In this document: positions 1 to 64,000 of the stretch, one piece after another
How the letters are laid out: every line of letters starts with the position of its first letter
Numbering within the stretch: the stretch's first letter is position 1
Origin: Leptolyngbyaceae cyanobacterium
GTDB lineage: Bacteria; Cyanobacteriota; Cyanobacteriia; Phormidesmidales; Phormidesmidaceae
DNA: 64,000 nt
Assembly (NCBI GenBank): GCA_965263355.1
Contig: CBDHHL010000032.1
Span: forward strand, 2,688,001-2,752,000
Direction of reading: 5' to 3'
The notes under the pieces: generated by a model
What the model saw: only the letters and a program-made list of their open reading frames with translations
What the model was told of the DNA's origin: nothing
Databases searched by the model: none
Translations under genes and position numbers: made by a program

Positions 1-3000
1 CATGTTTGATCATAATCTTCACCTCCAAAGAACTGTTTCCATTCTTGAGTCGTGAGATTACGGGTTAATCGCTTACAGGTTTCTTCAATTAAATCGTCAA
101 TCACAAATGACAGAACTTGAGCCGTATTGCCACTTTGGGTTAACACTTTGCTGCCATCAGGACTCAAGTTGACACTATCTACCACATCATTATGGGGAAT
201 GCGCGCAATCTCCAATATTTGCTGCCGTTCCCATGCTTCGACTGCCTGGTTAGGATCCCATTCTTCGGCTGCCGTTAAATCCCAGACTCTTGCTGTTTTA
301 TCTATACTGGCAGTGGCTAAATAATGGCCATCATTACCAAGGCTTACATCCGTCACCTCATCATCATGAACAATGGGGCTTAACTCTTCGCCTTTTTTGA
401 AATCCCAGACCCTTGCCGTTTTATCTGAGCTTCCAGTCACCAGGTAACGACTATCGTTACTAAAGTCTACATCATTAACCTCTCCCTCATGGACAATGCG
501 AAGAGCTTCCTGATTTTTCTTCAGGTTCCATACTCGGGCAATATTATCCTTGCTTGCGGTGGCTAGATAGATACCATCATTACTAAAGCTTATATCTGTA
601 ACTTTTCCCTCATGAATAATATTAGCCACTTCCTTATTTTTCTCAATGTCCCATACTCTTGCAATATTGTCCTTGCTGCTAGTCGCAACATAACGACCAT
701 TGTTGCTAAGTCTTATATCAACAACGTCTGAATCAAGAGTGATGCTAGAAATCTCCCTTTCTTTCTGCCAATCCCAGATTCTTACGATATTATCTGAGCT
801 ACTGGTAGCAAGATAGCGGTTATCCTGACTAAATGTCACATTGCTTACCGGTTGTTTATGGTTAAGCTGAATGACTTGTTTGTCCTGTAAGTTCAAAATT
901 CTAGCGATATTATCGCGACTGGCAGTTGCCAAATAAAGATTATTCGAACTGAAGTCCACGTCCTCAACATCATTGCCATGGATAATGCGAGTAATCTCCT
1001 GATTATTTTCCAGATCCCACACCCTTGTCGTATCGTCATTACTGCCAGTAGCGATATAACGACCATCTGGGCTAAAGCTTACGTCCTCTAGTTGCCCATT
1101 GTGGACAATGCTTGCCACCTGCGGTTGCGATCGCAAATCCCATACCCTCGCCGTATTATCCAGACTTCCTGTCGCAATATAACGACCATCAGCGCTAAAG
1201 CTAACATCGATAATGGCCTGTTCATGCGTGATCCGGGCAACCTCCTGATTGTTGACCAAGTCCCAGACTTTTGCCATCTTGTCACTACTGCCAGTGGCCA
1301 GATAGCGACCATCGGGACTAAAGCTAAAGTCCTCCACATTTCCTGTATGGGCAATGCGGGCCGCTTCTTTATTCTTTTGGAGGTCCCAAACCCGCATACT
1401 TTTAGTATCATCACTGCGGGTCGCAAGGTAACGATTGTTGGGACCAAACTTAAGGTCTAGGATCTTATTATCATGAACAATGCTACCCACCTTTTTTCTC
1501 TGTTTCAAATCCCAAATAATCGCCGTATTATCTTGGCCGATTGTCGCCAGGTAGAGACCATCAGCGCTAAAGCTAGCCCCTTCTACCGACCCCCGATGGC
1601 TAATGCTTTCACGATTATTTTGTAGATCCCACACCCTAAAAGTATCGTTAGTCTTACGGTTAGCAACATAGGGGCTATTGGGACTAAATCGAATGTCTGC
1701 CACATTACCCACATGGCTAATTACGGAATGACGACTCTCTGTCAGGGCCTGCACCCTGATTTCTCTATTATTGATGCGATAGGCAAAAAAACGATCATTC
1801 GGACTGAACCGCACATCGTAAGCAGCCCCCTGATATGTAATACTACGCTGTGATTGTTTGTTATTTAAGTTCCATAGGGTCACTTTATTGCCCCGGCTCA
1901 AGATGGCAAGATACTGGTTATTGGGGCTAAAGATAATCTTTTCAACATTTTCAAACACTTCGATCTGTTGCTTATTCTGCAAATCCCAAAGTGTCGCATT
2001 CTTACTCTCACTGAGAGTAGCCAGATATCGACCATTGGGGCTAAAACTCAGTTCTTTCAAATTCTCCGCAGGATTAAAGTATTTGGTTTCTTGGCTGACC
2101 TGAAGGTCCCACAATACTGGGCCATTATCACGACTACGGCTAACAAAATAGTTGCTTTCACTGTTAACAGCGGGACTAAAGCTTATTTCTTCAGCATTAT
2201 GGCTTTGGAGTAACCTATTTTCCTGCAAGTCCCATAACATTGCGCTATTGTCATTACTGCGGGTAGCCAGATAGCGCCCACCAGGACTAAAGATAATCTC
2301 TTCAGCCGCTCCCTCATGGTTGATAACAGACGTTTGAGGCGGCAACAATGGTAAACTCTTGTATAACTCATGGCTGGCCTCGCCAGTCGAGGCTTGGTTA
2401 GCTTCCAATCCCTTCATAGCAGCCGTTGTCAACAGAATTCCCTTATCTAAGTCTTGTTGCTTAAACTGTCTAGAGCGGTTAATTACCTGCTGATATTTTG
2501 CTACAGCCGTCAGTTTCAAAACTTCGCCTGTAGCAGCTTCTGCCCTTTGCCGAGCAGCCTCTGCGTCGCGACGAGCACTCTCTGCCCTACCATACAGGTA
2601 AAATGCTAAACTTCCAGCGCCAACAGCCAGAAATAACAGAGTGCCTAATATGCCAATAATCACTCGTTGTCGAGCATTGGTTGCTCTGCGGGCGGCTACC
2701 GAAGCAGATACATACTCTATTTGAACCTGGGTAGGCTTAGGTTCCTTGCCAGCACTTGCCTGAATTAACCATTGTTCTGCCTCTTCTAGGGCACGTCCTC
2801 GCAGTAACAAGCTACTATCTCTATCACTTTTGTTCCACTCTATTGAACGGGTAAGGAGTGTAGTATGATCTTTCCAATACTCTAAATCAAGATCAATACT
2901 TTTTACGAGATTTTCAAAGTTAGCCTCAAGGTCATCCTTTTCTTGAAAATGGATCCAGTTTAATTTCTTTAATGCCGGATGCACATCTTTTGATCGCACA

Positions 3001-3275
3001 TCACGCCGTATAATGGGGATTAACCGTTTGTTGTGTTTGACAGCATGGTCAATTTCTTTCCGACATACTCTAGAGGCAACTGAGTCGGGGCTCAAAATAA
3101 AGACAAAGGTATGGGCCGCCTCAATTCCAGATTCTATCTCTTGCCACCAGTCCGCTGTCGGTGGAATATTTTGCCAATCTACCCAGGTGTCATACTTGCT
3201 CTGGGCTAATGCATCATCAAGAATGCGGACAAATTCTGTATCTTTTCGAGAGTAAGAGATGAATAAGTCAGCCAT
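1..3275 (-). CDS. TIR-domain / transmembrane / WD40-repeat protein (C-terminus runs off window start)
   Basis: Hand-translated; absent from the ORF track because there is no stop in the window. ATG at 3275 gives MADLFISYSRKDTEFVRILDDAL...WVDWQNIPPTADWWQEIESGIEAAHTFVFILSPDSVAS (TIR_2). A hydrophobic stretch VIIGILGTLLFLAVGAGSLAFYL follows, then many 'FS.DG.YLAT.S.D..ARVWD' WD40 units and a terminal CKRLTRNLTTQEWKQF. Confidence 0.9.
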   Translation of the reverse strand, partial: MADLFISYSRKDTEFVRILDDALAQSKYDTWVDWQNIPPTADWWQEIESGIEAAHTFVFILSPDSVASRVCRKEIDHAVKHNKRLIPIIRRDVRSKDVHPALKKLNWIHFQEKDDLEANFENLVKSIDLDLEYWKDHTTLLTRSIEWNKSDRDSSLLLRGRALEEAEQWLIQASAGKEPKPTQVQIEYVSASVAARRATNARQRVIIGILGTLLFLAVGAGSLAFYLYGRAESARRDAEAARQRAEAATGEVLKLTAVAKYQQVINRSRQFKQQDLDKGILLTTAAMKGLEANQASTGEASHELYKSLPLLPPQTSVINHEGAAEEIIFSPGGRYLATRSNDNSAMLWDLQENRLLQSHNAEEISFSPAVNSESNYFVSRSRDNGPVLWDLQVSQETKYFNPAENLKELSFSPNGRYLATLSESKNATLWDLQNKQQIEVFENVEKIIFSPNNQYLAILSRGNKVTLWNLNNKQSQRSITYQGAAYDVRFSPNDRFFAYRINNREIRVQALTESRHSVISHVGNVADIRFSPNSPYVANRKTNDTFRVWDLQNNRESISHRGSVEGASFSADGLYLATIGQDNTAIIWDLKQRKKVGSIVHDNKILDLKFGPNNRYLATRSDDTKSMRVWDLQKNKEAARIAHTGNVEDFSFSPDGRYLATGSSDKMAKVWDLVNNQEVARITHEQAIIDVSFSADGRYIATGSLDNTARVWDLRSQPQVASIVHNGQLEDVSFSPDGRYIATGSNDDTTRVWDLENNQEITRIIHGNDVEDVDFSSNNLYLATASRDNIARILNLQDKQVIQLNHKQPVSNVTFSQDNRYLATSSSDNIVRIWDWQKEREISSITLDSDVVDIRLSNNGRYVATSSKDNIARVWDIEKNKEVANIIHEGKVTDISFSNDGIYLATASKDNIARVWNLKKNQEALRIVHEGEVNDVDFSNDSRYLVTGSSDKTARVWDFKKGEELSPIVHDDEVTDVSLGNDGHYLATASIDKTARVWDLTAAEEWDPNQAVEAWERQQILEIARIPHNDVVDSVNLSPDGSKVLTQSGNTAQVLSFVIDDLIEETCKRLTRNLTTQEWKQFFGGEDYDQT

Positions 3276-3600
3276 TACTACTAAAAATATATAAAAGGTA
3301 GCCTGGTTTCGTAACTGGTCAGGAGCTGGAAGGCCATACAGTCAACGGAACCACATTAATTTATCCACCTTTTCTGGCTAAAGTTACGGAATTGGCTAGA
3401 TATGGTGAACAAAACCACTAGATAAGGTGCATAAAATCGCTAGACGAGTTATACAAAACTGTAAGCTTAGTGATCCCAAATAGGAAAAACCTTGCTGTGG
3501 CCTTTAGTCCTGATGAGAAAATCGTATCAGTAGACTGTGACGGTTGGATTCTGCATGTATGAACATTTTAGTTTTTGAGGGGTCAGCCCCCCCATCAGGG

Positions 3601-3733
3601 TTACGGTGTATACATAAGTCAGAGAGAATGGCTAAAACTCTTAAGATTGAATGGTTTTCAAATAGCCTGCCAAGGGGAACCGCTGCTTGTCATGCTCAAT
3701 GCTAAGAATCTTCCAGTTGTGTATACACGGTAG
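3601..3733. mobile_element. MITE, IS4/IS50-like ends
   Basis: Imperfect terminal inverted repeats TTACGGTGTATACATAA / TTGTGTATACACGGTAG, flanked by a 10-bp direct repeat CCCATCAGGG (3591-3600, 3734-3743). No ORF. Confidence 0.75.
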
Positions 3734-4365
3734 CCCATCAGGGTTAACACATTAATTTTGCATAAAATATACTTGACAAAATTCCAAGGCTTCGATCTTC
3801 CCTCATTTGCGTTGAGTTTATCCTTTATCATTGGAAGCAAAGCAGGCGTAGTTATCAACTTTTTGGGCACTACCCCATGGCATTCCGTCCAATGTTACGA
3901 GGCTCTAAAGCTGGACAAATGAGCCTCAACCTGACTCCATAGTGTGAGTGCTCGGGCCTTAGAGCATCACTTATGTGTTAGCTCAGTACTTTGGGGCCTA
4001 AATATGAAAAGCCTGAGACCCACCCATAGGAGTATGAGCGAATCTCAGGCCACTACCCATCGCCATTGATGCGATGGGAGCCCAAACGACGATTGTAGAA
4101 CAAATTATGTAGGGGAATGGAGACTATAGTTTTAATGCTTGAAGCCAACTAAGAGAGTCTTTGGAAGGGAGTCAAAGGTTTCTTGCAAATGCGATAGCCA
4201 ATGACTGGTAGGACATTTAGTAGTATTATAAGCGTCGCAAATCTACCCAATAGACAGCGGTGAAAGCGACTAAAGACTATTATGATAGTGCGTCGTAAAT
4301 GGATTTTTCAGAATAAAGAAAAAGAGATTTGTTTCTACTTGAGTGCACCCGGAATTACATTGCAT

Positions 4366-5130
4366 TTAACATTTCTTCTTGAGTACATAGATGAGATTAT
4401 TGTAGCGAGGCTCTAGCTTGCCAAATGAGAGTACGTATACAGTGTTAACAATCGATCGTATTAGCAGTGCTTTGAACCCAGAACTTTGTTCAATGTAAGT
4501 GTTAGAAGCGTACTCAGCTTCTATAAAAAAGTTATTGGCCTGGCAAAACTCCTGAATTCCTGCTCTAGAAACAACTGACGCATGGTAGGTAGGATAAGGT
4601 CCAAACCCCTTTTCCCCAGCATTCTTATTGTTCCATGGCGCAAGATAGCGTTGATACAAGACATGAATCCAATGAGGTGTAATCTGAGTTAAAAAGCCAT
4701 AGACAGAATTCCTATCAGGAAATAGTAGAATCAATAGACCTTCTGCTTTAAGCCATTGTGAAAATTTCTTCAAAACTAAATCTGCTTCTTTAATATGTTC
4801 AAGCACATAGGCGTTAAAGATCACATCGTAAGTGTTGCTATCTAGCTGAACCGTACATAAATCACCGACGATCGCTTCATCCAGATCTTTGATCTTATTC
4901 TTACGAAAGTCTAGGGCGTGGGCATCCAGATCAACGCCGGTTAATTTGTATTGCACAGGACCCAAATCTAGCGTCCATTCTCTTCCACATCCAGCTTCTA
5001 GAATACTTAAGCTCTTTTGGAAGTCGTCTGCTGCTGCTTTCCGTTGAATATGCTGCTCGGCGACATTTCTGATTTGGGTCGTGTTTGTTAATATACGAGT
5101 CTCTTCTATTTTCTCACTTGTTAAGACCAT
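4366..5130 (-). CDS. class I SAM-dependent methyltransferase
   Basis: ILEAGCG motif I, GVDLD, 'YDVIFNAYVLEHI'; likely ATG at 5130. Confidence 0.85.
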   Translation of the reverse strand: MVLTSEKIEETRILTNTTQIRNVAEQHIQRKAAADDFQKSLSILEAGCGREWTLDLGPVQYKLTGVDLDAHALDFRKNKIKDLDEAIVGDLCTVQLDSNTYDVIFNAYVLEHIKEADLVLKKFSQWLKAEGLLILLFPDRNSVYGFLTQITPHWIHVLYQRYLAPWNNKNAGEKGFGPYPTYHASVVSRAGIQEFCQANNFFIEAEYASNTYIEQSSGFKALLIRSIVNTVYVLSFGKLEPRYNNLIYVLKKKC

Positions 5131-5219
5131 GTTTCCTCTATTGTTTCCTCTATTTCTATAAAAATTAAATCTATCTAGTCCCAATAATTAAAATCTACAG
5201 GAAAGCGATTAAGGCAATG

Positions 5220-5260
5220 AGACCACTTTTTAGACCACTTTTTAGACCACTTTTAGACCA
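5220..5260. repeat. short tandem repeat (AGACCACTTTTT) x3
   Basis: gaccactttttagaccactttttagaccacttttagacca. Confidence 0.8.
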
Positions 5261-5558
5261 ATTCTTCCTTAGGAATGAGGATTTTCTAGTATCTATCTCC
5301 CCGTATACTACCTAGATGAACCGGAGATTTAAGGAACAAATCTGAGTCGACCCAAAATTGTGAAATTGCTAAAGACAGAAAGGATGACGGTGAGTGCGAC
5401 GGTGGTTTAGAGCTTAACCTCTGTCCAGTTTTTTGGGACCACTGTAGTGGACAAGGTTTATATAAAATAGAATTGACCTTAAACTGCTGATCTGTGGTAC
5501 CTAGAGGTAAGCGGTTTATCTAAGCCACACTGAAGTCTGATTTTTTGTGGAGGTTTCC

Positions 5559-6428
5559 ATGACAGCGATCGCAACTCAACTCAACGGTTCTGTCGCCACC
5601 TATTCCTGGCAGTGGCAAGGCCAGACAATTACTGTCACCTATGAAACCCTGGGCAACGGTCAGCCAGTGTTGCTATTACCTGCTTTCAGTACGGTTTCCA
5701 GCCGCACAGAGTTATCTAACCTAGCTAACCAATTGGCATCACAGTATCAGGTGACGGTAGTAGACTGGCCTGGATTTGGCGACTCCGACCGGTTGCGATT
5801 GGTCTATGAACCTGCACTGTATCGACAGTTTTTGGACGATTTTGTCAAGGCAAATTTTTCTGAGCCCATTGCGGTGGTTGCAGCGGGTCATGCGTCGGGC
5901 TATGTTTTAGCGATGCCGGAGGCTTGGTCAAAAATAGTATTGGTTGCGCCCACCTGGAAAGGTCCCCTGGCGGTGATGGGCGCACCTGAAACAATGCGCA
6001 GTGGGGTGAGGGGGTTGGTGCGATCGCACCTCCTTGGTCCTCTGCTCTACTGGCTCAATACCCGTCCAGCCTTTCTTAAATGGATGTATCGCCGCCATGT
6101 GTTTGTAGATGAGGCCAAGCTAACGCCAGACTACATTGCCCAGCGTCATCAGGGAACTCAACAAGATGGTGCCCGCTATGCTCCTGCGGCCTTTGTTACC
6201 GGCGGTCTTGATCCAGTTAAAACTAGAGACGAGTTTTTGGCCTATTTTGACTCACTGACAATACCGATGATGGTCATTGTAGGAGAACAAGCGCCTCCTA
6301 GTTCTAAAGCAGAAATGGAGGCCTTGGTAGCATTACCCCAGGTGCAGGCCATACGTTTACCAGGCACCTTAGGCATGGCTGAAGAATATGGAGATGCTGT
6401 GGCTGAAGCCGTGCTGCCATTTTTATAA
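5559..6428 (+). CDS. alpha/beta fold hydrolase
   Basis: PVLLLPAFSTVSSR, VDWPGFGDS; GGAGG RBS before ATG 5559. Confidence 0.85.
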   Translation: MTAIATQLNGSVATYSWQWQGQTITVTYETLGNGQPVLLLPAFSTVSSRTELSNLANQLASQYQVTVVDWPGFGDSDRLRLVYEPALYRQFLDDFVKANFSEPIAVVAAGHASGYVLAMPEAWSKIVLVAPTWKGPLAVMGAPETMRSGVRGLVRSHLLGPLLYWLNTRPAFLKWMYRRHVFVDEAKLTPDYIAQRHQGTQQDGARYAPAAFVTGGLDPVKTRDEFLAYFDSLTIPMMVIVGEQAPPSSKAEMEALVALPQVQAIRLPGTLGMAEEYGDAVAEAVLPFL

Positions 6429-6501
6429 ACCGGGTCAGACTAAGGGCTAAGGGTTTAATAACTTCTTCCATAATTTTGCTTAAGGCAAAGCAGGATAACC
6501 T

Positions 6502-6593
6502 TTCCCCTCCTGGGAGGGGCAGCGGGGTGGGTTGGCCGTTAGCGCAAGTGGTCGACACCCACCCCGCCTACGGCACCCCTCCCAGGAGGGGAA
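6502..6593. repeat. cyanobacterial palindromic dispersed repeat
   Basis: TTCCCCTCCTGGGAGGGG...GGGGTGGGT / ACCCACCCC...CCCCTCCCAGGAGGGGAA inverted repeat. Confidence 0.75.
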
Positions 6594-6711
6594 GAATTGG
6601 CACATTATTAAATTCTCAATTCCAAGGAGCTGTTACGAAACACTTTCATAGTTTGGGCAGTTGGCCATCGCAACATCAGCTACGTGGCTTCTCTTGAGGA
6701 GGATTGCCCAC

Positions 6712-6880
6712 TCAACCATCTTTGGCAATTTTCTCAATTGCCTTAGCGATGTCGGACCAGGCCTGGTCGCGATCGCCATTGTCCTGATTGAAGGTAATAA
6801 CGAGTTTATCGTCTTTGGGCAAAGCGTTTAATTTTGCCAACATGGGTTCACTTGTCCACAGACAGGGACGCAGGCACTGG
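6712..6880 (-). pseudogene. C-terminal remnant of a TIR-domain protein
   Basis: LRPCLW...LAKLNALPKDDKLVITF...DRDQAWSDIAKAIEKIA resembles the end of bacterial TIR domains; the 5' part is replaced by GC-rich repeat sequence. Confidence 0.55.
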
Positions 6881-7303
6881 TTCCGTGCAGTGGGAGGGCT
6901 CCCCTGGGCAGCAGGATCTAGGGGAGCCCTCCCTCCCTTGGCGAAAAACGCCACATGATAGCCCCTCACTAATGCTAGGCGAGAGCGCAGCCCCCCCGAT
7001 TGGTCCAGGCAGGATATGGCCAAAATAATTGGTAGATTCCATGGCAGACACACTAACCATCTTGATCGATCTCACCAACGCTGATGCTGTTGACCGTACG
7101 CCCTCCCAACAGAGAAACGCCATCGCGTAAAATCACTTAATTTTTTTTGCGTACTAACACTCGCTTTAACTTATTCGGCAATTTGCTCTATTTCCACACC
7201 TGAACTTCACACACGAAATCCACAATTTCCTGGGTGATTTTGCAGTTATTCATTGCCTTAATAGAACCAGGCAAGCGATTAGATTCAGTGAGTCTAGTGA
7301 TTA

Positions 7304-7447
7304 CACGACTTGGAAGGTTATCACGAAAGAAAATTTGAAACGGCGCAACCACGTTCAGCGATAGCAAAAATCTGATGATTTCGATTTTTCAGAACCATTG
7401 AAAATAAAGGCTTTTATTTTTCTCTGCTCGTAACCTTCCAAGTCGTG
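7304..7447. mobile_element. 144-bp MITE
   Basis: Perfect 17-bp TIR CACGACTTGGAAGGTTA / TAACCTTCCAAGTCGTG and TSD TGATTA. The empty site (CTAGTGATTAAGTT) is present in the duplicate copy at 8271-8284. Confidence 0.9.
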
Positions 7448-7550
7448 TGATTAAGTTATTGCTTGAAGCAATAATGTGTTGCCTAACGTTCGTTCGCTAG
7501 CCCATTAGGGACATACATTCATTTTTCCGTCACTTATCAGGTTTTCTTCC

Positions 7551-7724
7551 ATGCGTAACAACCAAGTAAAATCTCAGCCACAAGCCGCAGTTCGGATTAC
7601 ACAAACTACCTCCCAGCCCCTCTGGCAGTCCTTGACCAATGCCCAGCAGGAAGTGACTAAAGGTGGATATCGTAGTCGCGGCGGCCTTGGACGCATTGAC
7701 ATTTTGGGTGGTTTTCCATGGTGA
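7551..7724 (+). CDS. double-glycine-leader precursor peptide 1 (57 aa)
   Basis: MRNNQVKSQPQAAVRITQTTSQPLWQSLTNAQQEVTKGG|YRSRGGLGRIDILGGFPW*; below the ORF-track cutoff; paralogous to two neighbours. Confidence 0.8.
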   Translation: MRNNQVKSQPQAAVRITQTTSQPLWQSLTNAQQEVTKGGYRSRGGLGRIDILGGFPW

Positions 7725-7940
7725 TAGTGCATTAGAGGTAAGGATACGAATAGGAGGCCAATAGGGATTTAGGCATAGATATCTTTACCCTTTAAGGACT
7801 ACCGAAGTTTGTTTTCAGGTATGCGGCGATAATTAAGCACAGGTCTGAACCGTTGAGATGTTTACCTGGTGGTTTGTGGGCTAATGGCGTTGGCCGCCTG
7901 CGCATACCCTCTATAGGTCGTGTAGTTACCCAGCAGCATT

Positions 7941-7981
7941 ACAGTAGCGGTTGTGTGGACTTTCCACACGACCGCTACTGT
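7941..7981 (+). terminator. hairpin terminator downstream of peptide 1
   Basis: ACAGTAGCGGTTGTGTGG-ACTTT-CCACACGACCGCTACTGT followed by TTGTT. Confidence 0.65.
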
Positions 7982-8378
7982 TTGTTAGTCCATGGTTTAG
8001 CCAGGGCACGTCGAGCAAAAGTAGAAGAATATTCATCAGAATGGGTGAATTGGCAGATGTTCAGCGTTGACCGTACGCCCTCCCAACAGAGAAACGCCAT
8101 CGCGTAAAATCACTTAATTTTTTTTGCGTACTAACACTCGCTTTAACTTATTCGGCAATTTGCTCTATTTCCACACCTGAACTTCACACACGAAATCCAC
8201 AATTTCCTGGGTGATTTTGCAGTTATTCATTGCCTTAATAGAACCAGGCAAGCGATTAGATTCAGTGAGTCTAGTGATTAAGTTATTGCCTAAGGCAGTA
8301 ATGCATTGCCCAACAGTTCGTTTGCTAGTCCTTTAGGGACATACATTCATTTTTCCGTCACTTATCAGGTTTTCTTCC

Positions 8379-8543
8379 ATGCGTAACAACCAAGTAAAAT
8401 CTCAGCCACAAACCACCGTTCAGACTACAGAAACAACTTCCCAGCCCCTCTGGCAGCCCCTGAGCAATGCTCAGCAGGAAGTTACTAAGGGTGGGTATCG
8501 TGGCCATGGCCGCCGTCCCTCCCCTCTACGTCCCGGTGGTTAA
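8379..8543 (+). CDS. double-glycine-leader precursor peptide 2 (54 aa)
   Basis: MRNNQVKSQPQTTVQTTETTSQPLWQPLSNAQQEVTKGG|YRGHGRRPSPLRPGG*. Confidence 0.8.
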   Translation: MRNNQVKSQPQTTVQTTETTSQPLWQPLSNAQQEVTKGGYRGHGRRPSPLRPGG

Positions 8544-8594
8544 GTAACCTGCTGCATACGTCCATTCCTCTGTACATTTACCAGGTTTTCTTCC

Positions 8595-8765
8595 ATGGGG
8601 AAAAATCAAACAAAATATCAGCCACAAGTCGCAGCTCAGATTACACAAACTACCTCCCAGCCCCTCTGGCAGCCCCTGAGTAATGCTCAGCAAGAAGCAG
8701 CCACTAAAGGTGGATACCGTAGCCGTGTTTTCGGAGCTGGTGCACGCATTACAAGCTGGTTTTAA
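8595..8765 (+). CDS. double-glycine-leader precursor peptide 3 (56 aa)
   Basis: MGKNQTKYQPQVAAQITQTTSQPLWQPLSNAQQEAATKGG|YRSRVFGAGARITSWF*; same CAGGTTTTCTTCC-ATG start context as the other two. Confidence 0.8.
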   Translation: MGKNQTKYQPQVAAQITQTTSQPLWQPLSNAQQEAATKGGYRSRVFGAGARITSWF

Positions 8766-8888
8766 GGTATACGACGGTAATTAAACACAGGTCTGCATCG
8801 TCGAGATGCTTACCTGATGGTTTGTGGGCTAATGGCGTGGCCACCTGCGTATACCCTCTATGGATCGTGTAGTTACCTAGCCGCAGTG

Positions 8889-8927
8889 CAGTAGCGGTCG
8901 TGTGGACTTTCCACACGACCGCTACTG
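8889..8927 (+). terminator. hairpin downstream of peptides 2/3
   Basis: CAGTAGCGGTCGTGTGG-ACTTT-CCACACGACCGCTACTG. Confidence 0.6.
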
Positions 8928-8998
8928 TCTGTTAGTCCATGGTTTAGCCAGGGCACGTTGAGCCAAAGTATTTGCTTAACTATTAAGCTTGATAGATC

Positions 8999-11713
8999 AT
9001 GTCATTCTGCCAAACATATACTGCGTGGAGGGCGTACCTAGGTTGTCTGGTTATAATGGCGATAGCTACACCAGGCTACGCTCAAGTCAGCCAGGTCATA
9101 GGCGATGGCACCGTCAATACATTGGTCAATGGAAACCTTTCCACTGCCTGCGCCAGTGGGCTCTGTACCGTTACCGGCGGTACCCAGGTTAATGACAGCC
9201 TCTTCCACAGTTTTGATCAATTTTCACTCCAGACAGGTGATGAGGCTCGGTTTGACAATACCGGTATCGACACCATTTTTAGTCGGGTAACTGGCGGGGG
9301 TTCATTCATTGATGGCATCATCAGCACCACCGCCACCACACCCACGGATATTTTTCTTCTCAATCCCCAGGGTGTTCTTTTTGGTGCCAATGCCACCCTG
9401 AATATCAATGGTTCTTTTTTTACCAGCACCGCCGATAGTATCGTTTTTGATAACGGCGCTACATTTAGCGCTAGCGCCCCCACTCAGCTAGGCGGTCTCT
9501 TAAGCATTAGCACCCCCATCGGCCTACAGTACGGCACCAATCCAGGGGCCATTGACATCCAGGGACCTGGACACCAGCTTCAGTTATTTCCCTCGCTTGA
9601 ATTTGATCGGACGAATCGCCCGGACGGCCTCAGACTAAACAGTGGCGAAACCCTGGCTCTTTTTGGGGGTCCCATTATCTTTAATGGAGGCAACGTGACT
9701 GTCGCTGGCGGGCATGTGGAACTGGCCAGTGCCGACAGCAACAGTTTCATTGGCCTGACAAAACCATCGGGTAATTGGGAATTTGACTATACCCAGGCGA
9801 GTTTGCAAGATATTGCCCTCGCTAATGCCAGCTCTATTGATGTGAGTGCAGTGGATGGGGGCTCGATTGGTGTGCGGGCAGACGCTCTATCCCTGGTAGA
9901 TGGCTCTGTGATGGTGGCCAATTTGCTGGGAACCGGTACCGGGGGAGGCATCACCGTTGAAACTGAGAGTCTTTTAGTGCGCGATCGCAGCGGCGATGTC
10001 AAAAGTGGTCTCTACAGCGATGTGGAGTTTCTGGCTACTGGCCAGGGCGGTCCCCTCGACATACAGACCCAACAGTTGACTGTTCTCAATGCCGGTGAAC
10101 TCTCCGCCAATACCTACTGGGACGGCAGCGCAGGCAACGTTACGGTAAACGCCAATGCCATCACCATGACCGGGGACAGTTTTATCGTTTCATTTGGTGA
10201 TTTTTTTGCATCAGGCAATACGGGCGATGTCACTGTGACGGCCAACACCATTGACTTGAGGGATGGGGCCCAGATTGCCACCACAAACTTTGGTGCCGGT
10301 AATACCGGTGTTATGCGAGTCAGTGCAGACCAATTATTTTTTCAAGGGGTGGGAGCCGATGGCTTCACCCAAAGTGGATTAGAGTCTTTCGGAGAGATCA
10401 GCAACGGTGGCACCATTCTTGTCAATGCCGAGACTATTCAGCTAGTCGATGGTGGTTTTATATCAGCCAGTACTGTTGGGAGCGCATCTGGCGGAGATAT
10501 CACCGTTAGTGCCAATAGCTTAGAAGCCACCGGAGGAACACTTGATGGTAGTCCCAGCGGTGTTTTCAGCACCGTATTTCCAGATGCTACTGGAGATGGC
10601 GGTAGTCTGTTCCTGCTGGTTGACCAGCTGAGCCTGGCTGATGGTGCAGGTATTAATGTGAGCACCTTTGGTGATGGGAATGCAGGCAACTTGGCTATTC
10701 GCTCTCAAACAATCGATCTGGCGGGTGTGGCGTTCAATGGACGTACAGCCATAGGTTCTAACGCCATTCTGGGAACTGGGGACGGCGGCAATATTGACAT
10801 TCAAGCCGACCAGGTTAATATTCGCGACGGTGCAACAGTTACCGTTGGTAATTTTCAAACCCTAGGTGTTTTATCTCCAGGCCAGGGGGCTCCTGGCAAC
10901 ATCACCATTGCGGCCAATGGGCTGGCCTTGAATAACGACGCCACGATTGTTGCTGATACCTTTTCGGCTGACAACAGCCTCGGTAATATTGTGCTGGATT
11001 TGGACACCCTCACCCTGCAGCAGGGCAGTCGCATTAGCACCAACGCCCAGGGCAGCTCCACCGGGGGCAACATCACAATCAATGCCATCGCGCTAGTTGC
11101 CAGGGAGAATAGCGATATTTCTGCCAATGCGCAGCAAGGTATCGGCGGTCGGATTGTGGTTAATGCCAATCAGATTCTGGGGACCGAATTTCGTCCTCGA
11201 CTTACCCCAGAAAGTGACATTACCGCCAGTTCCGATCTGGGTCCCAGCTTTGGCGGCACTGTTGAACTCAACACCTCTTACATAGAACCTATCCAGGGTA
11301 TCGCCACCCTACCAACCGATACGGTAGACAGAGAGCAACAGGTAGCCCGTCAATGCTCTGCTGAGGTTAATTCCCTTGTGATTAGCGGTCAGGGTGGCCT
11401 TGCAAAAGACCCGACCCAACCCCTGCAAGGAAACACTATTTGGAATGATTTACGACTAACTCTTTCAGCACCATTATCCCGGAACCACACGTTACCAGAA
11501 TCAATTTTGACTGGTGAAATGTACGGCGGTGATATGGCTGACACCGAACATCACTTGCAAGCTCAGCCCCGTATCTCCCCAGGGAGTAATCTTGTAGAGG
11601 CACAGGCAGTCGATATCGAAAACGGCCAGGTTCGACTCCTCGCAATGTCGCCTGTGGCAGCAAATTTGCTAAATCCGGAAACATGTAGCGTCGCACCATC
11701 TACAACAACTTAA
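8999..11713 (+). CDS. filamentous haemagglutinin N-terminal (TPS) domain exoprotein
   Basis: Signal peptide ending GYAQ, LFHSFDQFS, FSRVTGG, FLLNPQGVLFG (NPxG TPS motif), Gly-rich beta-helix repeats, ENSDISANA, SDITASS. Confidence 0.92.
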   Translation: MSFCQTYTAWRAYLGCLVIMAIATPGYAQVSQVIGDGTVNTLVNGNLSTACASGLCTVTGGTQVNDSLFHSFDQFSLQTGDEARFDNTGIDTIFSRVTGGGSFIDGIISTTATTPTDIFLLNPQGVLFGANATLNINGSFFTSTADSIVFDNGATFSASAPTQLGGLLSISTPIGLQYGTNPGAIDIQGPGHQLQLFPSLEFDRTNRPDGLRLNSGETLALFGGPIIFNGGNVTVAGGHVELASADSNSFIGLTKPSGNWEFDYTQASLQDIALANASSIDVSAVDGGSIGVRADALSLVDGSVMVANLLGTGTGGGITVETESLLVRDRSGDVKSGLYSDVEFLATGQGGPLDIQTQQLTVLNAGELSANTYWDGSAGNVTVNANAITMTGDSFIVSFGDFFASGNTGDVTVTANTIDLRDGAQIATTNFGAGNTGVMRVSADQLFFQGVGADGFTQSGLESFGEISNGGTILVNAETIQLVDGGFISASTVGSASGGDITVSANSLEATGGTLDGSPSGVFSTVFPDATGDGGSLFLLVDQLSLADGAGINVSTFGDGNAGNLAIRSQTIDLAGVAFNGRTAIGSNAILGTGDGGNIDIQADQVNIRDGATVTVGNFQTLGVLSPGQGAPGNITIAANGLALNNDATIVADTFSADNSLGNIVLDLDTLTLQQGSRISTNAQGSSTGGNITINAIALVARENSDISANAQQGIGGRIVVNANQILGTEFRPRLTPESDITASSDLGPSFGGTVELNTSYIEPIQGIATLPTDTVDREQQVARQCSAEVNSLVISGQGGLAKDPTQPLQGNTIWNDLRLTLSAPLSRNHTLPESILTGEMYGGDMADTEHHLQAQPRISPGSNLVEAQAVDIENGQVRLLAMSPVAANLLNPETCSVAPSTTT

Positions 11714-12029
11714 TTTCCCCTATGGCTGTGCCCCACTGGGGTGAACCCATTAATTGCCCATTAACCACTCATCCCATAAAAAACCGATGTCAGTTCAGGG
11801 GGCATCAGGACCGCAGCCTGGCTCTTAGAAAAGTCTGCTAACGCTTCCCAGGCCGTCCCCATGAGCTGATTGGGCTGGAGATCGCCAATGGCTTGCCTAG
11901 GCTGCCCGTTTGGGCGAGGCGGAGCCTTCTGGGATTGGTCCAGGCGGAGCCTGGGCCTTGGAGGATTGGGGAATGGCCGGTGATGGCGTTCAAGTATTCG
12001 TGTTATCCCAATTAGGCAAACTGGGGTTT

Positions 12030-12096
12030 CCCCCTGGTTAGGGCCGGGACGCCGCCCTAAGACCCAGCGTACTGGGTTATCTCTAATGGCATTCAG
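12030..12096 (+). repeat. GC-rich dispersed repeat (homologue at 41949-42015)
   Basis: CCCCTGGTTAGGGCCGGGACGCCGCCCTAAGACCCAGCGTA vs CCCCTTGGCCAGGGCCGGAACGCCGCTCTAGGATCCACCGTA. Confidence 0.6.
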
Positions 12097-12225
12097 TTTT
12101 GGGCTACGGCGAGGTCGATTATCAGTGTTTTGGATCTATTTCTGCGAAAGATTTAGCATGTAAAACCCAAATCGCGAAGTTGTTTATTAATGATTTCTAA
12201 CAATGCTCTAATTAACCACAACTCC

Positions 12226-12984
12226 CTACCGCACCATTGCCTCAAACTTCTCTTCCCATTTCTCATGATTTAACTTTGCCTCCTGAACAATCGACGACGA
12301 AGTAATCATCCTGTTAACCGCCCAATTCAATAAAGAAACCGGAAAATTCAACGGGCGAGCAATATCTAAAAACAAAACCACACGATAACTATCCGTGTTG
12401 TTCCACACCTCATGATAAAAAGTGTCATCAAAGATCAAACTTTTCCCTTCTTCCCAATAAGCAGTTTGACCATCCACCTGAATCCAACATTTCTCTTTCG
12501 GCTCCGGCACAATCAAACCAAGGTGATAGCGAATCACCCCCTTATGCTTGCCCCGATGTTTTGGAATATGTTTACCAGGGGCCAGAATCGAAAAAAATGC
12601 AACCTTAAGCCCTGGAATTTCCTTTAGTAGCTGAGTTGTCTTAGGACAACGCTCACAATTTTTAGTCGCCTCAAAGCCAAAGGCACAAAAGAAGTAAGTT
12701 TTCCAGAGATTGTCATTACTAATCTTGTACTGTCGTTTAGAAATATCCTGGAAGTTCGGCAACTCATCAACAGATTCCATGACCTGCTCTAGTTCCTGGC
12801 GAATCACTGACCAGTTTGTTTCCAACTTAGACACCCAGGGGAATTGGGACTGATCAAAAAAAACAGTATCCCCCACTTTAGACTGTTGAGCAATTAAATT
12901 CTCTAACCAGCCCGTTTTAATAACTAGCTGTTCTAGCTTTTTGACGGTGAAATTAACAACGTTATTCGTTAGTGAATTGGTCAT
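12226..12984 (-). CDS. aspartyl/asparaginyl beta-hydroxylase family (LpxO-like) Fe/2OG dioxygenase
   Basis: CPKTT, AFFSILAPGKHIPKHRG, RYHLGLIVP, FDDTFYHEVWN, RVVLFLDI. Confidence 0.9.
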   Translation of the reverse strand: MTNSLTNNVVNFTVKKLEQLVIKTGWLENLIAQQSKVGDTVFFDQSQFPWVSKLETNWSVIRQELEQVMESVDELPNFQDISKRQYKISNDNLWKTYFFCAFGFEATKNCERCPKTTQLLKEIPGLKVAFFSILAPGKHIPKHRGKHKGVIRYHLGLIVPEPKEKCWIQVDGQTAYWEEGKSLIFDDTFYHEVWNNTDSYRVVLFLDIARPLNFPVSLLNWAVNRMITSSSIVQEAKLNHEKWEEKFEAMVR

Positions 12985-13031
12985 GATAGCGGCAGTGATC
13001 AAATTGCTCCAGAGCAAAGGTATTTATACAA

Positions 13032-13100
13032 TAAACCACGTCCAAGGTGAAACCTGCGGATGCTTCACCAGAAAAACCACCATTCTGGCCGTGGGCAAGG
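13032..13100 (-). repeat. ~69-bp intergenic repeat, copy 1
   Basis: Reverse complement CCTTGCCCACGGCCAGAATGG...TTTCACCTTGGACGTGGTTTA matches the copies at 17532 and 20592. Confidence 0.7.
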
Positions 13101-13107
13101 GGTAAGC

Positions 13108-14796
13108 CTAGGGTTCAGCGTAAGTCAAATGCTGAATGACTTCGACATCCTTGAGCAGGGTGCGATCGCTACTAATGTGCGCTAACTTTGCCATGGACAC
13201 ATCATTGGCACCCTGGCTTACTTTCCGTTGACGTAAGCCTGCAAAGCTCCCCGATTTCAGGACATTTAGTGCAGGTGGGGCAATATCTTTTCTGGCCCGT
13301 TGCCCCCCATAATTAGCATTGGCCTCCTGTAGACGCTGGTCAAAGTCAGTCAGTAACTGCTGCGGATTTGTCAAGGCCTCATGGAGGGGTAACTCGATAT
13401 TCAATATATAGTATGGAGCAATAATATTATCCGAAAGCGTAATGCAAAACCCTTCCAGGTTCAGGGCATAGGCCGCTTGCAGCGCAGTCATCACTTGAAT
13501 CGCATGATATTCCGTAGTTTTCTCAGTAATGGCCGATAATGTGCCGCCTTGCCGATACCGAAATACAACGAGAGGAACGGTTTCATAAAAACCCACTACC
13601 TCAATCACATCGCCGATATTGTAACGGTAAAACCCTGAATAGTTGGTGATTAACAGCTGATAAAACCCACCCACTTTAACCTCATGGGGCAAGAGCGTCT
13701 TGGGACTAGTCGCATCCCACTGATCGGTGGGAATAAACTCAATAAAATTACTCTCGATGGCCAGGATTGTTCCATCTGTATTAAACTCATGATGAATGCC
13801 AATGACTGCTTCAGCAGCGGCATAGGTCCCCCCAAAAATGGGACAATCACCAAAGTACTCTGGAAATTTCTCAAAGTAAAAATCAGAGGGGCCTCCCCGA
13901 GCTGTGATTAATAGTTCTAAATGGGGCCACACCCGTTGGGGCCGCAGACAGCCATCAGATTTTAGAATATGTCGCAGTTGCTCAGCTCGTTTGGGAGCAG
14001 CGGTCAACATTCGTTGAAGGTTTGCCCGTCGCTCGGTTTCGATGGCAAGCCAGGCCGGAATTTCACCACAGGCTAAGGCTTTGATCAGGCAGTCTCCATA
14101 GGTTTCCAAATACACACCAAGCTGGAGTAGATGGATGGGAAATAGTCCAGAAATAATCCGTAAATTAGGATTCCGCAGGGCAAACAGCAGCGACAGGTAA
14201 TGACGCGCTAAGGTATCTGCCACTAGCAGCACTTCAAAGGGCTGCACATTGATCACTTGGGTGAGCCAATTCCGACTTGAGCGCTGATGATTACTACTGG
14301 TATGGCCATAGATAATGCCGCCACTGGTACGACCCTTGGGTTTTGCCGAAGCGGTGAAGAGCATTTGCCCCAGGGAAAATTTCTTACGCCGAGCCGCCGC
14401 TAGGAAAAAGCACGTTGCAATTTGATTGGCCTGGGCACGTTTTTGTTGCGATCGCACTGTAATGGGGATCAGTTTTTGTTTACCCGTTGAACCGCTGCTG
14501 AAATTAATATAGATAACCGGGTCAGGGCTAATCACATTAGTTTCCCCGGCGGCTACTCGCTCAAAGTAGTGCTCATAGTGGCCATAGGAGGACGGCGGAA
14601 CCTGGTTACGAAACTGGTCCACTGTGGTTATGGCGGTTAAGTTTAGCGACTGACCTAGCTTGGTTCCTTGATGGTCATGGATGAGGGATTGTAGAAATTT
14701 TTCCTGAATTGCAGTCATCTGATGTAGCTTGCGATTAAACGCTATCGTTTGCAAACGAGTCGCAGACTCCACCAAGGGCAATACAAGATTGATCAT
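13108..14796 (-). CDS. GH3 family acyl-adenylate/acyl-amido synthetase
   Basis: SSGSTGKQKLIP, YAAAEA, ITNYSGFYRYNIGD motifs. Confidence 0.9.
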   Translation of the reverse strand: MINLVLPLVESATRLQTIAFNRKLHQMTAIQEKFLQSLIHDHQGTKLGQSLNLTAITTVDQFRNQVPPSSYGHYEHYFERVAAGETNVISPDPVIYINFSSGSTGKQKLIPITVRSQQKRAQANQIATCFFLAAARRKKFSLGQMLFTASAKPKGRTSGGIIYGHTSSNHQRSSRNWLTQVINVQPFEVLLVADTLARHYLSLLFALRNPNLRIISGLFPIHLLQLGVYLETYGDCLIKALACGEIPAWLAIETERRANLQRMLTAAPKRAEQLRHILKSDGCLRPQRVWPHLELLITARGGPSDFYFEKFPEYFGDCPIFGGTYAAAEAVIGIHHEFNTDGTILAIESNFIEFIPTDQWDATSPKTLLPHEVKVGGFYQLLITNYSGFYRYNIGDVIEVVGFYETVPLVVFRYRQGGTLSAITEKTTEYHAIQVMTALQAAYALNLEGFCITLSDNIIAPYYILNIELPLHEALTNPQQLLTDFDQRLQEANANYGGQRARKDIAPPALNVLKSGSFAGLRQRKVSQGANDVSMAKLAHISSDRTLLKDVEVIQHLTYAEP

Positions 14797-15575
14797 TACA
14801 TTATGTTAAATAGGCCTGATTGAAGCATAGCCGTAAAGAGAGGAAAAAAATAGACGCCTTTAGTAGACGCCTCTATGGAATTCTCCCACTGATAGCCATA
14901 GACGGTGAACACAGATAAACTACAGTCTTTAGTTATCACGACAAAATATGTTTACTACTCAATGGGCTTATTAAAAATTAAGCTCATGGTTTTAGGTGAT
15001 AGTTTGAACAACTGGTGTGGAGTTTAAAGCTATTGCTTGGGGTCCCTACGTGTTCCCTTTCCGGATGCACTTAAGTTATCTCTTTTAGGCAAATCATGAG
15101 GTTATTGCTTAACGGGGACAATAACAATATTGTTGACTCCGATTATTGGCACATTAAAATTGTGAAATTCTAAAATCTTTGGCTGCCATCAATACTGAGA
15201 TATTTCTTACTTGTCATACTGAGGCATCTTTTTCTGGCCATGGCTATTATGGGGGTTATATTTAATTATAGTGTTAAGCTTTAATTAAACAGTCTTAAAC
15301 AGAAAAAGTTACTTCATTAACGAAGTTTCTGATTGACTCAGGTGTATCAAAATAAAATTCACATCAGGTGCGATTCTATATCTGACTATTAAAAATTTTC
15401 TTACTATCAAGGCATCAAATATATCCGGATAATTATCGATAACCTTTTCTCACCCTCTTTCCGACTTTCGAATTCTGAAGCTATCTGACTCATCATTTTT
15501 TCAGCAACTCATCAGGTTCATTTCATATGAGCGAAATAGCTTGGAACTATATCGCGACGTCCTTCGGAAGTTCTT

Positions 15576-16055
15576 ATGAAACCCTATTGGCTTCCTCTCC
15601 TAGTTTTAGGTACTCACTTGAGTGTCTTTACGCCTAGCGCTTTGGCTGTTGAATCCGAGACCATTGCTAAACCTGTAACAAATGTCGAGACATCACAGAC
15701 AGGCTTTAATAAATGGGAAGACCCTTGGCAAAGTGAACTGGATGCTGATACCTCTTTAGAAAAAGGGTTTCATCGTCGCAGAAGACGGCGTAGTGGCTTA
15801 CGCCACAGGGACCGTAACAGAAGATTACGTTACAGGACAGGTCGAGCACAGGTTATCATTATCCGCAGAGGTGACCGTCATGATGTATTCCGCCAGGGTG
15901 AATTTCGGCGAGGTGATATTTTCTTCCGGAATGATCCATTCCGTTCTGACAGATTTCATCGTGATTCTTTCAGACGCAATCGCCTCCGCCATAATCGTTT
16001 CTATGATGACAGATTTGATTATGATGGATTTCGCCTCATTATTAGAGGTGACTGA
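15576..16055 (+). CDS. secreted Arg-rich low-complexity hypothetical protein
   Basis: Signal peptide ending PSALA, acidic linker, C-terminal R/D/F/H-rich half (FHRRRRRRSG...DRF). Confidence 0.7.
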   Translation: MKPYWLPLLVLGTHLSVFTPSALAVESETIAKPVTNVETSQTGFNKWEDPWQSELDADTSLEKGFHRRRRRRSGLRHRDRNRRLRYRTGRAQVIIIRRGDRHDVFRQGEFRRGDIFFRNDPFRSDRFHRDSFRRNRLRHNRFYDDRFDYDGFRLIIRGD

Positions 16056-16360
16056 GTCAATGGTTAATCATCTCAAGTAGAGATTCGATCTTTACTCTTC
16101 TAATGGTTAACCCACACGTCAGGAATAGGGTTGATTTCTTTAAGGTTGCCTCAAGCAAACTTGCGAAAGTGATTCAATCCTTATTTCTAAATAACTTTTT
16201 ATCTAGACTGGGGAACTATACTGCTGATTCCAAGTTCTTATATCTCAAGTTTGACAGATCTTATTCTGCGGTGTCCTATACTTAATAAGACTGTAGAAAT
16301 CCAGGGATGCATCGTTGATTTTCAATTCAATTTACGATGTAGTTATTATTCAAATTACTA

Positions 16361-17515
16361 ATGGCTAATCTGTTTGCGATAATGCAGCCCAAACGCTATC
16401 GTTCATTGCTTCAAGTTGCTGTCGCTAGTCTTTCACTCACCAGTCTTGTTGCTTGTACTGGGCCTTCTGATACTACCCAAACAGACAATACTGATACTGA
16501 TAAAGGAGCTGCAGCAGTCAGTAGTCCTCTAACTGAGAAAGTAGCATTGACTGGTGCTGGTGCATCCTTTCCCTCCCCTCTTTACCAAAACTGGTTTATT
16601 CAACTTAATAAGGATATCCCTGAACTACAGGTGAATTATCAATCTGTTGGTAGTGGTGCTGGGATTGAACAATTTACCGCTAAGACAGTGGATTTTGGCG
16701 CTAGTGATGTCGCCATGAAGGATGAGGAAATCGCGGCTGTTGCCGATGGTACTATCTTATTGCCGATGACCGCTGGCAGCGTGGTGTTAGCCTATAACCT
16801 ACCTGGGATTGAGAGTGGTTTGAAACTCCCCCGTGAGGTCTATGTTGACATTCTATTAGGTAAAATCACCCAGTGGAATGATGACAGTATTGCTACCGCT
16901 AACCCAGATGTGACGTTGCCAGATACTGCGATTACTGTTGTTCATCGCTCTGATGGTAGTGGTACCACTGGTGTGTTCACCAAGCATTTAAGTGCGATCA
17001 GCACAGAATGGCAAGACACGATTGGTGAAGGAAAGAGTGTAGAATGGCCCACCTCCGGTAACTTTGTCGGAGCGAAAGGTAGTGAGGGCATGACGGCTCA
17101 ATTGCAACAAACCGAGGGAGCCATTGGTTATGTCGAATATGGCTTTGCTAACAACAATGGGTTAGCGATCGCAGCCCTGGAAAATAAGGCGGGTAAGTTT
17201 ATTGAACCCACCCCTGAAAGTGCATCGGCTACCCTTGACGCGATTGAACTACCCGACAATTTGCGGGCATTTATTACTGATCCAGAAGGAGACGGCTCTT
17301 ATCCAGTGGTGACCTACACCTGGATGTTAGCCTATGAGAAGTATGATGATCCGCAGCAGGCAATCGCCATGGAACTTATGATCCAGAACGGGTTAACCAA
17401 AGGACAAGCCGAGGCTGAAAAATTAGGCTACGTGCCGTTACCTCAATCTGTGCGAGAGCGCGTTGCTGCAGCAGCAGATGTGATTTCCCCTGATTATGAA
17501 ATCACCTTGAACTAA
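16361..17515 (+). CDS. pstS: phosphate ABC transporter substrate-binding lipoprotein
   Basis: Lipobox LVAC, GAGASFP, YQSVGSGAG, DFGASD, HRSDGSGTT. Confidence 0.95.
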   Translation: MANLFAIMQPKRYRSLLQVAVASLSLTSLVACTGPSDTTQTDNTDTDKGAAAVSSPLTEKVALTGAGASFPSPLYQNWFIQLNKDIPELQVNYQSVGSGAGIEQFTAKTVDFGASDVAMKDEEIAAVADGTILLPMTAGSVVLAYNLPGIESGLKLPREVYVDILLGKITQWNDDSIATANPDVTLPDTAITVVHRSDGSGTTGVFTKHLSAISTEWQDTIGEGKSVEWPTSGNFVGAKGSEGMTAQLQQTEGAIGYVEYGFANNNGLAIAALENKAGKFIEPTPESASATLDAIELPDNLRAFITDPEGDGSYPVVTYTWMLAYEKYDDPQQAIAMELMIQNGLTKGQAEAEKLGYVPLPQSVRERVAAAADVISPDYEITLN

Positions 17516-17531
17516 TTGTGTTGGCCTAAGG

Positions 17532-17599
17532 CTTATCCACGTCCAGAACTTGAGTGTTTCCGTAGAGGAAATGACTGGTTTCACCATGGACGTGGTTTA
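17532..17599 (+). repeat. ~69-bp intergenic repeat, copy 2 (pstS-pstC)
   Basis: CCACGTCC...GGTTTCACCATGGACGTGGTTTA. Confidence 0.65.
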
Positions 17600-17649
17600 A
17601 GCTGGCTGAATCACCTGGTGGTTATTGTTTTGATTCTCTCCTTTAAAAT

Positions 17650-18636
17650 GTGATGACATCTTCTACTCAGCGGCCTCCTAGTTTATATCGTGCTGCCCGT
17701 TCAGGAAAACGGGGGCGCTCTACCCTAGAGAAATGGTTTGATCAGGGGTTTATTGGCCTGACTCAGATACTTGCGATCGCAGTCAGTCTGATTCTGGTTG
17801 TTATTTGTATAACGCTGACTACCAATGCACTCCCTGCCATTCAAACCCTCGGCTTAAAATTTTTAGTCACCACTAGCTGGAATCCAGTGGAGGGGAGAGA
17901 AACCTATGGCGCATTATCCATGATCTATGGCACTCTTGCCAGTTCTGCGATTGCGCTGTCGATAGCAGGTCCCTTAGCATTGGGCGCAGCTATCTGCCTC
18001 AGTGAAGATTTTATACCAATTAAAATCCGTACCGTTTTAATTTTCTTGGTTGAACTCTTAGCTGCCATTCCCAGTATTGTCTATGGACTCTGGGGTATTT
18101 TTGTATTAATTCCCATTACAAAAGAGATTGGCACCTGGCTACATAATACATTTGGCTGGATACCCTTTTTTAGTACGGCACCGGTTGGGCCAGGGCTTTT
18201 ACCCGCTAGTTTGGTATTAGCCATTATGATTTTGCCCATTATTACAACAATTTCGCGCGAGGCATTATCCTCCTTACCGCCTGAGTTACGTCAGGCCTCG
18301 TTAGGTCTAGGCGCAACTCGCTGGTATACCATTTTTAATGTTCTAATCCCTGCAGCTTTTTCAGGCATTATCGGCGCTATCATCCTGGCCATGGGTAGGG
18401 CCATGGGAGAAACTATGGCTGTCACCATGCTAATTGGTAATGCTAATCAGGTTAATCTCTCAGTGTTAGCCCCTGCCAATACAATTTCCTCATTACTCGC
18501 CAATCAGTTTGCTGAAGCTGATGGACTGCAAGTATCAGCCCTGATGTATGCAGCACTCGTACTTGTCGCTATGAGCTTGATGGTGAATATTTTGACAGAG
18601 TGGATTGTAAATCGGGTTAAGACCCAGTACGACTAA
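17650..18636 (+). CDS. pstC: phosphate ABC transporter permease
   Basis: ELLAAIPSIVYGLWG, LGATRW, GRAMGETMAV. Confidence 0.95.
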   Translation: MMTSSTQRPPSLYRAARSGKRGRSTLEKWFDQGFIGLTQILAIAVSLILVVICITLTTNALPAIQTLGLKFLVTTSWNPVEGRETYGALSMIYGTLASSAIALSIAGPLALGAAICLSEDFIPIKIRTVLIFLVELLAAIPSIVYGLWGIFVLIPITKEIGTWLHNTFGWIPFFSTAPVGPGLLPASLVLAIMILPIITTISREALSSLPPELRQASLGLGATRWYTIFNVLIPAAFSGIIGAIILAMGRAMGETMAVTMLIGNANQVNLSVLAPANTISSLLANQFAEADGLQVSALMYAALVLVAMSLMVNILTEWIVNRVKTQYD

Positions 18637-18694
18637 CCCTGGGCCTAATTGCCTAGTATTGGCTTTGCATATTATTCATCATCTTATACACGTC

Positions 18695-19636
18695 ATGACT
18701 CTACCGGCCAACTCCACTCTTCTGCCTGAGCGCAGAGAGAGTCCCCACGCTGCATCAGTTCTTCTTACCTCCTTTGATATTCGGGCTATCGAGAAAACGA
18801 CCCTGAGTAAATCAGCCCTGATGGGTAAGAGCATGACCACACTGGCTATAGCTTGTGTGGTTATTGCCCTAATCCCTCTATTTGCTGTCTTGACCCATGT
18901 GATACAACAAGGCATGGGGCGGCTGGACTTTGCCTTGTTAACCCAATTACCCTCTCCGCCCGGTTTAGCAGGGGGGGGGCTTGCCAATGCTATCTTAGGC
19001 ACTTTAATGGTGGTTGGTGTGGCCGTTTTCATTTCTGTTCCCTTAGGCATAGCCACTGCCATCTATGTGGCAGAATTTAGCCAGGGTAGCCAAATTGCCC
19101 GCTGGATTCGCTTTACCACCAATATGCTCAGCGGTATTCCATCGATTATTGCCGGTGTATTTGCCTATGGTTTACTGGTCAGAACTGGCTTGACAGGGTA
19201 TTCAGCGGTTGCTGGTGGCGTTGCCCTGTCAGTATTGATGCTGCCAACAATAATATTAGCCACCGATGAAGCCTTACAGTTAGTCCCGCAGGCGATCCGC
19301 TGGGCCGCTTTTAGCGTCGGTGCTTCCCATGCTCAGACCGTACTACAGATGGTGATTCCAGCGGCCATGCCCACCATTGTTACCGGTGTGATGTTGGCTG
19401 TTGCTCGCGCTGCCGGAGAAACAGCCCCCCTAATTTTTACAGCGCTCAGTTCTTCCTTCTGGCCCAATGGTTTTCTAGAACCCATCGCCACGTTGTCGGT
19501 ACTCGTTTTCAATTTTTCCACCTATCCCTTTGCACCACAACAGGCATTGGCCTGGGCTGGATCCCTAATTTTAGTGTTATTAGTTCTGATTGCTAGTATT
19601 GCAGCCCGTATGGCGACTAAACGCCAAATTTATTAA
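18695..19636 (+). CDS. pstA: phosphate ABC transporter permease
   Basis: [23 protein letters not shown] 18695 preferred. Confidence 0.95.
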
Positions 19637-20430
19637 TGATGACTAAGGAACAAACACAACCCATTCTCCAAGCCAAGGGTGTGGATATTTGCTATGGCCG
19701 TAAGCGAGTCTTGCGTAATGTTTCTCTGGATATTCCTAGGCATCAGGTCACTGCATTTATTGGTCCCTCAGGGTGCGGCAAAAGTTCATTGTTAAGGTGT
19801 TTTAACCGTCTCAATGATCTGATTAATGGGTTTCAGTTGAAAGGTCAAATTAATTATCACGGTCACAACTTATACACCAAACGGATTGATCCAGTGGCAG
19901 TCCGTCGCCAAATTGGCATGGTATTTCAGCGACCTAATCCGTTTCCTAAATCAATCTATGAGAATGTTGCCTATGGTGCTAGGGCGATCAAATACTCGGG
20001 TAATTTGGACGAGCTAGTGGAAACCTCACTCAGGCGGGTTGCTCTCTGGGATGAAGTCAAGGACAAACTCAATCAAAGTGGTCTATCTCTTTCAGGAGGG
20101 CAGCAGCAACGGTTGTGTATTGCACGAACCATTGCAGTTGAACCTGATGTGGTACTAATGGATGAGCCCTGCTCGGCCCTGGATCCTATTTCCACATTCA
20201 AAATTGAAGAACTCGTGCATGAGCTGAAACAGAGATACACGATTGTTGTTGTCACTCATAATATGCAACAAGCTGCTCGAATCTCACAGATGACTGCATT
20301 TTTTAGTACAGATACCTCTAAGGAGCATCGTGGTGCCAGCCATCTAATTGAATATAATCAAACTGACGTTATCTTTAAGCATCCTCAACAGCAAATGACC
20401 TGTGACTATGTTCGCGGACGCTTTGGTTAA
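19636..20430 (+). CDS. pstB: phosphate ABC transporter ATP-binding protein
   Basis: [37 protein letters not shown]-terminal GRFG. Confidence 0.95.
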
Positions 20431-20591
20431 TGGGAACAGTTGCTCAAGCAACCAGGTCTTGTATAAAATCAGGAGTATCATCAAAGTAATCTACCCTAGG
20501 TGTGTTTTACACCTATTAGTTCAGCCCTCAAACAGAAGCTATCCGACTATTCTAGGCTTCATGAAATAAAGATTTCAGGCGTATGATTAAA

Positions 20592-20660
20592 CCTTGTCCA
20601 CGTCCGGAATGGTCGTTTTTTAGTGGAAGAGCCTACGAGGTTTAACTTGGACGTGGTTTA
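20592..20660 (+). repeat. ~69-bp intergenic repeat, copy 3
   Basis: CCTTGTCCACGTCCGGAATGG...AACTTGGACGTGGTTTA. Confidence 0.7.
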
Positions 20661-20742
20661 TGCTCCTGTTTCATTACTAGAATGAAAGACTCTTTACATT
20701 ATGAAGCTTTGACACATCTAAATTGGTACCCAGGTTGTACAG

Positions 20743-21798
20743 ATGCAACAGCAACAACAAGATAAAATTCTCTACGCGATTATTATAATTAGTATCGGTA
20801 TATTCGTTGCGGTATTTGGTAGCATTTTATGGGCTCCACAGAGGGGCGTTAAACTACCAGTGCAGCTAAATGGTGGTGATGACGATAACCAAACTAATAC
20901 GTCCACGTCTTCGGGCCAATCAGAGACACTTCAAAATATTCCCAAAGGAATATTTAACTATGGTGGCAGCACAACATGGATTCCAGTGCATGAATCCGTG
21001 AGTGACATGATTACTAATGATTTTCCTGACTTTGAGTTGCGTTACACCTTACCTGCCAATGGATTACCAGGCTCAAGTACTGGAGTCAAAATGCTTTTAG
21101 AGGGGGAGTTATCATTTTCAGAATCATCCCGTCCCCTGAAAATCAAAGAGTATGATGAAGCAAAGCAACGTGGCTTCGCCCTCGAACAAGTTACAATCGC
21201 TATTGATGGGATTGCAGTAGCCGTTAATCCTAACCTCAACTTACCTGGATTAAGTGTTCAACAACTTCAGGCAATTTATACAGGACAGGTTACCAATTGG
21301 TCTGAATTGGGTGGCCCTGATATGCCAATTAAGGCCTTTAGCAAGGATCCAGAAGCATCTGGAACAGCTAAGTATTTCTTGGAATCGTTGCTAGATGCGG
21401 ATGCATATGGTGCTAATGTTGAGTTTGTGAATGAGACAACGCCTACATTGAAGCAGGTCATCCGTGATCCGGGTGCGATTTTTTATGCTTCAGCACCAGA
21501 AGTAGTGAACCAATGTTCAATCTACGCGATGCCAATTGCCTCTCGCAGTCAGCCTGATAACTTTATAGCGACCTATGAAGGGCCCTGGAGGACGGGAGAT
21601 GCCTGTGTAGCTGAGGCCAATACAGTGGATAAAACAATCTTTCGCGATGGTAGTTATCCCTTAACTCGACAACTGTTTGTGATTATCAGAGTCGATGGCG
21701 GTAGAGATGAGGCAGCTGGACGGGCTTACAGTGATATCTTGCTATCGCCTAAAGGACAAGAGTTAGTGCAACAGGCTGGTTTTGTGGGTGTTCGTTAA
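20743..21798 (+). CDS. membrane-anchored PstS-family (PBP) substrate-binding protein
   Basis: N-terminal TM helix, FNYGGSTTW, GSSTG, AIDGIAVAVN, NWSELGG, YPLTRQLFV. Confidence 0.88.
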   Translation: MQQQQQDKILYAIIIISIGIFVAVFGSILWAPQRGVKLPVQLNGGDDDNQTNTSTSSGQSETLQNIPKGIFNYGGSTTWIPVHESVSDMITNDFPDFELRYTLPANGLPGSSTGVKMLLEGELSFSESSRPLKIKEYDEAKQRGFALEQVTIAIDGIAVAVNPNLNLPGLSVQQLQAIYTGQVTNWSELGGPDMPIKAFSKDPEASGTAKYFLESLLDADAYGANVEFVNETTPTLKQVIRDPGAIFYASAPEVVNQCSIYAMPIASRSQPDNFIATYEGPWRTGDACVAEANTVDKTIFRDGSYPLTRQLFVIIRVDGGRDEAAGRAYSDILLSPKGQELVQQAGFVGVR

Positions 21799-22488
21799 AA
21801 GTATTTTTTCTAAAATGCTTTCAACGTGAATCTTAGTTGTATCTAGAAAAGGAACATCAGGATCGACAGATTCCCTTAGAATCAAAGGCAGTTCTGTTCC
21901 CCCTAAGATTACCCCCTGAATGCCATAGGTCTGCTTGATCTTTGTCACAATATCAAGCAGACCATTTCTAGTTTCTTCGAGAATGATTCCCTTAACTAGT
22001 TCACCCATATATTTTTTATGGATATAATCCTGATCCGTTTTGTCAGGCACAATCACGTCAATATCTTGTTTAGCTAATACCTTGTCGTAAAATCTCCCCT
22101 GCATGGTAAATCGGGTACCCAATAACCCAATTTTTTGAATCCCTAATGCCTTAGCTGTGGCACAGGTAGCTTCAACGATGCTAATCATGGGTAAGGATAC
22201 TGCTGCTTGCACCTCATTGAAGACAATATGGGGGGTATTTGAGGCAAATAGAGCAAAATCAGCACCTGCAGCGGCCAGCTTGTTGACTTCAGCAGTTAAA
22301 TACTCTGAAGCCTCAGTCAGCTGATTGCTACCAATCAAAGCCAGCATCTTTTTCATATTGATGCTGTTGATAATAATCTGAGGATAGTTACCGTTCTTTT
22401 CTCGTTCAAGGTAGCCAGAAACAATAAACTGATAATATTCAACGGTAGATGCAGGGGCGATTCCACCAATAATTCCAACGGTAGACAT
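21763..22488 (-). CDS. aspartate/glutamate racemase family protein
   Basis: VGIIGG, ASNTPH, GLLGTRFTM, LGGTELP. Confidence 0.9.
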   Translation of the reverse strand: MSTVGIIGGIAPASTVEYYQFIVSGYLEREKNGNYPQIIINSINMKKMLALIGSNQLTEASEYLTAEVNKLAAAGADFALFASNTPHIVFNEVQAAVSLPMISIVEATCATAKALGIQKIGLLGTRFTMQGRFYDKVLAKQDIDVIVPDKTDQDYIHKKYMGELVKGIILEETRNGLLDIVTKIKQTYGIQGVILGGTELPLILRESVDPDVPFLDTTKIHVESILEKILLTNTHKTSLLH

Positions 22489-22567
22489 AGTTTTTATTAA
22501 GGAAAGGTAATTCAGCTATAGAATTGATAAAACAGGTCAAGTGGGGCAAAAGATATCTGTATCACCC

Positions 22568-22951
22568 TTAGAAAATCCTCAAAATCCCGTCACATTCTTT
22601 GGCAATTTTTATGGCTTCACGTAGATAGCCAATTCGCTGATCTGATTCTTCTCGCAGCCACACCATATCGATATCCACCGTTCGATAACTAATGGGACCA
22701 GAGCGTATAAATTTTTTATCCCAGAATGCTTCAAGCATAGTCAACTCATGCCTTAACTCGTCAAGTTCTGCTCCCGTTGCCTCAAATGCATTGTCATAAT
22801 CATAAACTGCCCCAATTAGCTTAACTAGCCGTAGCCCTAGTCTATGAGCGGGTACATACCATCGAAGATAGACAGATTTTGACGATCCTAAAGGCTTATC
22901 GTATACGTACACATTATCTTTTTTTCGAACAACATAGATGTAAAATGCCAT
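22568..22951 (-). CDS. hypothetical protein
   Basis: 127-aa ORF collinear with neighbours; no recognised motif. Confidence 0.55.
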   Translation of the reverse strand: MAFYIYVVRKKDNVYVYDKPLGSSKSVYLRWYVPAHRLGLRLVKLIGAVYDYDNAFEATGAELDELRHELTMLEAFWDKKFIRSGPISYRTVDIDMVWLREESDQRIGYLREAIKIAKECDGILRIF

Positions 22952-23086
22952 AATTTTTTCAATCAGAAGATACCTAATTGTATCTACTCAGCTTTCTTCG
23001 CCACAATAAACATGGCTTTGCCTTTATCTGGCTGCCAATAATAGCTGGTGCAGTTTTCTAACAGCGTATCAAGAAACTGTTGGCAG

Positions 23087-23566
23087 CTAGAGCTTTTTGA
23101 AGTATCTAACAATGGGTAACCGTTCAAAACCGGCTTTTTCATACGTGTGTCGTGCCGGAGCATGACCAGGGTCTCCTCCTGTCTCCACCATGGCAATAGT
23201 CATGCCAGCCTCTTTCATCCAAGCCAGGGCAAATTCCGTCAAAGCTGTACCAATCCCGTGACCTTGAAAGTCTGGATCGATAGCAATCATATAGATTTCT
23301 CCCATACTAGATTCGTCATCTAGCTTTATAGCAACAAACCCTGCAATAACAGCTTTATCAATAGCGACCCAAACGTTTGTGTCTTCTGCAGCACAGGCAT
23401 TCTCAACAGCCTTTTGCTGACTTACACGCCAACTATCGGGATAAAAAGCCTGGTACACATCTGCATTCATCACTGTTTGAAGCGACTTAAACACTGGAGC
23501 CCATGCTCGTAGTGAAAGACGAATAACAGCATTAAAATGGTGTGGAACGTAGGGTTCAATTTGCAT
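23087..23566 (-). CDS. GNAT N-acetyltransferase
   Basis: IAIDPDFQGHGIG acetyl-CoA motif A, PARHTYEKAGF. Confidence 0.9.
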   Translation of the reverse strand: MQIEPYVPHHFNAVIRLSLRAWAPVFKSLQTVMNADVYQAFYPDSWRVSQQKAVENACAAEDTNVWVAIDKAVIAGFVAIKLDDESSMGEIYMIAIDPDFQGHGIGTALTEFALAWMKEAGMTIAMVETGGDPGHAPARHTYEKAGFERLPIVRYFKKL

Positions 23567-23684
23567 CCTATATGATCTTCAGATCCTTGGATCGTTTTGC
23601 GTGCTGCCAGCATTAAGGTATGTTAGCTTCAGTCACTAGCCCCCTACCGGTAGGTAAATCTATAGGTACTATAAGCAAAAAACT

Positions 23685-24236
23685 ATGCAGGAATTGGTGA
23701 TAGTGATCGTATCGGGTCTCATTACCTTAGCCGCATCGTCTCTGATAGCGGTATATCAATCGCGTACTGAATTCCGTAAGCTGAGAAAACAGCTAGAGCA
23801 AACCTATACAACAGCCTTGTTTGACAAGCGTCTGGAGATGTATCCAATACTGTTTAAAATCCTTAATGATTTTAACCATAGGATTGAGTATGGTTCACCC
23901 AACAAACAACAGCTAATGGAATTTCAACGTTGCTACGATGATTGGGGAGCTAGCCATGGACTATTGCTAACACCCGTTACGGCCAAAGTGGTGTGGGGCT
24001 ATCATAACTATCTGATCAACTTGCTAGAGCAATATCATGATAATCCTGTACCCCTAGAGCAATGGATAGAAATGCGCAATATACAGGTTGTTATCGGCAA
24101 ATTTTTACGAGCAGAAATTGGCGTCTTCGATACTACAACGGCAGGCAACCCTGAGCTGGAGAGACCTTATGTCAAGGCTATTATCGACAAATTGGAGCAT
24201 AGCTCACAAAATATCCGTAGTAGATTTAGATATTGA
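23685..24236 (+). CDS. hypothetical protein with N-terminal TM anchor
   Basis: 183-aa ORF, hydrophobic N-terminus. Confidence 0.65.
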   Translation: MQELVIVIVSGLITLAASSLIAVYQSRTEFRKLRKQLEQTYTTALFDKRLEMYPILFKILNDFNHRIEYGSPNKQQLMEFQRCYDDWGASHGLLLTPVTAKVVWGYHNYLINLLEQYHDNPVPLEQWIEMRNIQVVIGKFLRAEIGVFDTTTAGNPELERPYVKAIIDKLEHSSQNIRSRFRY

Positions 24237-24272
24237 TCGAATGACTACCCCTTTCTAGTGGGCTTTGATTTT

Positions 24273-24304
24273 GCTAACCCTTGGTTCTAGAACCAAGGGT
24301 TAGC
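24273..24304. terminator. perfect 32-bp palindrome between convergent genes
   Basis: GCTAACCCTTGGTTCTAGAACCAAGGGTTAGC. Confidence 0.65.
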
Positions 24305-24344
24305 TAGAGCCATCTCAACGGTGAGCTTAGGTGCTTTCTGTGAC

Positions 24345-24605
24345 CTAATTTTGCTCGCCCAAAGTGGCTAACAAGTAGCGCTTGCCATTTTGCTCAACCA
24401 CAATGCCATCGTTGGCATCCATATCGTCATCGTTAGCCAGGGATGTAAACGGAATAAAATCGCCCTTCTCTGTCAAGATCCCCATTACTTTACCGGAGGT
24501 TTTCTCATCTTGCTTTGGGGTAACTGAGTTAGCACCAGCTCCCTTAGCCATTAGTAACAGTAATGCAAACGGTAGAAAAACAAGAACTGCAGGTGACATT
24601 GGCAT
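24345..24605 (-). CDS. small hypothetical secreted/membrane protein
   Basis: GGAGG RBS before MPMSPAVLVFLPFALLLL. Confidence 0.6.
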   Translation of the reverse strand: MPMSPAVLVFLPFALLLLMAKGAGANSVTPKQDEKTSGKVMGILTEKGDFIPFTSLANDDDMDANDGIVVEQNGKRYLLATLGEQN

Positions 24606-24910
24606 TTCCTCCCAAGAATGGTAAAGATGTAACCGACGTTTACTGATCAACAGCGCGTTTCAATCGTTGGAAACATTGTGGGCTTCAATGTCTTAACTAT
24701 AATTTCCGGAAAAAAAAATTGAAATGATCAAATGCATCAACTTGCTGAGTAAAAAGCGGAAGCACGCTTTGTAGAAAACTACAAAGTTAGAAGGCCGGAT
24801 AAATATACAGTCCTAGGTGATGAAGGCTGGCTTGGTTTAAGCGTGTCAGAGGGTATGCAATAGAAGGGCTATCTAGATGCAAACGCTTAACTACCTGGTT
24901 TGTGTAGTAA

Positions 24911-25066
24911 GTTGAGCTGGGTACCAACTTAAAGCGGGAAGTTTTCCCAAGGATAGATGTCAGAAGTCAGGAACCAGAAGCCATATCCCTTCTCCATTCT
25001 GGCTCCTGACTTCTAGATTCCTAGTTAACCAGAATTTCCCAGCTTGAGTGGATACCCGTTGAGCTA
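24911..25066. repeat. repeat element with heptamer-like inverted arms
   Basis: GAAGTCAGGAACCAGAA / TTCTGGCTCCTGACTTC arms; GTTGAGCT at both ends. Confidence 0.45.
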
Positions 25067-25097
25067 GCTATGTAGCACGATGAATGAAAGAATATAA

Positions 25098-25450
25098 ATG
25101 GCACTTAGTAATGGTCTGGCATTGTTTGGCACCGTGGCTGTGCTAGCAATTATTCCTGATCCAAGTGTACTTTTTGTTGTAGTAATTTTATGCTTTCGAG
25201 TTTATTCATGGCTTGCTACTGCTATCGGTGCTGCTGCTGATTTTGTCTTTATTTTGTTAGCCTGCCCCTGTGGAGCATTGCTGGAAAGAGTGCCTTTTTC
25301 TTTGTGAAGTATATCGGTGCTATTTGCTTGATTTACTTGGGGATAGTGATATTGCGATCGCACCCTCAACAACAAGACATCAAAAAGAGTAAAGAAGTCT
25401 CTTGAGCTGCTAATTTTATCGATCGTTTGCTGATCACATTGAGCGTTCCA
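25098..25450 (+). pseudogene. LysE/RhtB family translocator pseudogene
   Basis: LAIIPDPSVLFVV (PGP-like), ...ADFVFILLA, then a stop and KYIGAICLIYLG; frameshifted. Confidence 0.7.
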
Positions 25451-26586
25451 TAAGGCTTAACTATCTAGGAACTAACCCACTTCCGTCATCATAGTCTGTA
25501 TGCAATTCAGTAATATCCAGCATAAAGGAATTCAATACATCACACGTATTGTGGTAAAAGTATTTTCCATGAGATTCGATTCAGCTCAAATTGTCATTAG
25601 TAGTATCTTGTTCAAATAACAGCCACATCAAGATTCAATCAAATTTGTTCTTATTTTCCTGGTTGTTTACTCTGACTAGAATAGGGGCAATTTTTGGAGC
25701 TGCCACTTTATATCAGCTAACAAACAAATTTTGTCCATTTTGAGAAAATGCCCCTCAGCGAAGGGGGCTCAATAACAGTCTTATTTGATTAGGCACTTGA
25801 TTCTTAGGAAAATCAGCAAACAGAGATGTCCATAATGCTTCAAAAACTTTAGTCGGCTAAGATCGCTTTCTTTCACGTCATCAACTTTTTTGAGTGCATA
25901 ACAGTTTTTTTATGGTTGTGTTAAGAGTCAATAAGTCTTTTATTAAAAAGCCGTCCTTTTCTGATCTGTTCGTCTTACCTCTTGAATAAAGTGAAATCCT
26001 CTAACTCTTTTGGTATTTCATAAACTAATGGTAAAGGCATATAAAGGTTCAATCAGATTTGTTCTTATTTTTCTGACTTTGTTATTGTAAACTTGACTTA
26101 AAGTTTTTGATTGGTGACTTTACCTATAGAGAATCTACCTTGATACTGACTACAGAGCTTCTAAAGCTGTATGGTATGTCTACCTTTGATAGTTAGCATC
26201 AGAAGCAGAGCATGAGAAAAAGTTGAGATGCTTTTTTCTGTAGCACAACTATCAGGTCTCAGGTTTGCTAGAAATACCGAGGCAATTAATCTAGTTAGCC
26301 CCCCAAACAGATGCCGGGTTACTTGCAAACCCAAATATCATTCTCAACTCCAGCTTTGCACCCCAAGTTAATCGATTGGGTGTTGCTGCTTTTCGCAAGC
26401 GTAAGCAAGCGTCGGAAGTCGAGGCTTAACCTTAGGGAACCTCGTCAGGTTTCCTAATAGTTTGCTTCACCAAAAGCCGGGAAGAGTCTATTAAAAGCGA
26501 CTTTTAATATCAATTTGTTGCCTGGGCTGCATCATAAAATTCATCATTTTTCATCGTCAGAGCAATACATAATAGAGGGCTTATCC

Positions 26587-29500
26587 ATGCTACAAGATCA
26601 GTTTCAGGACGTTACTGAATCAAGTTTTCCTAAACTTCTAAAGAGAAACGATAATCCGGTCTGGGACGAGTGGGAAGATACAGATGGTGATGGTCTTGTT
26701 GATAGGCAGCCCAGCTATGGTGTGGCTTGGGGTGACGCCAATGGCGATGGATATGCTGATCTGTACTTAAATAATCACTTTGGCGATCGTAATGGCCCAC
26801 CGCCTTCGCTGTATATAAACCAGCAAGACGGTACCTTTGTAAATCGACTAGACCTATTTCCAGCTGATGATCGTGGAGATATTGTTAGGGGCGATCGCCA
26901 TGGCAATATTTGGGCTGATTTTGATAATGATGGTGATCAAGATTTAATTCAGTTAGTAGGGCTGAACTCAGATTCAGAACCCAGTAGAAATAAGCTTTTT
27001 ATCAACGAAATAAACGAAGGCGGTATTTTTGTTGATAAAGGCGTTGACTTTGGCATCACCTATCCTGAGTCCCGAGCCCGTGAAGCAACTGTATTTGATT
27101 TTAACAATGACGGATTGTTGGATTTCATTCACGGGTCCCTAACCGATGGCACGAAAAATCCTGAGTTACCAGCAACGGTTTTCCAGCAAAATCCAGATGG
27201 CACATTTTCAGATGTTGGTGCGGCAGTTGATTTCGAATTTGACCGCAGCTATGGGGTTGAGTACGTCGCCCTAGCAGACTTTACGGGAGATGGGCGTCTG
27301 GACGTTTTCCAGAAACAACCTAATGACGTCTATGACATTACCTCTGGCAAGTTCGTCAAAATCACCGACTCGTTATTTGACGGTGTTACCCTGCAAAACG
27401 GTAGGGGATTGGTCGATATGGCCATTGCCGACTTCAATGGAGATTTAAAGCCTGATATATTTCTGCCTAGTTCCGGTGGCAATGGTCATCAATTGGTATT
27501 GAGTTCCCCAACTGGTTGGGAAGATAAGTCTGTTGAGTCTGGGGTACGCTCAGTTTCCTATCGGACAACGGATGGCGGCGGTGTGGTTACAGGTGATTTT
27601 GACAACGACGGGGATGTGGACCTGTTTGCCCTTGACCGTAATGGTGGTCCTGATTTTATTTTTGAAAATCAGGGGGATGGGACATTTACAGCCAATGCTT
27701 TTTCAGATACCACCCCATTGCCGGGTGTACCGCGACCCGATTTACGCACGGTGGCAGTGGCAGACTATAACAATGATGGCTTTTTAGATCTACTGGAAAC
27801 GACCCATAGAAACGACCCTACGTATCGCTTGTTGCAGAATAAAGGCAATAGCAATAACTGGCTCTCGATTGATCTAGAAGGGACGGAATCCAATCGTGAC
27901 GGTATTGGAGCAACGGTTTACGTGACAGCTGGTGGTGTCACTCAAATGAGGCAACAGACTAACGGACAACACCACAGGGCACAGGATCACAAACGTATTC
28001 ATTTTGGTTTGGGTGATCAAAGCACAATCAGTGAGATTCGAATTAAGTGGCCCAGCGGAATCGAGCAAGTACTAACTGGAGTGACTGTTAATCAAATTCT
28101 TCAAGTTGTTGAGGCAGAGAGTCAATTCGAGGCAATTGATGATTCTGCCATCACCTCCCTGGATACAGCCATCGATATTCAGGTTTTGGCTAATGATGCC
28201 ATTACCCCAGAAACTGTATTCACCTTATCTGCCGATGGAGCCAGTAACGGTAGCGTTGCAGTTAACGATAATAGTACGCCAGCTGATAGCAGCGATGATT
28301 TCATTACCTATACCCCTAATGCAAATTTTGCAGGGACCGATGCATTTACCTATGAAATCAACAACAGCGAGGGCGGCACGGATACGGCGACCGTTAATGT
28401 CACAGTTCTCAACGGGAATCTACCTGTAGCAACAGATGACAGTGGAACAGTTGCAGAAGACTCACAGATCACCCTGGATGTGCTGTCGAATGACACCGAT
28501 GCAGACAACGATATCTTGAGCCTTGAATCTGTACTCTCCAGTAGCAATGGTAACACTAGTATTGATGGCAACCAGGTGGTTTATACCCCCAATGCCAACT
28601 TCAATGGAACTGACAACTTTAGCTACACCGTAACCGATGGTAATGGGGGCTCTGCGACTGCCACAGTAACTATCGAGGTAACAAGTGTCAACGATGCACC
28701 GGTAGCCAATAGTGATACGGTCACCACAGAGCAAAATACAGCTGTTCAAGTGCAGGTGCTTGCTAATGATACAGATGTTGATGGGGATACCCTGACGGTC
28801 GTATCTGCTAGTGGGGCCAGTGAAGGCACTGTAGAGATTCAAAACAATCAGATTCTCTATACCCCTAATACTGATTTTCTAGGCACTGATTCCTTTACCT
28901 ATGACGTCAGTGACGGCAATGGCGGTACGAATACCGCTACTGTCAATGTCAACATCACTGAACCAAGTATTCGCGTTGAAGAAGGACTCCTGAGTCTATA
29001 CACCTTTAATGAAGGGAGTGGCAACACCGTCTTCGATGTCTCGGGTGTTGGCGATCCCTTAAATCTAGAAATCGACACGACCACTGGCGTCACCGGGGGA
29101 GAAGGGTCCCAAATTACCTGTTCCTGCGGCAGCTGCCAGACTTGTAACTCTCAAGTATCCTGGGGAGATGGCACCCTAAATGTCAGTTCCCACAGCCTGA
29201 TTGGCTCTAATAAAGTGGGCACCAAGCTAATCGATGGTATTCAGGAGACTCAAGAGATTACCATTGAAGCCTGGATCAAAACCAATAGCCTCACACAAAG
29301 CGGACCTGCCAGAATTGTTACCCTCTCTGCCGATGCTGGCAACCGAAACTTTACCCTGGGGCAGGATGGAGACGACTACGAGGTCCGTTTGCGCACCACT
29401 ACTACTGGCAACAATGGTTTTGGCAAAACCGTCACCTCCACTGGATCACAAGTACAGACAGAATTCAGCCATGTTGTCTACTCCCGCGATAATACGGGGT

Positions 29501-32500
29501 TTGCCAGCCTTTACGTAAACAATCAGTTAGTTGGCTCCAACACCATTGATGGAGACTTCTCTAATTGGAACGCTGGGTACCAGTTTGCCTTAGCTAATGA
29601 GCTAGATAGTACCCGACACTGGCTGGGCAGCTATGACCTGGTGGCCATTTACAACCAAGCTTTTGATGCTAGCGAAGTGGAACAGAACTATCTGGCAGGG
29701 GCATCGTTTGGTGATATCCCTACTAATGCTCTTCCTGTCGCAGTAAATGACAGTGGAACTGTTGAAGAAGACTCCCAGCTGACCCTCAATGTGTTGGCCA
29801 ATGACAGTGATGCCGATAATGATAACTTGACCCTGGTGTCAGTATTGCCCGGTAACAATGGCACAACGTCTATTGAAGGGGGGCAGATTGTCTACACACC
29901 AACGGCCAACTTTAGCGGCACTGACAGTTTTGACTATACGGTCTCCGATGGCCAAGGGGGCACTGACACAGCGACCGTAACCATTACGGTGAATAGTGTT
30001 AATGATGACCCTGTGGCTGTGGATGATACAGCGACCACAGACCAAGACTCTAGTCTGCTAGTGCCGGTGTTGTCTAATGACAGCGATGTTGAGGGTGATA
30101 CTCTAACGGTGTTGTCTGCCACTGCAGGAAGTGCTGGCAGCACCGCCATTGAGAACAACCAGATTCGCTATACTCCTGACGCTGGGTTTGTCGGTGACGA
30201 CTCGTTTAGCTACACGGTGGAAGATGGTAACGGCGGTAGTGCGACAGCCACCGTCAATATCACGGTGACTGAATCCACTTCGTCGCCTGGAAATACCGCC
30301 CCTGTGGCTGTCAATGACAGCAGTACGCTGCAGGAAGACTCCCAGCTAACACTCAATGTGTTGGCTAATGACAGTGATGCCGATGATGATAGCTTAAGCC
30401 TTGTGTCAGTATTGCCCGGTAACAATGGCACAACCTCTATTGAAGGTGATCAGGTCGTCTACACGCCAACAGCCAACTTTAGCGGCACTGACAGTTTTGA
30501 CTATACGGTCTCCGATGGCCAAGGGGGCACTGACACAGCGACCGTAACAATTACAGTGAATAATGTTAATGATGACCCTGTGGCTGTGGATGATACGGCG
30601 ACCACAGACCAAGACTCTAGTCTGTTGGTGCCGGTGGTAGCTAATGACACCGATGTTGAGGGTGATACGTTAACGATAGTGTCTGCCACTGCAGGTAGTG
30701 CTGGCAGCACCGCCATTGAGAACAACCAGATTCGCTATACCCCTGACGCTGGTTTTGTCGGTGACGACTCGTTTAGCTATACCGTGGAAGATGGTAACGG
30801 CGGTACGGCTACAGCAACTGTCAATGTCACAGTGACTGATACGACGACTACAACAGGACGTGTGAACGAGGGTCTCTTGAGTCTGTATACCTTTGATGAG
30901 GGGCAGGGGAGTACCGTCTTTGATTTGTCCGGTGTGGGTGATCCGTTAAATCTTGAAATCGAGAATCTCAATGGTATTAGCTGGGGGAACGGCATTTTAG
31001 ATGTCACAGCCCCTAACCTAATCGCATCAAATCAAGCGGCGACTAAGCTGATTGATGGCATTACTGCTACCCAAGAGCTGACCATTGAAGCCTGGATTAC
31101 CCCAGATAATCTCTCCCAGCGTGGCCCAGCTCGGATTGCAACGCTCTCGTCAAATATTGGTAGTCGCAATGTCACCCTAGGTCAGGATAGAGATGAGTAC
31201 CAGACCCGTTTACGCACGACAACCACTGGTAACAATGGTGTTAACAAGTTAGTGACCTCGAGTGGTGATGCCGCAGATACAGCGTTAAGCCATGTGGTCT
31301 ACTCTCGTGATGCCAGTGGCCTCGCTAACCTGTATGTGGATAATCAGCTGGTGGGCACGAATACGATCGATGGTAATTTCTCCAACTGGGATAGTCAGTA
31401 TGAGTTTGCGCTAGCCAATGAACTCGACAGCAGGTCCCTGGTTGGGAAGCTATGACTTGCTGGCTATTTACAATCAGGCCCTTGATGCCAGTGAGGTAAC
31501 TCAAAATTATCTAGCTGGAACCCAGGTCTGAGAATGAGCCCCCCACCAATACTGCCCCTGTGGCTGTCAATGACAGCGGCAGCTGCAGGAAGACTCTCAG
31601 TGACCCTCAATGTGTGCCAATGACAGCGTGTTGATGATAGCTTGACCCTTGTGTCAGTGGCCTGTGGCATCACGATGAAAGTGGTCAGATTATCTACACA
31701 CCACAGCTAACTTTAGCGGCCTGACAGTTTTGACTCTACGGTCTCCGATGGCCAAGGGGGCACTGACACAGCCACTGTGACCGGTGAATGATGTTTGATA
31801 ACCCCATTGCTGGAGATGATACGACCACCACAGACCACTCGAGTCTGTTGGTGCCAGTGTTGGCTAACGACACCGATATCGATGGCGATACCCTGACATA
31901 GTGTCTGCTACAGCAGAGTAGTGCTGGCAGCACCGCCATTGAGAACAACCAGATTCGCTATACCCCTGACGCTGGTTTTGTCGGTGACGACTCGTTTAGC
32001 TACACCGTGGAAGATGGTAACGGCGGTACGTGCGACAGCCACCGTCAATATTACGGTGACTGAATCCACTACGTCGCCTGGAAATCCGCCCCGTGGCTAG
32101 TCAATGAGCAGTACGCTGCAGGAAGACTCCCAGCTAATACTCAATGTGTTGATGACAGGTCAGGGGAATACCATGCTTTGATGTGCCCGGTGTAGGCAAT
32201 CCATTGAACCTGGCAATCGATAACTTAACGATGTTAGCTGGGGTGAAGGTATTTTAGATATACGGTCTCCCAGCGTGGCCCAGCAGGCGGCCACTAAACT
32301 AACTGCAACGGCTCTCGTCAAATATCACTCGCTACCTAGGTCAGGAAGAGCTAACCATTGACAGCCTGGATTACGCACAGATAATCTCACCCAAGTGGTA
32401 ACAATGGTGTTAACAAGTTAGCGACCTTGCGAGTGGTCGGATGCCCAGATACAGCGTTAAGCCATAGGGCAGGTTAGGGATGAGTACCAGGTGCGTTTAC

Positions 32501-34642
32501 GTACTCAGTGGTACAACGTAAGCGGGTACAATCGAGTGGTGATGCCGCAGTACAGCGTTAAGCCATGTGGTCTACTCTCGTGATGCCAGTGGTCTCGCTA
32601 ACCTGTATGTGGATAATCAGCTGGTGGGCACGAATACGATCGATGGTAATTTCTCCAACTGGGATAGTCAGTATGAGTTTGCGCTAGCCAATGAACTCGA
32701 CAGCAGTCGTCCCTGGTTGGGAAGCTATGACTTGCTGGCTATTTACAATCAGGCCCTTGATGCCAGTGAGGTAACTCAAAATTATCTAGCTGGAACCCAG
32801 ATAACTGAGAATGAGCCCCCCACCAATACTGCCCCTGTGGCTGTCAATGACAGCGGCACGCTGCAGGAAGACTCTCAGCTGACCCTCAATGTGTTGGCCA
32901 ATGACAGCGATGTCGATGATGATAGCTTGACCCTTGTGTCAGTGTTGCCTGGTAACAACGGCATCACGTCTATTGAAAGTGGTCAGATTATCTACACACC
33001 AACAGCTAACTTTAGCGGCACTGACAGTTTTGACTATACGGTCTCCGATGGCCAAGGGGGCACTGACACAGCCACTGTGACGATTACGGTGAATGATGTT
33101 AATGATAACCCCATTGCTGGAGATGATACGACCACCACAGACCAAGACTCGAGTCTGTTGGTGCCAGTGTTGGCTAACGACACCGATATCGATGGCGATA
33201 CCCTGACAGTGGTGTCTGCTACAGCGAGTAGTGCTGGCAACACCGCCATTGAGAACAACCAGATTCGCTATACCCCTGACGCTGGGTTTGTCGGTGACGA
33301 CTCGTTTAGCTACACGGTGGAAGATGGTAACGGCGGTAGTGCGACAGCCACCGTCAATATCACGGTGACTGAATCCACTTCGTCGCCTGGAAATACCGCC
33401 CCTGTGGCTGTCAATGACAGCAGTACGCTGCAGGAAGACTCCCAGCTAACACTCAATGTGTTGGCTAATGACAGTGATGCCGATGATGATAGCTTAAGCC
33501 TTGTGTCAGTATTGCCCGGTAACAATGGCACAACCTCTATTGAAGGTGATCAGGTCGTCTACACGCCAACAGCCAACTTTAGCGGCACTGACAGTTTTGA
33601 CTATACGGTCTCCGATGGCCAAGGGGGCACTGACACAGCGACCGTAACAATTACAGTGAATAATGTTAATGATGACCCTGTGGCTGTGGATGATACGGCG
33701 ACCACAGACCAAGACTCTAGTCTGTTGGTGCCGGTGGTAGCTAATGACACCGATGTTGAGGGTGATACGTTAACGATAGTGTCTGCCACTGCAGGTAGTG
33801 CTGGCAGCACCGCCATTGAGAACAACCAGATTCGCTATACCCCTGACGCTGGTTTTGTCGGTGACGACTCGTTTAGCTATACCGTGGAAGATGGTAACGG
33901 CGGTACGGCTACAGCAACTGTCAATGTTACAGTGACTGATACTACGAGTACTGGCCGTGTAAATGAGGGGCTGTTGAGCCTGTATACCTTTGATGAGGGG
34001 CAGGGGAATACCATCTTTGATGTATCCGGTGTAGGCAATCCATTAAATCTTGAAATTGATGACCTCACTGGCATTAACTGGGGTGAGGGTAATTTAGACA
34101 TTACGGCCCCTAACCTAATCGCATCAAATCAAGCGGCGACTAAGCTGATTGATGGCATTACCGCTACCCAAGAGCTGACCATTGAAGCCTGGATTACTCC
34201 AGATAATCTCTCCCAGCGTGGCCCAGCCCGGATTGCGACGCTCTCGTCAAATATTGGTAGTCGCAATGTCACCCTAGGTCAGAATAGAGATGAGTACCAG
34301 GCCCGTTTACGTACTACAACCACCGGTAACAATGGTGTCAACAAGCTAGTGAACTCGAGTGGTGATGCCGTAGATACAGCGTTAAGCCATGTGGTCTACT
34401 CTCGTGATGCCAGTGGTCTCGCTAACCTGTATGTGGATAATCAGCTGGTGGGCACGAATACGATCGATGGTAATTTCTCCAACTGGGATAGTCAGTATGA
34501 GTTTGCGCTAGCCAACGAACTCGATGGCAGTCGCCCCTGGTTGGGAAGCTATGACCTGCTGGCTATTTACAATCAGGCGTTTGATGCTAACGAAGTGGCC
34601 CAGAACTATCTGGCAGGCGCTGATGCAGCCTTTGTTGTTTAG
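26587..34642 (+). CDS. giant FG-GAP/CRTAC1-ASPIC(UnbV) + cadherin-like (PVAVDD) repeats + LamG surface protein; frame broken at ~31430-32570
   Basis: [16 protein letters not shown] repeats, [27 protein letters not shown]-UnbV, 'PVAVND..VLANDSD.D..YTP..F.GTDSF.YTV.DG.GG' repeats, and '[13 protein letters not shown]' LamG domains. ORFs 26515-31455 and 32567-34642 read as parts of one gene. Confidence 0.85.
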
Positions 34643-34674
34643 TGCAAAGGCTTATGGCTGAAAGCTTTTAAGTG

Positions 34675-34716
34675 TTACCCAGGCTGCAAAATGCCTGATT
34701 TTTGCGGCCTGGGTAA
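34675..34716. terminator. bidirectional hairpin terminator
   Basis: TTACCCAGGCTGCAAAA...TTTTGCGGCCTGGGTAA between convergent genes. Confidence 0.65.
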
Positions 34717-34748
34717 TCAATCTCTTGAAGATTTTGTCGAAGAGTCTA

Positions 34749-36431
34749 TTAATCCCTTCGTGTATCAGCCACCCGATAAAGCTTTTTCTCAAATACAGGC
34801 TCTAGAGTAGCGTTGTAACTAGTTTCCAGAAAGGTGAGAAACTCTTGATTAGGAAAATAAACAAATACATCACTGTAGGTTTTCTTTGCTTCAACCAAGT
34901 TAATCTTGGTATTCCACTGGTCTGGTTCTAAATTCTGAATAAGCTGAAAATTTACGTTGTCATTGACTTCATGACTGAGGGCCAGGGCAAAACTATGGGT
35001 AGCCGCACTTACCACTAACGGATTCTCTGATGCATTAATCAAGGGAGCCAACTCTTGATTCACTACACTAGCAGTACGTCCTTCTTCTAGATAGTCCAGG
35101 TCAGCTGCGCGGATAACGGTGATACTCGATATCAAACCACAAGCAAGTAGAACAACAAATACGCCAGTCCAGGTCATTCTCTCCCACCGGTATCTGGAGC
35201 GCTTGATGGCATTGGCTAAAAAAGAGGCCACCACCAACGTAATAAACAATAGGGCCGTTAACAAATATCGCGATCGCAAAGACCGTTCTCCCCCCAGCAA
35301 CAGATCTGGAGGCACCAGTACACCGTAGTTGATAACAATGGGTAAAACCAAAAAACTCCATATACGACCTGGGGTCCAGCGTAGTAAGCAGTAGAATGCC
35401 AGAATAACTAATAGTAAGAATAAAATATCAGCCAATCTCTCAATAGAATTGGCGTGATTTAAGTTTAAGAATAGATCCCCAATCTTATCCCGAGTAAACC
35501 TAATAATTTCTAGCAGGCTAGAATTACGCCTTTGCACACCTTGGGTATTGTCATCAAGCGTATTCAGACTGGAAAAGATAACCCACAGCCAGGGGCCAAA
35601 TGCTAGTATTCCTGCCCCAGTTACACTGCAAAACGCCACCAGTTGTTTACGCTTAAAGACAATGACATACAGACCATGGGCAAGTAAAAGAAAGCCAAAA
35701 AATAGGTGAGAATAAAGCCCCAGGGCTACCGTAATACCATAGGCCAACCAGTTGAGACTCTTTTGTTCTCTCAACGCCCGTAACACAAAGACGCTAGAAG
35801 CCAGTATTGCCAGGGTTAATAGGCTATATTGACGTGCCCCCTGAGATAATAAAATGTGGTAAGGAGAAAGGCTCAATAATCCCACGGCGATCCAACCAGT
35901 CAAGGCTGACTGAAATAGCTCTAAGCAGAGCCAATAGGCCCAGGGTAACGCAAGCACCCCCAAGCATAGGGCTAATACCCTAGCTGATAGAGGATTTTGC
36001 CAGAGTTTGACCCACAACCATGAAATTGCATAGTAACCAGGGGTATGCTCAGGAGACGTTGCTAAGGCGGTTAGGGTGTCACCAAAGGTTTTATTATCAG
36101 AGGGGATTTGATAAGCCTTTAGATCTTGGGTAGTCAGGATTTGACCACGAAAGGCCTCTTTTTTGACTTCTTCTTCGTAATATCCAGAGAGGCGGTAGAA
36201 TCCTCTCACTTCATCGGCATTATACGGTTTAACCGCTAGATAACTGAGGGATAAAATTAGTCGCAGCACAATCAGTGCGATGACAATTCCCTTCAACCAG
36301 GTAGGGACACCATAGATAACAGTTTGAGGAGGGGTCTGTACCTCTTCACTAGCAAACGTAACGAGGCCATGGTTGCCTAGCCTCCATAATATGACTGCAC
36401 CAATAGCAGCAGCGGCGAGTCCTAATAACAT
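34749..36431 (-). CDS. glycosyltransferase family 39 (PMT/ArnT-like, GT-C)
   Basis: DE motif (ADEV), EHTPGYY, LSPYHILLSQGARQYSL, multiple TM helices. Confidence 0.85.
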   Translation of the reverse strand: MLLGLAAAAIGAVILWRLGNHGLVTFASEEVQTPPQTVIYGVPTWLKGIVIALIVLRLILSLSYLAVKPYNADEVRGFYRLSGYYEEEVKKEAFRGQILTTQDLKAYQIPSDNKTFGDTLTALATSPEHTPGYYAISWLWVKLWQNPLSARVLALCLGVLALPWAYWLCLELFQSALTGWIAVGLLSLSPYHILLSQGARQYSLLTLAILASSVFVLRALREQKSLNWLAYGITVALGLYSHLFFGFLLLAHGLYVIVFKRKQLVAFCSVTGAGILAFGPWLWVIFSSLNTLDDNTQGVQRRNSSLLEIIRFTRDKIGDLFLNLNHANSIERLADILFLLLVILAFYCLLRWTPGRIWSFLVLPIVINYGVLVPPDLLLGGERSLRSRYLLTALLFITLVVASFLANAIKRSRYRWERMTWTGVFVVLLACGLISSITVIRAADLDYLEEGRTASVVNQELAPLINASENPLVVSAATHSFALALSHEVNDNVNFQLIQNLEPDQWNTKINLVEAKKTYSDVFVYFPNQEFLTFLETSYNATLEPVFEKKLYRVADTRRD

Positions 36432-36547
36432 TATCCTTACAGTTGAGCAAACACACCCATCGGTTACTCTTTTTACTGTATCAAAGACTCACCACTCACG
36501 TTAGACTGAGGTTTCAACGGTGAACTCAGCCCTAGTGACGAGATGCA

Positions 36548-39500
36548 TTACGGCCTGTACTTATATAAATGGGTTTTTTCTAGCTTTCCGTAGTTCGAGT
36601 CGGAGGGATTGTCAAAGTAGTTCCAAACCCATCGCTGTACTTCAAAGGCCGTTATTTTGTCCCCTGCCTTAGCCTTTTTGTTGTGGACATCACCAAAGGA
36701 CTGGAGTAGGCTATCGCACTTTTTGACCCTTGCGATCGCATCCTGATGACAGTCCCTAAAGGTCAAACGATAGCGCGTATTCATAGGTGGATAGATAAAT
36801 TTATCAGCGCGCTCATGCACCTTATCCCCCGACTCATAGTGGGCAATCAGTTTGTTGTAGCCCACAATACCTGAGGTGTCAGACCCAGAGAACATCTGCA
36901 GTGATGTTAGCGGATAGTACTCCCGATGCTTCACCCAAATAAATGACATCGTAACAATCAACACCGACACCAAAATCGGATACACAAACATCCGTTGGGG
37001 ACGTAGCGACTCCTCTTTGTAAGCCTTCCGCTGGCCAAACTTAAACCAGCCCCGCTTGTGCAACCAACGGCGAATAGCCGTGTAATCGTAAAAGATGAAC
37101 TGCACCAGGACTAAGTCCAAAAAGACAATATTCTGGAGAAAGATAATCCCCACGTGCATTGCCCCCATGGCCGCTGGCATAATCCACCGAGCCCAGCGGA
37201 AGAAGAGCACCAAACCATAGGCCAGCTCACCATAAATGCCCACAAATCCCAAAAAGCCAAACACAATATCCGGCGCATGGACCAAACTGAGGGAAACACT
37301 CCAGTCAGTTTGCAGCGGCTCCAGGGTAGTCGACAGCAATTTAGACTTCAGGTTCTGGGGGGCCCACCAGTAGAACCCAGAGAAGTAAATCTTACTCAGG
37401 CCTGCCTGGATGTAAGAAACCCCCAAAATTAACCAACAGGCATAGCGAGCCCAACCGTAAATCGGCGCAGGTTCATCGGCCACAGGCACGGGCTCACCCC
37501 GCCGCTGCTTTAACCAGCGATCGACCGATAGACCATCATTACACGGGGCAAAGGAGAGCACTGCCAGCAGGTAAACGGGCAGCAGACCTGTATGGTAGAA
37601 CCAGGTGTACTGTCGTACGATGCCGCCTAAAATCAGGTAGAGAAAAGCACCAATGGGCACCACCCAGCGGGTCTTAAAGCCGATTGTGCCAAGAATTAGC
37701 ACCAGAGCCGTTAACCATTCAAACAGCTGCAGACTTGGTTGATGACGGGAAAACGCTTCAAACCCAGGGATATTGTAGAAATAACTCATCACTCCCATGG
37801 GGGTTCGAATCTCCTCCGGCAGCAAAGCACTGCTGGGCAGATCCTCCATGATCAGGGTCATGATCACGAGCGTACCGCAGCAAATAATCCGAATCGCGCC
37901 CAGGGATTCAGGGGTAGCTTCAGGCACAAACCGTCGAGCAAACCAGGGACTGGTAATCAACCAAGAAACCGCCGCAAAGCCCAAACAAATAAAGAACCCA
38001 TTTTCAGCCGACTGTTGAGGTGCCAGCAAGCGTTCAAAGGCCACCCACCCCAGGGCTGCCACCACCCCAGCAATGCAAATCATTAGACGAATGCGGCGGG
38101 TGGGCAGTTGCTCAAACCGAATCCGTCTGAATACAGCAATGGCTGCCGCTATGAGTCCGGCCAACACGCTGAACCCAAAGAGTTTTTTACGGTTCAGGTT
38201 GAGGAACATGCCGACGGTTTCTAGCGTACTCGGGGGTGGAATATCACCGATCTTGAGTCGAGGGATCGACATGACGTCCCAAGTCTCTCCACCATTAATA
38301 GATTTATAGACAATGGCATCAGCGGCTCCAAACGCAAACAGGGTGTTGTCTTCTGCATAATTTGGCGAAAACTGCAGCGCCCGACCGGCACAGGGCACAT
38401 GGGTATACCGAGAAATCGCCAGGTCCGCCGTACCGATGGCCTTAAACGTGTTACCCCCATCCTCACTTTTGAAGACTCCCCGTCCCCGCACACTGGCAAT
38501 AACAGTATTATCGTTCGCGTAGTTAGGGGACACATCAATGGCTTCGATATAGGGAGCATCGCCATAGGCTTTACCCTGTAGCGCTTCCCATGTGTTACCC
38601 CCATCCTCGGTGCGATATAGACCTTTAGCTGAGCCCACAAACAGGGTTTGATCGGCGTCAAAGTTGGGAGAAATGGCAATTTGCCCTGCAGGCAAGTCTT
38701 CTAACTCGGTATTCTCCGTTAACAATGACCACTTTTGGCCCCCATTTTCGCTTTTGTAAACGCCGCGCTCACCCGTATTAAAGAGGGTTTTATCGTTGGC
38801 ATAGTTAGGCGAAATCACCAACGATGGAGAATCATTACCGTGCTGCTTAGCCAACTGGCCGATCTTTTCATATCGCTTACCGCCATCCTGGGAGCGGAAA
38901 ACAATTCCCTTCTGGTTAGTACTAAAAACGGTCTTGTCAGCTTTAAAGTTTGGCGACACCGCCAGACTCACACCACGCACTTCCTGGCTTAGCGGATGGA
39001 CAGACCACTTTTGACCACCATTGGTTGAGCGCAGAACCTTGGTGTAGAGAATCGATGAAAAGAGGGTTTCATCGTTGGCATAGTTGCTAGATAGAGCAAT
39101 ATCAAAGAAGCGGCGAGGATCCTGCTCACTTCTCTCCACATCTAGCGGTTTGAAATCATTGGTAAACAGGGGTAAATGGAGTCCCTGATGGATGCTTTTC
39201 CAGGTACTACCGGCATCGTTACTGATGTAAAGTTCTCCAACATAGGTGGCAACCGCCAGGGTTTGATCCTCGGCAAATGTTGGTGAAACCGCCATGCTGA
39301 TAACAGTCCCCCAGGAGAGCACCTCTAACTCTTCCCACTGTTGCCCTCGATCCTGACTGCGAAACAGGCCATTAAAGCCCCCTAAAAACAACGTCTGATC
39401 CGTTGCATAGGCCGGTGAAACCGCCAGCTCCTCAAAATGAGGCACCTCCATATCATCGGCTTGATTGTCTCGGGTTAAGCCTGTGGCCATCTCTAGCCAA

Positions 39501-40399
39501 GACTTTTCGGCAGGCTCCCACTGCCAGGTCCCCGTTTCCCAGGTCGACAGCAGCAGAGTACCGTCGGGGGTAAAGGCCAAATCTTGACTGTGTAGATCGG
39601 TCAGACCTTCATTGTTGGGAGAGAAGGTTTTTCCATTATCGGTAGATTGATAAACGCCATCTAGCTCGGTGCCGACATAGATCGATGCATCTGGTGCTAT
39701 GGCAATGGTTTCAACAATGCCTGTATCCTTTAGCTGGGCAAGGGATTGCCACGAAACACCATTGTCCTGAGAACGCCAGAGGTTGCCCTGCTCATCCCCA
39801 AGCAGCATAAATTTATTATTGGGGTCAAAGGCCAAATCAGTAGCTGAGACATTTTCCAAAACCGCTGACCATTGATCGCCGCCATCTTCCGTACGATACA
39901 AACGGCCATCACTGGCTTGAGTAAAGGCTATCTGGGCATTACCAGGGGACACCTCAACCCATTGCAGGTCTAGATTCCCTAATCCTGTACTGTATGCCTG
40001 CCAGGTATTACCCCCATCTTTAGAGCCGTAGATACCACCTCCGGTAGTGGCCACATAAAGCACCGACGAATCCGTCGGCGCAATTGCCAGGGCAATCAAC
40101 TCGTCACGGCTGTCCAGACCATTATTCAAACGAAACCAGGTTTCACCCTGGTCCTTAGACCTGAGCAGGTTTTTACGCACTAGCGCATAAACAGTCCCAT
40201 CTTGCTCATATTGGGGCGAGACGACGACTTGTGGTACGACATCATGGGGACGATGGGCATAGGCTGGTGGCATGCCGACATTCCAGGCAAATAGAACCAC
40301 TAATAGAGCTAATACCCAGGAAAATAGTGTTTTCGAAATAGCAAACGACCGGCAATTAACCATCTCTCTAGTAAAAAACTCGTTGTAGATAAATCCCAT
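36548..40399 (-). CDS. BNR/YCF48-type beta-propeller fused to HTTM-like membrane domain
   Basis: Signal peptide (AYA|HRPHD), many SxDGGxTW repeats, then a TM region with GLSVDRWL, YIQAGLSK, MHVGIIFL. Confidence 0.82.
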   Translation of the reverse strand: MGFIYNEFFTREMVNCRSFAISKTLFSWVLALLVVLFAWNVGMPPAYAHRPHDVVPQVVVSPQYEQDGTVYALVRKNLLRSKDQGETWFRLNNGLDSRDELIALAIAPTDSSVLYVATTGGGIYGSKDGGNTWQAYSTGLGNLDLQWVEVSPGNAQIAFTQASDGRLYRTEDGGDQWSAVLENVSATDLAFDPNNKFMLLGDEQGNLWRSQDNGVSWQSLAQLKDTGIVETIAIAPDASIYVGTELDGVYQSTDNGKTFSPNNEGLTDLHSQDLAFTPDGTLLLSTWETGTWQWEPAEKSWLEMATGLTRDNQADDMEVPHFEELAVSPAYATDQTLFLGGFNGLFRSQDRGQQWEELEVLSWGTVISMAVSPTFAEDQTLAVATYVGELYISNDAGSTWKSIHQGLHLPLFTNDFKPLDVERSEQDPRRFFDIALSSNYANDETLFSSILYTKVLRSTNGGQKWSVHPLSQEVRGVSLAVSPNFKADKTVFSTNQKGIVFRSQDGGKRYEKIGQLAKQHGNDSPSLVISPNYANDKTLFNTGERGVYKSENGGQKWSLLTENTELEDLPAGQIAISPNFDADQTLFVGSAKGLYRTEDGGNTWEALQGKAYGDAPYIEAIDVSPNYANDNTVIASVRGRGVFKSEDGGNTFKAIGTADLAISRYTHVPCAGRALQFSPNYAEDNTLFAFGAADAIVYKSINGGETWDVMSIPRLKIGDIPPPSTLETVGMFLNLNRKKLFGFSVLAGLIAAAIAVFRRIRFEQLPTRRIRLMICIAGVVAALGWVAFERLLAPQQSAENGFFICLGFAAVSWLITSPWFARRFVPEATPESLGAIRIICCGTLVIMTLIMEDLPSSALLPEEIRTPMGVMSYFYNIPGFEAFSRHQPSLQLFEWLTALVLILGTIGFKTRWVVPIGAFLYLILGGIVRQYTWFYHTGLLPVYLLAVLSFAPCNDGLSVDRWLKQRRGEPVPVADEPAPIYGWARYACWLILGVSYIQAGLSKIYFSGFYWWAPQNLKSKLLSTTLEPLQTDWSVSLSLVHAPDIVFGFLGFVGIYGELAYGLVLFFRWARWIMPAAMGAMHVGIIFLQNIVFLDLVLVQFIFYDYTAIRRWLHKRGWFKFGQRKAYKEESLRPQRMFVYPILVSVLIVTMSFIWVKHREYYPLTSLQMFSGSDTSGIVGYNKLIAHYESGDKVHERADKFIYPPMNTRYRLTFRDCHQDAIARVKKCDSLLQSFGDVHNKKAKAGDKITAFEVQRWVWNYFDNPSDSNYGKLEKTHLYKYRP

Positions 40400-41039
40400 A
40401 ACATCTCAGACGGAACCTCTGGCGACCCCAGCTACCGACGCCTATGTTTCTCTATACCAAACATAAATAAGAATTCATCGTAAGAACATCAGGAAAAAAT
40501 CCATCAGATATCTGACCATAGGTATTGTTTACCCCACAACCATCTGTGAATTACATCTAGTTCAGTTGAAACTTCACAAAGATGTAGAAGTACTTACATA
40601 CCTGAAGCATACTGCTTCCAGCAGTAACGGGGTCTTACTTACAAATGGATTCACATAAAATTTATATTACCCATAGGATATGAAGCTATTCATTGTGAGA
40701 GCGACATTCCTACTTTTAGGGGGTATCAAGTTATGCCGGGAAATCTCGACTAGGACTGAATTCGGAAGTCAGAATAAGTCCTCTGGACGACTTAACGGTA
40801 CGAAAGTCATAAGGGGAGGGCGTTCCGAACTCCGAATTCCGAATTTCGTAGGGCTTTGCCCTTCTCGCAGAGTACTCTAGATCCCTGGGGAAATCGTCCC
40901 GCTTTATGTTGGTAATCCTTTAAGCATTGCGTCAAGTTCAAAATTTTGGGAAGACGGTGATGGGTAAATCAATATTGATGGTCGTTTTCAGTCGTCTGCG
41001 TCTGTAGCGGAAATACTACAGACGCTTAATCTCTATTAA

Positions 41040-41495
41040 TTAGCTCCATGAGACCGTAAAGTAAATTATATTTTCTTTAGGATCAAGGTCTACGGTTCCA
41101 AAAACAGCTTGGTTGCTGGGGCTGATGGTATAGCGAATTTCGCCGGACTCTAATCGGGTGCCTTGGTCAAAGTTAAGCCCTGGGGAGTCTTGGATCCATG
41201 CTTCTAGAATTGAATGCTCAGCTGTAAATGAACCGCTAAAGGTTCTAGAAAATGAACTGCCAGAGGTCATAATCCGAAAATCTTTAGCGCTTGGCGGGAT
41301 AGGTGCAAAATTTCCCCATTGCCAGGCAACGTCGATCATAGTTTGCTGCATAAACGGGTTATGGTTATCCAGCCAATTAGGGGCGATTAGCCACAGGCTA
41401 CCTACCCCAATCACCATGGCAAGGGTGCCAGCACAGCCTACGCATCCAAGTTTGAGCCCCCGGTTATTTGCTTTTAATTTATTCAGAGCAGTCAT
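41040..41495 (-). CDS. hypothetical membrane-anchored protein
   Basis: 151-aa ORF with GCVGCAG plus hydrophobic anchor. Confidence 0.65.
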   Translation of the reverse strand: MTALNKLKANNRGLKLGCVGCAGTLAMVIGVGSLWLIAPNWLDNHNPFMQQTMIDVAWQWGNFAPIPPSAKDFRIMTSGSSFSRTFSGSFTAEHSILEAWIQDSPGLNFDQGTRLESGEIRYTISPSNQAVFGTVDLDPKENIIYFTVSWS

Positions 41496-41804
41496 GTCCC
41501 TACTGACTAGAGTATCTATTGCTTTTGACGCTATGGTTTATGCTTTGATTCATTTGCGCAACTATTGCAGGGGGCAACTGTATTCTTGGGATGGGCTCTG
41601 GTGGGTTTCGATCACTAGCGCTAACGGTTAACCTGACTTTCAGTCACCCTGCCCAGAAGGGGATTTGCCTTAGATATCATTTGATCCTTGTTATTTAGGG
41701 GCTTTTTAGAGGGGTTATGGCGACAAGTTTTAACTTTAAGCAGTTTATGCTCATTATTCTGATTACGAGCTTATGGATCAATAAAATCGTATGGGATGGA
41801 TTTG

Positions 41805-41885
41805 TTAGGAGATTTTTTTTAGACAGTGTTGATGTTTTTGAATGGGTTTATTAGGAGATTTTTTTAGACAGTGTTGATGTTTTTG
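41805..41885. repeat. direct repeat TTAGGAGATTTTTTTAGACAGTGTTGATGTTTTTG x2
   Basis: Seen at ~41804 and ~41851. Confidence 0.75.
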
Positions 41886-42070
41886 GGTGGGTTGGATATT
41901 GGATATGAAGCCAAAAGTGTTGCTTGGGGTCCCTCTGAGTTCCCCAAACCCCCTTGGCCAGGGCCGGAACGCCGCTCTAGGATCCACCGTATCAGGGTAT
42001 CCCAAATTGCATCAGATAGGGGGGTAAGGGTGGTGCCTTGTGCCCATTCTGAAGTTGAGGTTGAAAAATA

Positions 42071-42155
42071 CCTTTTATCAGGCTGCACCTTTTATAAGGC
42101 TGTACCTTTTATCAGGCTGCACTTTTTATCAGGCTGCACCTTTTATCAGGCTGCA
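42071..42155. repeat. 17-bp tandem repeat CCTTTTATCAGGCTGCA x5
   Basis: Five contiguous near-identical units, no spacers. Confidence 0.85.
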
Positions 42156-42197
42156 GCCTTCAATTAATATCGGGACATTCTAGATTTGATATGTCCC

Positions 42198-42869
42198 ATG
42201 AGTCGTCTGATTAAACACCATCATCAAAAGTATCGTCAGTTACTGATTGTTTTGGCTGTTACTTTTTTGGTGTCGCCTTTTTTAAGGGCGGGTATTGGTA
42301 ATATTCTGTCTATTTCGCTACTGCTATACACCATTATTGTGGTGATCAATAGCTTTGCGTTGCCGAGACGGTTGATGGCGGTGTATGGTGCGATCGCAAT
42401 CACTGCTGTCTGTTTAGAAATTATCGCTAACGTCAGCGAAGTCTCTTATCTAAACCAGCCATTCACCCTGATATCTCAATTTATTTTTGCCATCTTCCTG
42501 GCAGGAGCTGCCTACTGGATTGGACGAGATATTTTCACCACCCCTAATGTAACGATAGATACTGTCCGAGGGGGGATCAGTGTTTATCTTCTAATTGGGT
42601 TTGTTTGGGCGTTACTCTATGGCATTGTTAATACCCTGGATGCCAATGCTTTTTCACAACCCCTGCTTCAAAAAGATTCCTATCTAAGATCAATTCATTT
42701 TAGCTTTACCACCCTGACTACCTTAGGTTATGGCGACATTGTTCCCCTGAGTGAAGTGGCTCAAGTATTAACAAACCTGGAGGCCATTGTTGGTCAAATG
42801 TACTCTTCGATACTAATTGCCATTTTAATCGGCAGCTATCTTGCCCAGCGGTCTAGACAACATCATTAA
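42198..42869 (+). CDS. potassium channel family protein (Ion_trans_2)
   Basis: FSFTTLTTLGYGDIVP selectivity filter. Confidence 0.9.
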   Translation: MSRLIKHHHQKYRQLLIVLAVTFLVSPFLRAGIGNILSISLLLYTIIVVINSFALPRRLMAVYGAIAITAVCLEIIANVSEVSYLNQPFTLISQFIFAIFLAGAAYWIGRDIFTTPNVTIDTVRGGISVYLLIGFVWALLYGIVNTLDANAFSQPLLQKDSYLRSIHFSFTTLTTLGYGDIVPLSEVAQVLTNLEAIVGQMYSSILIAILIGSYLAQRSRQHH

Positions 42870-43059
42870 CCCTAAAGGTAACCCTGCTACAGGGAAAACT
42901 GTGCAACCATTTTCCTCAAAGGCAATAAAGCTTAGATGTTAGACTTTAGCTGTTTGTGCTTTACCTACTTGAATTCAAAAAGTTTATTTGGCAACATTGG
43001 GTAATCTCATTGGGTAACTTCACCCAAGCCTTTCAATTTAACCCCTTACCGTTATCCTT

Positions 43060-44553
43060 ATGACCTCTGACGGTATCAGCCCCCAACCGCCCATTGATCA
43101 GCCATTGAATACCTCTGTAGAGGTGGCTGTGGAAACTCCACCCTCATCTGCCACACCTCCGGCTCAATCCAGTACCTTTCCAGGCTGGAGAAAAAAGGCC
43201 AACAAACCCCTCTGGCCAGCGGTTGCTTTGGCCATGCTCGTGGTCGCTGGATTTGTTGGTGTAAAAGTCTATAAATCGTTGACAGCGGCTCCACCCTCTG
43301 ACGATATCGAGGAGACAGCCGCTGAAGCCCGTTTACCCGTACGGGTGCTCAGGGCACAGAAAGGGCCGATTCAAGGCTGGGTATTTGATGAAGGGTCGGT
43401 CTGGCCAGTCCGACGACGACTGCTTAACTTTCAGGCCAGTGGCGACATTACCTATGTGGCTAAAGTCGATGGCATAGAACTGCGGGAAGGAGATTTTGTT
43501 TCTCGGGGGCAGCTACTGGCAACCATTGATGCTCGTAGACAGGAATCGAGCATTGCTACGGCTGAAGCCGATATCCAGGTGTCGGAAACTCAACTGGGTC
43601 AATCGAGGGCTAGTATGCTGCAGGCCCAGGCTAGCCTGGAACGGGCAAAGTCAGACCTGGCCCTGGCGCAGACTGAGTTAAGGCGCTATGAAAATTTATT
43701 TGAGCAGGGGGCGGTATCGGAAAGCGATCGCGATTCCTACGTCAATCGAGTAGACCAGGCCGCCGCCGCTCTAAAAACCGCTGAACAGGATGTTCGCTCT
43801 GCGGCTGAGGGCATTCGGTCCTCTGAAGCATCGGTGGATGCCTCATTTGCTCGCCTAAACGAAAGTGCTGTGGACTTAGAAGATACCCAACTGGTGTCTC
43901 CCATTGATGGGGTGGTGGCCTATATCAATATTCGAGAGGGTGAATATTGGAGCACCCAGTATCTCAATACCAGTAGCCCCCAAAATTTGATTGAATCCGC
44001 CCCCATCGTCGTCGTTGATCCCACATCCTTTGAGGTGGAAATCGAGCTGCAAGCAGGAGAAGCGGGCGAGATTCAGCCAGGGCAGCGGGCCTACGTCGTG
44101 TTAGAAGAGGACGTCAGTGCCGCCCAGGCCGCTGGGGCCAACTCCCAGGGCTTGCTGGACATTGCCAGACAGCGGGGCAGTGGTGGTAAAGTATTTGCCG
44201 TCAGTCCGTCCCAAACCCCCGGCAGTCGTGGCACAGAAATCAGTATTCGCGATCTAGACCGAGTCCGCAGTCTAAAAGTAGGGGGTCGAGTATATGTCTG
44301 GATTGAAGTAGCGAGTGACAATGACGCTGTTGTCTTGCCCGTTGGTGCTGTGGTTTCCAGAAATCAACAATATTATGCCTTTGTGGTCAATGAAGTGGAC
44401 GGTACCGTGCAGCAGCGACGGGTGACTGGTGGCATTGAAGGATTATCTGGCGTAGAAATTCTCTCCGGTGTTGAACCAGGGGAGCTGGTGGTGGTTGAAG
44501 GACAAAACCGTCTAGTAGATGGCACCCCCATCGAGATTGTGGACCGGAAGTAA
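43060..44553 (+). CDS. RND efflux periplasmic adaptor (MFP)
   Basis: TM anchor, EGDFVSRGQLLA, coiled coil, SPIDGVV, GELVVVEG. Confidence 0.92.
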   Translation: MTSDGISPQPPIDQPLNTSVEVAVETPPSSATPPAQSSTFPGWRKKANKPLWPAVALAMLVVAGFVGVKVYKSLTAAPPSDDIEETAAEARLPVRVLRAQKGPIQGWVFDEGSVWPVRRRLLNFQASGDITYVAKVDGIELREGDFVSRGQLLATIDARRQESSIATAEADIQVSETQLGQSRASMLQAQASLERAKSDLALAQTELRRYENLFEQGAVSESDRDSYVNRVDQAAAALKTAEQDVRSAAEGIRSSEASVDASFARLNESAVDLEDTQLVSPIDGVVAYINIREGEYWSTQYLNTSSPQNLIESAPIVVVDPTSFEVEIELQAGEAGEIQPGQRAYVVLEEDVSAAQAAGANSQGLLDIARQRGSGGKVFAVSPSQTPGSRGTEISIRDLDRVRSLKVGGRVYVWIEVASDNDAVVLPVGAVVSRNQQYYAFVVNEVDGTVQQRRVTGGIEGLSGVEILSGVEPGELVVVEGQNRLVDGTPIEIVDRK

Positions 44554-44560
44554 CAAAGCT

Positions 44561-47500
44561 ATGCAAATCGACGAGCGCGCTATTGCTGCCCCCGTAACTA
44601 AAAAGGGTGCCGATACTTCCTCAACACCTGGTTGGATGGAGTTCTTCTTTACCCGTCAGATTTTTGCAATTCTGCTCTGTTTTATGCTCCTGATGGGGGG
44701 CTTAATGGGGTACTTCTCCATGGTCAAAGAGGGGGACCCAGAAATTAAAATTGCCCGTGCCATGATCACCACCACCTGGGGTGGTACTGATGCAGAAACT
44801 ATCGAAAACCAGGTCACAGACAAGCTAGAAGAAGAAATCAAAAGTCTCCAGGGGCTGGATGACTTTACCAGTGCCACCTTTAATTCGTTTTCCATTATCA
44901 ATGTTGCCTTTAAGGCAGAAGCCCCCGTGGCCGAATCGATTCAAGAGCTGCGGGGTAAAGTGGACGATGCCGAGTCAGAACTTCCCGAAGAGTCAACCGG
45001 GCGAGAGAAACCAAATTTTGAGCAGTTATCTCAGCAGGATTCACCGGTTCTCACCCTGGCCCTGACGGGAGAGGGGTTGGATATTGGTTTGCTGAGTCAG
45101 GCTTCCGAAGACATACAAGAACGACTGGAGTCTGTAAAAAACGTACGGGAAGTAAATCTGGGTGGTCAGCGTGATGAAGTGATTCACGTGCAGATGATCC
45201 CTAGTCGGTTAACCACCTTAGGGATTTCCGCCACTCAGGTGCGCAATGCGATCCAGGGGGGCAATATCGACCGCTCCTGGGACCTGGTGCGGGATGATGA
45301 AATTGGTGCCCAGGTGAGACTCTACGGTCGTTTTCGTACCCTGGACGATTTAAAGAATCTCCCCGTCACCCGATTAGATGAGAATCGGGTAGTGGTACTG
45401 TCGGAGGTGGCGGATGTTTACCAAGGTCTAGAAAGAGAAACCCAGCGGGCCTTTATTAGCTGGGAAGGGAGTGAGTTTAGCCCCACCATTAACCTGGAGG
45501 TGGTTAAAGTTGCCGGCAGTGACACCATTCAGGTGATTGAAGATGTCCTGGCGGAAATGGAGCTGATAAAAAATGATCCCAGTATCTGGCTCTATGGCAT
45601 GGACTATCGAGTACTCACCAATGATGCGGGGACAATTCGTAGCGATTTAGCCAATCTGGGCAGTAATGTGCTGCAGGCATCGCTATTAGTGTTTGCGATT
45701 TTGTTTGTTGCCCTTACCTGGAGAGAAGCACTGATTGCCGGGTTAGCCATTCCCATGACCTTTGCCGGGGTGCTGTTTATCCTCTGGATGCTAGGGTATA
45801 CCCTCAACACTATGGTCACGGTGGGGATGATCCTGGCCCTGGGACTCTTAGTGGATGTGTTTATCCTGATGTTAGAAGGGTTGCACGATGGTATTTTTGT
45901 CCAGGGGTTGAGCTGGTCTAAAGCGGCCATAAAAACGATTCAGACCTATGCATCCCCTGCGTTTACAGGACAACTAACTACCATTTTAGCCATGGCTCCG
46001 CTGATGGCCATCTCGGGTACCTTGGGCAAATATATTCGTTTGATTCCCATTAGTGCCATTACCTGTCTGGTCATGAGCTATGCCCTGGCGCTGTTGGCCG
46101 TGGTGCCCCTGTCTAAGTTTCTCCTGGGAAATCAAGGCGGCAGCGGTGAGTCTAAAACCTATGTGGATCGCTTAACAGAAGCGGCTTCAGAAAGATTTTC
46201 CCACTGGAGTTTACGGATCACGGTGCCCAATCGTCATGTGGCGCGTCTGTGGACAGCGGGGGCCATTGCCCTGTTTGTTTGTGCGGTTATTTTATTTAGC
46301 CAGCTGCCCAGTTCTTTGTTTGCCGTGGCTGATGATAACAAACTGAGCCTAAATGTAGAACTGCCGCCAGCCGCTACCCTAGAAACCTCTCAAGAAGTAG
46401 CGGACCTGATGGGTGAGGTGGTGCGCAACTACAGTGACCCCAATGGGGAAAAGGTATTTGAAAGTGTGGTAAAGCTGGTGGGGCAGCGGAGCAATCTGGT
46501 AGCTTCTAGCGAAATTAAACCGGGGAATGCCGATTATTTTGTTGGTCTGTCGGCAGTATTTGTAGATCGTAACCAACGGGCCCAGGATTCGTTTGACTAT
46601 GCTTACGATCTTAAAGTCCAGATGGAAAGAGACATTATCCGGAACTATCCAGGGGCTGTATTGAGTACCGGTTTTCCCCTGTCTGGTGGTGGCGCTGATC
46701 CAATTGCCATCGAGATTTTTGGTGATGACTTAGAACAACTACGAGAAATTTCTAGCGAGGTGCAACAGGCGCTGCGAGAGATCCCAGGCACCATGGATGT
46801 GCGGGATGACCTGGGGAATCTGCGGGAAGATTATAAGCTAGTACCAAAGCGAGAGTCGCTTAATTTCTATGGCATTAGCCAGGATGAGGTGGGTCTGCAG
46901 GGTCGCTACATGATGATCGACAATGATGTGGGAGACTATGCCCTGGGTAGCGGCGAAGAAGATCTTGAGATTCGTTTGAGTACGCGTTGGCCGTCCCAGC
47001 AGGGGAAGATTGGTGGTCCTTCTCGATTGGATGAATTTGCTACCATGCGGTTTATTAACTCCGATGGTGAGGCGATATCGCCCAATGCGTTGTTGGAGGA
47101 GGTGCCGGGGGCGGTACCATTGGCAATTACACACCGAGATACTCAGCGGAGTGTGACGGTGCTGGCTAAGGTGATTCCGGGGCAAGATTTTTATGACTCT
47201 CAAATTTTGGCTGAGCTAACGCCGAAGCTGGATGCGATGCAGTATGACCCGACGGATGAGGGAAATCCTGACCGTTGGCCAAGGGGATATAGCTATCGGT
47301 TTGGTGGGGATGCGGATACCAGCAGTGAGACCTTTGGGTCGGCGGGGCAGATGCTGGTGGTGGCGATCTTCTTGGTGTTTGCGGTGCTAGTGTTGCAGTT
47401 TGGGTCTTATACGCAGCCTGTGATTATTATTCTCACCATTCCGTTTGCGTTGATTGGGACGTTGTTTGGGTTCTTTGCTCTTAGTCTGTCGTTTTCGTTT

Positions 47501-47827
47501 CCGGCGATGATTGGGGTGATTGCGCTGGTGGGGATTGTGGTAAATGATGCGATCGTAATGGTAGAGACGATGAATGAGCGGCGCAAGGAGGGGTTGGATG
47601 TACGCCATGCGGCGGCGGCAGGGGCAAGTGATCGATTAAGGCCGATTTTGACAACGTCGATTACAACGATTATTGGTCTGTTGCCATTGGCGTTTAGTGA
47701 TGCGCAGTGGTTTCCATTGTGTATGGCGATTATTTTTGGGTTGTTGTCGGCGACGTTGATTGCGTTGCTGGTGGTGCCGGGACTGTATTTGCAGCTGACG
47801 CCCAATACCTCCAAGGTCACTTCCTAG
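44561..47827 (+). CDS. RND efflux permease (AcrB/AcrD/AcrF family)
   Basis: GLLVDVFI, GIVVNDAIV, RLRPILTT; ATG at 44561. Confidence 0.93.
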   Translation: MQIDERAIAAPVTKKGADTSSTPGWMEFFFTRQIFAILLCFMLLMGGLMGYFSMVKEGDPEIKIARAMITTTWGGTDAETIENQVTDKLEEEIKSLQGLDDFTSATFNSFSIINVAFKAEAPVAESIQELRGKVDDAESELPEESTGREKPNFEQLSQQDSPVLTLALTGEGLDIGLLSQASEDIQERLESVKNVREVNLGGQRDEVIHVQMIPSRLTTLGISATQVRNAIQGGNIDRSWDLVRDDEIGAQVRLYGRFRTLDDLKNLPVTRLDENRVVVLSEVADVYQGLERETQRAFISWEGSEFSPTINLEVVKVAGSDTIQVIEDVLAEMELIKNDPSIWLYGMDYRVLTNDAGTIRSDLANLGSNVLQASLLVFAILFVALTWREALIAGLAIPMTFAGVLFILWMLGYTLNTMVTVGMILALGLLVDVFILMLEGLHDGIFVQGLSWSKAAIKTIQTYASPAFTGQLTTILAMAPLMAISGTLGKYIRLIPISAITCLVMSYALALLAVVPLSKFLLGNQGGSGESKTYVDRLTEAASERFSHWSLRITVPNRHVARLWTAGAIALFVCAVILFSQLPSSLFAVADDNKLSLNVELPPAATLETSQEVADLMGEVVRNYSDPNGEKVFESVVKLVGQRSNLVASSEIKPGNADYFVGLSAVFVDRNQRAQDSFDYAYDLKVQMERDIIRNYPGAVLSTGFPLSGGGADPIAIEIFGDDLEQLREISSEVQQALREIPGTMDVRDDLGNLREDYKLVPKRESLNFYGISQDEVGLQGRYMMIDNDVGDYALGSGEEDLEIRLSTRWPSQQGKIGGPSRLDEFATMRFINSDGEAISPNALLEEVPGAVPLAITHRDTQRSVTVLAKVIPGQDFYDSQILAELTPKLDAMQYDPTDEGNPDRWPRGYSYRFGGDADTSSETFGSAGQMLVVAIFLVFAVLVLQFGSYTQPVIIILTIPFALIGTLFGFFALSLSFSFPAMIGVIALVGIVVNDAIVMVETMNERRKEGLDVRHAAAAGASDRLRPILTTSITTIIGLLPLAFSDAQWFPLCMAIIFGLLSATLIALLVVPGLYLQLTPNTSKVTS

Positions 47828-47837
47828 GTCAGAAAAC

Positions 47838-48413
47838 TTACCAGATGTAGGAAAGCTTTAGGGTAAAACCAGGCAATACATCTTCGCCCGATAGTTGAGT
47901 CGGATTCTCCAATTTTTCAACGGGCTGATTGGGGCGGTAAATTTCAACAAATCGTCCTTTACGATTGATTAACCAGCCAAGTCGAACGCCATTGTCTAAA
48001 TACTCGGTCATTTTCTCTTGAGCTTTGCTGAGGGCATCGCTGGGCGACATTAACTCCACTACAAAGTCAGGACATAGGGGCACGAACTGTTCTTGTTGTT
48101 CGGGGGTGAGGGCTTGCCATCGTTCTAAAGCGACCCAGGCGGCATCGGGTGAGCGGTCGGCTCCATTGGGTAGTTTGAAACCAGTGGATGAGTCAAAGAC
48201 AATGCCTCGTTCGTTATTGTCGGACCAGTTAAATAGCTGCTGGGTTAAACGGCCATTACGATTTCCTGTTTCTCCGCCTGTCGGCGAGATAATGACTAAA
48301 TTTCCTTCGGCAGTACGTTCAAACTTCAAGTCGGGGTTCTGACGACATAGCTGATAAAACTGCTGGTCAGTTATGATAATGGCTGATTCAAGCTTAAGGG
48401 TAAAAGCAGTCAT
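47838..48413 (-). CDS. Uma2 family endonuclease
   Basis: FDSSTGFKLPNGADRSPDAAW, CPDFVVEL, RLGWLI. Confidence 0.92.
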   Translation of the reverse strand: MTAFTLKLESAIIITDQQFYQLCRQNPDLKFERTAEGNLVIISPTGGETGNRNGRLTQQLFNWSDNNERGIVFDSSTGFKLPNGADRSPDAAWVALERWQALTPEQQEQFVPLCPDFVVELMSPSDALSKAQEKMTEYLDNGVRLGWLINRKGRFVEIYRPNQPVEKLENPTQLSGEDVLPGFTLKLSYIW

Positions 48414-48519
48414 CAGATGTACTGGTTAATCTACTGGATGCTCCATTGTAGCAGCTGTAAAAATGGGCATAAAGGCTGCAGATGAGGCTTGGGGGATAGA
48501 ATGGAGCATAGTGTCTGAG

Positions 48520-48874
48520 TACGTTTGGTGGGCGTTCGACGGTGCCGGATATTGCGGTGTTTGTTTGGGACCGGATTCCCCGTGATGAGAATGGGGAGGT
48601 TGACAATACGTTTCCGGCTGCACCGGATTGGACGATTGAAATTTTGTCGCCTGACCAAAGTCAAACTAAGGTAACAAAGAATATTTTGCACTGTTTGCGG
48701 CATGGGACTAAGGTGGGCTGGTTGATTGATCCGGGTGAGCAAACTGTGTTTGTTTATCGTCCAAAGCAAGAATTTGAGGTGTTGGATGAGCCAGATGAGA
48801 TTGTTTCTGTACCATCGTTTGCCAGTGAGTTACAGCTGACGATTAAAGGGTTGTTTGGTTGGCTACTGGTGTAA
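48520..48874 (+). pseudogene. 5'-truncated Uma2 family endonuclease
   Basis: TFGGRSTVPDIAVF...APDWTIEILSP...GWLIDP; N-terminal part and start codon missing. Confidence 0.75.
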
Positions 48875-48962
48875 GACATGTATAGTTACCAGTAAGCTAC
48901 ATAATTTTCGGATCTTAAAAGAGCGATCGCACCCTCTTTGGACAGGATGCGATCGCATCGCC

Positions 48963-49202
48963 CTAACTAATCTTCACTTTTTTAGTCAAAATCGCCATCA
49001 CCTCATTGGGTCGCCCGGTGGGTAGTGGACGACTCCAGTCGTTGGGCTCAGTGTAGTTGAGCTTATGCAACAGCTTGATGGTGGTCTGCACAAAGGTCAA
49101 ACTGCCCAGCAGCAGATGTCGTCCCATTTCGTAGGAGGATTCTGGTAGCGGGTCAGGCTGACGGGTGAGCGCTGATGCGCCCTGGGTTGGGTCTTGAAAC
49201 AT
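48963..49202 (-). CDS. small cyanobacterial hypothetical protein
   Basis: RHLLLGS..VQTTIKLLHKLNYTEPNDWSRPLPT..EVMAIL, a pattern I recognise from small cyanobacterial ORFs. Confidence 0.65.
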   Translation of the reverse strand: MFQDPTQGASALTRQPDPLPESSYEMGRHLLLGSLTFVQTTIKLLHKLNYTEPNDWSRPLPTGRPNEVMAILTKKVKIS

Positions 49203-49664
49203 GGTTCTGGTTCTCCAGAGATACGACAAGGAAAGCCAGAACCCAACAGCTCAGCCCCCGCGATGTATGGCAAATCGCAGGGGCTGAGGCATAATAAGCC
49301 CATCCCAAGGATTGCTCTGGAATCCGCGGGTCAGCCATCGGTTAGGTGTTGCGAGCACCTGCCGATGGTGCCAAGTTATTAGGTTCTAGTAGAACAGCTG
49401 CACTTGCAGCATTGGGTTACTTTAGACCGGGGGTTAGGCTTTCGTCAAGCTAGCGTAATGGGCTGTATCACGCTGTTATCAAGGCACTGAGGAGATGCTT
49501 CTGGCCGGAAAAATGCTCATTTCACTGGTTTAACCGTCAAAAACGGTAGATATTGACCCCATCGAACAAGGATAGTCTTAGCGACCCCCTAAAACATCAC
49601 ACTCACGATAAGTCTTGGTAGATGGCTCAATAGTTTATTTGAACTATTAAAGCGAGGTTAAAGC

Positions 49665-49807
49665 TTTCTGGATAACTCCGACTCTGGGGGTATTATCCAG
49701 AAAGTTTCTGGGTTAATTGCTTATAAGGTGTTTATCCAGAAAGTTTCTGGATAACTCCGGCTGGAAGGTATTTATCCAGACTTAGTCTGGATAACTCATA
49801 GTTAGGC
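49665..49807 (+). other. attI-like integron recombination site with upstream palindromic repeats
   Basis: GGATAAC-TCATA-GTTAGGC (L box, 5-bp spacer, GTTRRRY R box), preceded by TTATCCAG-N7-CTGGATAA palindromes at ~40-bp period. Confidence 0.6.
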
Positions 49808-50530
49808 GCGCGACTCGAAGTCGTTCGGGGGAGTTGGAGAGACTCCCAAATGACTCTCCCCGCCAGTGTTCAGGCGGATGTCCGCCTCGGAATGTTCGAC
49901 CAGTAATGGGAGGGCAGCATCAGCAGACGAGGTTAAATGTCGCAGTATCTTCTGAGCCAACAAGAGGGTGCAGGCTAGGGCAAGATTGCTAAGGATAACG
50001 CAAGTGAATCCTTGATGAGGCTTCGTTAATGTGAGTTCTCGAAATGGCTGATACGAGAATTTTGGAGCATATGGGGGTTGGTAGCGTCTAAATACCAATC
50101 AAGAACACCCCGCTCTCGGAGTAAAGAGGAATCCTAAAGCAATCATATCTCCACCCCGTGCGGAACGAGGAAACCCCGATAGAGTCCTGAAAATACTTTA
50201 TTTTCCAGGTAAGCGGAGGGCAACCAAAGCTGAACTCTCTAGCGGGCACAGGATATCCCAAGAAGCGAAAGCTGCCAGCCGAAAAACCGGAATTCATCAG
50301 ATAGGGCATTTGCCAACCTGAAACTCGTGGGATAGGTGATGGACGATGAAACTTAACTGATTGGGAAAAGTTAGGTGCAAGCTTCGGCTTGTAAACGTAA
50401 CCATCAGGACAATCTGAAAAGGTTGTTAAGAATCGGAAAAACTGAATTTCAAGACATTGCTTGATATACAGTGAAAGTTGTACGTACGGTTCTGAACGGG
50501 ATATATTTAAAACCTGCTTCCTTACCCGAC
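49808..50530 (+). mobile_element. ORF-less group II intron, copy 1 (small deletions incl. domain V)
   Basis: 5' GCGCG, 3' CCTTACCCGAC; near-identical to copy 2 but lacks GCCG in DV and part of DVI. Confidence 0.85.
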
Positions 50531-51298
50531 GCGCGACTCGAAGTCGTTCGGGGGAGTTGGAGAGACTCCCAAATGACTCTCCCCGCCAGTGTTCAGGCGG
50601 ATGTCCGCCTCGGAATGTTCGACCAGTAATGGGAGGGCAGCATCAGCAGACGAGGTTAAATGTCGCAGTATCTTCTGAGCCAACAAGAGGGTGCAGGCTA
50701 GGGCAAGATTGCTAAGGATAACGCAAGTGAATCCTTGATGAGGCTTCGTTAATGTGAGTTCTCGAAATGGCTGATACGAGAATTTTGGAGCATATGGGGG
50801 TTGGTAGCGTCTAAATGCCAATCAAGAACATCCCGCTCTCGGAGTAAAGAGGAATCCTAAAGCAATCATATCTCCACCCCGTGCGGAACGAGGAAACCCC
50901 GATAGAGTCCTGAAAATACTTTATTTTCCAGGTAAGCGGAGGGCAACCAAAGCTGAACTCTCTAGCGGGCACAGGATATCCCAAGAAGCGAAAGCTGCCA
51001 GCCGAAAGGCAACCGGAATTCATAACGGGGCAGATAGGGCATTTGCCCAACCTGAAAGGGGGCTGACGTGGGATAGGTGATGGACTTGAATGAAGGTGAG
51101 ATGAAACTTAACTGATTGGGAAAAGTTAGGTGCAAGCTTCGGCTTGTAAACGTAACCATCAGGACAATCTGAAAAGGTTGTTAAGAATCGGAAAAACTGA
51201 ATTTCAAGACATTGCTTGAGCCGTATACAGTGAAAGTTGTACGTACGGTTCTGAGGGGAGGAAGCGGGATATATTTAAAACCTGCTTCCTTACCCGAC
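50531..51298 (+). mobile_element. ORF-less group II intron, copy 2 (intact ribozyme core)
   Basis: 5' GCGCG; DV GAGCCGTATACAGTGAAAGTTGTACGTACGGTTC; DVI GGGGAGGAAGCGGG...CCTGCTTCCTTACCCGAC; no RT ORF. Confidence 0.92.
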
Positions 51299-51323
51299 AA
51301 TTGCGCAATATTCTTGTGGTAGA

Positions 51324-52190
51324 GTGAGAACCAATCATCCAACCCGACATCAGGTGAAAAGAATTGTACGAAAAGCAGCCCAGAAGATCCTAGGCTTTGA
51401 GCCAGCATTGCCGGCGTTAGAAGCCAAAGTAGCAACCAGCATCTCCGATAATCAACGATACCCCCAAGCCTGTCTTCGAGCTGCAAATGACTATCGACTC
51501 TTTAATTCATTTAGGCAGAGTCATGATTACACACAGATTCTTGAGCATGTCTCCCATGATCAAGGGGCTGCATATCTGGATGAGATAAAGAGATGGCCTG
51601 ACGTGTTTAGCGCACTTCCTGATATAGCCCATAACGATGATTACGGCGGGCCTGTTCTTCATTCTTATCCTGGAATCGCTCCGATATCTCCCAGCACACT
51701 TAGATATGCCAAAGTCTTGTGTGACTTATATAGCTTGTTTGGCTCTCTGGATAACTTTCATATTGCTGAGATTGGCGTTGGCTACGGAGGGCAATGCCGT
51801 GCCATAAATTCAACATCATCGCCAAGTAGTTACACACTTATTGACTTGCAGCCAGTTCTTCAGCTTTCACAGAGATACTTGGACTACTACATCTTGAATT
51901 CACAGCTAGTTTATTCAACCATGAACCAGCTGGCAACCCATGAATATGACTTACTGATTAGCAATTATGCCTTCACCGAGCTTCCAAGGGCAGTTCAGGA
52001 TGTTTATCTCTCTAGGGTCGTTCTGCCTTCGATTCGTGGGTATATTACATATAACCAGATATCTCCAGACTCGTTTATGTCCTATACATCAGATGAGCTG
52101 CTTGAGATGATTCCAGGCTCGGCCAGAGTCGACGAGGTTCCTCTCACTCATCCCATGAACTGTATAATTGTCTGGGGCCAGAATGGCTAA
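51324..52190 (+). CDS. putative sugar O-methyltransferase, cassette-like gene
   Basis: YTQILEHV, SPSTLRYAKV, IAEIGVGYGG, SNYAFTEL. The stop TAA lies inside the attC R'' box GGCTAAC. Confidence 0.82.
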   Translation: MRTNHPTRHQVKRIVRKAAQKILGFEPALPALEAKVATSISDNQRYPQACLRAANDYRLFNSFRQSHDYTQILEHVSHDQGAAYLDEIKRWPDVFSALPDIAHNDDYGGPVLHSYPGIAPISPSTLRYAKVLCDLYSLFGSLDNFHIAEIGVGYGGQCRAINSTSSPSSYTLIDLQPVLQLSQRYLDYYILNSQLVYSTMNQLATHEYDLLISNYAFTELPRAVQDVYLSRVVLPSIRGYITYNQISPDSFMSYTSDELLEMIPGSARVDEVPLTHPMNCIIVWGQNG

Positions 52191-52468
52191 CATAGGCCCT
52201 GAGGCGGACGAGGTCAATAGCAAATGCTAAAATTCTTTTTCTGCTTTAGCTTTAGCGCGGATTCAGACGTTCAAAATTGACCTAATAGTCAGGTGTTCAG
52301 GGAGACTGAACCTGCGCTATTAGATGGGGCTGCGTTGCTGAATGATCATTGATACGGGTTAGCTGTTCATAAGATATTTCTCCAAGTGACTGCATAGAGT
52401 GCTCGATCTTGTTTTGGTTGTTACTGTTTTTATTGCTTGTTTTCAAGTGCAATTTGTTCTTCTTGCAC

Positions 52469-53752
52469 TTATTGTTTAGGTTGTTGTTGAACGCCTAATA
52501 GCTTTACTAGTGGTGATTTTTTACGTCTCAGTGCAGCCAGATATTTCTCCTCGTCATAGGGTACACCATCTTGCCAACAACGCCAGAGAATTCTCCCCCA
52601 CTTATAGGCCAAGGCTCGAATCGCTTTTTGATGTGACTTACCCTTTAGTCGTTGTTGTTGATAAAACGCTTGTGACCAAACCGAGCGAGGCCTGGCATGA
52701 GCAACCCACTCGACAAAGGTTTGTCTTAGAAAGATGGGGCAAGACCAACGCCAATGAACCCATCGCTTTTTGCCACTCTCTTCTTTGACTGGCGCGATGC
52801 CAATGTAACTCAAAAAAGACTGAGCGCAATTAAAGCGAGTTCGGTCTTCACCAAAGGCCGCTAACAATCGTGGCGCTAAATGAGGCCCAGCCCCTGGCAA
52901 TGCCTTAAAAAGTTCTGCATCCGGCAGCGATTCAAATAACGAGGCAATTTGACGCTCAAACACAATCAATTGCGACAAGACTACTTTCAATAAAGCGACT
53001 AAGCCTTGCATTAACGCTTGGGCTGGAATGGTGATAGCGTCGTCTCGCGTCAAGGGTGGCCCAGCGTCTTGAATTTGCTGAGTTCGCCGTTGAATCGTGG
53101 TTTTGCGAATGATGTGATGGCTACGAAAGAAGTCTCTCAAGACATCAGCTGTAGCAGCTTGAGCCTCTTGTAAATTGGGAAACTGTTCAAGGAATTCACA
53201 AAACGCAATGGTGTCTTTATCTTCAAACCAGTCGAGCACTTGAGGAAAATAGGATTTGAGTGCGGCGGTGATCCGATTCGTCAGCCGGACCTTCTCACCC
53301 ACTAACATGCGACGGGACTCAACCCATTGTCTCAATGCACGATGCTTCGGACAACCTGATGTCCAGATATCAAGTTTTTCACCATGTTTTTGCATCAATT
53401 CGACGATCAGTTTGGCATCGATGGGATCCGATTTGGCCCGCGAGGGCTGAAACGCTTTGCGATAGTTCGCGACCGTTCGAGGATTAACGGGCACCAGCAC
53501 CAAATTCTCGTATTGACATAGGCCATAAAGGAGGGGGCCGCGTTTCTGCTCCAACCCAACCAGCAACTTGGACTCTCCATAGGTTTTTCGTAAGCGATTG
53601 ACCCAATCTGCAATGGATTGGGGCTTGGATTGAATCGTGCAATGCTCCCAGGTTTCGTTCTGGCAGTCATAGAGCGCAATATCATGTTTACGATCTGCCC
53701 AGTCAATCCCGATATAAGCCGCATATGCTGTTGGACTTTGATTGAGTTTCAT
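52469..53752 (-). CDS. IS110 family recombinase/transposase
   Basis: GIDWADRKHD, GLEQ, KSDPIDA (DEDD), LPGAGPHLA, GIAPVKEESGK. Confidence 0.95.
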   Translation of the reverse strand: MKLNQSPTAYAAYIGIDWADRKHDIALYDCQNETWEHCTIQSKPQSIADWVNRLRKTYGESKLLVGLEQKRGPLLYGLCQYENLVLVPVNPRTVANYRKAFQPSRAKSDPIDAKLIVELMQKHGEKLDIWTSGCPKHRALRQWVESRRMLVGEKVRLTNRITAALKSYFPQVLDWFEDKDTIAFCEFLEQFPNLQEAQAATADVLRDFFRSHHIIRKTTIQRRTQQIQDAGPPLTRDDAITIPAQALMQGLVALLKVVLSQLIVFERQIASLFESLPDAELFKALPGAGPHLAPRLLAAFGEDRTRFNCAQSFLSYIGIAPVKEESGKKRWVHWRWSCPIFLRQTFVEWVAHARPRSVWSQAFYQQQRLKGKSHQKAIRALAYKWGRILWRCWQDGVPYDEEKYLAALRRKKSPLVKLLGVQQQPKQ

Positions 53753-53804
53753 TGTGCTAAATTGAGGGTGTTTTTGTTTGACGGAGAGTCTGCCACCAGT
53801 CGCC

Positions 53805-54080
53805 TTGCGAAGTGATTATGGAAAGGGTTATTTCCCTGCTCCCTGAGGATTCGTTGGGCAGCGATTGGACTGGCTTGAAGGGCGATTCGATATGTTAGTA
53901 GTCATCTTCTGACTGGCGCTGCATAGTCGTCCCCCCAAGCTAGCAGATTCTCTCCTTTCTTGACTCTATGCTTTTTTCCAGATTTAGAACATCTAAAGGG
54001 AGGAGCGATACGATATGTTAGTAGACATCTATACTGTCGTCCAATGCATAGTCGTCTCCTCCCATTTTTCTATGCTCGTC
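53805..54080 (-). ncRNA. predicted IS110 bridge RNA with two target loops and one donor loop
   Basis: Hairpins 53998-54063 and 53873-53940 each carry CTAACAT (target). Hairpin 53808-53853 carries CCTCAGGG and CCATAAT (donor junction). Confidence 0.78.
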
Positions 54081-54260
54081 CCCCCATAATCCAGATGCAG
54101 AAGACGGGAGTATGGGCTGGCTTCACTGCCGAGATTCTGGCCCGCTTCTGATCTGGAGCGTTAGGCTGCATCCCATACAGAATCCAGTTCCCTACTGACT
54201 CCTCACTTCTGACTTCTCGCATCGAGAAACCGTCTCGCTTTATATTAATACCCTTGAAGC

Positions 54261-57200
54261 TTATTCCTCAGGGCAAGCTTCACGAATTGCCGCACGTACA
54301 GCATTCGCAAGTAGCTGAACTTGAGGAGATTTCATTATCCTATAGTGATTACCTGGAATATGAACAATACCAAACTCTCCTGTAAGCACTGTGTCCCAGC
54401 CCCGATCATCGGTTTCCTCCTCTGCAGAGCAGAGTATCACTCGACCACCATAGGGTTGCACCTGATATCGTGCTAATGCCGTCTGATTAGCTTTGAAGAT
54501 GCGGAATAGATAGGCCATTTGCGTAGGCGTCATTTCCGGTGGTAGTAAGTTCATCCCCTGGGCAACGGCAAAGAGGTGTTCCAGCTGAGCATTAGGTGCG
54601 AGTTTTGCCAGTTTCAATCGATCTAACGACAGCTCACTATCAAACAAACCATTTAAATCAGTGATTAAAGACTGTAAATCTGCCGTGCCAATTTCCTCTG
54701 ATGTCGCCGATTTTGATGCCTCTATAGGGCTGGCTATTACCTGTGGCGTATAGCTATCAATCAGTACAACAAGCGCTACAGCTTCTCCGATAGATTGAAG
54801 CTGTTGAGCCATTTCTATGGCAATAACACCGCCCATTGACCATCCTGCTAAGTAATAAGGGCCATGGGGTTGAACGCTTTTTAAGGCCTTAATATAAGTC
54901 ATGGCCATCGTTTTAATTGAGTCTAAAGGCGTAACGTTATGATATGGTTCTGGTGATTGAAGACCGTACAGCGGTTGGTCTCGACCCAAATGATGGGCTA
55001 ATTCGGCGTAGCAGAAAACATTTCCACCCACTGGATGAATACAAAAGAGTAAGGGCAAAGTTCCATGGGGCTGGATCGGAACGAGGGGAGAGTGGTCTAC
55101 AATCGCATTTTGGCTGTTCAGTAGTCGAGCTTGGGCTTCAATGGTGGGATCAGTAAAGAGCACTGGCAATGGTAAATTAACTCCCAACTCTTGTTCTACT
55201 TGAGCCATTAGTCGCACCGCTAACAGGGAATGTCCCCCTAGCTCAAAGAAATCATCGTGTACTCCGACACTATCAAGGTTGAGGACTGCCGACCAAATTT
55301 GGGATAGTTGAAATTCTAAAGTGGTACGGGGTGGGGTAAAACTTACAGGAAAAGAGAGATCGACTTTAGGCCGGGGAAGAGTGCGACGATCAACTTTACC
55401 ATTGGGCGTCAAAGGTATTGCCTCCAAACGGATAAATGCACTGGGCACCATATAAAGGGGTAACTTAGTTTTAACGAATTCGCGCAACTGACCAATTGTC
55501 GATTCTCTCTTAGTGACAACATAGGCAATCAGGCGTTTATCTTCTGGGATATCTTCTCGAACAGTAACAACTGTTGAACTGACGTCTGGGTGTGTAGCTA
55601 AAACTGTTTCTATTTCTCCAAGCTCTATACGAAAACCCCGGATTTTAACTTGATTGTCAATTCGGCCCAGAAACTCAATGTTCCCATCTTGAAGATAACG
55701 TGCTTTATCTCCAGTATCATAAAGAATAGCATCTGGGTGAACACTAAAGGGATTTTGAACAAACTTCTGGGCAGTTTTTATCGGATCGTCATACCCCACA
55801 GCCAAACATTCTCCTCCAATATATAAAAAGCCAGGCACCCCTATCGGGCAGGGGGTCAGGCAAGAATCTAAGATATAATACTGTGCATTTTGGATGGGTC
55901 TGCCATAGGGAATGCTGGTTAAATTCTGATTGATAGATTCGATCCGATAATAATTCGACCAAATAGTTGCTTCGGTTGCTCCACCCAGACTGACAAGAAG
56001 AATGCTGGGAAATACTTTCTTCACCTGCTCAGGCAAGGCTACTGGAATCCAGTCACCACTCAAGAAGCCTAACCGGAGGGAACTGTTTGCTATGGATTTA
56101 GATGGCAAGAACGAAATCAATTGTTGAAGGGTTGCTGGGGTAGAATCCCAAAAGGTAATTGACTCCTCACAGAGAATATCAGCCACCTTCCGAGGATCTT
56201 GTAATTCTAAATCTGAAGCTACTCGAATTGACCCACCAGCCGCTAGCAAGCCAAAGATATCGTAAACAGATAAGTCAAAACACAAAGAGGTAACAAACAG
56301 TAGGCGATCGTCAACACTCACATTAAAAGTCTGGTTGACCCAATCAATTAAGTTGACAGCAGATCTATGACGTACGATGACGCCTTTGGGTACACCAGTA
56401 GACCCCGACGTATAGATAACATAAGCCGTATTATTCGGCATTACTGATGTTTCGGGATTTCGAGTGGACATTTGTGATAAATGCCAGTTTGTTGCCCAGT
56501 GTTTCTGTAGTACAGTCAAAGCAACTTGCTGTCTATCATTGCTTTCAGTGTTATGTTTTTTAATGATCACATCGTATCGATAGCGAAGTTCATTTTCAAA
56601 TCCCTGCTCTCGCTTAAGAACCGAAATCTCAGCAATAGGCTCTAATTGAACAGCTAAATCCCAGAAAAATTTCTCATCTACATATAGCTCACTACCCAGA
56701 TTAGTTTTCGCCTGGATAGGGTGTTCACCATCCTGATTAGACCTAAAGGCTATCAATGATTGTTCAAACTCGTCTTTGCGGCGAGCGTCCATGATATCTG
56801 ATAGCAAGATCGCTCCTCCTGGAGCTAAGCGTCTTACAGCAAGATCAAGAACGTGCTGTAAATAAAAAGCTCCTGGGAAAAACTGAACCGTACTCGCGAA
56901 GATAATAAGGTCAAAGGGGCCATCTTCAATGGAACCAATCTCATCCGCAAAAGCCGTCACGAGCTTAATAAAATTCCAATTATTCTCCCGAAGAATCTCA
57001 GCGTTACGTGCTTGAGTGATTTCTGAAGGATCAACACCAACATAGAGATCAACCTCAGGAGCAATTGCGAACATAATTTCTCCTGAACCACAGCCAATCT
57101 CTAGCACTCGTTTCCCGCTTCCAAAATATGGTTTCGCTAATCCAACAACGTGACATTTATACTCATCAACTTCGGACTCGGAAAAAGGCTGACTGGTATA

Positions 57201-60200
57201 GCTGCTAATAAATCCACCTGCCGTGACGCGATCGCTAGCCTGCTGGGCTACCCAATCCCATAACGATCGCACAGCCTTACGATCAATTTTTTCAGGATGG
57301 GGGGTGGGATCATCTATATCCAGGCAGATGACATGGGTTAGTTGTGAGTATTTCCATAGCAACTCTTGTGCAGTTCGCAGGTATTTTTGTTGGGTGATAA
57401 GACAGCTTACTGCTTGGGATGTAATAATCTTTTCTACTCGCGCAATTGGCCATTGAGGATCAAAAGGAATGTAAGCTCCACCGGCTTTTATTGCACCCAT
57501 CACGGCAGTTGGAATATTCGCAGAACGGTTCAAATAGATACCAATCTTCACTTCTGGGCCAACTCCGAGTGTTTGTAAGTAGTGTGCGAGTTGATTGGCG
57601 CGAACGTTTAGCTCCTGATAAGTCAGTTGTCTCTGATTAAACAGAATTGCCACTGCATCTGGACGCTGTTTCACTTGGGCTTCAAATAACTGATGAATGC
57701 ATTTATCCTTAGGGTAAGGGGCTTCAGTTTGATTCCATTCAACCAACAATTGGTGCCGTTCTATAGCCGTGAGCAAGGGTAGTTCTGTCACTGATTGTTG
57801 AGGGTTAGCGACAATCGCCCTCAATAGGGTCTCAAAATGCCCCACCGCTCGCTGAATCGTTGCTGTATCAAACAGGTCTTGATTATATTCCCAATAACCA
57901 ATTAGCCTATTATCCCGTTCCTCCAAGGAGAGAAACAGGTCAAACTTGGCGCGACCACTTTCCATTTGCAGCCACTCAAATCTAATTCCTGGCAGATTTA
58001 AGGGTTCCATGGGTGCATTTTGCAGGGCGAACATGACCTGAAAAAGAGGCGTATGACTGAGACTGCGTTCCGGTTGTAGTGCTTCTATTAACTGTTCAAA
58101 GGGCAAGTCTTGGTGGGCATGGGCATCTAACGCGGTTTGCCGGACTTGGGCCAAGAGTTGAGGAAAGGTCAGATTGTCGTCGAAGCGCGATCGTAACACC
58201 AACGTATTCACAAAGAAGCCAATTAATCCTTCAATTTCACTACGATTGCGGTTGGCAATGGGGGTGCCCACCAAAATATCGGTTTGACCGCTGTAGCGGT
58301 AGAGTAGGCTACTAAAAGCCGCAAACAACGTCATAAAAAGGGTTACCCCTGATTGTTGACTCAGATGTTTAAGCTGTTCCGTAAGGGTATGATCCAGTTG
58401 AAAAAAGATGCGATCGCCTTGATTAGACTGCACCGTCGGTCGAGGATAATCCGTAGGCAAGTCCAATAATGGGGGCGCATCGGCTAACTGTTGCCGCCAA
58501 TACTCCAATTGTGGCGCAAGAGATTGAGCGGTGGCAGGTTGTCGCTGCCAAGCGGCAAAGTCGGCATATTGAATGGCCAGTTCAGGTAAGGGTGAGGAGT
58601 CCCCTTCGATGAATGCTCCGTAGAGCACCTCCAATTCATGGACCAATACTCCCGTAGACCAACCATCGGTAATAATATGATGCATAGTGAGAAGCAACAT
58701 ATAGTCATCCTTCGCCAATTGCATCAACATGACCCGTAACAAGGTATCGTGAGCCAGATCAAAGGGTTGTTGTACCGCATCTTGACCCAGCTGTTGGACC
58801 TCAGCCATTTGTTGTTTTGGCTCAACATGCTGTAAATCTACTATCGGCAGTGGTAAATCTCTATGTGGCGATATTACCCGGAGCGGTTTCCCCTCAACAG
58901 ATTTGAAATTTGTTCGTAAGCTATCGTGTCGTCGGACAATTTCTAGTAGAGCTTGATGGAGTGCCTCCACATGCAGCGTCCCTGACAAACGTAAGCCCTC
59001 CTGCTCATTGTAGGCGACACTCTGGTCTTGTAATTGATCTAAAAACCAGAGACGTTGCTCAGCGAAGGATAGGGGTAAGTCTCCTTGACGGGACATCTGT
59101 TGAATCAGTGTTCGCTCTGAGGGCGTAGGTTTGGATTCGGTGTCCAGAATATCTTGGCTCAGTTGGGCGATGGTAGGAGATTCAAATAACCGATGCAGCG
59201 ACAGTTCCCGTTGGAAAACATCCCGCACTCGTGAAATTAGCTGGGTGGCTTGAATTGAATCTCCGCCCAGCATAAAAAAATTATCCAAAACCCCAATTTC
59301 GTTCAGCCCCAACACGTCGGCCCAAATATTAGCTAATAGCTCCTCCATAGGGGTCCGGGGATTCACCAGCTTGACATCTAGAACAGGACGGGAGCGATCG
59401 GGGGCTGGCAAATGCTGACGATCGACCTTACCGCTGGGGGTAAGGGGCAATTGATCGAGGACCACAAATGCCGAGGGAACCATGTAATTGGGCAGGGTTT
59501 CCGTCAGAAACTGACGCACCTGAGGAATCAGCTGATTTGTTTTCTGGCCACTGTATGGTTGGTTCGCATAGGCGTGCCAAGGTTTGGCCTTATTAGGAAT
59601 CTCACCGGGGGGCTGATCAACGGCTCCATGAGCCCTATCACCCAGGATAACGTTTGTGCCCTGCCGTACAAAGATGACATCGTAGTAGCCCTCATTGCCT
59701 TTACTATCCCAAGTGAGATGAACTTGGTACGGAATTTGATCTTGCAACGTCCACCAGACTTCCGGTTCAATGGCCTTGCTCTTGGCATCGTGTAAGGTAA
59801 TCTCTTGGCGAAGTTCCTTTACCGTTGGGGGACAATGATCCACATTTGACAATAGCGACAGGGCGATAACGTCAGACCCAATTCGGGCATTCGGCACATG
59901 GTTGACCACTAATAGGTCAGGGGTCATGTCCACTAGTTTTTGGCGGATGGCATGGATTGCCTCCTCGCCATCTTCTTCACACCAGTCCAGAAAAACAGGT
60001 GCGGTAGGTGTGGCAAATTCTTTATCGATGTGCAACACCACATCGTAACGAAATCGGGTCAGCTCATTTTGATGATATCCCCGCTTTAGGTGAATGTCTA
60101 CATGGCTAATGCGGGGCAGATAGGCCTTTAATGCTGTGAAAAACTCAGGATCAACCATCAATCGTTGTTCACGGGTGCGACGATCGCGAATACGTCTGCG

Positions 60201-62243
60201 TAGGTCTGCTACCGGGAGAGAATCTGGCGATTGATAGAGCTGCACTGAGGTATGGAACATTTCCAACAACGGTAAACTCAAAATATCTCCCAGGAAAATT
60301 TGTCCGCCTGGTTGAATTCTATCCACTGCGGTTTCAATAACTGACACCAAATAATCAATACTGGGGAAGAATTGAATCACTGAATTAGAGATAGCTGTAT
60401 CAAAGGATGTCGTCACAATCTCTCCCAGGGTATGGGCAGCAGCCTGTTGCAGAACTACAGATGCTGCAACTGAAGGTTCAAGGATTTGACCGGCCTTAAG
60501 TTGTCGCTCTAGATAGCGAATGGCCTCACCGGATAAATCTGTAGCATAGTAGTGTTGACACTTAGGTGCCATGCGAAAAAGCAGTAGCCCTGTGCCACAG
60601 CCAATTTCTAAAAGGCGCTGGGGTTGCAATGATAAGATTCGCTCTACCGTATAGTCCACCCATTCCTGTACATGATTTGGGTCCAGATCTGTGCCTGTGT
60701 AGGAGTCGTTCCAGCCGCCAATGTGAAAATCAGCATCCTGCTCCTGATCAGGTTGAATATAGGCTTCATCCCAAATTTGCCGCCATTGTTCCGTTTGTTC
60801 AACGACATCCTGAGTTGCCTTGACCTTAACCTCAGAGCCGGAAACAACATAGGCTACTAAGCGCTTTTGACCGCTGGGTTCTGCTCGCGCTGTTACAACA
60901 GCTTGGGCAATATCAGGATGTTGTAACAGGGTTGCTTCGATTTCTTCCAACTCAATGCGATAGCCCCGTATCTTAACTTGGTGATCAATACGGCCTAAAC
61001 ATTCAATGGTGCCATCGGTATGGTACCGGGCTAAATCTCCAGTTTTATAAAGGCGATCACCCTCCTCTAAATCAGCGTCCTGGGCAAAGGGACTGGGAAT
61101 AAATTTTTTAGCGGTCAACTCCGGACGATTGAGATATCCTCGAGCGACCCCTATGCCCCCAATGTGCAATTCTCCAACTTCACCAACAGCGACAGGGGTT
61201 TGATTCTCATCTAGAATGTAAGCCTGGGTATTACTAATCGTCCGCCCAATAGGGATGGTCGCATCCGCCGATTGCACCCGATGTATCGTGGCCCATACCG
61301 TAATTTCAGTAGGACCATATAAATTCCACAACGATCCCCCCTTAGGTAATAACTGGGCCGCTAGCTCTGGTGATAAGCGGTCCCCAGTAGAAATGATTTT
61401 CAAGTCACGACACCCTGACCATTTAGCATTCATGAGCATTTGCCAGGTCGCAGGGGTAGCTGACATCACTGTCACACGGTGTTGATGAATCAACTGAATT
61501 AACTGATCAGGATCTTGGGTTGCTGTTTGACTGGCCACGACCACCTTACCGCCAACGGTCAATGGACCAAGCAATTCTGGAACTGAAACGTCGAAAGAAA
61601 TGGTTGTAACTGCAATAGACGTATCCGTGTCCCTTAACCCTGGGCAAATGGCAATCGCCAATAGTAGATTCACCACGGAACGATGAGCGATCTGTACCCC
61701 CTTAGGTTTTCCGGTCGAACCAGAGGTGTAGATAATGTAGGCTAAGTTACTAGGTACAGCAGTAGAAATGGGATTAATGGGAGAATGTTGGCCGATGTGT
61801 TGTTTAGTGCTACCAAGGCAGATTAGTGTAATGTTCTTGGCAAGGTGTATCTGGACATTAGTGGCTGGCGATTGAGTTACAATAATTTTTAGACCCGCAT
61901 CTTGCACCATAAAAGCAAGGCGATCACTAGGATAGGCTGGATCTAAAGGAACATAAGTGCCACCAGCTTTCATGATGCCGAGCATCGCAACGACCATTTC
62001 TAAGGAGCGTTCAATGCAAAGTCCCACCAGTACCTCTGGACCTACCCCCAAGGATTGCAGATAATGGGCAAGTTGATTGGCCTGTTGATTTAATTCCTGA
62101 TAGGTAAGTTGCTGCTCCTCAAAAACCAGTGCCACAGCATCCGGAGCCTGCATCACTTGGGCTTCAAACATTTCATGAATGCATCGATTCCAAGATGTGC
62201 TGGTATCAGTATTGCGCATTTCTGAGGCGTTAGCTTCTTGCAT
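54261..62243 (-). CDS. two-module NRPS: A(MT)-T-C-A(MT)-T-TE
   Basis: YTSGSTGKPKG and YTSGSTGVPKG (A3); LEIGCGTG and LEIGCGSG (MT); GGDS and GGHS (T); HHIITDGWS (C); GWSMGG (TE). Confidence 0.95.
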   Translation of the reverse strand: MQEANASEMRNTDTSTSWNRCIHEMFEAQVMQAPDAVALVFEEQQLTYQELNQQANQLAHYLQSLGVGPEVLVGLCIERSLEMVVAMLGIMKAGGTYVPLDPAYPSDRLAFMVQDAGLKIIVTQSPATNVQIHLAKNITLICLGSTKQHIGQHSPINPISTAVPSNLAYIIYTSGSTGKPKGVQIAHRSVVNLLLAIAICPGLRDTDTSIAVTTISFDVSVPELLGPLTVGGKVVVASQTATQDPDQLIQLIHQHRVTVMSATPATWQMLMNAKWSGCRDLKIISTGDRLSPELAAQLLPKGGSLWNLYGPTEITVWATIHRVQSADATIPIGRTISNTQAYILDENQTPVAVGEVGELHIGGIGVARGYLNRPELTAKKFIPSPFAQDADLEEGDRLYKTGDLARYHTDGTIECLGRIDHQVKIRGYRIELEEIEATLLQHPDIAQAVVTARAEPSGQKRLVAYVVSGSEVKVKATQDVVEQTEQWRQIWDEAYIQPDQEQDADFHIGGWNDSYTGTDLDPNHVQEWVDYTVERILSLQPQRLLEIGCGTGLLLFRMAPKCQHYYATDLSGEAIRYLERQLKAGQILEPSVAASVVLQQAAAHTLGEIVTTSFDTAISNSVIQFFPSIDYLVSVIETAVDRIQPGGQIFLGDILSLPLLEMFHTSVQLYQSPDSLPVADLRRRIRDRRTREQRLMVDPEFFTALKAYLPRISHVDIHLKRGYHQNELTRFRYDVVLHIDKEFATPTAPVFLDWCEEDGEEAIHAIRQKLVDMTPDLLVVNHVPNARIGSDVIALSLLSNVDHCPPTVKELRQEITLHDAKSKAIEPEVWWTLQDQIPYQVHLTWDSKGNEGYYDVIFVRQGTNVILGDRAHGAVDQPPGEIPNKAKPWHAYANQPYSGQKTNQLIPQVRQFLTETLPNYMVPSAFVVLDQLPLTPSGKVDRQHLPAPDRSRPVLDVKLVNPRTPMEELLANIWADVLGLNEIGVLDNFFMLGGDSIQATQLISRVRDVFQRELSLHRLFESPTIAQLSQDILDTESKPTPSERTLIQQMSRQGDLPLSFAEQRLWFLDQLQDQSVAYNEQEGLRLSGTLHVEALHQALLEIVRRHDSLRTNFKSVEGKPLRVISPHRDLPLPIVDLQHVEPKQQMAEVQQLGQDAVQQPFDLAHDTLLRVMLMQLAKDDYMLLLTMHHIITDGWSTGVLVHELEVLYGAFIEGDSSPLPELAIQYADFAAWQRQPATAQSLAPQLEYWRQQLADAPPLLDLPTDYPRPTVQSNQGDRIFFQLDHTLTEQLKHLSQQSGVTLFMTLFAAFSSLLYRYSGQTDILVGTPIANRNRSEIEGLIGFFVNTLVLRSRFDDNLTFPQLLAQVRQTALDAHAHQDLPFEQLIEALQPERSLSHTPLFQVMFALQNAPMEPLNLPGIRFEWLQMESGRAKFDLFLSLEERDNRLIGYWEYNQDLFDTATIQRAVGHFETLLRAIVANPQQSVTELPLLTAIERHQLLVEWNQTEAPYPKDKCIHQLFEAQVKQRPDAVAILFNQRQLTYQELNVRANQLAHYLQTLGVGPEVKIGIYLNRSANIPTAVMGAIKAGGAYIPFDPQWPIARVEKIITSQAVSCLITQQKYLRTAQELLWKYSQLTHVICLDIDDPTPHPEKIDRKAVRSLWDWVAQQASDRVTAGGFISSYTSQPFSESEVDEYKCHVVGLAKPYFGSGKRVLEIGCGSGEIMFAIAPEVDLYVGVDPSEITQARNAEILRENNWNFIKLVTAFADEIGSIEDGPFDLIIFASTVQFFPGAFYLQHVLDLAVRRLAPGGAILLSDIMDARRKDEFEQSLIAFRSNQDGEHPIQAKTNLGSELYVDEKFFWDLAVQLEPIAEISVLKREQGFENELRYRYDVIIKKHNTESNDRQQVALTVLQKHWATNWHLSQMSTRNPETSVMPNNTAYVIYTSGSTGVPKGVIVRHRSAVNLIDWVNQTFNVSVDDRLLFVTSLCFDLSVYDIFGLLAAGGSIRVASDLELQDPRKVADILCEESITFWDSTPATLQQLISFLPSKSIANSSLRLGFLSGDWIPVALPEQVKKVFPSILLVSLGGATEATIWSNYYRIESINQNLTSIPYGRPIQNAQYYILDSCLTPCPIGVPGFLYIGGECLAVGYDDPIKTAQKFVQNPFSVHPDAILYDTGDKARYLQDGNIEFLGRIDNQVKIRGFRIELGEIETVLATHPDVSSTVVTVREDIPEDKRLIAYVVTKRESTIGQLREFVKTKLPLYMVPSAFIRLEAIPLTPNGKVDRRTLPRPKVDLSFPVSFTPPRTTLEFQLSQIWSAVLNLDSVGVHDDFFELGGHSLLAVRLMAQVEQELGVNLPLPVLFTDPTIEAQARLLNSQNAIVDHSPLVPIQPHGTLPLLFCIHPVGGNVFCYAELAHHLGRDQPLYGLQSPEPYHNVTPLDSIKTMAMTYIKALKSVQPHGPYYLAGWSMGGVIAIEMAQQLQSIGEAVALVVLIDSYTPQVIASPIEASKSATSEEIGTADLQSLITDLNGLFDSELSLDRLKLAKLAPNAQLEHLFAVAQGMNLLPPEMTPTQMAYLFRIFKANQTALARYQVQPYGGRVILCSAEEETDDRGWDTVLTGEFGIVHIPGNHYRIMKSPQVQLLANAVRAAIREACPEE

Positions 62244-62378
62244 ATCCTGTACATCTAGTTACTGCAGTATCCTATACTAGGGGATTAGGAGTATGAAGAG
62301 TGTTTTTCATCACTGCATAAAAAAAGGATACAAGACGTCGCCAAAGCACCGTCAAAGACAGGCGGAGATGCCTAACAT

Positions 62379-64000
62379 AGTCCCTGAGGCGGACGAGGTC
62401 AATAGCAAAGGCTAAACTTCTTTTTCTAGTTAAGCTTGAGTCTGTATTCAGACATGCAGGATTAACCTGATACTCAGTTGTTCAGGGAGGAGATTGTTCT
62501 CTCTCAGAGAGGGCTGCTTTGCTGTATGACCGTGAATACGGGTTAGCTGTTCATCGGATATTGCTCCAAGTGATTACATCGAGTGCTCGATCTTGTTGTT
62601 GTAGTTGTAGTAGTTGTTGTTATCTGCCTTTAAAGTATTACTTGTTATTTTTGTGATTGTTGTTTAGGTTGTTGTTGAACGCCCAATAACTTTGCTAGTG
62701 GGGACTTTTTGCGTCTCAGTACAGCTATGTATTTTTCTTCATCATAAGGGACACCATCTTGCCAACAGCGCCAGAGAATTCTTCCCCACTTATAGGCCAA
62801 GGCACGAATCGCTTTAGGATGACTTTTACCTGATTGCTTCTGCTGTAGATAAAAGGCTTGGGACCAAGTCGAATGTCGACGCGCTTGATCGACCCATTCA
62901 ACAAAGGTTTGTCTGAGGAAAATTGGACATGACCAACGCCAATGAACCCAGCACTTTTTGCCGCTTTCCTCCTTGACAGGGGCAATACCGATATAGCTCA
63001 TAAAGGCCTGAGCCGACGTAAAGCGCGTGCGGTCTTCGCCAAAGGCGACTAACAGTCGTGGCGCTAGATGCGGTCCGGCTCCCGGTAAGGCCTGAAATAA
63101 CTCGGCATCTGGCAATGACTCAAACAGGTTAGCAATCTGTTGGTTAAATTCAGTTAATTGTTGTAAAACAACCTTAAGCAGAGTGATTAGACTTAAAGTC
63201 AGTGTTTTAGCCGGTATCACAATGGCGTCATCCTCAGTCAGCGGTGGGCCTGCGTCTTTGATTTGCTGAATCCTACGCTGAATCGTCGTCCGTCGAACAA
63301 CATGATGGCGATGGAAAAACTGAGTGATTGTTTCAGGGGTCGCTGCTTGGGCCGCTTTGACATCGTCGAACTGCTCAATAAACTCACAAAAGACCTGCGT
63401 ATCTTTATCTCTAAACCAATCAAGAACTTGAGGAAAATAGGATTTGAGTGATGCGGTGATACGGTTAGTCAAACGCACCTTTTCGCCCACTAACATCCGA
63501 CGCGATTCTACCCATTGTCTGAGGGCACGATGTTCAGGGCACCCTGCCACCCAAGCCTTTAGTTTATTGCCATGCTTACGCATTAACTCCACCAGAATAC
63601 GGGCATCTACGGGGTCGGATTTGGCTCGTGATGGCTGAAACGCTTTTCGATAGTTGGCCACCGTTCTGGGATTAATGGGAAACAGCACTAAATTGTCATA
63701 CTGACACAGCGCATAGAGTAGAGGCCCTCGCTGTTGTTCAAGAGCAACCGCAATTTTGCCAGGACCATACCGTTCTCGGAGTTGTGTGACCCAATCCAGA
63801 ATAGCTTGAGGATGGTTTTGAATAATACTATTTTTCCAGGTGTCTGTTGCACAGTCATATACCGCAATGTCATTTTTTCGGTCAGCCCAGTCAATGCCCA
63901 CATAGGCCACATAGTCAATCGACTCGATGGCCTTAGGCATAGGTGTTTCTGAAGCTGAGTCTGTAGTTATGGTTGGGGCTATTGTCATTGTGTTAGATTA
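62379..64000 (-). mobile_element. second IS110-family element (left end outside window) inserted after GCCTAAC-AT
   Basis: End AGTCCCTGAGGCGGACGAGGTCAATAGC is homologous to 52194 onward. Confidence 0.85.
62645..63988 (-). CDS. IS110 family recombinase/transposase (diverged paralogue of 52469-53752)
   Basis: GIDWADRKND, ALEQ, KSDPVDA, GIAPVKEESGK. Confidence 0.95.
   Translation of the reverse strand: MTIAPTITTDSASETPMPKAIESIDYVAYVGIDWADRKNDIAVYDCATDTWKNSIIQNHPQAILDWVTQLRERYGPGKIAVALEQQRGPLLYALCQYDNLVLFPINPRTVANYRKAFQPSRAKSDPVDARILVELMRKHGNKLKAWVAGCPEHRALRQWVESRRMLVGEKVRLTNRITASLKSYFPQVLDWFRDKDTQVFCEFIEQFDDVKAAQAATPETITQFFHRHHVVRRTTIQRRIQQIKDAGPPLTEDDAIVIPAKTLTLSLITLLKVVLQQLTEFNQQIANLFESLPDAELFQALPGAGPHLAPRLLVAFGEDRTRFTSAQAFMSYIGIAPVKEESGKKCWVHWRWSCPIFLRQTFVEWVDQARRHSTWSQAFYLQQKQSGKSHPKAIRALAYKWGRILWRCWQDGVPYDEEKYIAVLRRKKSPLAKLLGVQQQPKQQSQK

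Follow-up and report, generated by a model that had tools for sequence, protein, structure and literature searches.

Organization of the array

The features of the locus are itemized in Table 1, with coordinates that refer to the window, the whole 64,000-nt stretch of DNA analysed. Starting at the attI end, the top strand passes through an attI platform into two adjacent group II intron copies, and then into a cassette encoding a putative sugar O-methyltransferase. The cassette ends in an attC site (attC1) that is divided by an IS110-group element (IS1). Beyond the right part of attC1 lies a segment of 8.2 kb, after which a second R″ box adjoins another IS110-group element (IS2) that runs past the end of the window. 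An earlier reading, made from the sequence alone, had described an attI-like simple site, a methyltransferase ORF with its stop codon in R″, an attC split by an IS110, and an 8.2-kb segment followed by a second R″ box with another IS110. It took the whole for an integrase-less integron-type array whose attI and attC sites are invaded by two classes of RNA-guided element. All these features are found in their places and this much of the interpretation is supported. The NRPS gene that occupies the 8.2-kb segment had been missed.

Table 1. Features of the array in the window, in order along the top strand
Feature	Position	Strand	Description
attI platform	49626..49807	+	Alternating TTATCCAG/CTGGATAA boxes with a period of ~40 nt, then the simple site
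Group II intron copy A	49808..50530	+	ORF-less; eight short deletions in the 3′ third, 4 nt of domain V among them
Group II intron copy B	50531..51298	+	ORF-less, apparently IIB-type; EBS1 GUCUAA at 50809-50814; DV with AGC triad
Cassette 1 ORF	51324..52190	+	Putative sugar O-methyltransferase (TIGR04371)
attC1, left part	52185..52193	+	R″ GGCTAAC and AT core
IS110-group element no. 1 (IS1)	52194..54090	-	1897 bp with one AT core
IS1 transposase	53752-52469	-	427 aa
Bridge-RNA donor loop (predicted)	53816..53853	-	CTCAGGG, right-end match; CCATAAT, left-end match
Bridge-RNA target loop 2 (predicted)	53890..53929	-	Guides TGCAGCGC and CTAACAT
Bridge-RNA target loop 1 (predicted)	54013..54054	-	Guides TGCATTGG and CTAACAT
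attC1, right part	54091..54166	+	L″ GATGCAGA, variable loop, L′ TCTGATC, 6-nt spacer, R′ GTTAGGC
Putative cassette 2	54161-62376	NRPS on -	8216-bp segment, attC1 R′ to second R″
NRPS gene	54261..62243	-	2660 aa, A(MT)-T-C-A(MT)-T-TE, core motifs intact
Putative attC2, left part	62370..62378	+	R″ GCCTAAC and AT core; right half beyond 64000
Hybrid promoter-like site	62374..62402	-	TTGACC-17-TATGTT; spans IS2/attC2 junction, faces NRPS start
IS110-group element no. 2 (IS2)	62379..64000	-	Left end beyond window end
IS2 transposase	63988-62645	-	76% identical to IS1 transposase

The attI platform

The simple site GGATAAC-TCATA-GTTAGGC (49789-49807) has the form expected of an integron platform, with the crossover at G/TT (GGATAAC-N5-G/TTAGGC). 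The point of divergence among attI copies is TAG/TT in 12 of 15 aligned sites. In a relative (G003:C6) the DNA immediately 5′ of intI matches the window attI at 87% over 179 nt. This homologue, together with many intI-less copies that carry cassettes, indicates that the platform is a real attI. Mapping of public reads and contigs shows that attI is multi-copy in the source organism (depth ~55 versus 15.5), with several different flanks, and the contigs include an intron-less attI allele.

A complete integron has intI adjoining attI, and this arrangement is not present within the window. The absence of a tyrosine recombinase ORF, already remarked on from the sequence alone, agrees with a Pfam scan of 35 window ORFs, in which none belongs to that family. 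A tblastn search with a cyanobacterial IntI query detected neither intI nor a remnant in the window at E<=1e-3. An 88-aa ORF upstream matches only unnamed cyanobacterial clusters, below 0.8. The intI gene scores above cut-off in four of five near genomes and in 65 of 172 genomes of the order; many of the other 107 are incomplete. The array would probably be served by an integrase encoded elsewhere, with IntI acting in trans.

The array could instead be the dead relic of a primary integron, intI having been replaced by Uma2 genes and a small ORF so that only the parasites still move. We consider this unlikely. It would account for the lack of intI and of any remnant in the window, for the genomes of the order that fall below the intI cut-off (many of them incomplete), and for the position of intI in PCC 7375, directly after the orthologous acrB gene (83.5% nt). 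However, the PCC 7375 integron has a different type of attI, and the attI of the window is intact and present in many copies with several flanks. Moreover, orthologous intI-less attI loci in two genomes (L100 and L101), with flanks 80-83% alike, carry different cassettes.

The group II introns

Copy B has a group II DV/DVI match in Rfam (51216-51298, 66.4 bits), a GYGCG-like 5′ end and an AY 3′ end, while DV of copy A is broken. The EBS1 sequence of copy B pairs with the integron core; a first EBS1 candidate, in a loop near 50915, gave no pairing and was dropped. Insertion sites start with GTT in 20 of 22 cases. The pairing of EBS1 with its target is complete (6/6) in 10 of 14 sites and 5/6 in the other four, and the two covary, with C at the matching target position in all three GGCUAA variants versus 2 of 10 with GUCUAA. 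With the crossover 6 nt to its 5′ side, the intron leaves the attI simple site whole. The intron-less allele reads GTTAGCC versus GTTAGGC in the window, so that the 5′ flank of the intron may derive from another locus.

The earlier reading had named group IIC introns as a known kind in proteobacterial integrons. Introns of the IIC-attC kind use a bottom-strand TTGT/T, lie opposite to the cassettes, have an EBS1 of 3-4 bp and encode an IEP without an endonuclease domain. The introns of the window are not of this kind: they sit in the top strand, their EBS1 is 6 nt long, and a relative that does carry an ORF (L184) encodes RT, maturase and HNH domains. The length of EBS1, the AGC triad in DV, which we take to be a mark of IIB, and the HNH domain of the relative suggest that the introns are IIB-type. 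An ORF-less intron of this kind would use EBS1 GUCUAA to enter the top strand by reverse splicing, just behind GTTAGRC, with the IEP supplied in trans and attI remaining intact.

The tandem arrangement is unproven, and copy A is doubtful and possibly an assembly error: its eight deletions are clustered within ~210 nt, its 5′ part is near-identical to copy B, the source contig is 3.9 Mb, and none of the 22 insertion sites has tandem introns. None of the contigs listed contains the deleted 3′ part of copy A; depth is low in bin 50051-50567, a hole that is not probative.

Cassette 1 and attC1

The ORF of cassette 1 matches TIGR04371 at 69.7 bits (cut-off 44), with no Pfam match, and its stop codon TAA lies inside R″ of attC1 (52185-52191). 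Excision of IS1 in silico, a first step of the check proposed with the sequence-only reading, restores a canonical 85-nt site. Its architecture is R″-5-L″(8, with an extrahelical base)-loop-L′(7)-6-R′, forming a bottom-strand hairpin. For the rebuilt site the fold z is about -4.0 on either strand, and none of three other junctions tried does as well. Our own attC finder gives it a score of 19, against no matches in reversed control DNA totalling 1.43 Mb. The empty allele also exists. Contigs from runs X1 (9233 bp) and X2 (8944 bp) pass directly from 52191 to 54089, with 1897 nt left out, and the depth of this joint is that of a single copy; run X4 contributed a small share of scattered short pieces only and was excluded. 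The occupancy of the sites by these elements is therefore polymorphic: that all three recombination sites are occupied is true of this assembly, but not of the contigs with an empty attC1 or an intron-less attI.

Splitting does not hide the site from a structural search. It had been expected that attC finders would miss split sites, yet our covariance model, which is not that of IntegronFinder, recovered attC1 in its split state (26.6 bits, E 5e-4), as the sole model match in the array, and detected attC at 31 of 40 IS loci. With a sequence-only HMM the rebuilt site scores 14.5 bits versus 7.5 bits when split; methods that ignore structure thus lose signal through the splitting. At gathering scores Rfam gave no family for attC or bridge RNA. 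The array would be concealed by the 4-kb clustering rule of IntegronFinder.

IS110-group elements and the predicted bridge RNA

The elements are of the IS110 family, with DEDD and Transposase_20 domains (NF033542, 176.6 versus 140). The left end of IS1 is predicted to form a structured RNA (fold z -3.6) 5′ of the transposase, with two attC-matching target loops and one donor loop that carry target and donor guides. As this guide RNA lies in the left end, upstream of a transposase of ~427 aa, the elements are not of the IS1111-attC kind, which the earlier reading had cited for proteobacterial integrons.

The preference for attC extends over the family. Where both ends of an element are present, GTT comes next in all 28 cases and GTTA in 25 of them. 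A match to the attC model adjoins the left end at 31 of 40 loci, 23 of these with E<=0.02; no attC match was found at the other nine, one of which (L053) is an insertion into another IS end. In 25 two-loop copies, which are related to each other, the best-loop guide match is 6.64/8 versus 5.98 after permutation of the guides (p ~1e-4). At the target in the window the matches are 6/8 for loop 1 and 5/8 for loop 2, and at a second IS1 target, in X3, loop 1 matches 8/8 (a loose end at 54089, judged by eye). A Pseudoalteromonas relative (47%) occupies the same position in attC, and by eye its guides fit its own site. The offset from guide to core varies from 9 to 12, exceeding the contiguous layout of IS621.

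In the proposed mechanism the CTAACAT guide would read the R″ box, while its partner would read L″ together with the extrahelical base there (TGCA/TCCA...), passing over the variable spacer. The recombinase would then insert 2 nt inside attC, at the T/AT core. Since insertion splits attC, the cassette should be immobile until the IS excises. A second target loop with a different L″ guide would broaden the range of attC variants targeted.

Loop 1 alone might be functional, with loop 2 a vestige or structural spacer, a reading to which we give some weight but not the greater part. By itself loop 2 is at the level of permutation (p=0.49, in a scan without offset 9), its contribution with loop 1 retained is non-significant (6.64 versus 6.47, p=0.15), and just one loop is present in 5 of 35 left ends. 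Set against this, the stems and CTAACAT guide of loop 2 are kept across 21 aligned elements, loop 2 fits better than loop 1 in 8 of 25 copies, and in none of the 25 are the two guides identical. For one element in one genome, loop 2 fits the sites L019, L052 and L056, loop 1 fits L041, and neither fits L053.

The NRPS unit

The NRPS gene is intact, with two modules in one gene. Its ORF ends 94 nt from R′ of attC1 and starts 127 nt from R″ of putative attC2. The flanks suggest that the 8.2-kb unit, with its complete, reverse-oriented NRPS, is cassette 2. The second R″ box is complementary to R′ of attC1 at 7/7 positions, an agreement seen in 2.9% of random pairs. As 6 of 28 IS targets already have GTTAGGC for their box, this match is only modest evidence; among 16 pairs of neighbouring attC sites in relatives, moreover, no more than 4 reach 7/7. 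The covariance model found no match between attC1 and R″ (62370-62376).

No stretch of the unit exceeds 72% identity in five near genomes, and its best protein relatives are at 68-70% over the region searched, so that the NRPS looks recently acquired. In short contigs the attI end or an intron end is joined to R″ and the IS2 end (joints to 62370-62373, with short sides), indicating that IS2 lies in cassette ends elsewhere in the source organism. The contigs listed, placed on the window as far as 64000, include no circle, no alternative position of the unit and no right flank of IS2, and a metagenome scan with the shared IS end, aimed past 64000, returned one unrelated 2.5-kb contig only. A relative (L097) has a reverse-oriented cassette of 4.1 kb holding four genes. 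The largest cassettes were quoted as ~2 kb in 2016 (PMC4889954); the NRPS unit is probably a cassette, about four times that size.

The array might be real but end at attC1, the NRPS having arrived otherwise and the R″-like box being either a sequence that happens to suit the CTAACAT guide of the IS or an isolated attC of no relation to the array. The guide indeed dictates five of the seven letters of R″, no attC could be detected at 9 of 40 IS loci, the right half of attC2 is outside the window, and the unit far exceeds the size quoted for the largest cassettes. In addition the nearest NRPS relative examined (57%, PCC 7375) sits in an ordinary gene cluster without attC. Nevertheless we think it improbable, given that the NRPS fills the interval almost exactly, that R′ and R″ agree fully, that the gene looks recently acquired, and that IS2 is joined to cassette ends elsewhere.

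The two related ISs in the same orientation on either side of the NRPS could also bound a composite IS110 element with the NRPS as cargo. This we reject as very improbable: the X1 and X2 contigs hold cassette 1, empty attC1 and the NRPS without IS1, and the two transposases are only 76% identical.

The promoter-like site facing the NRPS is a consensus match only, with one found versus 1.2 expected in shuffles, and the promoter scans were at chance level.

DISCUSSION

We regard the locus as probably a satellite integron array, comprising attI and two cassettes with no adjacent intI, carrying two RNA-guided parasites and having the NRPS unit as cassette 2. This is the best explanation of the anatomy, the empty alleles, the guide matches and the family-wide site preference, all of which are observed. 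It would further imply that the bridge RNA is expressed and loop 2 used, that IntI and IEP act in trans, and that the NRPS unit is mobile. Both parasites would recognise conserved letters of the integron recombination sites through RNA base pairing.

Integron cassettes are usually regarded as small single genes close to the integrase. If true, an NRPS cassette at an orphan attI would be a route for the transfer of natural-product pathways in cyanobacteria via integrons, and such arrays escape a 4-kb clustering rule. The introns represent a second, non-IIC path to integron sites that leaves attI usable, and the IS indicates that the IS110 group arrived at attC targeting separately from IS1111-attC. 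This IS, whose predicted natural bridge RNA carries a pair of differing target loops, is a candidate multiplexed programmable recombinase. More tentatively, these cyanobacteria might have a dispersed integron, with one integrase, many orphan attI docks and the NRPS as a single 8.2-kb cassette, where the two-loop IS110 acts as a reversible lock on attC and the junction promoter faces the NRPS. If so, a single IS insertion would immobilise a natural-product cassette and at the same time turn it on.

Comparison with known systems

IntegronFinder defines a CALIN as at least two attC sites <4 kb apart without intI; half of CALINs are in IntI-encoding genomes, to which they may remain functionally linked (Cury et al. 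2016, PMC4889954). The array resembles a CALIN as described there in that its cassettes and attC sites lack an intI close by, but differs in retaining an intact attI, of which there are many per genome. It falls outside the definition, with one model match in the array and sites 8.2 kb apart.

The IS1111-attC group (see also Tetu & Holmes 2008; Post & Hall 2009) includes ISKpn4, ISPst6 and ISPa25 in the account of Siddiquee et al. 2024 (PMC11187229), and the ISs of the window share with it a DEDD transposase and RNA-guided insertion at one end of attC, always in the same position. In that group, however, the guide RNA is downstream of the transposase, whereas here the RNA is upstream, in the left end. 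The group has subterminal inverted repeats of 7-17 bp; in the elements of the window no long repeat of this sort is evident, and by eye the ends share a short gapped similarity (GGACGAG...ATAG). The ~427-aa transposase, with ISEsa2 as the clade's named relative among the matches, where neither ISKpn4 nor ISPst6 occurs by name, and the two target loops also set these elements apart. They resemble IS621, as described by Durrant et al. 2024 (PMC11208160), in the left-end RNA, the target and donor loops each with a top- and a bottom-strand guide, the 2-nt core, and a promoter-like site at the circle junction (TTGACC-17-TATTAT). Unlike IS621 the target loop is duplicated with differing left guides, 2-4 nt are skipped before the core, and the target is a degenerate hairpin site.

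Like the group IIC-attC introns (PMC4424553, PMC7923331), the introns of the window are group II introns specialised on integron recombination sites. They differ from those described in these sources in using the top strand in the orientation of the cassettes, mostly at attI and after GTTAGRC, and in having a 6-nt EBS1, no ORF, and an HNH domain in the ORF-bearing relative. Closer is UHB.I2, a group IIB1/CL1 intron in a CALIN, also in cassette orientation and immediately after attC (PMC7923331). As reported, UHB.I2 is one isolated intron that carries an ORF and whose exons are poorly conserved, whereas the introns here form an ORF-less family in which EBS1 is complementary to the core and covaries with it.

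Organization of the array

The analysis is based upon related genomes, together with public contigs that contain the DNA of the window. The contigs come from a single study, with sequencing runs X1 and X2 made from one sample and X3 from a second; the assembly may derive from one of these. The transposase of IS1, the first of two IS110-group elements, is 94–96% identical to copies in Leptolyngbya-type genomes, and the window is cyanobacterial. No integrase was found in the window, either on comparison of 35 ORFs with Pfam or by tblastn. The integrase-less array proposed in the sequence-only reading is supported. Overall that reading described something real, mostly correctly, while its element classes require correction and two of its claims are weakened. 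In relatives, the 3′ flank of the acrB orthologue is followed by intI in PCC 7375 (L099) and by a partial attI in G004 (L105).

Features of the window, in order, and of related loci
Feature	Position	Strand	Remarks
Lone attC-like site	24366–24438		weak; 15.1 bits, E 0.26
acrB	44519–47827		3′ flank of orthologue is the integron spot in relatives
Two Uma2 genes			
88-aa ORF element	48963–49400		small; hypothetical ORF plus hairpins
Repeat-rich attI-like site	49626–49804		extent of G003 match; site ends GGATAAC-N5-GTTAGGC
Intron copy A	49808–50530		
Intron copy B	50531–51298		
Cassette 1	51324–52190		TIGR04371 methyltransferase ORF, then R′′
IS1	52194–54090	−	splits attC1; rest of attC1 follows
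IS1 right end	52200–52470		
IS2 left end set against IS1	54030–54044		
NRPS	54261–62243	−	putative cassette 2
Putative attC2 R′′	62370–62376		
IS2	62379–window end		
IS2 right end	62385–62645		
5′ intron remnants	L098:8960–9002; L106:12687–12729		43 nt each, remainder gone
Cassette behind intI-adjacent attI	L097:1464–5314		4.1 kb
IS copy within related IS	L053:9690		
Pseudoalteromonas array	L061:3499–9245		

The attI platform

DNA immediately upstream of intI in the related genome G003 matches the repeat-rich site at 87%, and this intI scores above the TIGR02249 cut-off. An alignment covered 15 attI sites, the window's own and 14 in four genomes. Twelve share a common sequence through TAG↓TT and diverge beyond; the other three comprise two truncated sites and a degenerate one. 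intI adjoins just one of the 15, and attC-model matches lie downstream of 8 of the 14 sites in relatives. The orthologous loci L100 and L101 lack intI and have conserved flanks with different cassettes, which points to an integrase that would act in trans upon such intI-less sites. Among 172 genomes of the order, 65 have an intI above the cut-off. Public contigs give the attI-like DNA of the window's organism a depth ~3–4x single-copy, with several flanks.

The 88-aa ORF element has dozens of copies in near genomes. It is located directly upstream of the orphan attI in the window, L100, L101 and L108. Next to the element are Uma2 genes, in the window itself and, judging from N-terminal similarity, also in L100 and L101; it could be the agent spreading attI. 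Upstream of intI in L098, L099 and L112 the attI is of another type, marked by TTTCCACCTAATCA repeats. Its IntI is 70% identical to that of the L097 type, and both attI types are used by the same intron family as in the window.

Group II introns

Intron matches of some kind occur in 38 of the 172 genomes, including 12 full-length, one-piece ORF-less copies in 9 genomes (80–86%). Copy B has an intact DV, with EBS1 (GUCUAA) in a stem-loop. Copy A, of doubtful standing, carries eight deletions, DV being among the parts affected, and could not splice unaided. In 30 loci among the matches listed, taken together with L098, L106 and the window, a 5′ junction was readable at 22 sites, and 20 of these begin GTT. 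EBS1 is readable in 14 loci, with 6/6 pairing in 10. A divergent intI starts just upstream of the intron at five loci (L123, L125, L126, L130 and L138). An ORF-bearing family member (L184) encodes RT, maturase and HNH, which by a review's criterion excludes class C. Both X1 and X2 show a loose end at 51208 whose translation, by eye, is C-H-Q-Q-V-H-R-stop, resembling an HNH end, so an intron-encoded protein donor may be present in the same sample. In L098 and L106, remnants of this intron come immediately after the R′ box of an attC and after an attI-like end.

Predicted IS110 bridge RNA and its targets

The left end of IS1 folds with z −3.6. It contains two loops of the form CGAC-n3-guide-hairpin-CTAACAT, and a third in which CTCAGGG and CCATAAT correspond to the termini of the element itself. 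Both ends were read in 27 of 59 related loci and in the window, and GTT follows all 28 copies. An attC-model match abuts 31 of the 40 loci with a visible left end (23 at E ≤ 0.02), with none at nine. A donor loop is present at 35 left ends; 30 of these have the long form, two target motifs being parsed in 27, and the other five are single-loop. The comparison of guides with targets covered 25 copies having two loops (20 guide sets, two unparsed copies left out). The better loop matches at 6.64/8 against 5.98 on permutation (p ~1e-4, kinship ignored, the copies being related to each other); this is loop 1 in 14, loop 2 in eight and a tie in three, and the value added by loop 2 over loop 1 in these copies is not significant (p = 0.15). 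The guides correspond to common L′′ variants of local attC sites. ISPpu10 provides a precedent for hairpin recognition by an IS110, from the accessible part of that source (10.64898/2026.03.19.712850).

The circle junction is TTGACC-17-TATTAT and the inserted junction TTGACC-17-TATGTT, with similar −35/−10-like letters across the 28 copies. At IS2 the promoter-like site lies 130 nt from the start of the NRPS and is directed towards it, its consensus match being at chance level.

IS2 has a depth of ~6.7x single-copy and IS1 ~3.5x. Set against IS1, the IS2 left end implies another target guide, ~TGCAACGAG (by eye). The right ends (~270 nt) are conserved between IS1 and IS2, and widely variable in the family. 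Instead of attC, the L053 copy occupies a related IS, in its right end, suggesting donor-loop-guided or end-to-end insertion. The L061 array holds three different IS110-family elements; the one of 422 aa, a relative with one loop, occupies the same position in attC.

attC1 and its empty alleles

With the AT core counted once, the rebuilt attC1 is GGCTAAC-ATCCA-GATGCAGA...TCTGATC-TGGAGC-GTTAGGC, 85 nt in length (fold z ~ −4). The empty joint is present in contigs of X1 (9233 bp, depth 15.5) and X2 (8944 bp, depth 3.4). In the latter, attI is joined straight to cassette 1 with the introns absent, and reads GTTAGCC, the exact complement of the cassette 1 R′′; X3 has the same intron-less joint, on a short side. 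Occupancy is therefore polymorphic, and the claim that every site is occupied holds for the window assembly but not for these alleles.

A covariance model was made from 23 intact attC sites, with 87.6% of cells paired, the sites having been picked by a finder that requires such pairing. It detects the split attC1 (26.6 bits), since R′′ is imitated by CCATAA at the IS end. The idea that finders miss the array through splitting thus fails for this model, and the 4-kb rule is the likelier reason that it goes unseen.

The NRPS unit

The NRPS (2660 aa) has the organization A(MT)-T-C-A(MT)-T-TE and contains the two carrier serines, HHxxxDG, GxSxG and the two A3 motifs. It forms a cluster of its own in the protein collection. 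Its best relatives among 7999 candidates scored are 68–70% identical over residues 1600–2250, and no stretch above 72% was found in five near genomes. In PCC 7375 the homologue is part of a tailoring-gene cluster that has no attC. The X1 contig with empty attC1 continues through the NRPS to R′′ and the IS2 end, so the gene order is no assembly artefact. On balance we favour a true cassette, with some reserve. The L097 cassette contains four reverse-oriented genes, directly behind attI.

Comparison with known systems

In the literature searched, seen in part and mostly outside subscription papers, no description was found of a left-end IS110 aimed at attC, of two target loops, of an ORF-less attI-homing intron family or of an NRPS cassette; such elements could be listed in the supplementary material to PMC11208160 (Extended Data Fig. 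10c, Supplementary Table 5) and to PMC11187229. Already known, from the accessible parts of the sources, are attC-targeting IS1111 elements, IIC-attC introns, integrons in cyanobacteria and one IIB1 intron located after an attC. What distinguishes the present array is the attC-specific two-loop IS110 and, probably, the NRPS cassette.

Follow-up and report, generated by a model that had tools for sequence, protein, structure and literature searches.

An ORF-less group IIB intron at an orphan cyanobacterial attI site, with RNA predicted to pair with the attI/cassette junction

The window (the whole 64,000-nucleotide stretch of cyanobacterial DNA analysed here) contains two head-to-tail ORF-less group IIB introns directly 3' of the integron core site GTTAGGC, which alignment and profile scores place in an orphan attI. 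The intron RNA matches attI at three places, which makes it likely that it homes there with a borrowed enzyme. The best explanation, which is considered probable, is that an ORF-less IIB intron at attI retrohomes by means of an RT that an RT-bearing relative supplies, and that predicted pairing between its RNA and the attI/cassette junction guides it there. The intron is inserted on the top strand, six bases past the attI crossover point. A wider proposal is put forward more tentatively, with a little less than an even chance of being right: the retroelement would ride the capture cycle of the integron, its RNA programmed for the attI/cassette junction, while IntI renews the target and carries old copies down the array and out on excised circles, so that a gene-less ribozyme spreads across a cyanobacterial order on RT supplied in trans and on IntI.

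Copy 1 (49808..50530, top strand) is 723 nt long and damaged. It has seven short deletions, in D3, at the start of D4, in D5 and in D6, which are clustered in its 3' 40%, and most of its D1 is identical to that of copy 2; the D5 catalytic triad and the D6 features are gone and the copy is predicted to be inactive. Copy 2 (50531..51298, top strand) is 768 nt long and intact, with six domains, a GCGCG 5' end and a CCCGAC 3' end. Its D5, with an AGC triad, and D6, with a bulged A, occupy 51218..51298 on the top strand as judged from the fold and from a match to Rfam RF00029 at 66.4 bits, and are preceded by a Domain IV remnant (51104..51217, same strand) which consists of a DIVa-like hairpin together with what is left of the RT gene, its first and last bases. 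The six-domain fold is supported by two-sided changes at 52 of the 169 predicted D1-D4 pairs in a consensus fold of 23 sequences. The AC at the 3' end fits the pattern GUGYG...AY, and the 5' end is GCGCG throughout the family and GTGCG in the RT-bearing L138 and in distant relatives. A preliminary description of this DNA had reported an ORF-less intron on the top strand that abuts GTTAGGC, and this stands: GTTAGGC lies at 49801-49807, the intron starts at 49808, and neither window copy has an ORF or an RT. The fold and classification that it called for make copy 2 a group IIB intron with intact D5 and D6; the deletions in D3, D5 and D6 of copy 1 had been missed.

Contigs from four of the 22 listed read runs bear on the locus. 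In run X2 there is an empty allele in which attI is joined straight to the first cassette, with the core GTTAGCC (the complement of the cassette R''), and in run X1 the intron, with a depth some 3.5 times that of a single copy, stands before the cassette, and the attC lacks the IS; near-identical strains are thus polymorphic for the presence or absence of the intron. The window core, GTTAGGC, differs from the GTTAGCC of the empty allele, and the 5' flank in the window may therefore have arisen by exchange or by mutation. Contigs from X1 span 50530-51253 and continue from 51270, with a single difference. In the RNA run X21, intron-only contigs of related copies (mostly less than 95% alike) were found and no spliced junction was seen. 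The tandem would be explained most simply by a second homing event into the 5' exon, which is still intact. It is nonetheless a sizeable, if minority, possibility that copy 1 is an assembly artefact and that the locus holds a single intron, as may be suspected from the clustering of seven short deletions in one part of the copy, from the failure to see them in X1 and X2, and from an assembly which seems to be a mixture of host and cyanobacterial DNA. The stretch deleted in copy 1 has a depth of 1-3 in X1 and X2, neither of which has the exact genotype of the window; they differ in the IS110 element or in the intron and are therefore uninformative on the tandem. The long ORFs nearby are intact, and the 3'-to-5' junction between copies recurs in metagenome contig L141 and is hinted at in run X4, which argues against an artefact.

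The orphan integron attI region lies at 49661..49807 on the top strand and consists of a repeat tract and a simple site, TAA-N6-GTTAGGC. It can be aligned at nearly every base with the empty attI that stands beside full-length intI in two other cyanobacteria (L231, L234), and of the window's 137 GTTRRRY sites it alone has a positive score (13.3) against an attI profile trained on 25 intron-free, intI-adjacent attI sites; the intron is therefore assigned to an orphan attI and not to an attC. The layout expected of attI is present, namely an L box, a spacer, a GTTRRRY core and then a cassette with its attC. An attC as the 5' exon was considered and rejected, as neither an R'' box nor an attC hairpin occurs within 200 nt. 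No tblastn match to IntI was found anywhere in the window, so the attI has no adjacent intI. The interval 48880-49810 has no plasmid match and includes an 88-aa ORF which matches no family, and a promoter scan yielded hits at chance level only. The segment at 48960-49660, where intI would be, is decayed and is several-fold multicopy in X1 and X2, and the attI tract itself is present about 10-fold in both runs. Further upstream, at 42070-42160, an array of 17-nt direct repeats precedes an ion-channel gene.

The first gene cassette (51299..52191, top strand) follows copy 2 directly and ends in the attC R'' box GGCTAAC (52185-52191). It encodes a putative sugar O-methyltransferase (51324-52190, top strand; TIGR04371 at 69.7 bits, cut-off 44). 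Its attC is split by an IS110-family element identified by Pfam and NCBIfam (52192..54088, bottom strand), beyond which lies the 3' part of the attC (54089..54166, top strand) with the R' box GTTAGGC at 54160-54166. Once the IS is taken out, the attC folds (-17.9 kcal/mol) into one extended hairpin in which the R boxes pair. A 9.2 kb contig of run X1 skips the element exactly, which points to a recent insertion into the attC. A second IS110 element lies at 62377-64000; the two are 72-84% alike and each begins right after an R'' box. The opposite strand encodes a 2660-aa NRPS (A-MT-PCP-C-A-MT-PCP-TE) in the stretch bounded at 54160 by the R' of the attC and at 62370 by an R'' box complementary to it, and 54160-62376 looks like an 8.2 kb gene cassette that carries this gene; an X1 contig spans the same block.

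Three elements of the intron RNA are predicted to read this junction. The preliminary description had proposed that EBS1 is the GTCTAA (50086-50091 and 50809-50814) in the loop of the stem TTGGTA-GCGTCTAAA-TACCAA, and both hairpins are present, the 3' arm in copy 2 being TGCCAA. The Id3 loop that holds this motif spans 50084..50092 in copy 1 and 50807-50815 in copy 2, both on the top strand, and GUCUAA pairs, with one G-U, with the IBS1 TTAGGC (49802..49807, top strand), which is the cassette-derived part of the core site. In the 23 sequences all eight pairs of the stem have compensatory two-sided changes. Within the family, 18 of 20 members form at least five of the six possible pairs between the 6-nt EBS1 in the Id3 loop and the exon; EBS1-exon covariation is absent at this level (the observed value was equalled or exceeded in 264 of 2000 permutations) because family exons are too alike. 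In distant relatives with different targets, loop positions 3-8 complement the exon end of each relative: when the hairpins were chosen without regard to the exon, the mean in 21 of these relatives was 4.0 pairs, as against 2.2 with permuted exons (0 of 2000). This register test used 40 of 69 segments, 13 having been set aside beforehand, 11 having no hairpin with a 9-nt loop and five being duplicates. The loop thus follows the differing targets of distant relatives and is identified as EBS1.

In introns of this kind EBS2 begins three bases past the 5' branch of ID(iv), and EBS2a is the middle one of these three bases and pairs with exon position -14, according to the accessible part of PMC8643678. 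When this rule is applied to the consensus fold, EBS2a and EBS2 fall at 50026..50033 on the top strand of copy 1 (EBS2a at 50027; EBS2, ATGTG, at 50029-50033) and at 50749-50756 of copy 2, facing IBS2a and IBS2 at 49794..49799 on the same strand (A at -14, 49794; CTCAT, -13..-9). EBS2 of the window pairs with IBS2 at four of five bases, and the U of EBS2a pairs with the A at -14 and complements the A of the attI TAA box. Across the family the EBS2 consensus AUUUA is the complement of TAAAT, the consensus of the attI spacer. EBS2 covaries with exon positions -13..-9 in 14 distant relatives (3.57 as against 2.01 pairs; 0 of 5000), the 24 relatives that lack the anchor having been left out, and also within the family (3.40 as against 2.93; 4 of 5000), and EBS2a pairs with -14 in 17 of 20 family members and nine of 14 relatives (42 of 5000 permutations). 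The EBS2 suggested earlier, TATGGG at 50070, has to be given up: the consensus fold of the 23 sequences has its GGG in a stem, and over 20 family members it averages 2.4 of 6 pairs, with 5.5 reached by the window copy only. A first scan, which went no further than 45 nt from the EBS1 loop, had yielded no candidate because the real EBS2 lies further 5'. With regard to EBS3, the first base of the 3' exon is T in 15 of 32 3' exons compared with four of 25 empty attI (p 0.02), and a direct EBS3-IBS3 pairing test, on 10 rows only, showed nothing.

A genome scan with the exact pattern gave one locus only, and its genome was taken as the centre of an order-level search in which 35 of 172 genomes of that order match the intron at E 1e-10 or better; in a sample of the phylum 18 of 401 genomes match, mostly over short stretches. 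Order genomes, metagenome loci and deeper searches of ten genomes yielded 69 distinct 5' junctions of the family, of which 42 are attI-like (39 by profile and three by context), 18 follow an attC, seven lie at other sites and two are tandem, with attI and attC labels that were partly set by eye and with related sites that are not independent. GTT occupies -7..-5 in 57 of the 67 non-tandem junctions; strict GTTRRRY is found at 35 of them and the relaxed RTTRNNY at 61, as against backgrounds of 0.1% (137 sites in 128,000 window positions) and 1.0%. The 32 3' exons are all distinct. A divergent intI or a fragment of one lies at 10 of the 42 attI-like sites, and a search seeded with integrases only found 33 loci, two with an intron at attI, 25 empty and six unreadable. 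IntI scores above the TIGR02249 cut-off in 65 of the 172 genomes of the order, whose attI regions are tracts of 150-300 nt with direct and inverted repeats of the integrase box, and many orphan attI with intI stubs occur as well. Two genomes outside the order contain 291-nt mini versions of the intron, made up of the 5' end, part of D2/D3 and D5/D6, at the same non-att site (L092:4700-5000 and L073). Across these homologues insertion on the top strand at a core site holds good, as the preliminary description had supposed, and the primary target appears to be attI instead of any GTTAGRC core.

IntI crosses over between the G and the TT of the core. A crossover at this position would assign IBS1, and with it the intron, to the first cassette and leave IBS2 and IBS2a with attI, so that the capture of a new cassette would move the intron behind an attC. 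Each capture would shift the old intron behind an attC and away from the cassette promoter, where it would decay, and would at the same time rebuild an empty homing site; cassette integration is described in the available text of PMC4889954 as making chimeric attI/attC sites. Both recombination boxes are whole, so that integron function would not be blocked by the intron, and the cassette leader would be re-formed on splicing. Copies flanked by attC are poorly matched by EBS2 and mostly decayed, as expected if IntI displaces them, and displacement by cassette capture would explain their presence. The EBS2 fit is 3.49 at attI as against 2.25 at attC junctions (p 3e-5), and 18 of 27 copies at attI are intact compared with two of 15 at attC (p 0.001; hand tallies). 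An A at -14 is present at 34 of 42 attI-like and none of 18 attC junctions, a contrast which drops to 41 of 42 and 11 of 18 if a one-base shift is allowed. In a held-out set just three of eight attI-like sites have the A at -14, which counts against the attI reading. An automatic harvest of attC sites gave one site and then 33 mixed ones, in both orientations and with some attI repeats among them, with the A at -14 in five of the 33; the harvest is weak because its sites are few or mixed. An intact copy at L005:1470-1500 follows an attC and a 31-nt piece of attI, as if IntI had crossed over at an inner attI repeat.

One alternative, which was the view of the preliminary description and is considered unlikely, is direct homing into any core site, attI or attC, by means of EBS1 and single-stranded or hairpin DNA, with no need for displacement. 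It would account for the 18 attC-flanked junctions, where the EBS1 fit is 5.2 of 6, two copies are intact (L286, L287) and many belong to one high-copy genome; these junctions and the two intact copies also count against the homing reading preferred here, as do the lack of intI in the window, the one-base mismatch between its core and that of the empty allele, the absence of EBS1 covariation within the family, and the scarcity of close RTs and the mixed D1-D3 tree described below. A claim that all attC copies are dead, based on seven of seven at first, was rejected when the held-out data were found to hold the two intact ones. A role for the attC hairpin has moreover been speculated upon for another IIB intron in the accessible part of PMC7923331. 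Arrays hold more attC than attI, yet attC copies are fewer and mostly decayed, and EBS2 and EBS2a suit attI and not attC. At loci with upstream DNA that extends to an attI, the distance from there to the attC copies is a few cassettes at most: introns are found one cassette (L298, L304) or a few cassettes (L287, L299) below an empty attI. Successive or nearby cassettes of an array carry copies at L272, L289 and L290.

The RT-bearing parent sought by the preliminary description was found in L086: a family member of 2363 nt, located at an attI-like site, with a true cassette array behind it. Its RT has 560 aa, a YADD motif and RVT_N, RVT_1, GIIM and HNH domains, scores 367.6 against TIGR04416 (cut-off 300) and has T.el4h RT (PDB 6ME0) as its closest solved structure; on these grounds it is classed as a CL-class RT. 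RTs with at least 80% identity occur in five of the 172 genomes of the order (three of them broken or partial) and in several metagenome contigs, and one genome, G067, has an intact RT together with 22 intron matches. Among 13 genomes that carry a long ORF-less copy, 12 yielded no RT of at least 80% identity, two of them being near-complete, and drafts may hide collapsed copies. A single D4 remnant of 102-103 nt with DIVa recurs in 19 distinct strings (17 loci and the two window copies), and its flanks match the start and end of the RT in RT-bearing relatives; judged from this remnant, the ORF-less copies share one ORF deletion in which DIVa was kept. The idea that they form one clade on D1-D3 was rejected (p-AU 0.005), from which it follows that ORF-less and RT-bearing forms appear to recombine; the window copy groups with the RT-bearing L138 (99/99), and X1 and X2 have loose ends in which an L138-like RT end is joined to D5. 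Mobilisation in trans by the RT of a relative is inferred, and the 12 genomes that yielded no close RT count against it. It is improbable that the ORF-less copies do without retrohoming altogether and instead reach attI when recombination or gene conversion places them on RT-bearing copies already resident there, or when attI-cassette blocks are transferred horizontally. Such exchange would fit the intermixing of the two forms on D1-D3, the one-base core difference from the empty allele and the fact that a close RT is not seen in most genomes with ORF-less copies. Against it, ORF-less copies that are 76-91% alike keep compensatory structure and DIVa, the genome with the intact parent holds 22 matches, near-identical strains are polymorphic for the intron, and trans mobilisation has been shown for ORF-less introns of T. 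elongatus (PMC2882425, as far as its available text goes). A loose TTAGRC specificity, with copies accumulating at attI only because insertion does no harm there and the cassette promoter provides transcription, would suit the seven junctions at non-att sites and the modest EBS2 pairing (about 3.5 of 5) and is very unlikely, given that the EBS2 consensus exactly complements and covaries with the attI spacer and that one of 229 TTAG[ACG][CT] sites in the window, many of them intergenic, is occupied.

Known integron-seeking introns find attC through DNA shape, and the window family appears to read attI by RNA-DNA pairing. Neither a description of attI as an intron target class nor an attI-targeting intron was found in the literature searched, which was made up of papers free of subscription and took in the smaller part of the Zimmerly database literature. 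If homing and displacement take place as proposed, attI would be a self-renewing homing site, and by this cycle gene-less introns, which PMC4424553 regards as rare in bacteria, could persist across an order. The intron could serve as a natural marker for attI sites, which are not searchable by prediction tools according to the accessible part of PMC4889954, and possibly as a clock for the order of cassettes in arrays. If splicing needs a visiting RT, the intron may also gate the expression of the first cassette.

Among other relatives, an RT-bearing intron lies inside the CRISPR repeats of a Nostoc plasmid array (L003:2556 and the L003:5300 region; L061), with EBS1 and EBS2 that match the repeat. 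A group of relatives at 14 loci all insert just after DNA that encodes the ADD-x-V motif of other RT genes, which makes them introns aimed at RT active-site codons.

Like the IIC-attC introns, the window intron belongs to a group II lineage specialised for integron recombination sites, and on its structural features it is classed as a IIB intron of the CL class and not as an IIC-attC intron. IIC-attC introns of the S.ma.I2 type have a CGC triad and no EBS2, insert into the bottom strand within attC's R'' box in the orientation opposite to the cassettes, are guided by the attC hairpin and split the gene from its attC, as set out in the accessible parts of PMC7923331, PMC4424553 and PMC8876359. 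Unlike these, the window family is IIB with an AGC triad, combines EBS1, EBS2 and EBS2a, and is found mostly at attI, with both sites left whole. The preliminary description was right to separate it from the IIC-attC type, since family members insert in the top strand after the R box and in the sense of the cassette. IS1111-attC elements (available text of PMC9229058) are likewise aimed at integron sites, but these are DNA transposons at attC and not retroelements at attI; the IS110-family element in the attC of the window cassette may be compared with them. UHB.I2 (Sonbol and Siam 2021, PMC7923331), a single RT-bearing, En-minus case of type IIB1/CL1, is alike in position, as it follows an attC directly. 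With the window family it shares the IIB type, the orientation of the cassettes and a place immediately behind a core site, and its authors, in the available portion of the paper, describe poorly conserved exons, propose no RNA programming and do not name attI as a target. By eye, the printed D1 start and RT of UHB.I2 differ from those of the window family. CL1 and E introns in Shewanella integrons are described in the same way as single RT-bearing cases in the accessible text of PMC9229058. A parallel in life style is provided by the ORF-less TeI3 introns of Thermosynechococcus elongatus, which are mobilised in trans (Mohr et al. 2010, PMC2882425). Like them, the window lineage is cyanobacterial and of the CL class and has one ORF deletion in which the RT ends and DIVa are kept. 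As portrayed in the available part of that paper, the TeI3 families diversified their EBS sequences to reach many targets within one genome, whereas the window lineage, often with no resident parent, occupies one target class in many genomes of an order.

What the first reader, a model, noticed from the sequence alone, without database searches (positions are those of the whole stretch)
53805..54080. IS110 bridge RNA with TWO tandem target-binding loops aimed at attC variants
Seen (- strand, 5' to 3'): loop A (53998-54063) GGGAGGAG..ctaTGCATTGGAC-[GACA/TGTC stem]-taCTAACATa..CTCCTCCC. Loop B (53873-53940) has the same scaffold with TGCAGCGCCA-[AGTCA/TGACT]-aCTAACATa. Loop C (53808-53853) has CCTCAGGG-[stem]-CCATAAT, matching both sides of the donor junction CCTCAGGGCCT-AT-TATGG. 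Both target loops share the right guide CTAACAT (invariant attC R'' plus core) but differ in the left guide, predicting targets CTAAC-AT-CCAATGCA and CTAAC-AT-GGCGCTGCA. The occupied site CTAAC-AT-CCAGATGCA fits loop A with one extra base. Known: described bridge RNAs (IS621) have one target loop and one donor loop. Inference: a naturally multiplexed guide RNA that widens range over variable attC sites. I do not know of this architecture being described, but cannot search.
Basis: partly seen in the sequence, partly recalled or inferred. Interest (0 to 1): 0.93.

Follow-up and report, generated by a model that had tools for sequence, protein, structure and literature searches.

The report
Bridge RNA with two target loops
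A small jumping gene in a cyanobacterium encodes a guide RNA with two site-choosing loops instead of the usual one, apparently letting it land in two different classes of integron recombination sites.

Summary
A 1897-bp IS110-family element (52192-54088, minus strand) carries three guide-bearing loops upstream of its recombinase gene. Loops A and B share one scaffold and the same right guide (CTAACAT) but differ in their left guides. Loop C matches the element's joined ends.

Contigs from two public runs join 52191 directly to 54089. This gives the empty site TGCATCTGG-AT-GTTAG and a shared AT core. The site is an attC-like hairpin with two bulged bases.

The two-loop layout is not a local accident. 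It was parsed in 47 related cyanobacterial elements, which form one well-supported recombinase clade nested among one-loop relatives. In both loops a 6-nt left-guide window varies (22 variants each) while the scaffold stays constant.

Across 41 non-redundant insertions the flank fits loop A better in 23, loop B in 14, and ties in 4. Swapping loop B guides among elements lowers the fit (p about 0.006). One genome holds identical copies at both A-type and B-type sites.

Transcription and activity are untested. The searches and passages I read found no printed description. This scan noted the same idea earlier on other DNA (e1-7963192). Verdict: a new variant of a known kind.

The parts
52192..54088 (-). 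IS110-family insertion sequence, 1897 bp counting one copy of the AT core
   Evidence: Contigs of runs X1 and X2 join 52191 to 54089 and skip 1897 bases; 2 letters fit either side. Ends read.
54089..54090 (-). Core dinucleotide AT at the left junction. The other copy is 52192-52193.
   Evidence: 'both = 2'.
52469..53752 (-). Recombinase gene, 427 aa
   Evidence: Pfam DEDD_Tnp_IS110 (E 4e-27) and Transposase_20 (E 3e-15).
53782..54085 (-). Inferred bridge RNA, about 300 nt. The ends are not mapped. Its 5' GGGG(G/A)G pairs with a 3' CTCTCC.
   Evidence: Consensus fold of 33 sequences; single-sequence fold z -3.83. The transcript itself is not shown.
53998..54063 (-). Module A, first target-binding-loop-like stem-loop. 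Left guide 54048-54039 (TGCATTGGAC); right guide 54021-54015 (CTAACAT).
   Evidence: Conserved in relatives. Own A guides fit the flanks better than permuted ones (p < 5e-5).
53873..53940 (-). Module B, second target-binding-loop-like stem-loop. Left guide 53923-53914 (TGCAGCGCCA); right guide 53898-53892 (CTAACAT).
   Evidence: Stem covariation. B guides add fit (p 0.006). TCCA association.
53808..53853 (-). Loop C, donor-binding loop. Left donor guide 53848-53841 (CCTCAGGG); right donor guide 53821-53815 (CCATAAT = reverse complement of AT+TATGG).
   Evidence: Invariant in the 33-sequence alignment.
52194..52217 (-). Right-end promoter half: -35 TTGACC (52217-52212) and a 17-nt spacer. Joined to the left end, it would give the -10 hexamer TATTAT across the junction.
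   Evidence: Of 30 right ends of relatives and the window, 27 give TTGACN-17/18-TATTAT when joined in silico. Inferred, not expressed.
54089..54166 (-). Left part of the attC-like target: GCCTAAC ... TCTTCTGCATCTGG-AT. The right part is GTTAGCC at 52191-52185.
   Evidence: Rejoined flanks fold as a hairpin with two bulged bases: -18.5 (top) and -20.9 (bottom) kcal/mol, against -13.2 +/- 2.9 for shuffles. The empty form is seen.
62377..64000 (-). Second, related element (recombinase 76% identical, ORF 62645-63988). Its right end reads CCTCAGGGACT-AT-GTTAGGC. Its left end, with the RNA, lies beyond the window.
   Evidence: It falls inside the two-loop clade.

Best explanation
This is an IS110-group element whose leader encodes a bridge RNA with two alternative target-binding loops (A and B) and one donor-binding loop (C).

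Both target loops carry the same right guide, which pairs with T/AT+GTTAG, the conserved R' core of integron attC sites. Each carries a different 10-nt left guide: T(G/C)CA plus six variable bases. That guide reads the cassette-specific arm of the attC next to the core.

Inferred mechanism. After excision, the joined ends create a promoter that transcribes the RNA. A recombinase dimer on loop C holds the joined ends. A dimer on either loop A or loop B holds an attC site that fits that loop. The two dimers then synapse and exchange strands at the AT core. One element can therefore use two classes of attC sites.

Shown here: the sequence anatomy, the exact boundaries, conservation of the layout, stem covariation, and the statistical match of natural flanks to one loop or the other. 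Inferred: transcription, RNA-protein assembly, and either-or use of the loops.
For: Family and geometry
- The recombinase has both IS110 domains.
- In each loop the 5' side has the same sense as the left flank, and the 3' side is the reverse complement of core plus right flank. Durrant 2024 describes this geometry (passages). It is seen here.
- The empty site and 2-nt core come from contigs of two runs.
- Loop C matches the joined ends and is invariant in 33 aligned sequences.

Conservation of the two-loop layout
- Of 83 parsed elements, 47 have both modules and 12 show only the first (9 of those on contigs that end within 272 nt). The other 24 show one module: 23 of the one-loop type, plus L069, whose first module escaped my pattern.
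- The two-loop elements form one clade (18 rows, support 100/97), sister to one-loop relatives.
- The consensus fold has 44 pairs, 16 with compensatory changes. These are strongest in module B's outer stem and in a stem that encloses B plus C.
- Guide windows are variable islands: 22 distinct A guides and 22 distinct B guides, with only 1 shared.

Flank matching (41 non-redundant insertions)
- Mean best-of-two match is 7.15 of 10, against 6.45 +/- 0.14 when guide pairs are permuted (0 of 20000 permutations as high).
- With A fixed and B permuted, p is 0.006.
- In the 21 flanks that A fits poorly, own B scores 6.24 against 5.71 (p 0.005).
- The (T/A)CCA flank by TCCA guide table is [[28,5],[2,6]], Fisher p 0.002.
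- One genome has 5 copies with identical RNA. One is at an A-type flank (TACAGTGATT, 7 of 10 to A, 4 to B). Three are at B-type flanks: 8 of 10 to B at one, and 6 of 10 to B against 4 to A at the flank shared by the other two. The fifth abuts another element's right end.

From the literature
- Split target and donor loops work as separate RNAs (Perry 2025 preprint, passages), so the loops act as modular units.
Against: - There is no RNA evidence.
- Flank matches are imperfect (5 to 9 of 10).
- The distance from the matched left guide to the crossover varies by 0 to 2 nt, once by -1. A rigid base-pairing model does not predict this.
- The left guides do not visibly cover the core, unlike IS621.
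- The window's own flank does not discriminate A from B without a gap (6 against 6).
- Own B guides taken alone are not significantly better than permuted ones (5.76 against 5.59, p 0.13). The support for B is conditional on A.
- Permutation tests ignore relatedness of the elements.
- B guides are dominated by GCGC(A/C/T)A variants, which lowers power.
- L006 and L080 sit at (T/A)CCA-type flanks without a TCCA guide.
Confidence: 0.72

Rival explanations
1. Only one loop guides insertion. The other is a duplicated module kept for another role, such as recombinase loading, RNA stability, replacement of the usual 5' stem-loop, or regulation.
For: Canonical bridge RNAs begin with a 5' stem-loop. 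One-loop relatives have a plain hairpin where module A sits. Own B guides alone are not significantly better than permuted ones (p 0.13).
Against: Both left-guide windows vary as guides do, while the scaffolds stay fixed. A guides fit the flanks (p < 5e-5), and B guides add fit (p 0.006 and 0.005). TCCA-type flanks go with TCCA guides, mostly in loop B. Identical elements occur at both A-type and B-type sites in one genome.
Confidence: 0.15
2. The two target loops act together rather than as alternatives. A dimer on A and a dimer on B synapse two attC sites and recombine them (target-target recombination), or both bind one attC. The element would then rearrange integron cassettes as well as insert.
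For: Donor-donor recombination by loop-bearing complexes is reported for IS622 (Perry 2025 preprint, passages). A target-loop-only RNA supports partial strand transfer in CazIS110-1 (preprint, section 8). In every element with both guides parsed, the A and B guides differ (22 distinct of each, 1 shared between the sets).
Against: No rearranged cassette junction was looked for or seen. The flanks are explained by ordinary insertion. Both loops have the same sense and the same right guide, so they do not read the two arms of one attC.
Confidence: 0.1
3. Module B is a chance or decaying local duplication in this copy.
For: Degenerate or interrupted modules exist in some copies: L017, L012 and L025.
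Against: There are 47 parsed two-module elements in one supported clade, with stem covariation.
Confidence: 0.02

Closest known systems
IS621 / IS622 bridge RNA and recombinase (IS110 group; Durrant et al. 2024, PMC11208160, passages read; Hiraizumi et al. 2024 and 2026, abstracts read)
   Same: Two-domain recombinase. RNA encoded in the long left end. [quoted passage not shown] Separate target and donor loops. A promoter rebuilt on the joined ends. A 2-nt core and no target duplication.
   Different: Two target-type loops instead of one. No plain 5' stem-loop. AT core instead of CT. The left guides appear to stop about 2 nt short of the crossover. The target is an attC hairpin arm rather than a REP-type sequence.
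attC-targeting IS1111 members ISKpn4 and ISPst6 with seekRNA (Siddiquee et al. 2024, PMC11187229, passages read; the Tetu & Holmes 2008 and Post & Hall 2009 references were seen only in reference lists)
   Same: The same superfamily of RNA-guided recombinases, inserting at one end of integron attC sites.
   Different: Those belong to the IS1111 group, with the guide RNA downstream of the gene and subterminal inverted repeats. The passages I read describe no second target loop. This element is of the IS110 group, with an upstream RNA and two target loops.
Engineered split bridge RNAs (Perry et al. 2025 preprint, passages) and the natural target-loop-only RNA of CazIS110-1 (Sun et al. 2025 preprint, section 8 read)
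   Same: They show that target and donor loops are separable, modular units. An extra target loop is therefore mechanistically plausible.
   Different: Those are one target loop expressed apart from the donor loop, either engineered or a truncated transcript. They are not two differently programmed target loops in one natural RNA.

Membership tests
IS110-group bridge RNA system | Recombinase with an N-terminal DEDD/RuvC-like domain and a C-terminal Tnp domain | tested here: met
   PF01548 E 4e-27 and PF02371 E 3e-15.
IS110-group bridge RNA system | Long non-coding left end upstream of the gene that holds a structured RNA | tested here: met
   336 nt lie between the left terminus (54088) and the start codon (53752). 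Fold z is -3.83. The consensus fold has 16 covarying pairs.
IS110-group bridge RNA system | Loop guides: the 5' side has the same sense as the left flank; the 3' side is complementary to core plus right flank, for both target and donor | tested here: met
   against the rule quoted from Durrant 2024. The right guides include the core. The left guides do not clearly include it.
IS110-group bridge RNA system | Guide and target covary across orthologues | tested here: met
   Two-loop elements, n 41: 0 of 20000 permutations reach the observed fit. One-loop relatives, n 20: 6.9 against 5.92 +/- 0.20. The controls do not correct for relatedness.
IS110-group bridge RNA system | Canonical layout: a 5' stem-loop, one target loop, one donor loop | tested here: not met
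   Two target-type modules and no plain 5' hairpin. One-loop relatives keep the canonical layout.
IS110-group bridge RNA system | Promoter rebuilt on the circular junction | tested here: inconclusive
   27 of 30 right ends give TTGACN-17/18-TATTAT when joined in silico. No circle junction or transcript was observed.
IS110-group bridge RNA system | The RNA is expressed, binds the recombinase and is needed for recombination | not testable with these tools
   No usable RNA run was found.
Integron attC site (as the target) | Inverted core sites R'' (..TAAC) and R' (GTTAG..). The consensus is recalled, not taken from a call. | tested here: met
   GCCTAAC at 54166-54160 and GTTAGCC at 52191-52185.
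Integron attC site (as the target) | Imperfect palindrome with extrahelical bases | tested here: met
   The rejoined flanks fold with two single-base bulges: -18.5 and -20.9 kcal/mol, against -13.2 +/- 2.9 for shuffles.
Integron attC site (as the target) | Occurs in same-strand arrays at cassette spacing, with an integron integrase in the genome | tested here: inconclusive
   In relatives: four sites about 1 kb apart in G003 contig C4 at 61.6-64.7 kb. There is an integrase over the TIGR02249 cut-off in G001 (469 bits), about 20 kb from one copy (copy placed). In the window: no integrase among the 35 ORFs scanned and no unoccupied site by pattern. The loose pattern was not enriched over its reversed control, so sites were picked by eye.

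The most novel reading that the evidence does not exclude
The two target loops do more than widen insertion range. A recombinase dimer on loop A and one on loop B could synapse two different attC sites and recombine them. The element would then act as an integrase-independent, RNA-programmed shuffler (deletion, inversion or capture) of integron cassettes in cyanobacteria. It would also be a natural template for multi-target bridge RNAs.
Probability: 0.1. Interest if true: 0.9.

Novelty: new variant of a known kind. Interest (0 to 1): 0.74.

Why it matters
In what I read, bridge RNAs are described as having one target loop and one donor loop. A conserved natural form with two differently programmed target loops would show that the system tolerates multiplexed guides in a single RNA. 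It suggests how a site-specific element copes with a variable target family, the attC sites. It also offers a ready scaffold for multi-target or target-target bridge editing. Finally, it documents an IS110-group lineage, rather than an IS1111-group one, that homes to integron attC sites in cyanobacteria.

Tried and rejected
- Own-genome search: no genome is held for this window, so copies and empty sites in the source genome could not be counted. The left end of the second copy, beyond 64000, could not be read.
- Rfam scan of 50000-64000 at E up to 1: only group II intron matches and no bridge RNA family. I do not know whether Rfam 15 holds such a family.
- Unoccupied attC in the window by pattern: 0 matches.
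- The same loose pattern in three genomes was not enriched over its reversed control (35 against 84, 32 against 56, 74 against 100). Only sites recognisable by eye were used.
- Leptothermofonsia genome: only 5 copies, too few for a within-genome statistic.
- Literature search used poorly chosen terms; its 20 listed papers were unrelated.
- Literature search for phrases such as 'two target-binding loops' listed 20 of 155 hits. None of the 20 concerned bridge RNAs, and none held that exact phrase.
- Scan notes by sequence: nothing.
- Reading loop B as the donor loop: rejected, because its right guide matches the target side (GTTAG), not the element's left end (TATGG).
- Reading loop B as an excision-specific hybrid loop: rejected, because its left guide does not match the element's right end.

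Full report
**What is there**

On the minus strand, a 427-aa ORF (52469-53752) carries both IS110 recombinase domains. It is preceded by 336 nt of non-coding DNA. The element's ends read TGCATCTGG-AT|TATGGGGGG on the left and CCGCCTCAGGGCCT-AT|GTTAGCC on the right.

Contigs of two public runs of one sample (X1 and X2; 9233 and 8944 nt) run from 51900-52191 straight into 54089-54500. They skip 1897 bases, and two letters fit either side. The element is therefore 52192-54088, the core is AT, and the empty site is ...TCTTCTGCATCTGG-AT-GTTAGCCATTC.... The site is occupied in the window and empty in those runs, so the insertion is polymorphic and probably recent. In run X3 the element's left end continues into a different flank, GGTCGGTGTGCATTGGG-AT.

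**The three loops**

- Modules A (54063-53998) and B (53940-53873) share the scaffold GACGACTA-[10-nt guide]-stem-loop-stem-TACTAACATATCG and a closing stem.
- Their left guides differ: TGCATTGGAC in A, TGCAGCGCCA in B.
- Their right guide is the same: CTAACAT, the reverse complement of AT+GTTAG.
- Loop C (53853-53808) has CCTCAGGG, which matches the right end, and CCATAAT, the reverse complement of AT+TATGG at the left end.

[quoted passage not shown] The leader folds better than shuffles (z -3.83).

**The layout is conserved, not a local accident**

A protein-seeded scan of one genome per species gave 59 loci, nearly all cyanobacterial. A pattern scan of metagenome contigs gave 52 more. I dropped six loci that repeat others. 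My parser then found 83 elements with a recognisable left terminus and at least one module:

- 47 have both modules, at +21 to +33 and +143 to +159 from the terminus. One interrupted copy, L012, has module B at +257.
- 12 show only the first module. Nine of these lie on contigs that end within 272 nt. L017 is degenerate, L089 was not parsed, and L025 truly has one module.
- 24 show one module. Of these, 23 are of a distinct one-loop type: a plain 5' hairpin, then the module at +63 to +65. The other is L069, whose first module escaped the pattern.
- No element had three modules.

A further one-loop subgroup (L024, L026, L047) and proteobacterial relatives with a different single target loop were seen by eye.

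**Phylogeny**

I built a maximum-likelihood tree of 29 recombinases: 27 loci plus both window copies. The other 32 loci were left out because my script found no uninterrupted ORF of 370 aa or more from the conserved N-terminal motif.

- The tree puts all 15 two-loop rows in one clade of 18 rows (support 100/97).
- That clade also holds L025 and two rows whose upstream DNA is missing: the window's second copy and L015.
- The clade is sister to one-loop elements, with more one-loop elements and the proteobacterial rows outside it.
- With the midpoint root, the second target loop arose once from a one-loop ancestor and has been kept. L025 looks like a secondary loss. The direction depends on that root.

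**Structure**

I aligned 33 two-loop leaders and folded the alignment. RNAalifold predicts 44 pairs, 16 of them with compensatory changes.

- Module B's outer stem covaries strongly. At columns 156/246, 15 of 33 sequences changed on both sides; at 161/240, 8 did; at 155/247, 6 did.
- A stem at 148-152/332-336 encloses B plus C.
- The 5' GGGGAG pairs with a 3' CTCTCC, closing the whole RNA.
- Module A's stems are nearly invariant, so they say little either way.

**Both guide windows behave like guides**

| Region | Module A (bits) | Module B (bits) |
|---|---|---|
| Six variable left-guide positions | 1.10 | 1.02 |
| Flanking scaffold | 0.17 | 0.24 |
| Right guide | 0.10 | 0.19 |

There are 22 distinct A guides and 22 distinct B guides, with only one sequence in common.

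**Do flanks track the guides?**

I used two-loop elements with a full 16-nt flank. L053 was dropped because its flank is another element's right end. Four duplicates were also dropped, leaving 41 insertions.

Each 10-nt guide was scored against the flank without gaps, with its 3' end placed from one base beyond the left boundary (-1) to 3 bases short of it.

- Mean match is 6.41 for own A and 5.76 for own B. The best of the two averages 7.15.
- Permuting guide pairs among insertions gives 6.45 +/- 0.14 (0 of 20000 reach 7.15).
- With B fixed and A permuted, p < 5e-5.
- With A fixed and B permuted, p is 0.006.
- Own B taken alone is not significant (p 0.13).
- Among the 21 flanks that A fits at 6 or less, own B scores 6.24 against 5.71 +/- 0.19 (p 0.005).
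- A fits better in 23 insertions, B in 14, and 4 tie.

One-loop relatives give a similar level: n 20, 6.9 against 5.92 +/- 0.20.

A simpler test looks at flanks of the (T/A)CCA type. Six of 8 lie in elements that have a TCCA guide, and five of those six carry it in loop B. By contrast, 5 of 33 other flanks lie in such elements (Fisher p 0.002). The exceptions are L006 and L080.

In the Leptothermofonsia genome, five copies have identical leaders with A = TGCAGTGAGC and B = TCCAACGTCA:

- one flank is TACAGTGATT (7 of 10 to A, 4 to B);
- one is TCCAACAACAGT (8 of 10 to B, 4 to A);
- two are ACCAACGCAGT (6 of 10 to B, 4 to A);
- one abuts another element's right end.

Among the window's nearest relatives with the same B guide:

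- L001's flank matches A at 9 of 9 positions up to the element boundary, read by eye.
- L014's flank matches A at 9 of 10.
- L016 (7 against 5) and L002 (6 against 4) fit B better.

These permutations do not correct for shared ancestry of the elements.

**The target is an attC-type site**

The window's rejoined flanks run from GCCTAAC to GTTAGCC. They fold as a long imperfect hairpin with two single-base bulges.

Flanks of relatives have the same form: TAACG...CAGCGG...CCGCTGCA-N6-TT|GTTAG(G/C)C. Unoccupied sites of this form stand about 1 kb apart on one strand in Leptolyngbya sp. Cla-17 (G003 contig C4, 61.6-64.7 kb). They read TGCA-N6-TT-GTTAG.

The Leptothermofonsia genome has an integron integrase above the curated cut-off (469 bits) about 20 kb from one copy. 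An integrase fragment lies beside L012.

The window itself has no integrase among the 35 ORFs scanned. Its site is a lone attC-like hairpin just after the stop codon of a 2660-aa NRPS gene.

The left guide reads the cassette-specific arm of the attC, which differs from site to site. That makes a second guide useful.

**Promoter**

The right end carries TTGACC and a 17-nt spacer. Joining it to the left end would create TATTAT across the junction. Twenty-seven of 30 right ends give TTGACN-17/18-TATTAT. This matches the junction promoter reported for IS110 elements. Here it is inferred from sequence only.

**What does not fit neatly**

- The matched left guide ends 0, 1 or 2 nt (once -1) before the crossover, so the spacing is not fixed.
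- Left junctions keep the target's dinucleotide (TT, GT or AT), while right junctions always read AT.
- The left target and left donor guides seem to stop 2 nt short of the crossover. In IS621 all four guides include the core.
- The window's own flank needs one bulged base to fit A at 9 positions.

**Comparison with what is known, and novelty**

The system is an IS110-group bridge RNA in every feature I could test except the canonical layout.

Loop modularity is established: split loops work (Perry 2025 preprint), and a target-loop-only RNA acts in CazIS110-1. attC targeting is known for IS1111-group members with a downstream seekRNA.

I found no printed description of a natural bridge RNA with two target loops. 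The basis is:

- searches (listings only);
- term look-ups in Durrant 2024, Siddiquee 2024, a 2026 review, the IS110/Nop5 preprint and Perry 2025;
- section 8 of the 2026 Evo-PIN preprint, which says many models deviate from IS621 but gives no details.

Figures and bioRxiv supplements were not visible and may bear on this.

This scan noted the same idea earlier on other DNA (e1-7963192). A look-up by sequence found no look-alike of this stretch.

Noticed in passing
window 51216-51298 (+) and 50461-50530 (+): Group II intron domain V/VI match (66.4 bits, E 2e-11) and a weaker, partly deleted second copy (28.1 bits). They lie just downstream of the element among small ORFs with no Pfam match. 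The 288-aa ORF next to them (51324-52190) also has no Pfam match.
   Followed up: no
window 52192-54088 against runs X1 and X2: The element is absent from this site in contigs of two runs (one sample) of the same-labelled organism. In run X3 the flank contig stops at the element boundary. This is an insertion polymorphism. The element body lies on separate contigs of higher word depth.
   Followed up: partly
L053 (= L063) 1160-1200: A two-loop element starts directly after the right end of another element type (...CCGCCTCAGAGGCG-AT|TATGG). This could be a tandem arrangement or an insertion beside a resident one-loop-type element. Its flank matches neither target guide.
   Followed up: no
L012 1067-1400; L025 1285-1420; L017 1146-1400: Damaged or reduced leaders. 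L012 has about 100 nt inserted inside module A. L025 has a single module directly followed by loop C, and its flank does not fit its guide. L017 has degenerate right guides.
   Followed up: partly
L054 and L075 left flanks: The flanks are near-identical and unusual (TGCCATGCAGT and TGCCATGTAGT). Only L075 has the matching unusual A guide (TGCCATGAGC), while L054 has TGCATTGGGC. This could be guide turnover after insertion or two separate events.
   Followed up: no
window 54261-62243 (-): A 2660-aa NRPS (A-MT-T-C-A-MT-T-TE by Pfam) is bracketed by the two IS110-family elements in the same orientation. The pair could mobilise or delete it.
   Followed up: no
G003 contigs C4 61.6-64.7 kb and C5 27.1-30.2 kb: The same four-site attC-like array appears on two contigs in opposite orientation. 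This is either a duplicated region or an assembly duplicate.
   Followed up: no

Follow-up and report, generated by a model that had tools for sequence, protein, structure and literature searches.

Organization of the locus

The DNA analyzed here is a 64,000-nucleotide stretch from a Leptolyngbyaceae cyanobacterium (hereafter, the window). Near its right end, an NRPS gene is located on the minus strand (54,261–62,243) between two integron-type core sites, GTTAGGC (54,160–54,166) and GCCTAAC (62,370–62,376), from which it is separated by gaps of 94 bp and 126 bp, respectively. The interval is flanked by two IS110 transposase genes, both of which scored above the NCBIfam cut-off (NF033542). A first-pass annotation had described these features, and re-reading of the sequence reproduced them.

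Upstream of the interval is an attI-like array head (49,667–49,807, plus strand) composed of periodic palindromes and ending in a 7-bp box, a 5-bp spacer and a GTT core. The same head precedes cassettes in L132 and L094 and is a cassette hotspot in relatives. It did not align with the DNA beside the true intI genes (L110 and L112); therefore, the label “attI-like” rests on its position. Tandem, ORF-less copies of a group II intron lie just 3′ of the core (49,808–51,298, plus strand; Rfam RF00029 at 51,216–51,298; 723-bp-spaced repeat). They are followed by the first cassette gene (51,324–52,190, plus strand), which encodes a putative sugar O-methyltransferase (TIGR04371, 69.7 bits, cut-off 44) and whose stop codon lies within the R″ core of the next site, attC1. 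A Pfam scan of 30 ORFs of the window, including all of those of at least 250 aa, detected no integrase. In sequencing run X3, a contig (depth, 29.6) joined position 49,805 to 51,298 and was intron-free. The core at this joint was complementary at 7/7 positions to the R″ of the O-methyltransferase cassette, whereas the core 5′ of the intron in the window has a single different base.

A two-module NRPS with interrupted A domains

The gene encodes an intact two-module NRPS of 2,660 aa, with the architecture A(N-MT)-T-C-A(S-MT)-T-TE as determined from Pfam domains and motifs. The phosphopantetheine serines and the HHxxxDG and GxSxG motifs are all intact. Module 1 contains type I N-methyltransferase motifs between a8 and a9, and module 2 contains type IV S-methyltransferase motifs between a2 and a3; the types were assigned against the table in the available text of PMC8341866. 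On the basis of the insertion points and the type I and type IV motifs, the two domains probably represent families 1 and 3 of interrupted A domains. As described in the accessible part of that source, family 1 (TioS, N-methylation) and family 3 (TioN, S-methylation) correspond in motifs and positions to modules 1 and 2, respectively, whereas here a single stand-alone enzyme, with two modules and a thioesterase, combines both types. The pocket residues of module 2, identified by visual inspection of the conserved motifs, resemble the cysteine code; module 1 is glycine-clade-like, in an atypical form. The predicted product is likely an N-methyl-X/S-methyl-cysteine dipeptide. The enzyme, with its N- and S-methylating modules, represents an uncharacterized one-gene pathway.

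No orthologue was found among the approximately 8,000 candidates scored per protein search, the first list of which consisted mostly of long NRPSs. When two candidates per genome were scored in 172 genomes of the family, partial matches of 67–71% were obtained in four and none was an orthologue. In the JGI metagenomes, 37 pattern matches were returned and none was confirmed as a relative. The DNA of the S-methyltransferase had no match in 401 genomes of the class, in a search run without a positive control; the best homologue of this region among the matches listed was 67% identical. The nearest NRPSs of the same architecture, found in three genomes, shared 57% and 50% identity and were without the second methyltransferase. 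Their downstream genes differed, and none of the three was bounded by attC sites. The GC content of the NRPS gene (0.465; GC3, 0.42) was similar to that of several neighboring genes. A GTA-N8-TAC palindrome is present just 5′ of the NRPS start, within 62,244–62,283; it resembles an NtcA site.

IS110 elements at the two integron cores

The R″ of attC1 (52,185–52,191, plus strand) is separated from the remainder of the site by IS110 #1, an element of 1,897 bp (52,192–54,088, minus strand; transposase, 52,469–53,752) inserted at the junction between R″ and the spacer. The remainder (54,089–54,166, plus strand) consists of a 5-bp spacer, L″ (54,094–54,101), the stem, L′ (54,147–54,153), a 6-bp spacer and R′ (54,160–54,166). 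In silico removal of IS110 #1 produced an 85-bp sequence that folds as an attC hairpin, with the geometry R″, 5-bp spacer, 8-bp L″, 7-bp L′, 6-bp spacer and R′. A covariance model (R1) constructed from 20 intact attC sites of relatives, with attC1 excluded from the training set, detected this sequence with 29.5 bits (E = 9e-6). The site is also found without the insertion. A 9,233-bp contig of run X1 joined 52,191 to 54,089 with a two-letter overlap (AT), skipped the 1,897 bp and then covered the whole NRPS gene; an identical IS-free attC1 junction, with the NRPS in place, was present in run X2. Both runs derive from one sample, perhaps the source of the assembly, and thus count as one line of evidence. 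These data indicate that attC1 is a genuine integron attC site. The asymmetry of attC1 (5 bp and 8 bp on the left, 7 bp and 6 bp on the right), together with the TAA of the upstream ORF within R″, sets the polarity of the array to the plus strand, thereby confirming that the NRPS gene is inverted relative to the array. With model R1 run with its filters off, no further attC site was found between the two cores (best internal match, 9.1 bits, E = 2).

IS110 #2 occupies the other border (62,377–64,000 of the window, minus strand; transposase, 62,645–63,988). It begins directly 3′ of GCCTAAC, as IS110 #1 does directly 3′ of its R″. In X1 and X3, the element was represented by a 1,934-bp unitig starting at 62,387, and its end is therefore expected at approximately 64,320, beyond the window. 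Within the window, attC2 is represented by its R″, and we infer from the relatives of the IS and from the toxin-antitoxin cassettes described below that the site is complete past IS110 #2. In 28 cyanobacterial loci with related IS110 elements, all 19 right ends found abutted a core (GTT in 17 and GTC in two), and 19 of the 23 evaluable left ends were followed by the rest of an attC site (12/16 when the seven seeds of the profile itself were left out).

The two elements shared 72–78% DNA identity, are co-oriented and intact, and have common end motifs; the closest relatives of both transposases were found in Leptolyngbyaceae-type cyanobacteria. The DEDD and Transposase_20 domains, the fixed insertion point in attC and the intact empty site are those of the IS110 group. 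The non-coding end upstream of the transposase is the longer one (336 bp, versus 277 bp downstream), which is the arrangement of the IS110 group and differs from that of the IS1111-attC group, in which the long non-coding region lies downstream and the inverted repeats are sub-terminal. As far as the accessible texts describe them, the attC-targeting IS1111 elements ISKpn4 and ISPst6 (cited in PMC11187229) and the IS621-type bridge recombinases (PMC11208160) share with our elements a fixed position in attC, a 2-bp core and an intact empty site, whereas the longer upstream end (336 versus 277 bp) and the cyanobacterial clade distinguish the present elements from ISKpn4 and ISPst6. A copy of IS110 #1 joined at 54,089 to a different attC left arm was observed in runs X3 and X5, and this arm was the same in both. 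A sigma-70-like pair (62,402–62,374, minus strand), made up of the IS110 #2 terminus and the R″ junction, faces the NRPS start 130 bp away; one such site was found where 1.2 were expected, which is no more than chance. The −35-like hexamer of this pair recurs in the right ends of related IS110 elements.

Cassette remnants and a repeat in the gaps

The first-pass annotation had stated that nothing other than the NRPS gene lies between the two cores. This does not hold, because the 126-bp gap contains the relic of a toxin-antitoxin cassette and the 94-bp gap contains half of a palindromic repeat. The last 54 bases of the right gap and core (62,323–62,376, plus strand) correspond to the last 17 codons and the stop codon of a HicB-like antitoxin gene, ending in the R″ of attC2 (62,370–62,376). 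The 55 bases ending in GCCTAAC were 79–87% identical to sequences in six of the 172 family genomes, and in all six the matching tail formed the 3′ terminus of a HicB-like antitoxin gene (117 aa) located behind a PIN toxin gene (PIN_3 and HicB domains by Pfam, on L104). The antitoxin TAA lay within R″ in each of the six genomes and a full attC site then followed; the core was GCCTAAC in four. Next to this tail is the relic of a leader (62,284–62,325, plus strand), an intergenic sequence that precedes the PIN/HicB operon in the cassettes that we refer to as OGFr-TA cassettes. In the alignment with the L153 leader, 35 of 45 columns matched, with a score of 47 against a maximum of 43 in 2,000 shuffles. 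A similar leader precedes the PIN/HicB operon in three genomes, and a search for it in 401 genomes of the class yielded no new member. Three A residues are shared where the leader joins the tail, 772 bp are absent at this junction by comparison with L132, and no matching GTT core belonging to the relic was found between 62,244 and 62,284. The homology of both parts indicates that R″ and attC2 were brought in by a toxin-antitoxin cassette now lacking its interior and its own start. A gene-less promoter cassette, considered earlier as an explanation of the 126-bp gap, was replaced by this relic. Across genomes, the PIN/HicB operon with its attC sits behind different upstream genes (L104–L109 and L132–L156), and the similarity begins at a palindromic operator. 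The operon with its attC may be a reusable cassette tail.

The left gap begins with a 17-bp stub resembling a cassette start (54,161–54,177, plus strand). It carries GC at positions 9–10 after the core, a feature present in 41% of 114 cassette starts and in 11% of 3,899 background cores; its best match to any sampled start was only 13/18. OGFr-TA cassettes begin with sequences that the stub does not resemble, and insertion of the NRPS into a single cassette of this type was therefore not supported. The rest of the gap, up to the NRPS stop, is half of a dispersed MITE/REP-like palindromic repeat (54,178–54,264, no strand assigned), which is cut 18 bp from R′. The repeat had matches with E ≤ 0.05 in 37 of the 172 family genomes, many of them weak and the best at 80–93% identity, and a fuller copy is present in the window at 24,919–25,045.

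The two cores had been described as perfectly complementary, and they are (7/7). As evidence for a single cassette, however, this match is weak. Neighboring attC pairs less than 1.5 kb apart were complementary at 7/7 positions in 14 of 31 cases, against 216 of 3,080 mismatched pairings. GCCTAAC was also the commonest R″ core, accounting for 25 of 106 sampled, and a 7/7 match thus favors a single cassette over chance by a factor of no more than about two (likelihood ratio for GCCTAAC, approximately 2). Of the three bases beyond the 7-bp cores, one matches here, and at least two matched in 11 of 16 perfect short cassettes. The gene and the attC were not originally one unit, R″ being the end of the HicB-like gene relic.

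Junctions in sequencing runs

Two further runs contained the left border of the interval: X3, a second sample from the same study as X1 and X2, and X4, a macroalgal metagenome from another study. Contig depths were not taken as copy numbers. In X3, the left border of the NRPS at 54,159 had two predecessors, attC1 (depth, 11.6) and another attC arm (9.9), which do not add up to the depth of the body (13.6). The alternative arm belonged to a class that comprised 14 of 114 arms overall; the two elements most closely related to IS110 #2 and two of the six toxin-antitoxin cassettes occupy arms of this class. The alternative arm could belong to an excision circle, as its attC2, or simply to another cassette. 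In X4, one contig (depth, 2.5) matched 54,159–54,380 at 95.5% identity (10 differences) and broke off at 54,159. The DNA upstream of this point was neither the array head of the window nor a usual attC arm; its 5-bp-type spacing occurred in two of 114 arms. The upstream motif was found in 67 of 172 genomes when two mismatches were allowed, and the 15 loci retrieved included neither an attC site nor a homologue. Both runs show that crossover has taken place at the left core. They do not show movement of the NRPS, because exchange of the upstream cassette gives identical junctions. A search for the gene with the same two boundaries at other loci, as the first-pass annotation had proposed, returned no second copy from genomes or metagenomes: X3 and X4 contained the left border by itself, and no second context turned up for the right one. 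A 30-base pattern taken from the right border likewise had no exact match in the genome or metagenome collections.

attC landscape in relatives

In five genomes of the family, 30–50 attC sites were present per genome in each, and intI was detected above the cut-off in three of five relatives. Among 56 co-oriented neighboring attC pairs, 16 were 3–12 kb apart and enclosed mosaic intervals, and four of these 16 (3.5–5.2 kb) had 7/7 cores; 14 of these loci had been selected because their sites were far apart, and some of the lengths are overestimates owing to missed sites or IS insertions. Individual examples include a 4.8-kb three-gene unit encoding a MalT-like regulator, a DUF4386 protein and a dehydrogenase, with 7/7 cores (L170:1395–6220), a 3.5-kb two-gene unit with 7/7 cores (L002:6115–9571), and an attC interval of approximately 8 kb containing a tubulin-like operon and an IS (L022:1900–10110).

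Origin of the interval

Considering these data as a whole, we favor, with a probability of roughly one half (approximately 0.52), a chimeric interval in which a chromosomal-type NRPS gene landed backwards in cassette DNA through a rearrangement that did not involve the integrase. Ownership of R″ by the toxin-antitoxin relic argues for such a chimera rather than for a cassette built around the NRPS. We also count in its favor the NRPS beside an IS-free attC1, the IS110 ends at attC positions, the toxin-antitoxin tail and leader, the absence of attC boundaries from all three NRPSs of the same architecture and the wide intervals in relatives. In the proposed course of events, the NRPS gene, together with its 3′ repeat, would have entered cassette DNA in inverted orientation by a rearrangement accompanied by deletions. 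The gene would thereby have come to lie between a cassette-start stub and the remains of a deleted toxin-antitoxin cassette, flanked by two attC sites. The IS110 elements would have arrived later at both sites, presumably guided to attC. IS110 #2 would now block attC2 and hold the NRPS in place, and IntI acting in trans could excise approximately 8.3 kb once IS110 #2 leaves. Several points weigh against the chimera: the order of these events is inferred, the other DNA at the left crossover in X3 and X4 fits a mobile unit, the junction between R′ and the NRPS must have some age, given its 95.5% conservation in X4, and the 17-bp stub matches no sampled start well.

The first-pass annotation had suggested an exceptionally large gene cassette. 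With attC1 shown and attC2 inferred, the 8.2-kb interval formally is a cassette, but its R″ comes from the toxin-antitoxin cassette and not from the NRPS. It is possible, though on balance unlikely, that the chimera functions as a giant cassette (approximately 8.3 kb), which IntI has already carried as a single unit from one array or secondary site to another. The break of the X4 contig at 54,159 with different DNA upstream would agree with this, as would the second predecessor in X3, which is expected of an excision-circle junction, the 3.5–5.2-kb intervals with 7/7 cores in relatives (4/16), the intI genes in three of five relatives and the imprecise excision known for genome-inserted cassettes (available text of 10.1101/2022.09.11.507474). 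However, exchange of the upstream cassette yields the same left junctions with the NRPS unmoved, the X3 junction depth (9.9, versus 11.6) is high for a non-replicating circle, and X4 contributes a single contig at a depth of 2.5. The confinement of the right border to one context and the occupation of attC2 by IS110 #2 in both X1 and X3 also speak against movement. In addition, according to the accessible portion of PMC5371416, in which lengths of up to approximately 3 kb were tested, long cassettes excise worse with weakly folding sites. In its most far-reaching form, which we consider doubtful, IntI would shuffle the complete two-module synthetase, enclosed by remains of older cassettes as an 8.3-kb mobile cassette, among the arrays of marine cyanobacteria, and RNA-guided IS110 elements in attC would switch this mobility off.

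An improbable alternative is that the NRPS is resident island DNA, to which two unrelated cassette remnants came independently, so that the bracket is incidental. The first-pass annotation had named this option as well, and it was partly right, since R″ does belong to another cassette. The weak core match with its next bases at 1/3, the GC and GC3 values (0.465 and 0.42) like those of several neighbors and the scattered attC sites common in the family (30–50 per genome in 5/5) are all compatible with it. On the other side, no NRPS orthologue was found in the 172 family genomes (two candidates scored per genome), the DNA at the end of each flank is of cassette type and truncated, with no GTT core of the relic's own in 62,244–62,284, and in relatives the array head upstream serves as a hotspot for cassettes. 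An origin of the NRPS as cargo of a composite transposon formed by the two IS110 elements, also raised by the first-pass annotation, is very improbable and was rejected because the NRPS exists without IS110 #1 (X1 and X2), the elements are only 72–78% identical where near-identical copies would be expected, and each occupies the attC position used by all relatives, despite their co-orientation, intactness and common end motifs and the capacity of bridge recombinases to excise DNA between matching sites (accessible text of PMC11208160).

Relation to known integron cassettes

In the available text of Cury et al. (2016; PMC4889954), the largest cassettes cited are approximately 2 kb and attC sites are clustered within a limit of 4 kb; the accessible part of PMC10963911 gives macroalgal cassette ORFs of up to 2,931 bp, based on amplicons. 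As far as PMC4889954 and Loot et al. (10.1101/2022.09.11.507474) are accessible, the present locus resembles integron cassettes, CALIN and SALIN in its canonical attC geometry, its co-oriented sites and the absence of intI from the ORFs of the window, and its cyanobacterial host group was already known to carry integrons. In contrast to integron cassettes, the interval spans 8.2 kb, the gene is inverted and R″ derives from the relic of another cassette. CALIN are defined in that text by at least two co-oriented attC sites less than 4 kb apart, without intI; the distance of 8.2 kb between attC1 and attC2 places the locus outside this definition, and it would be CALIN-like under a wider limit. 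Fused gene cassettes, in the available account (PMC8876359), are similar in that one downstream attC serves DNA of several origins after deletions; in those described, two small cassette genes have become linked once an attC was lost, whereas here a large chromosomal-type gene and half a repeat are enclosed. No natural NRPS-bearing cassette was found in the literature searched, the coverage of which left out most subscription papers.

The origin of new cassettes is regarded as an open question in the accessible parts of PMC5371416 and PMC8618304. Read as a chimera, the locus would illustrate one readable route, in which a large chromosomal-type gene comes to lie between a cassette start and an attC borrowed from a decayed toxin-antitoxin cassette. 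If mobile, the interval would be about four times the size of the largest cassettes cited in the available text of Cury et al., and integrons would then carry entire biosynthetic genes, in cassettes that would escape detection by IntegronFinder at its default 4-kb clustering limit.

Other features of the window

Three features lie outside the array. The region 6,500–8,930 contains direct and inverted repeats (199–215-bp copies and 18–40-bp palindromes) and is without a long ORF. A large cadherin/laminin-G adhesin is split at 31,455–32,567 into ORFs of 1,646 aa and 691 aa, with repeated blocks across the gap, and the split is possibly a frameshift or an assembly slip. An 88-aa ORF (48,963–49,229, minus strand) that had no Pfam or NCBIfam match precedes the attI-like head, and the DNA of this region is repeated at many places in G002.
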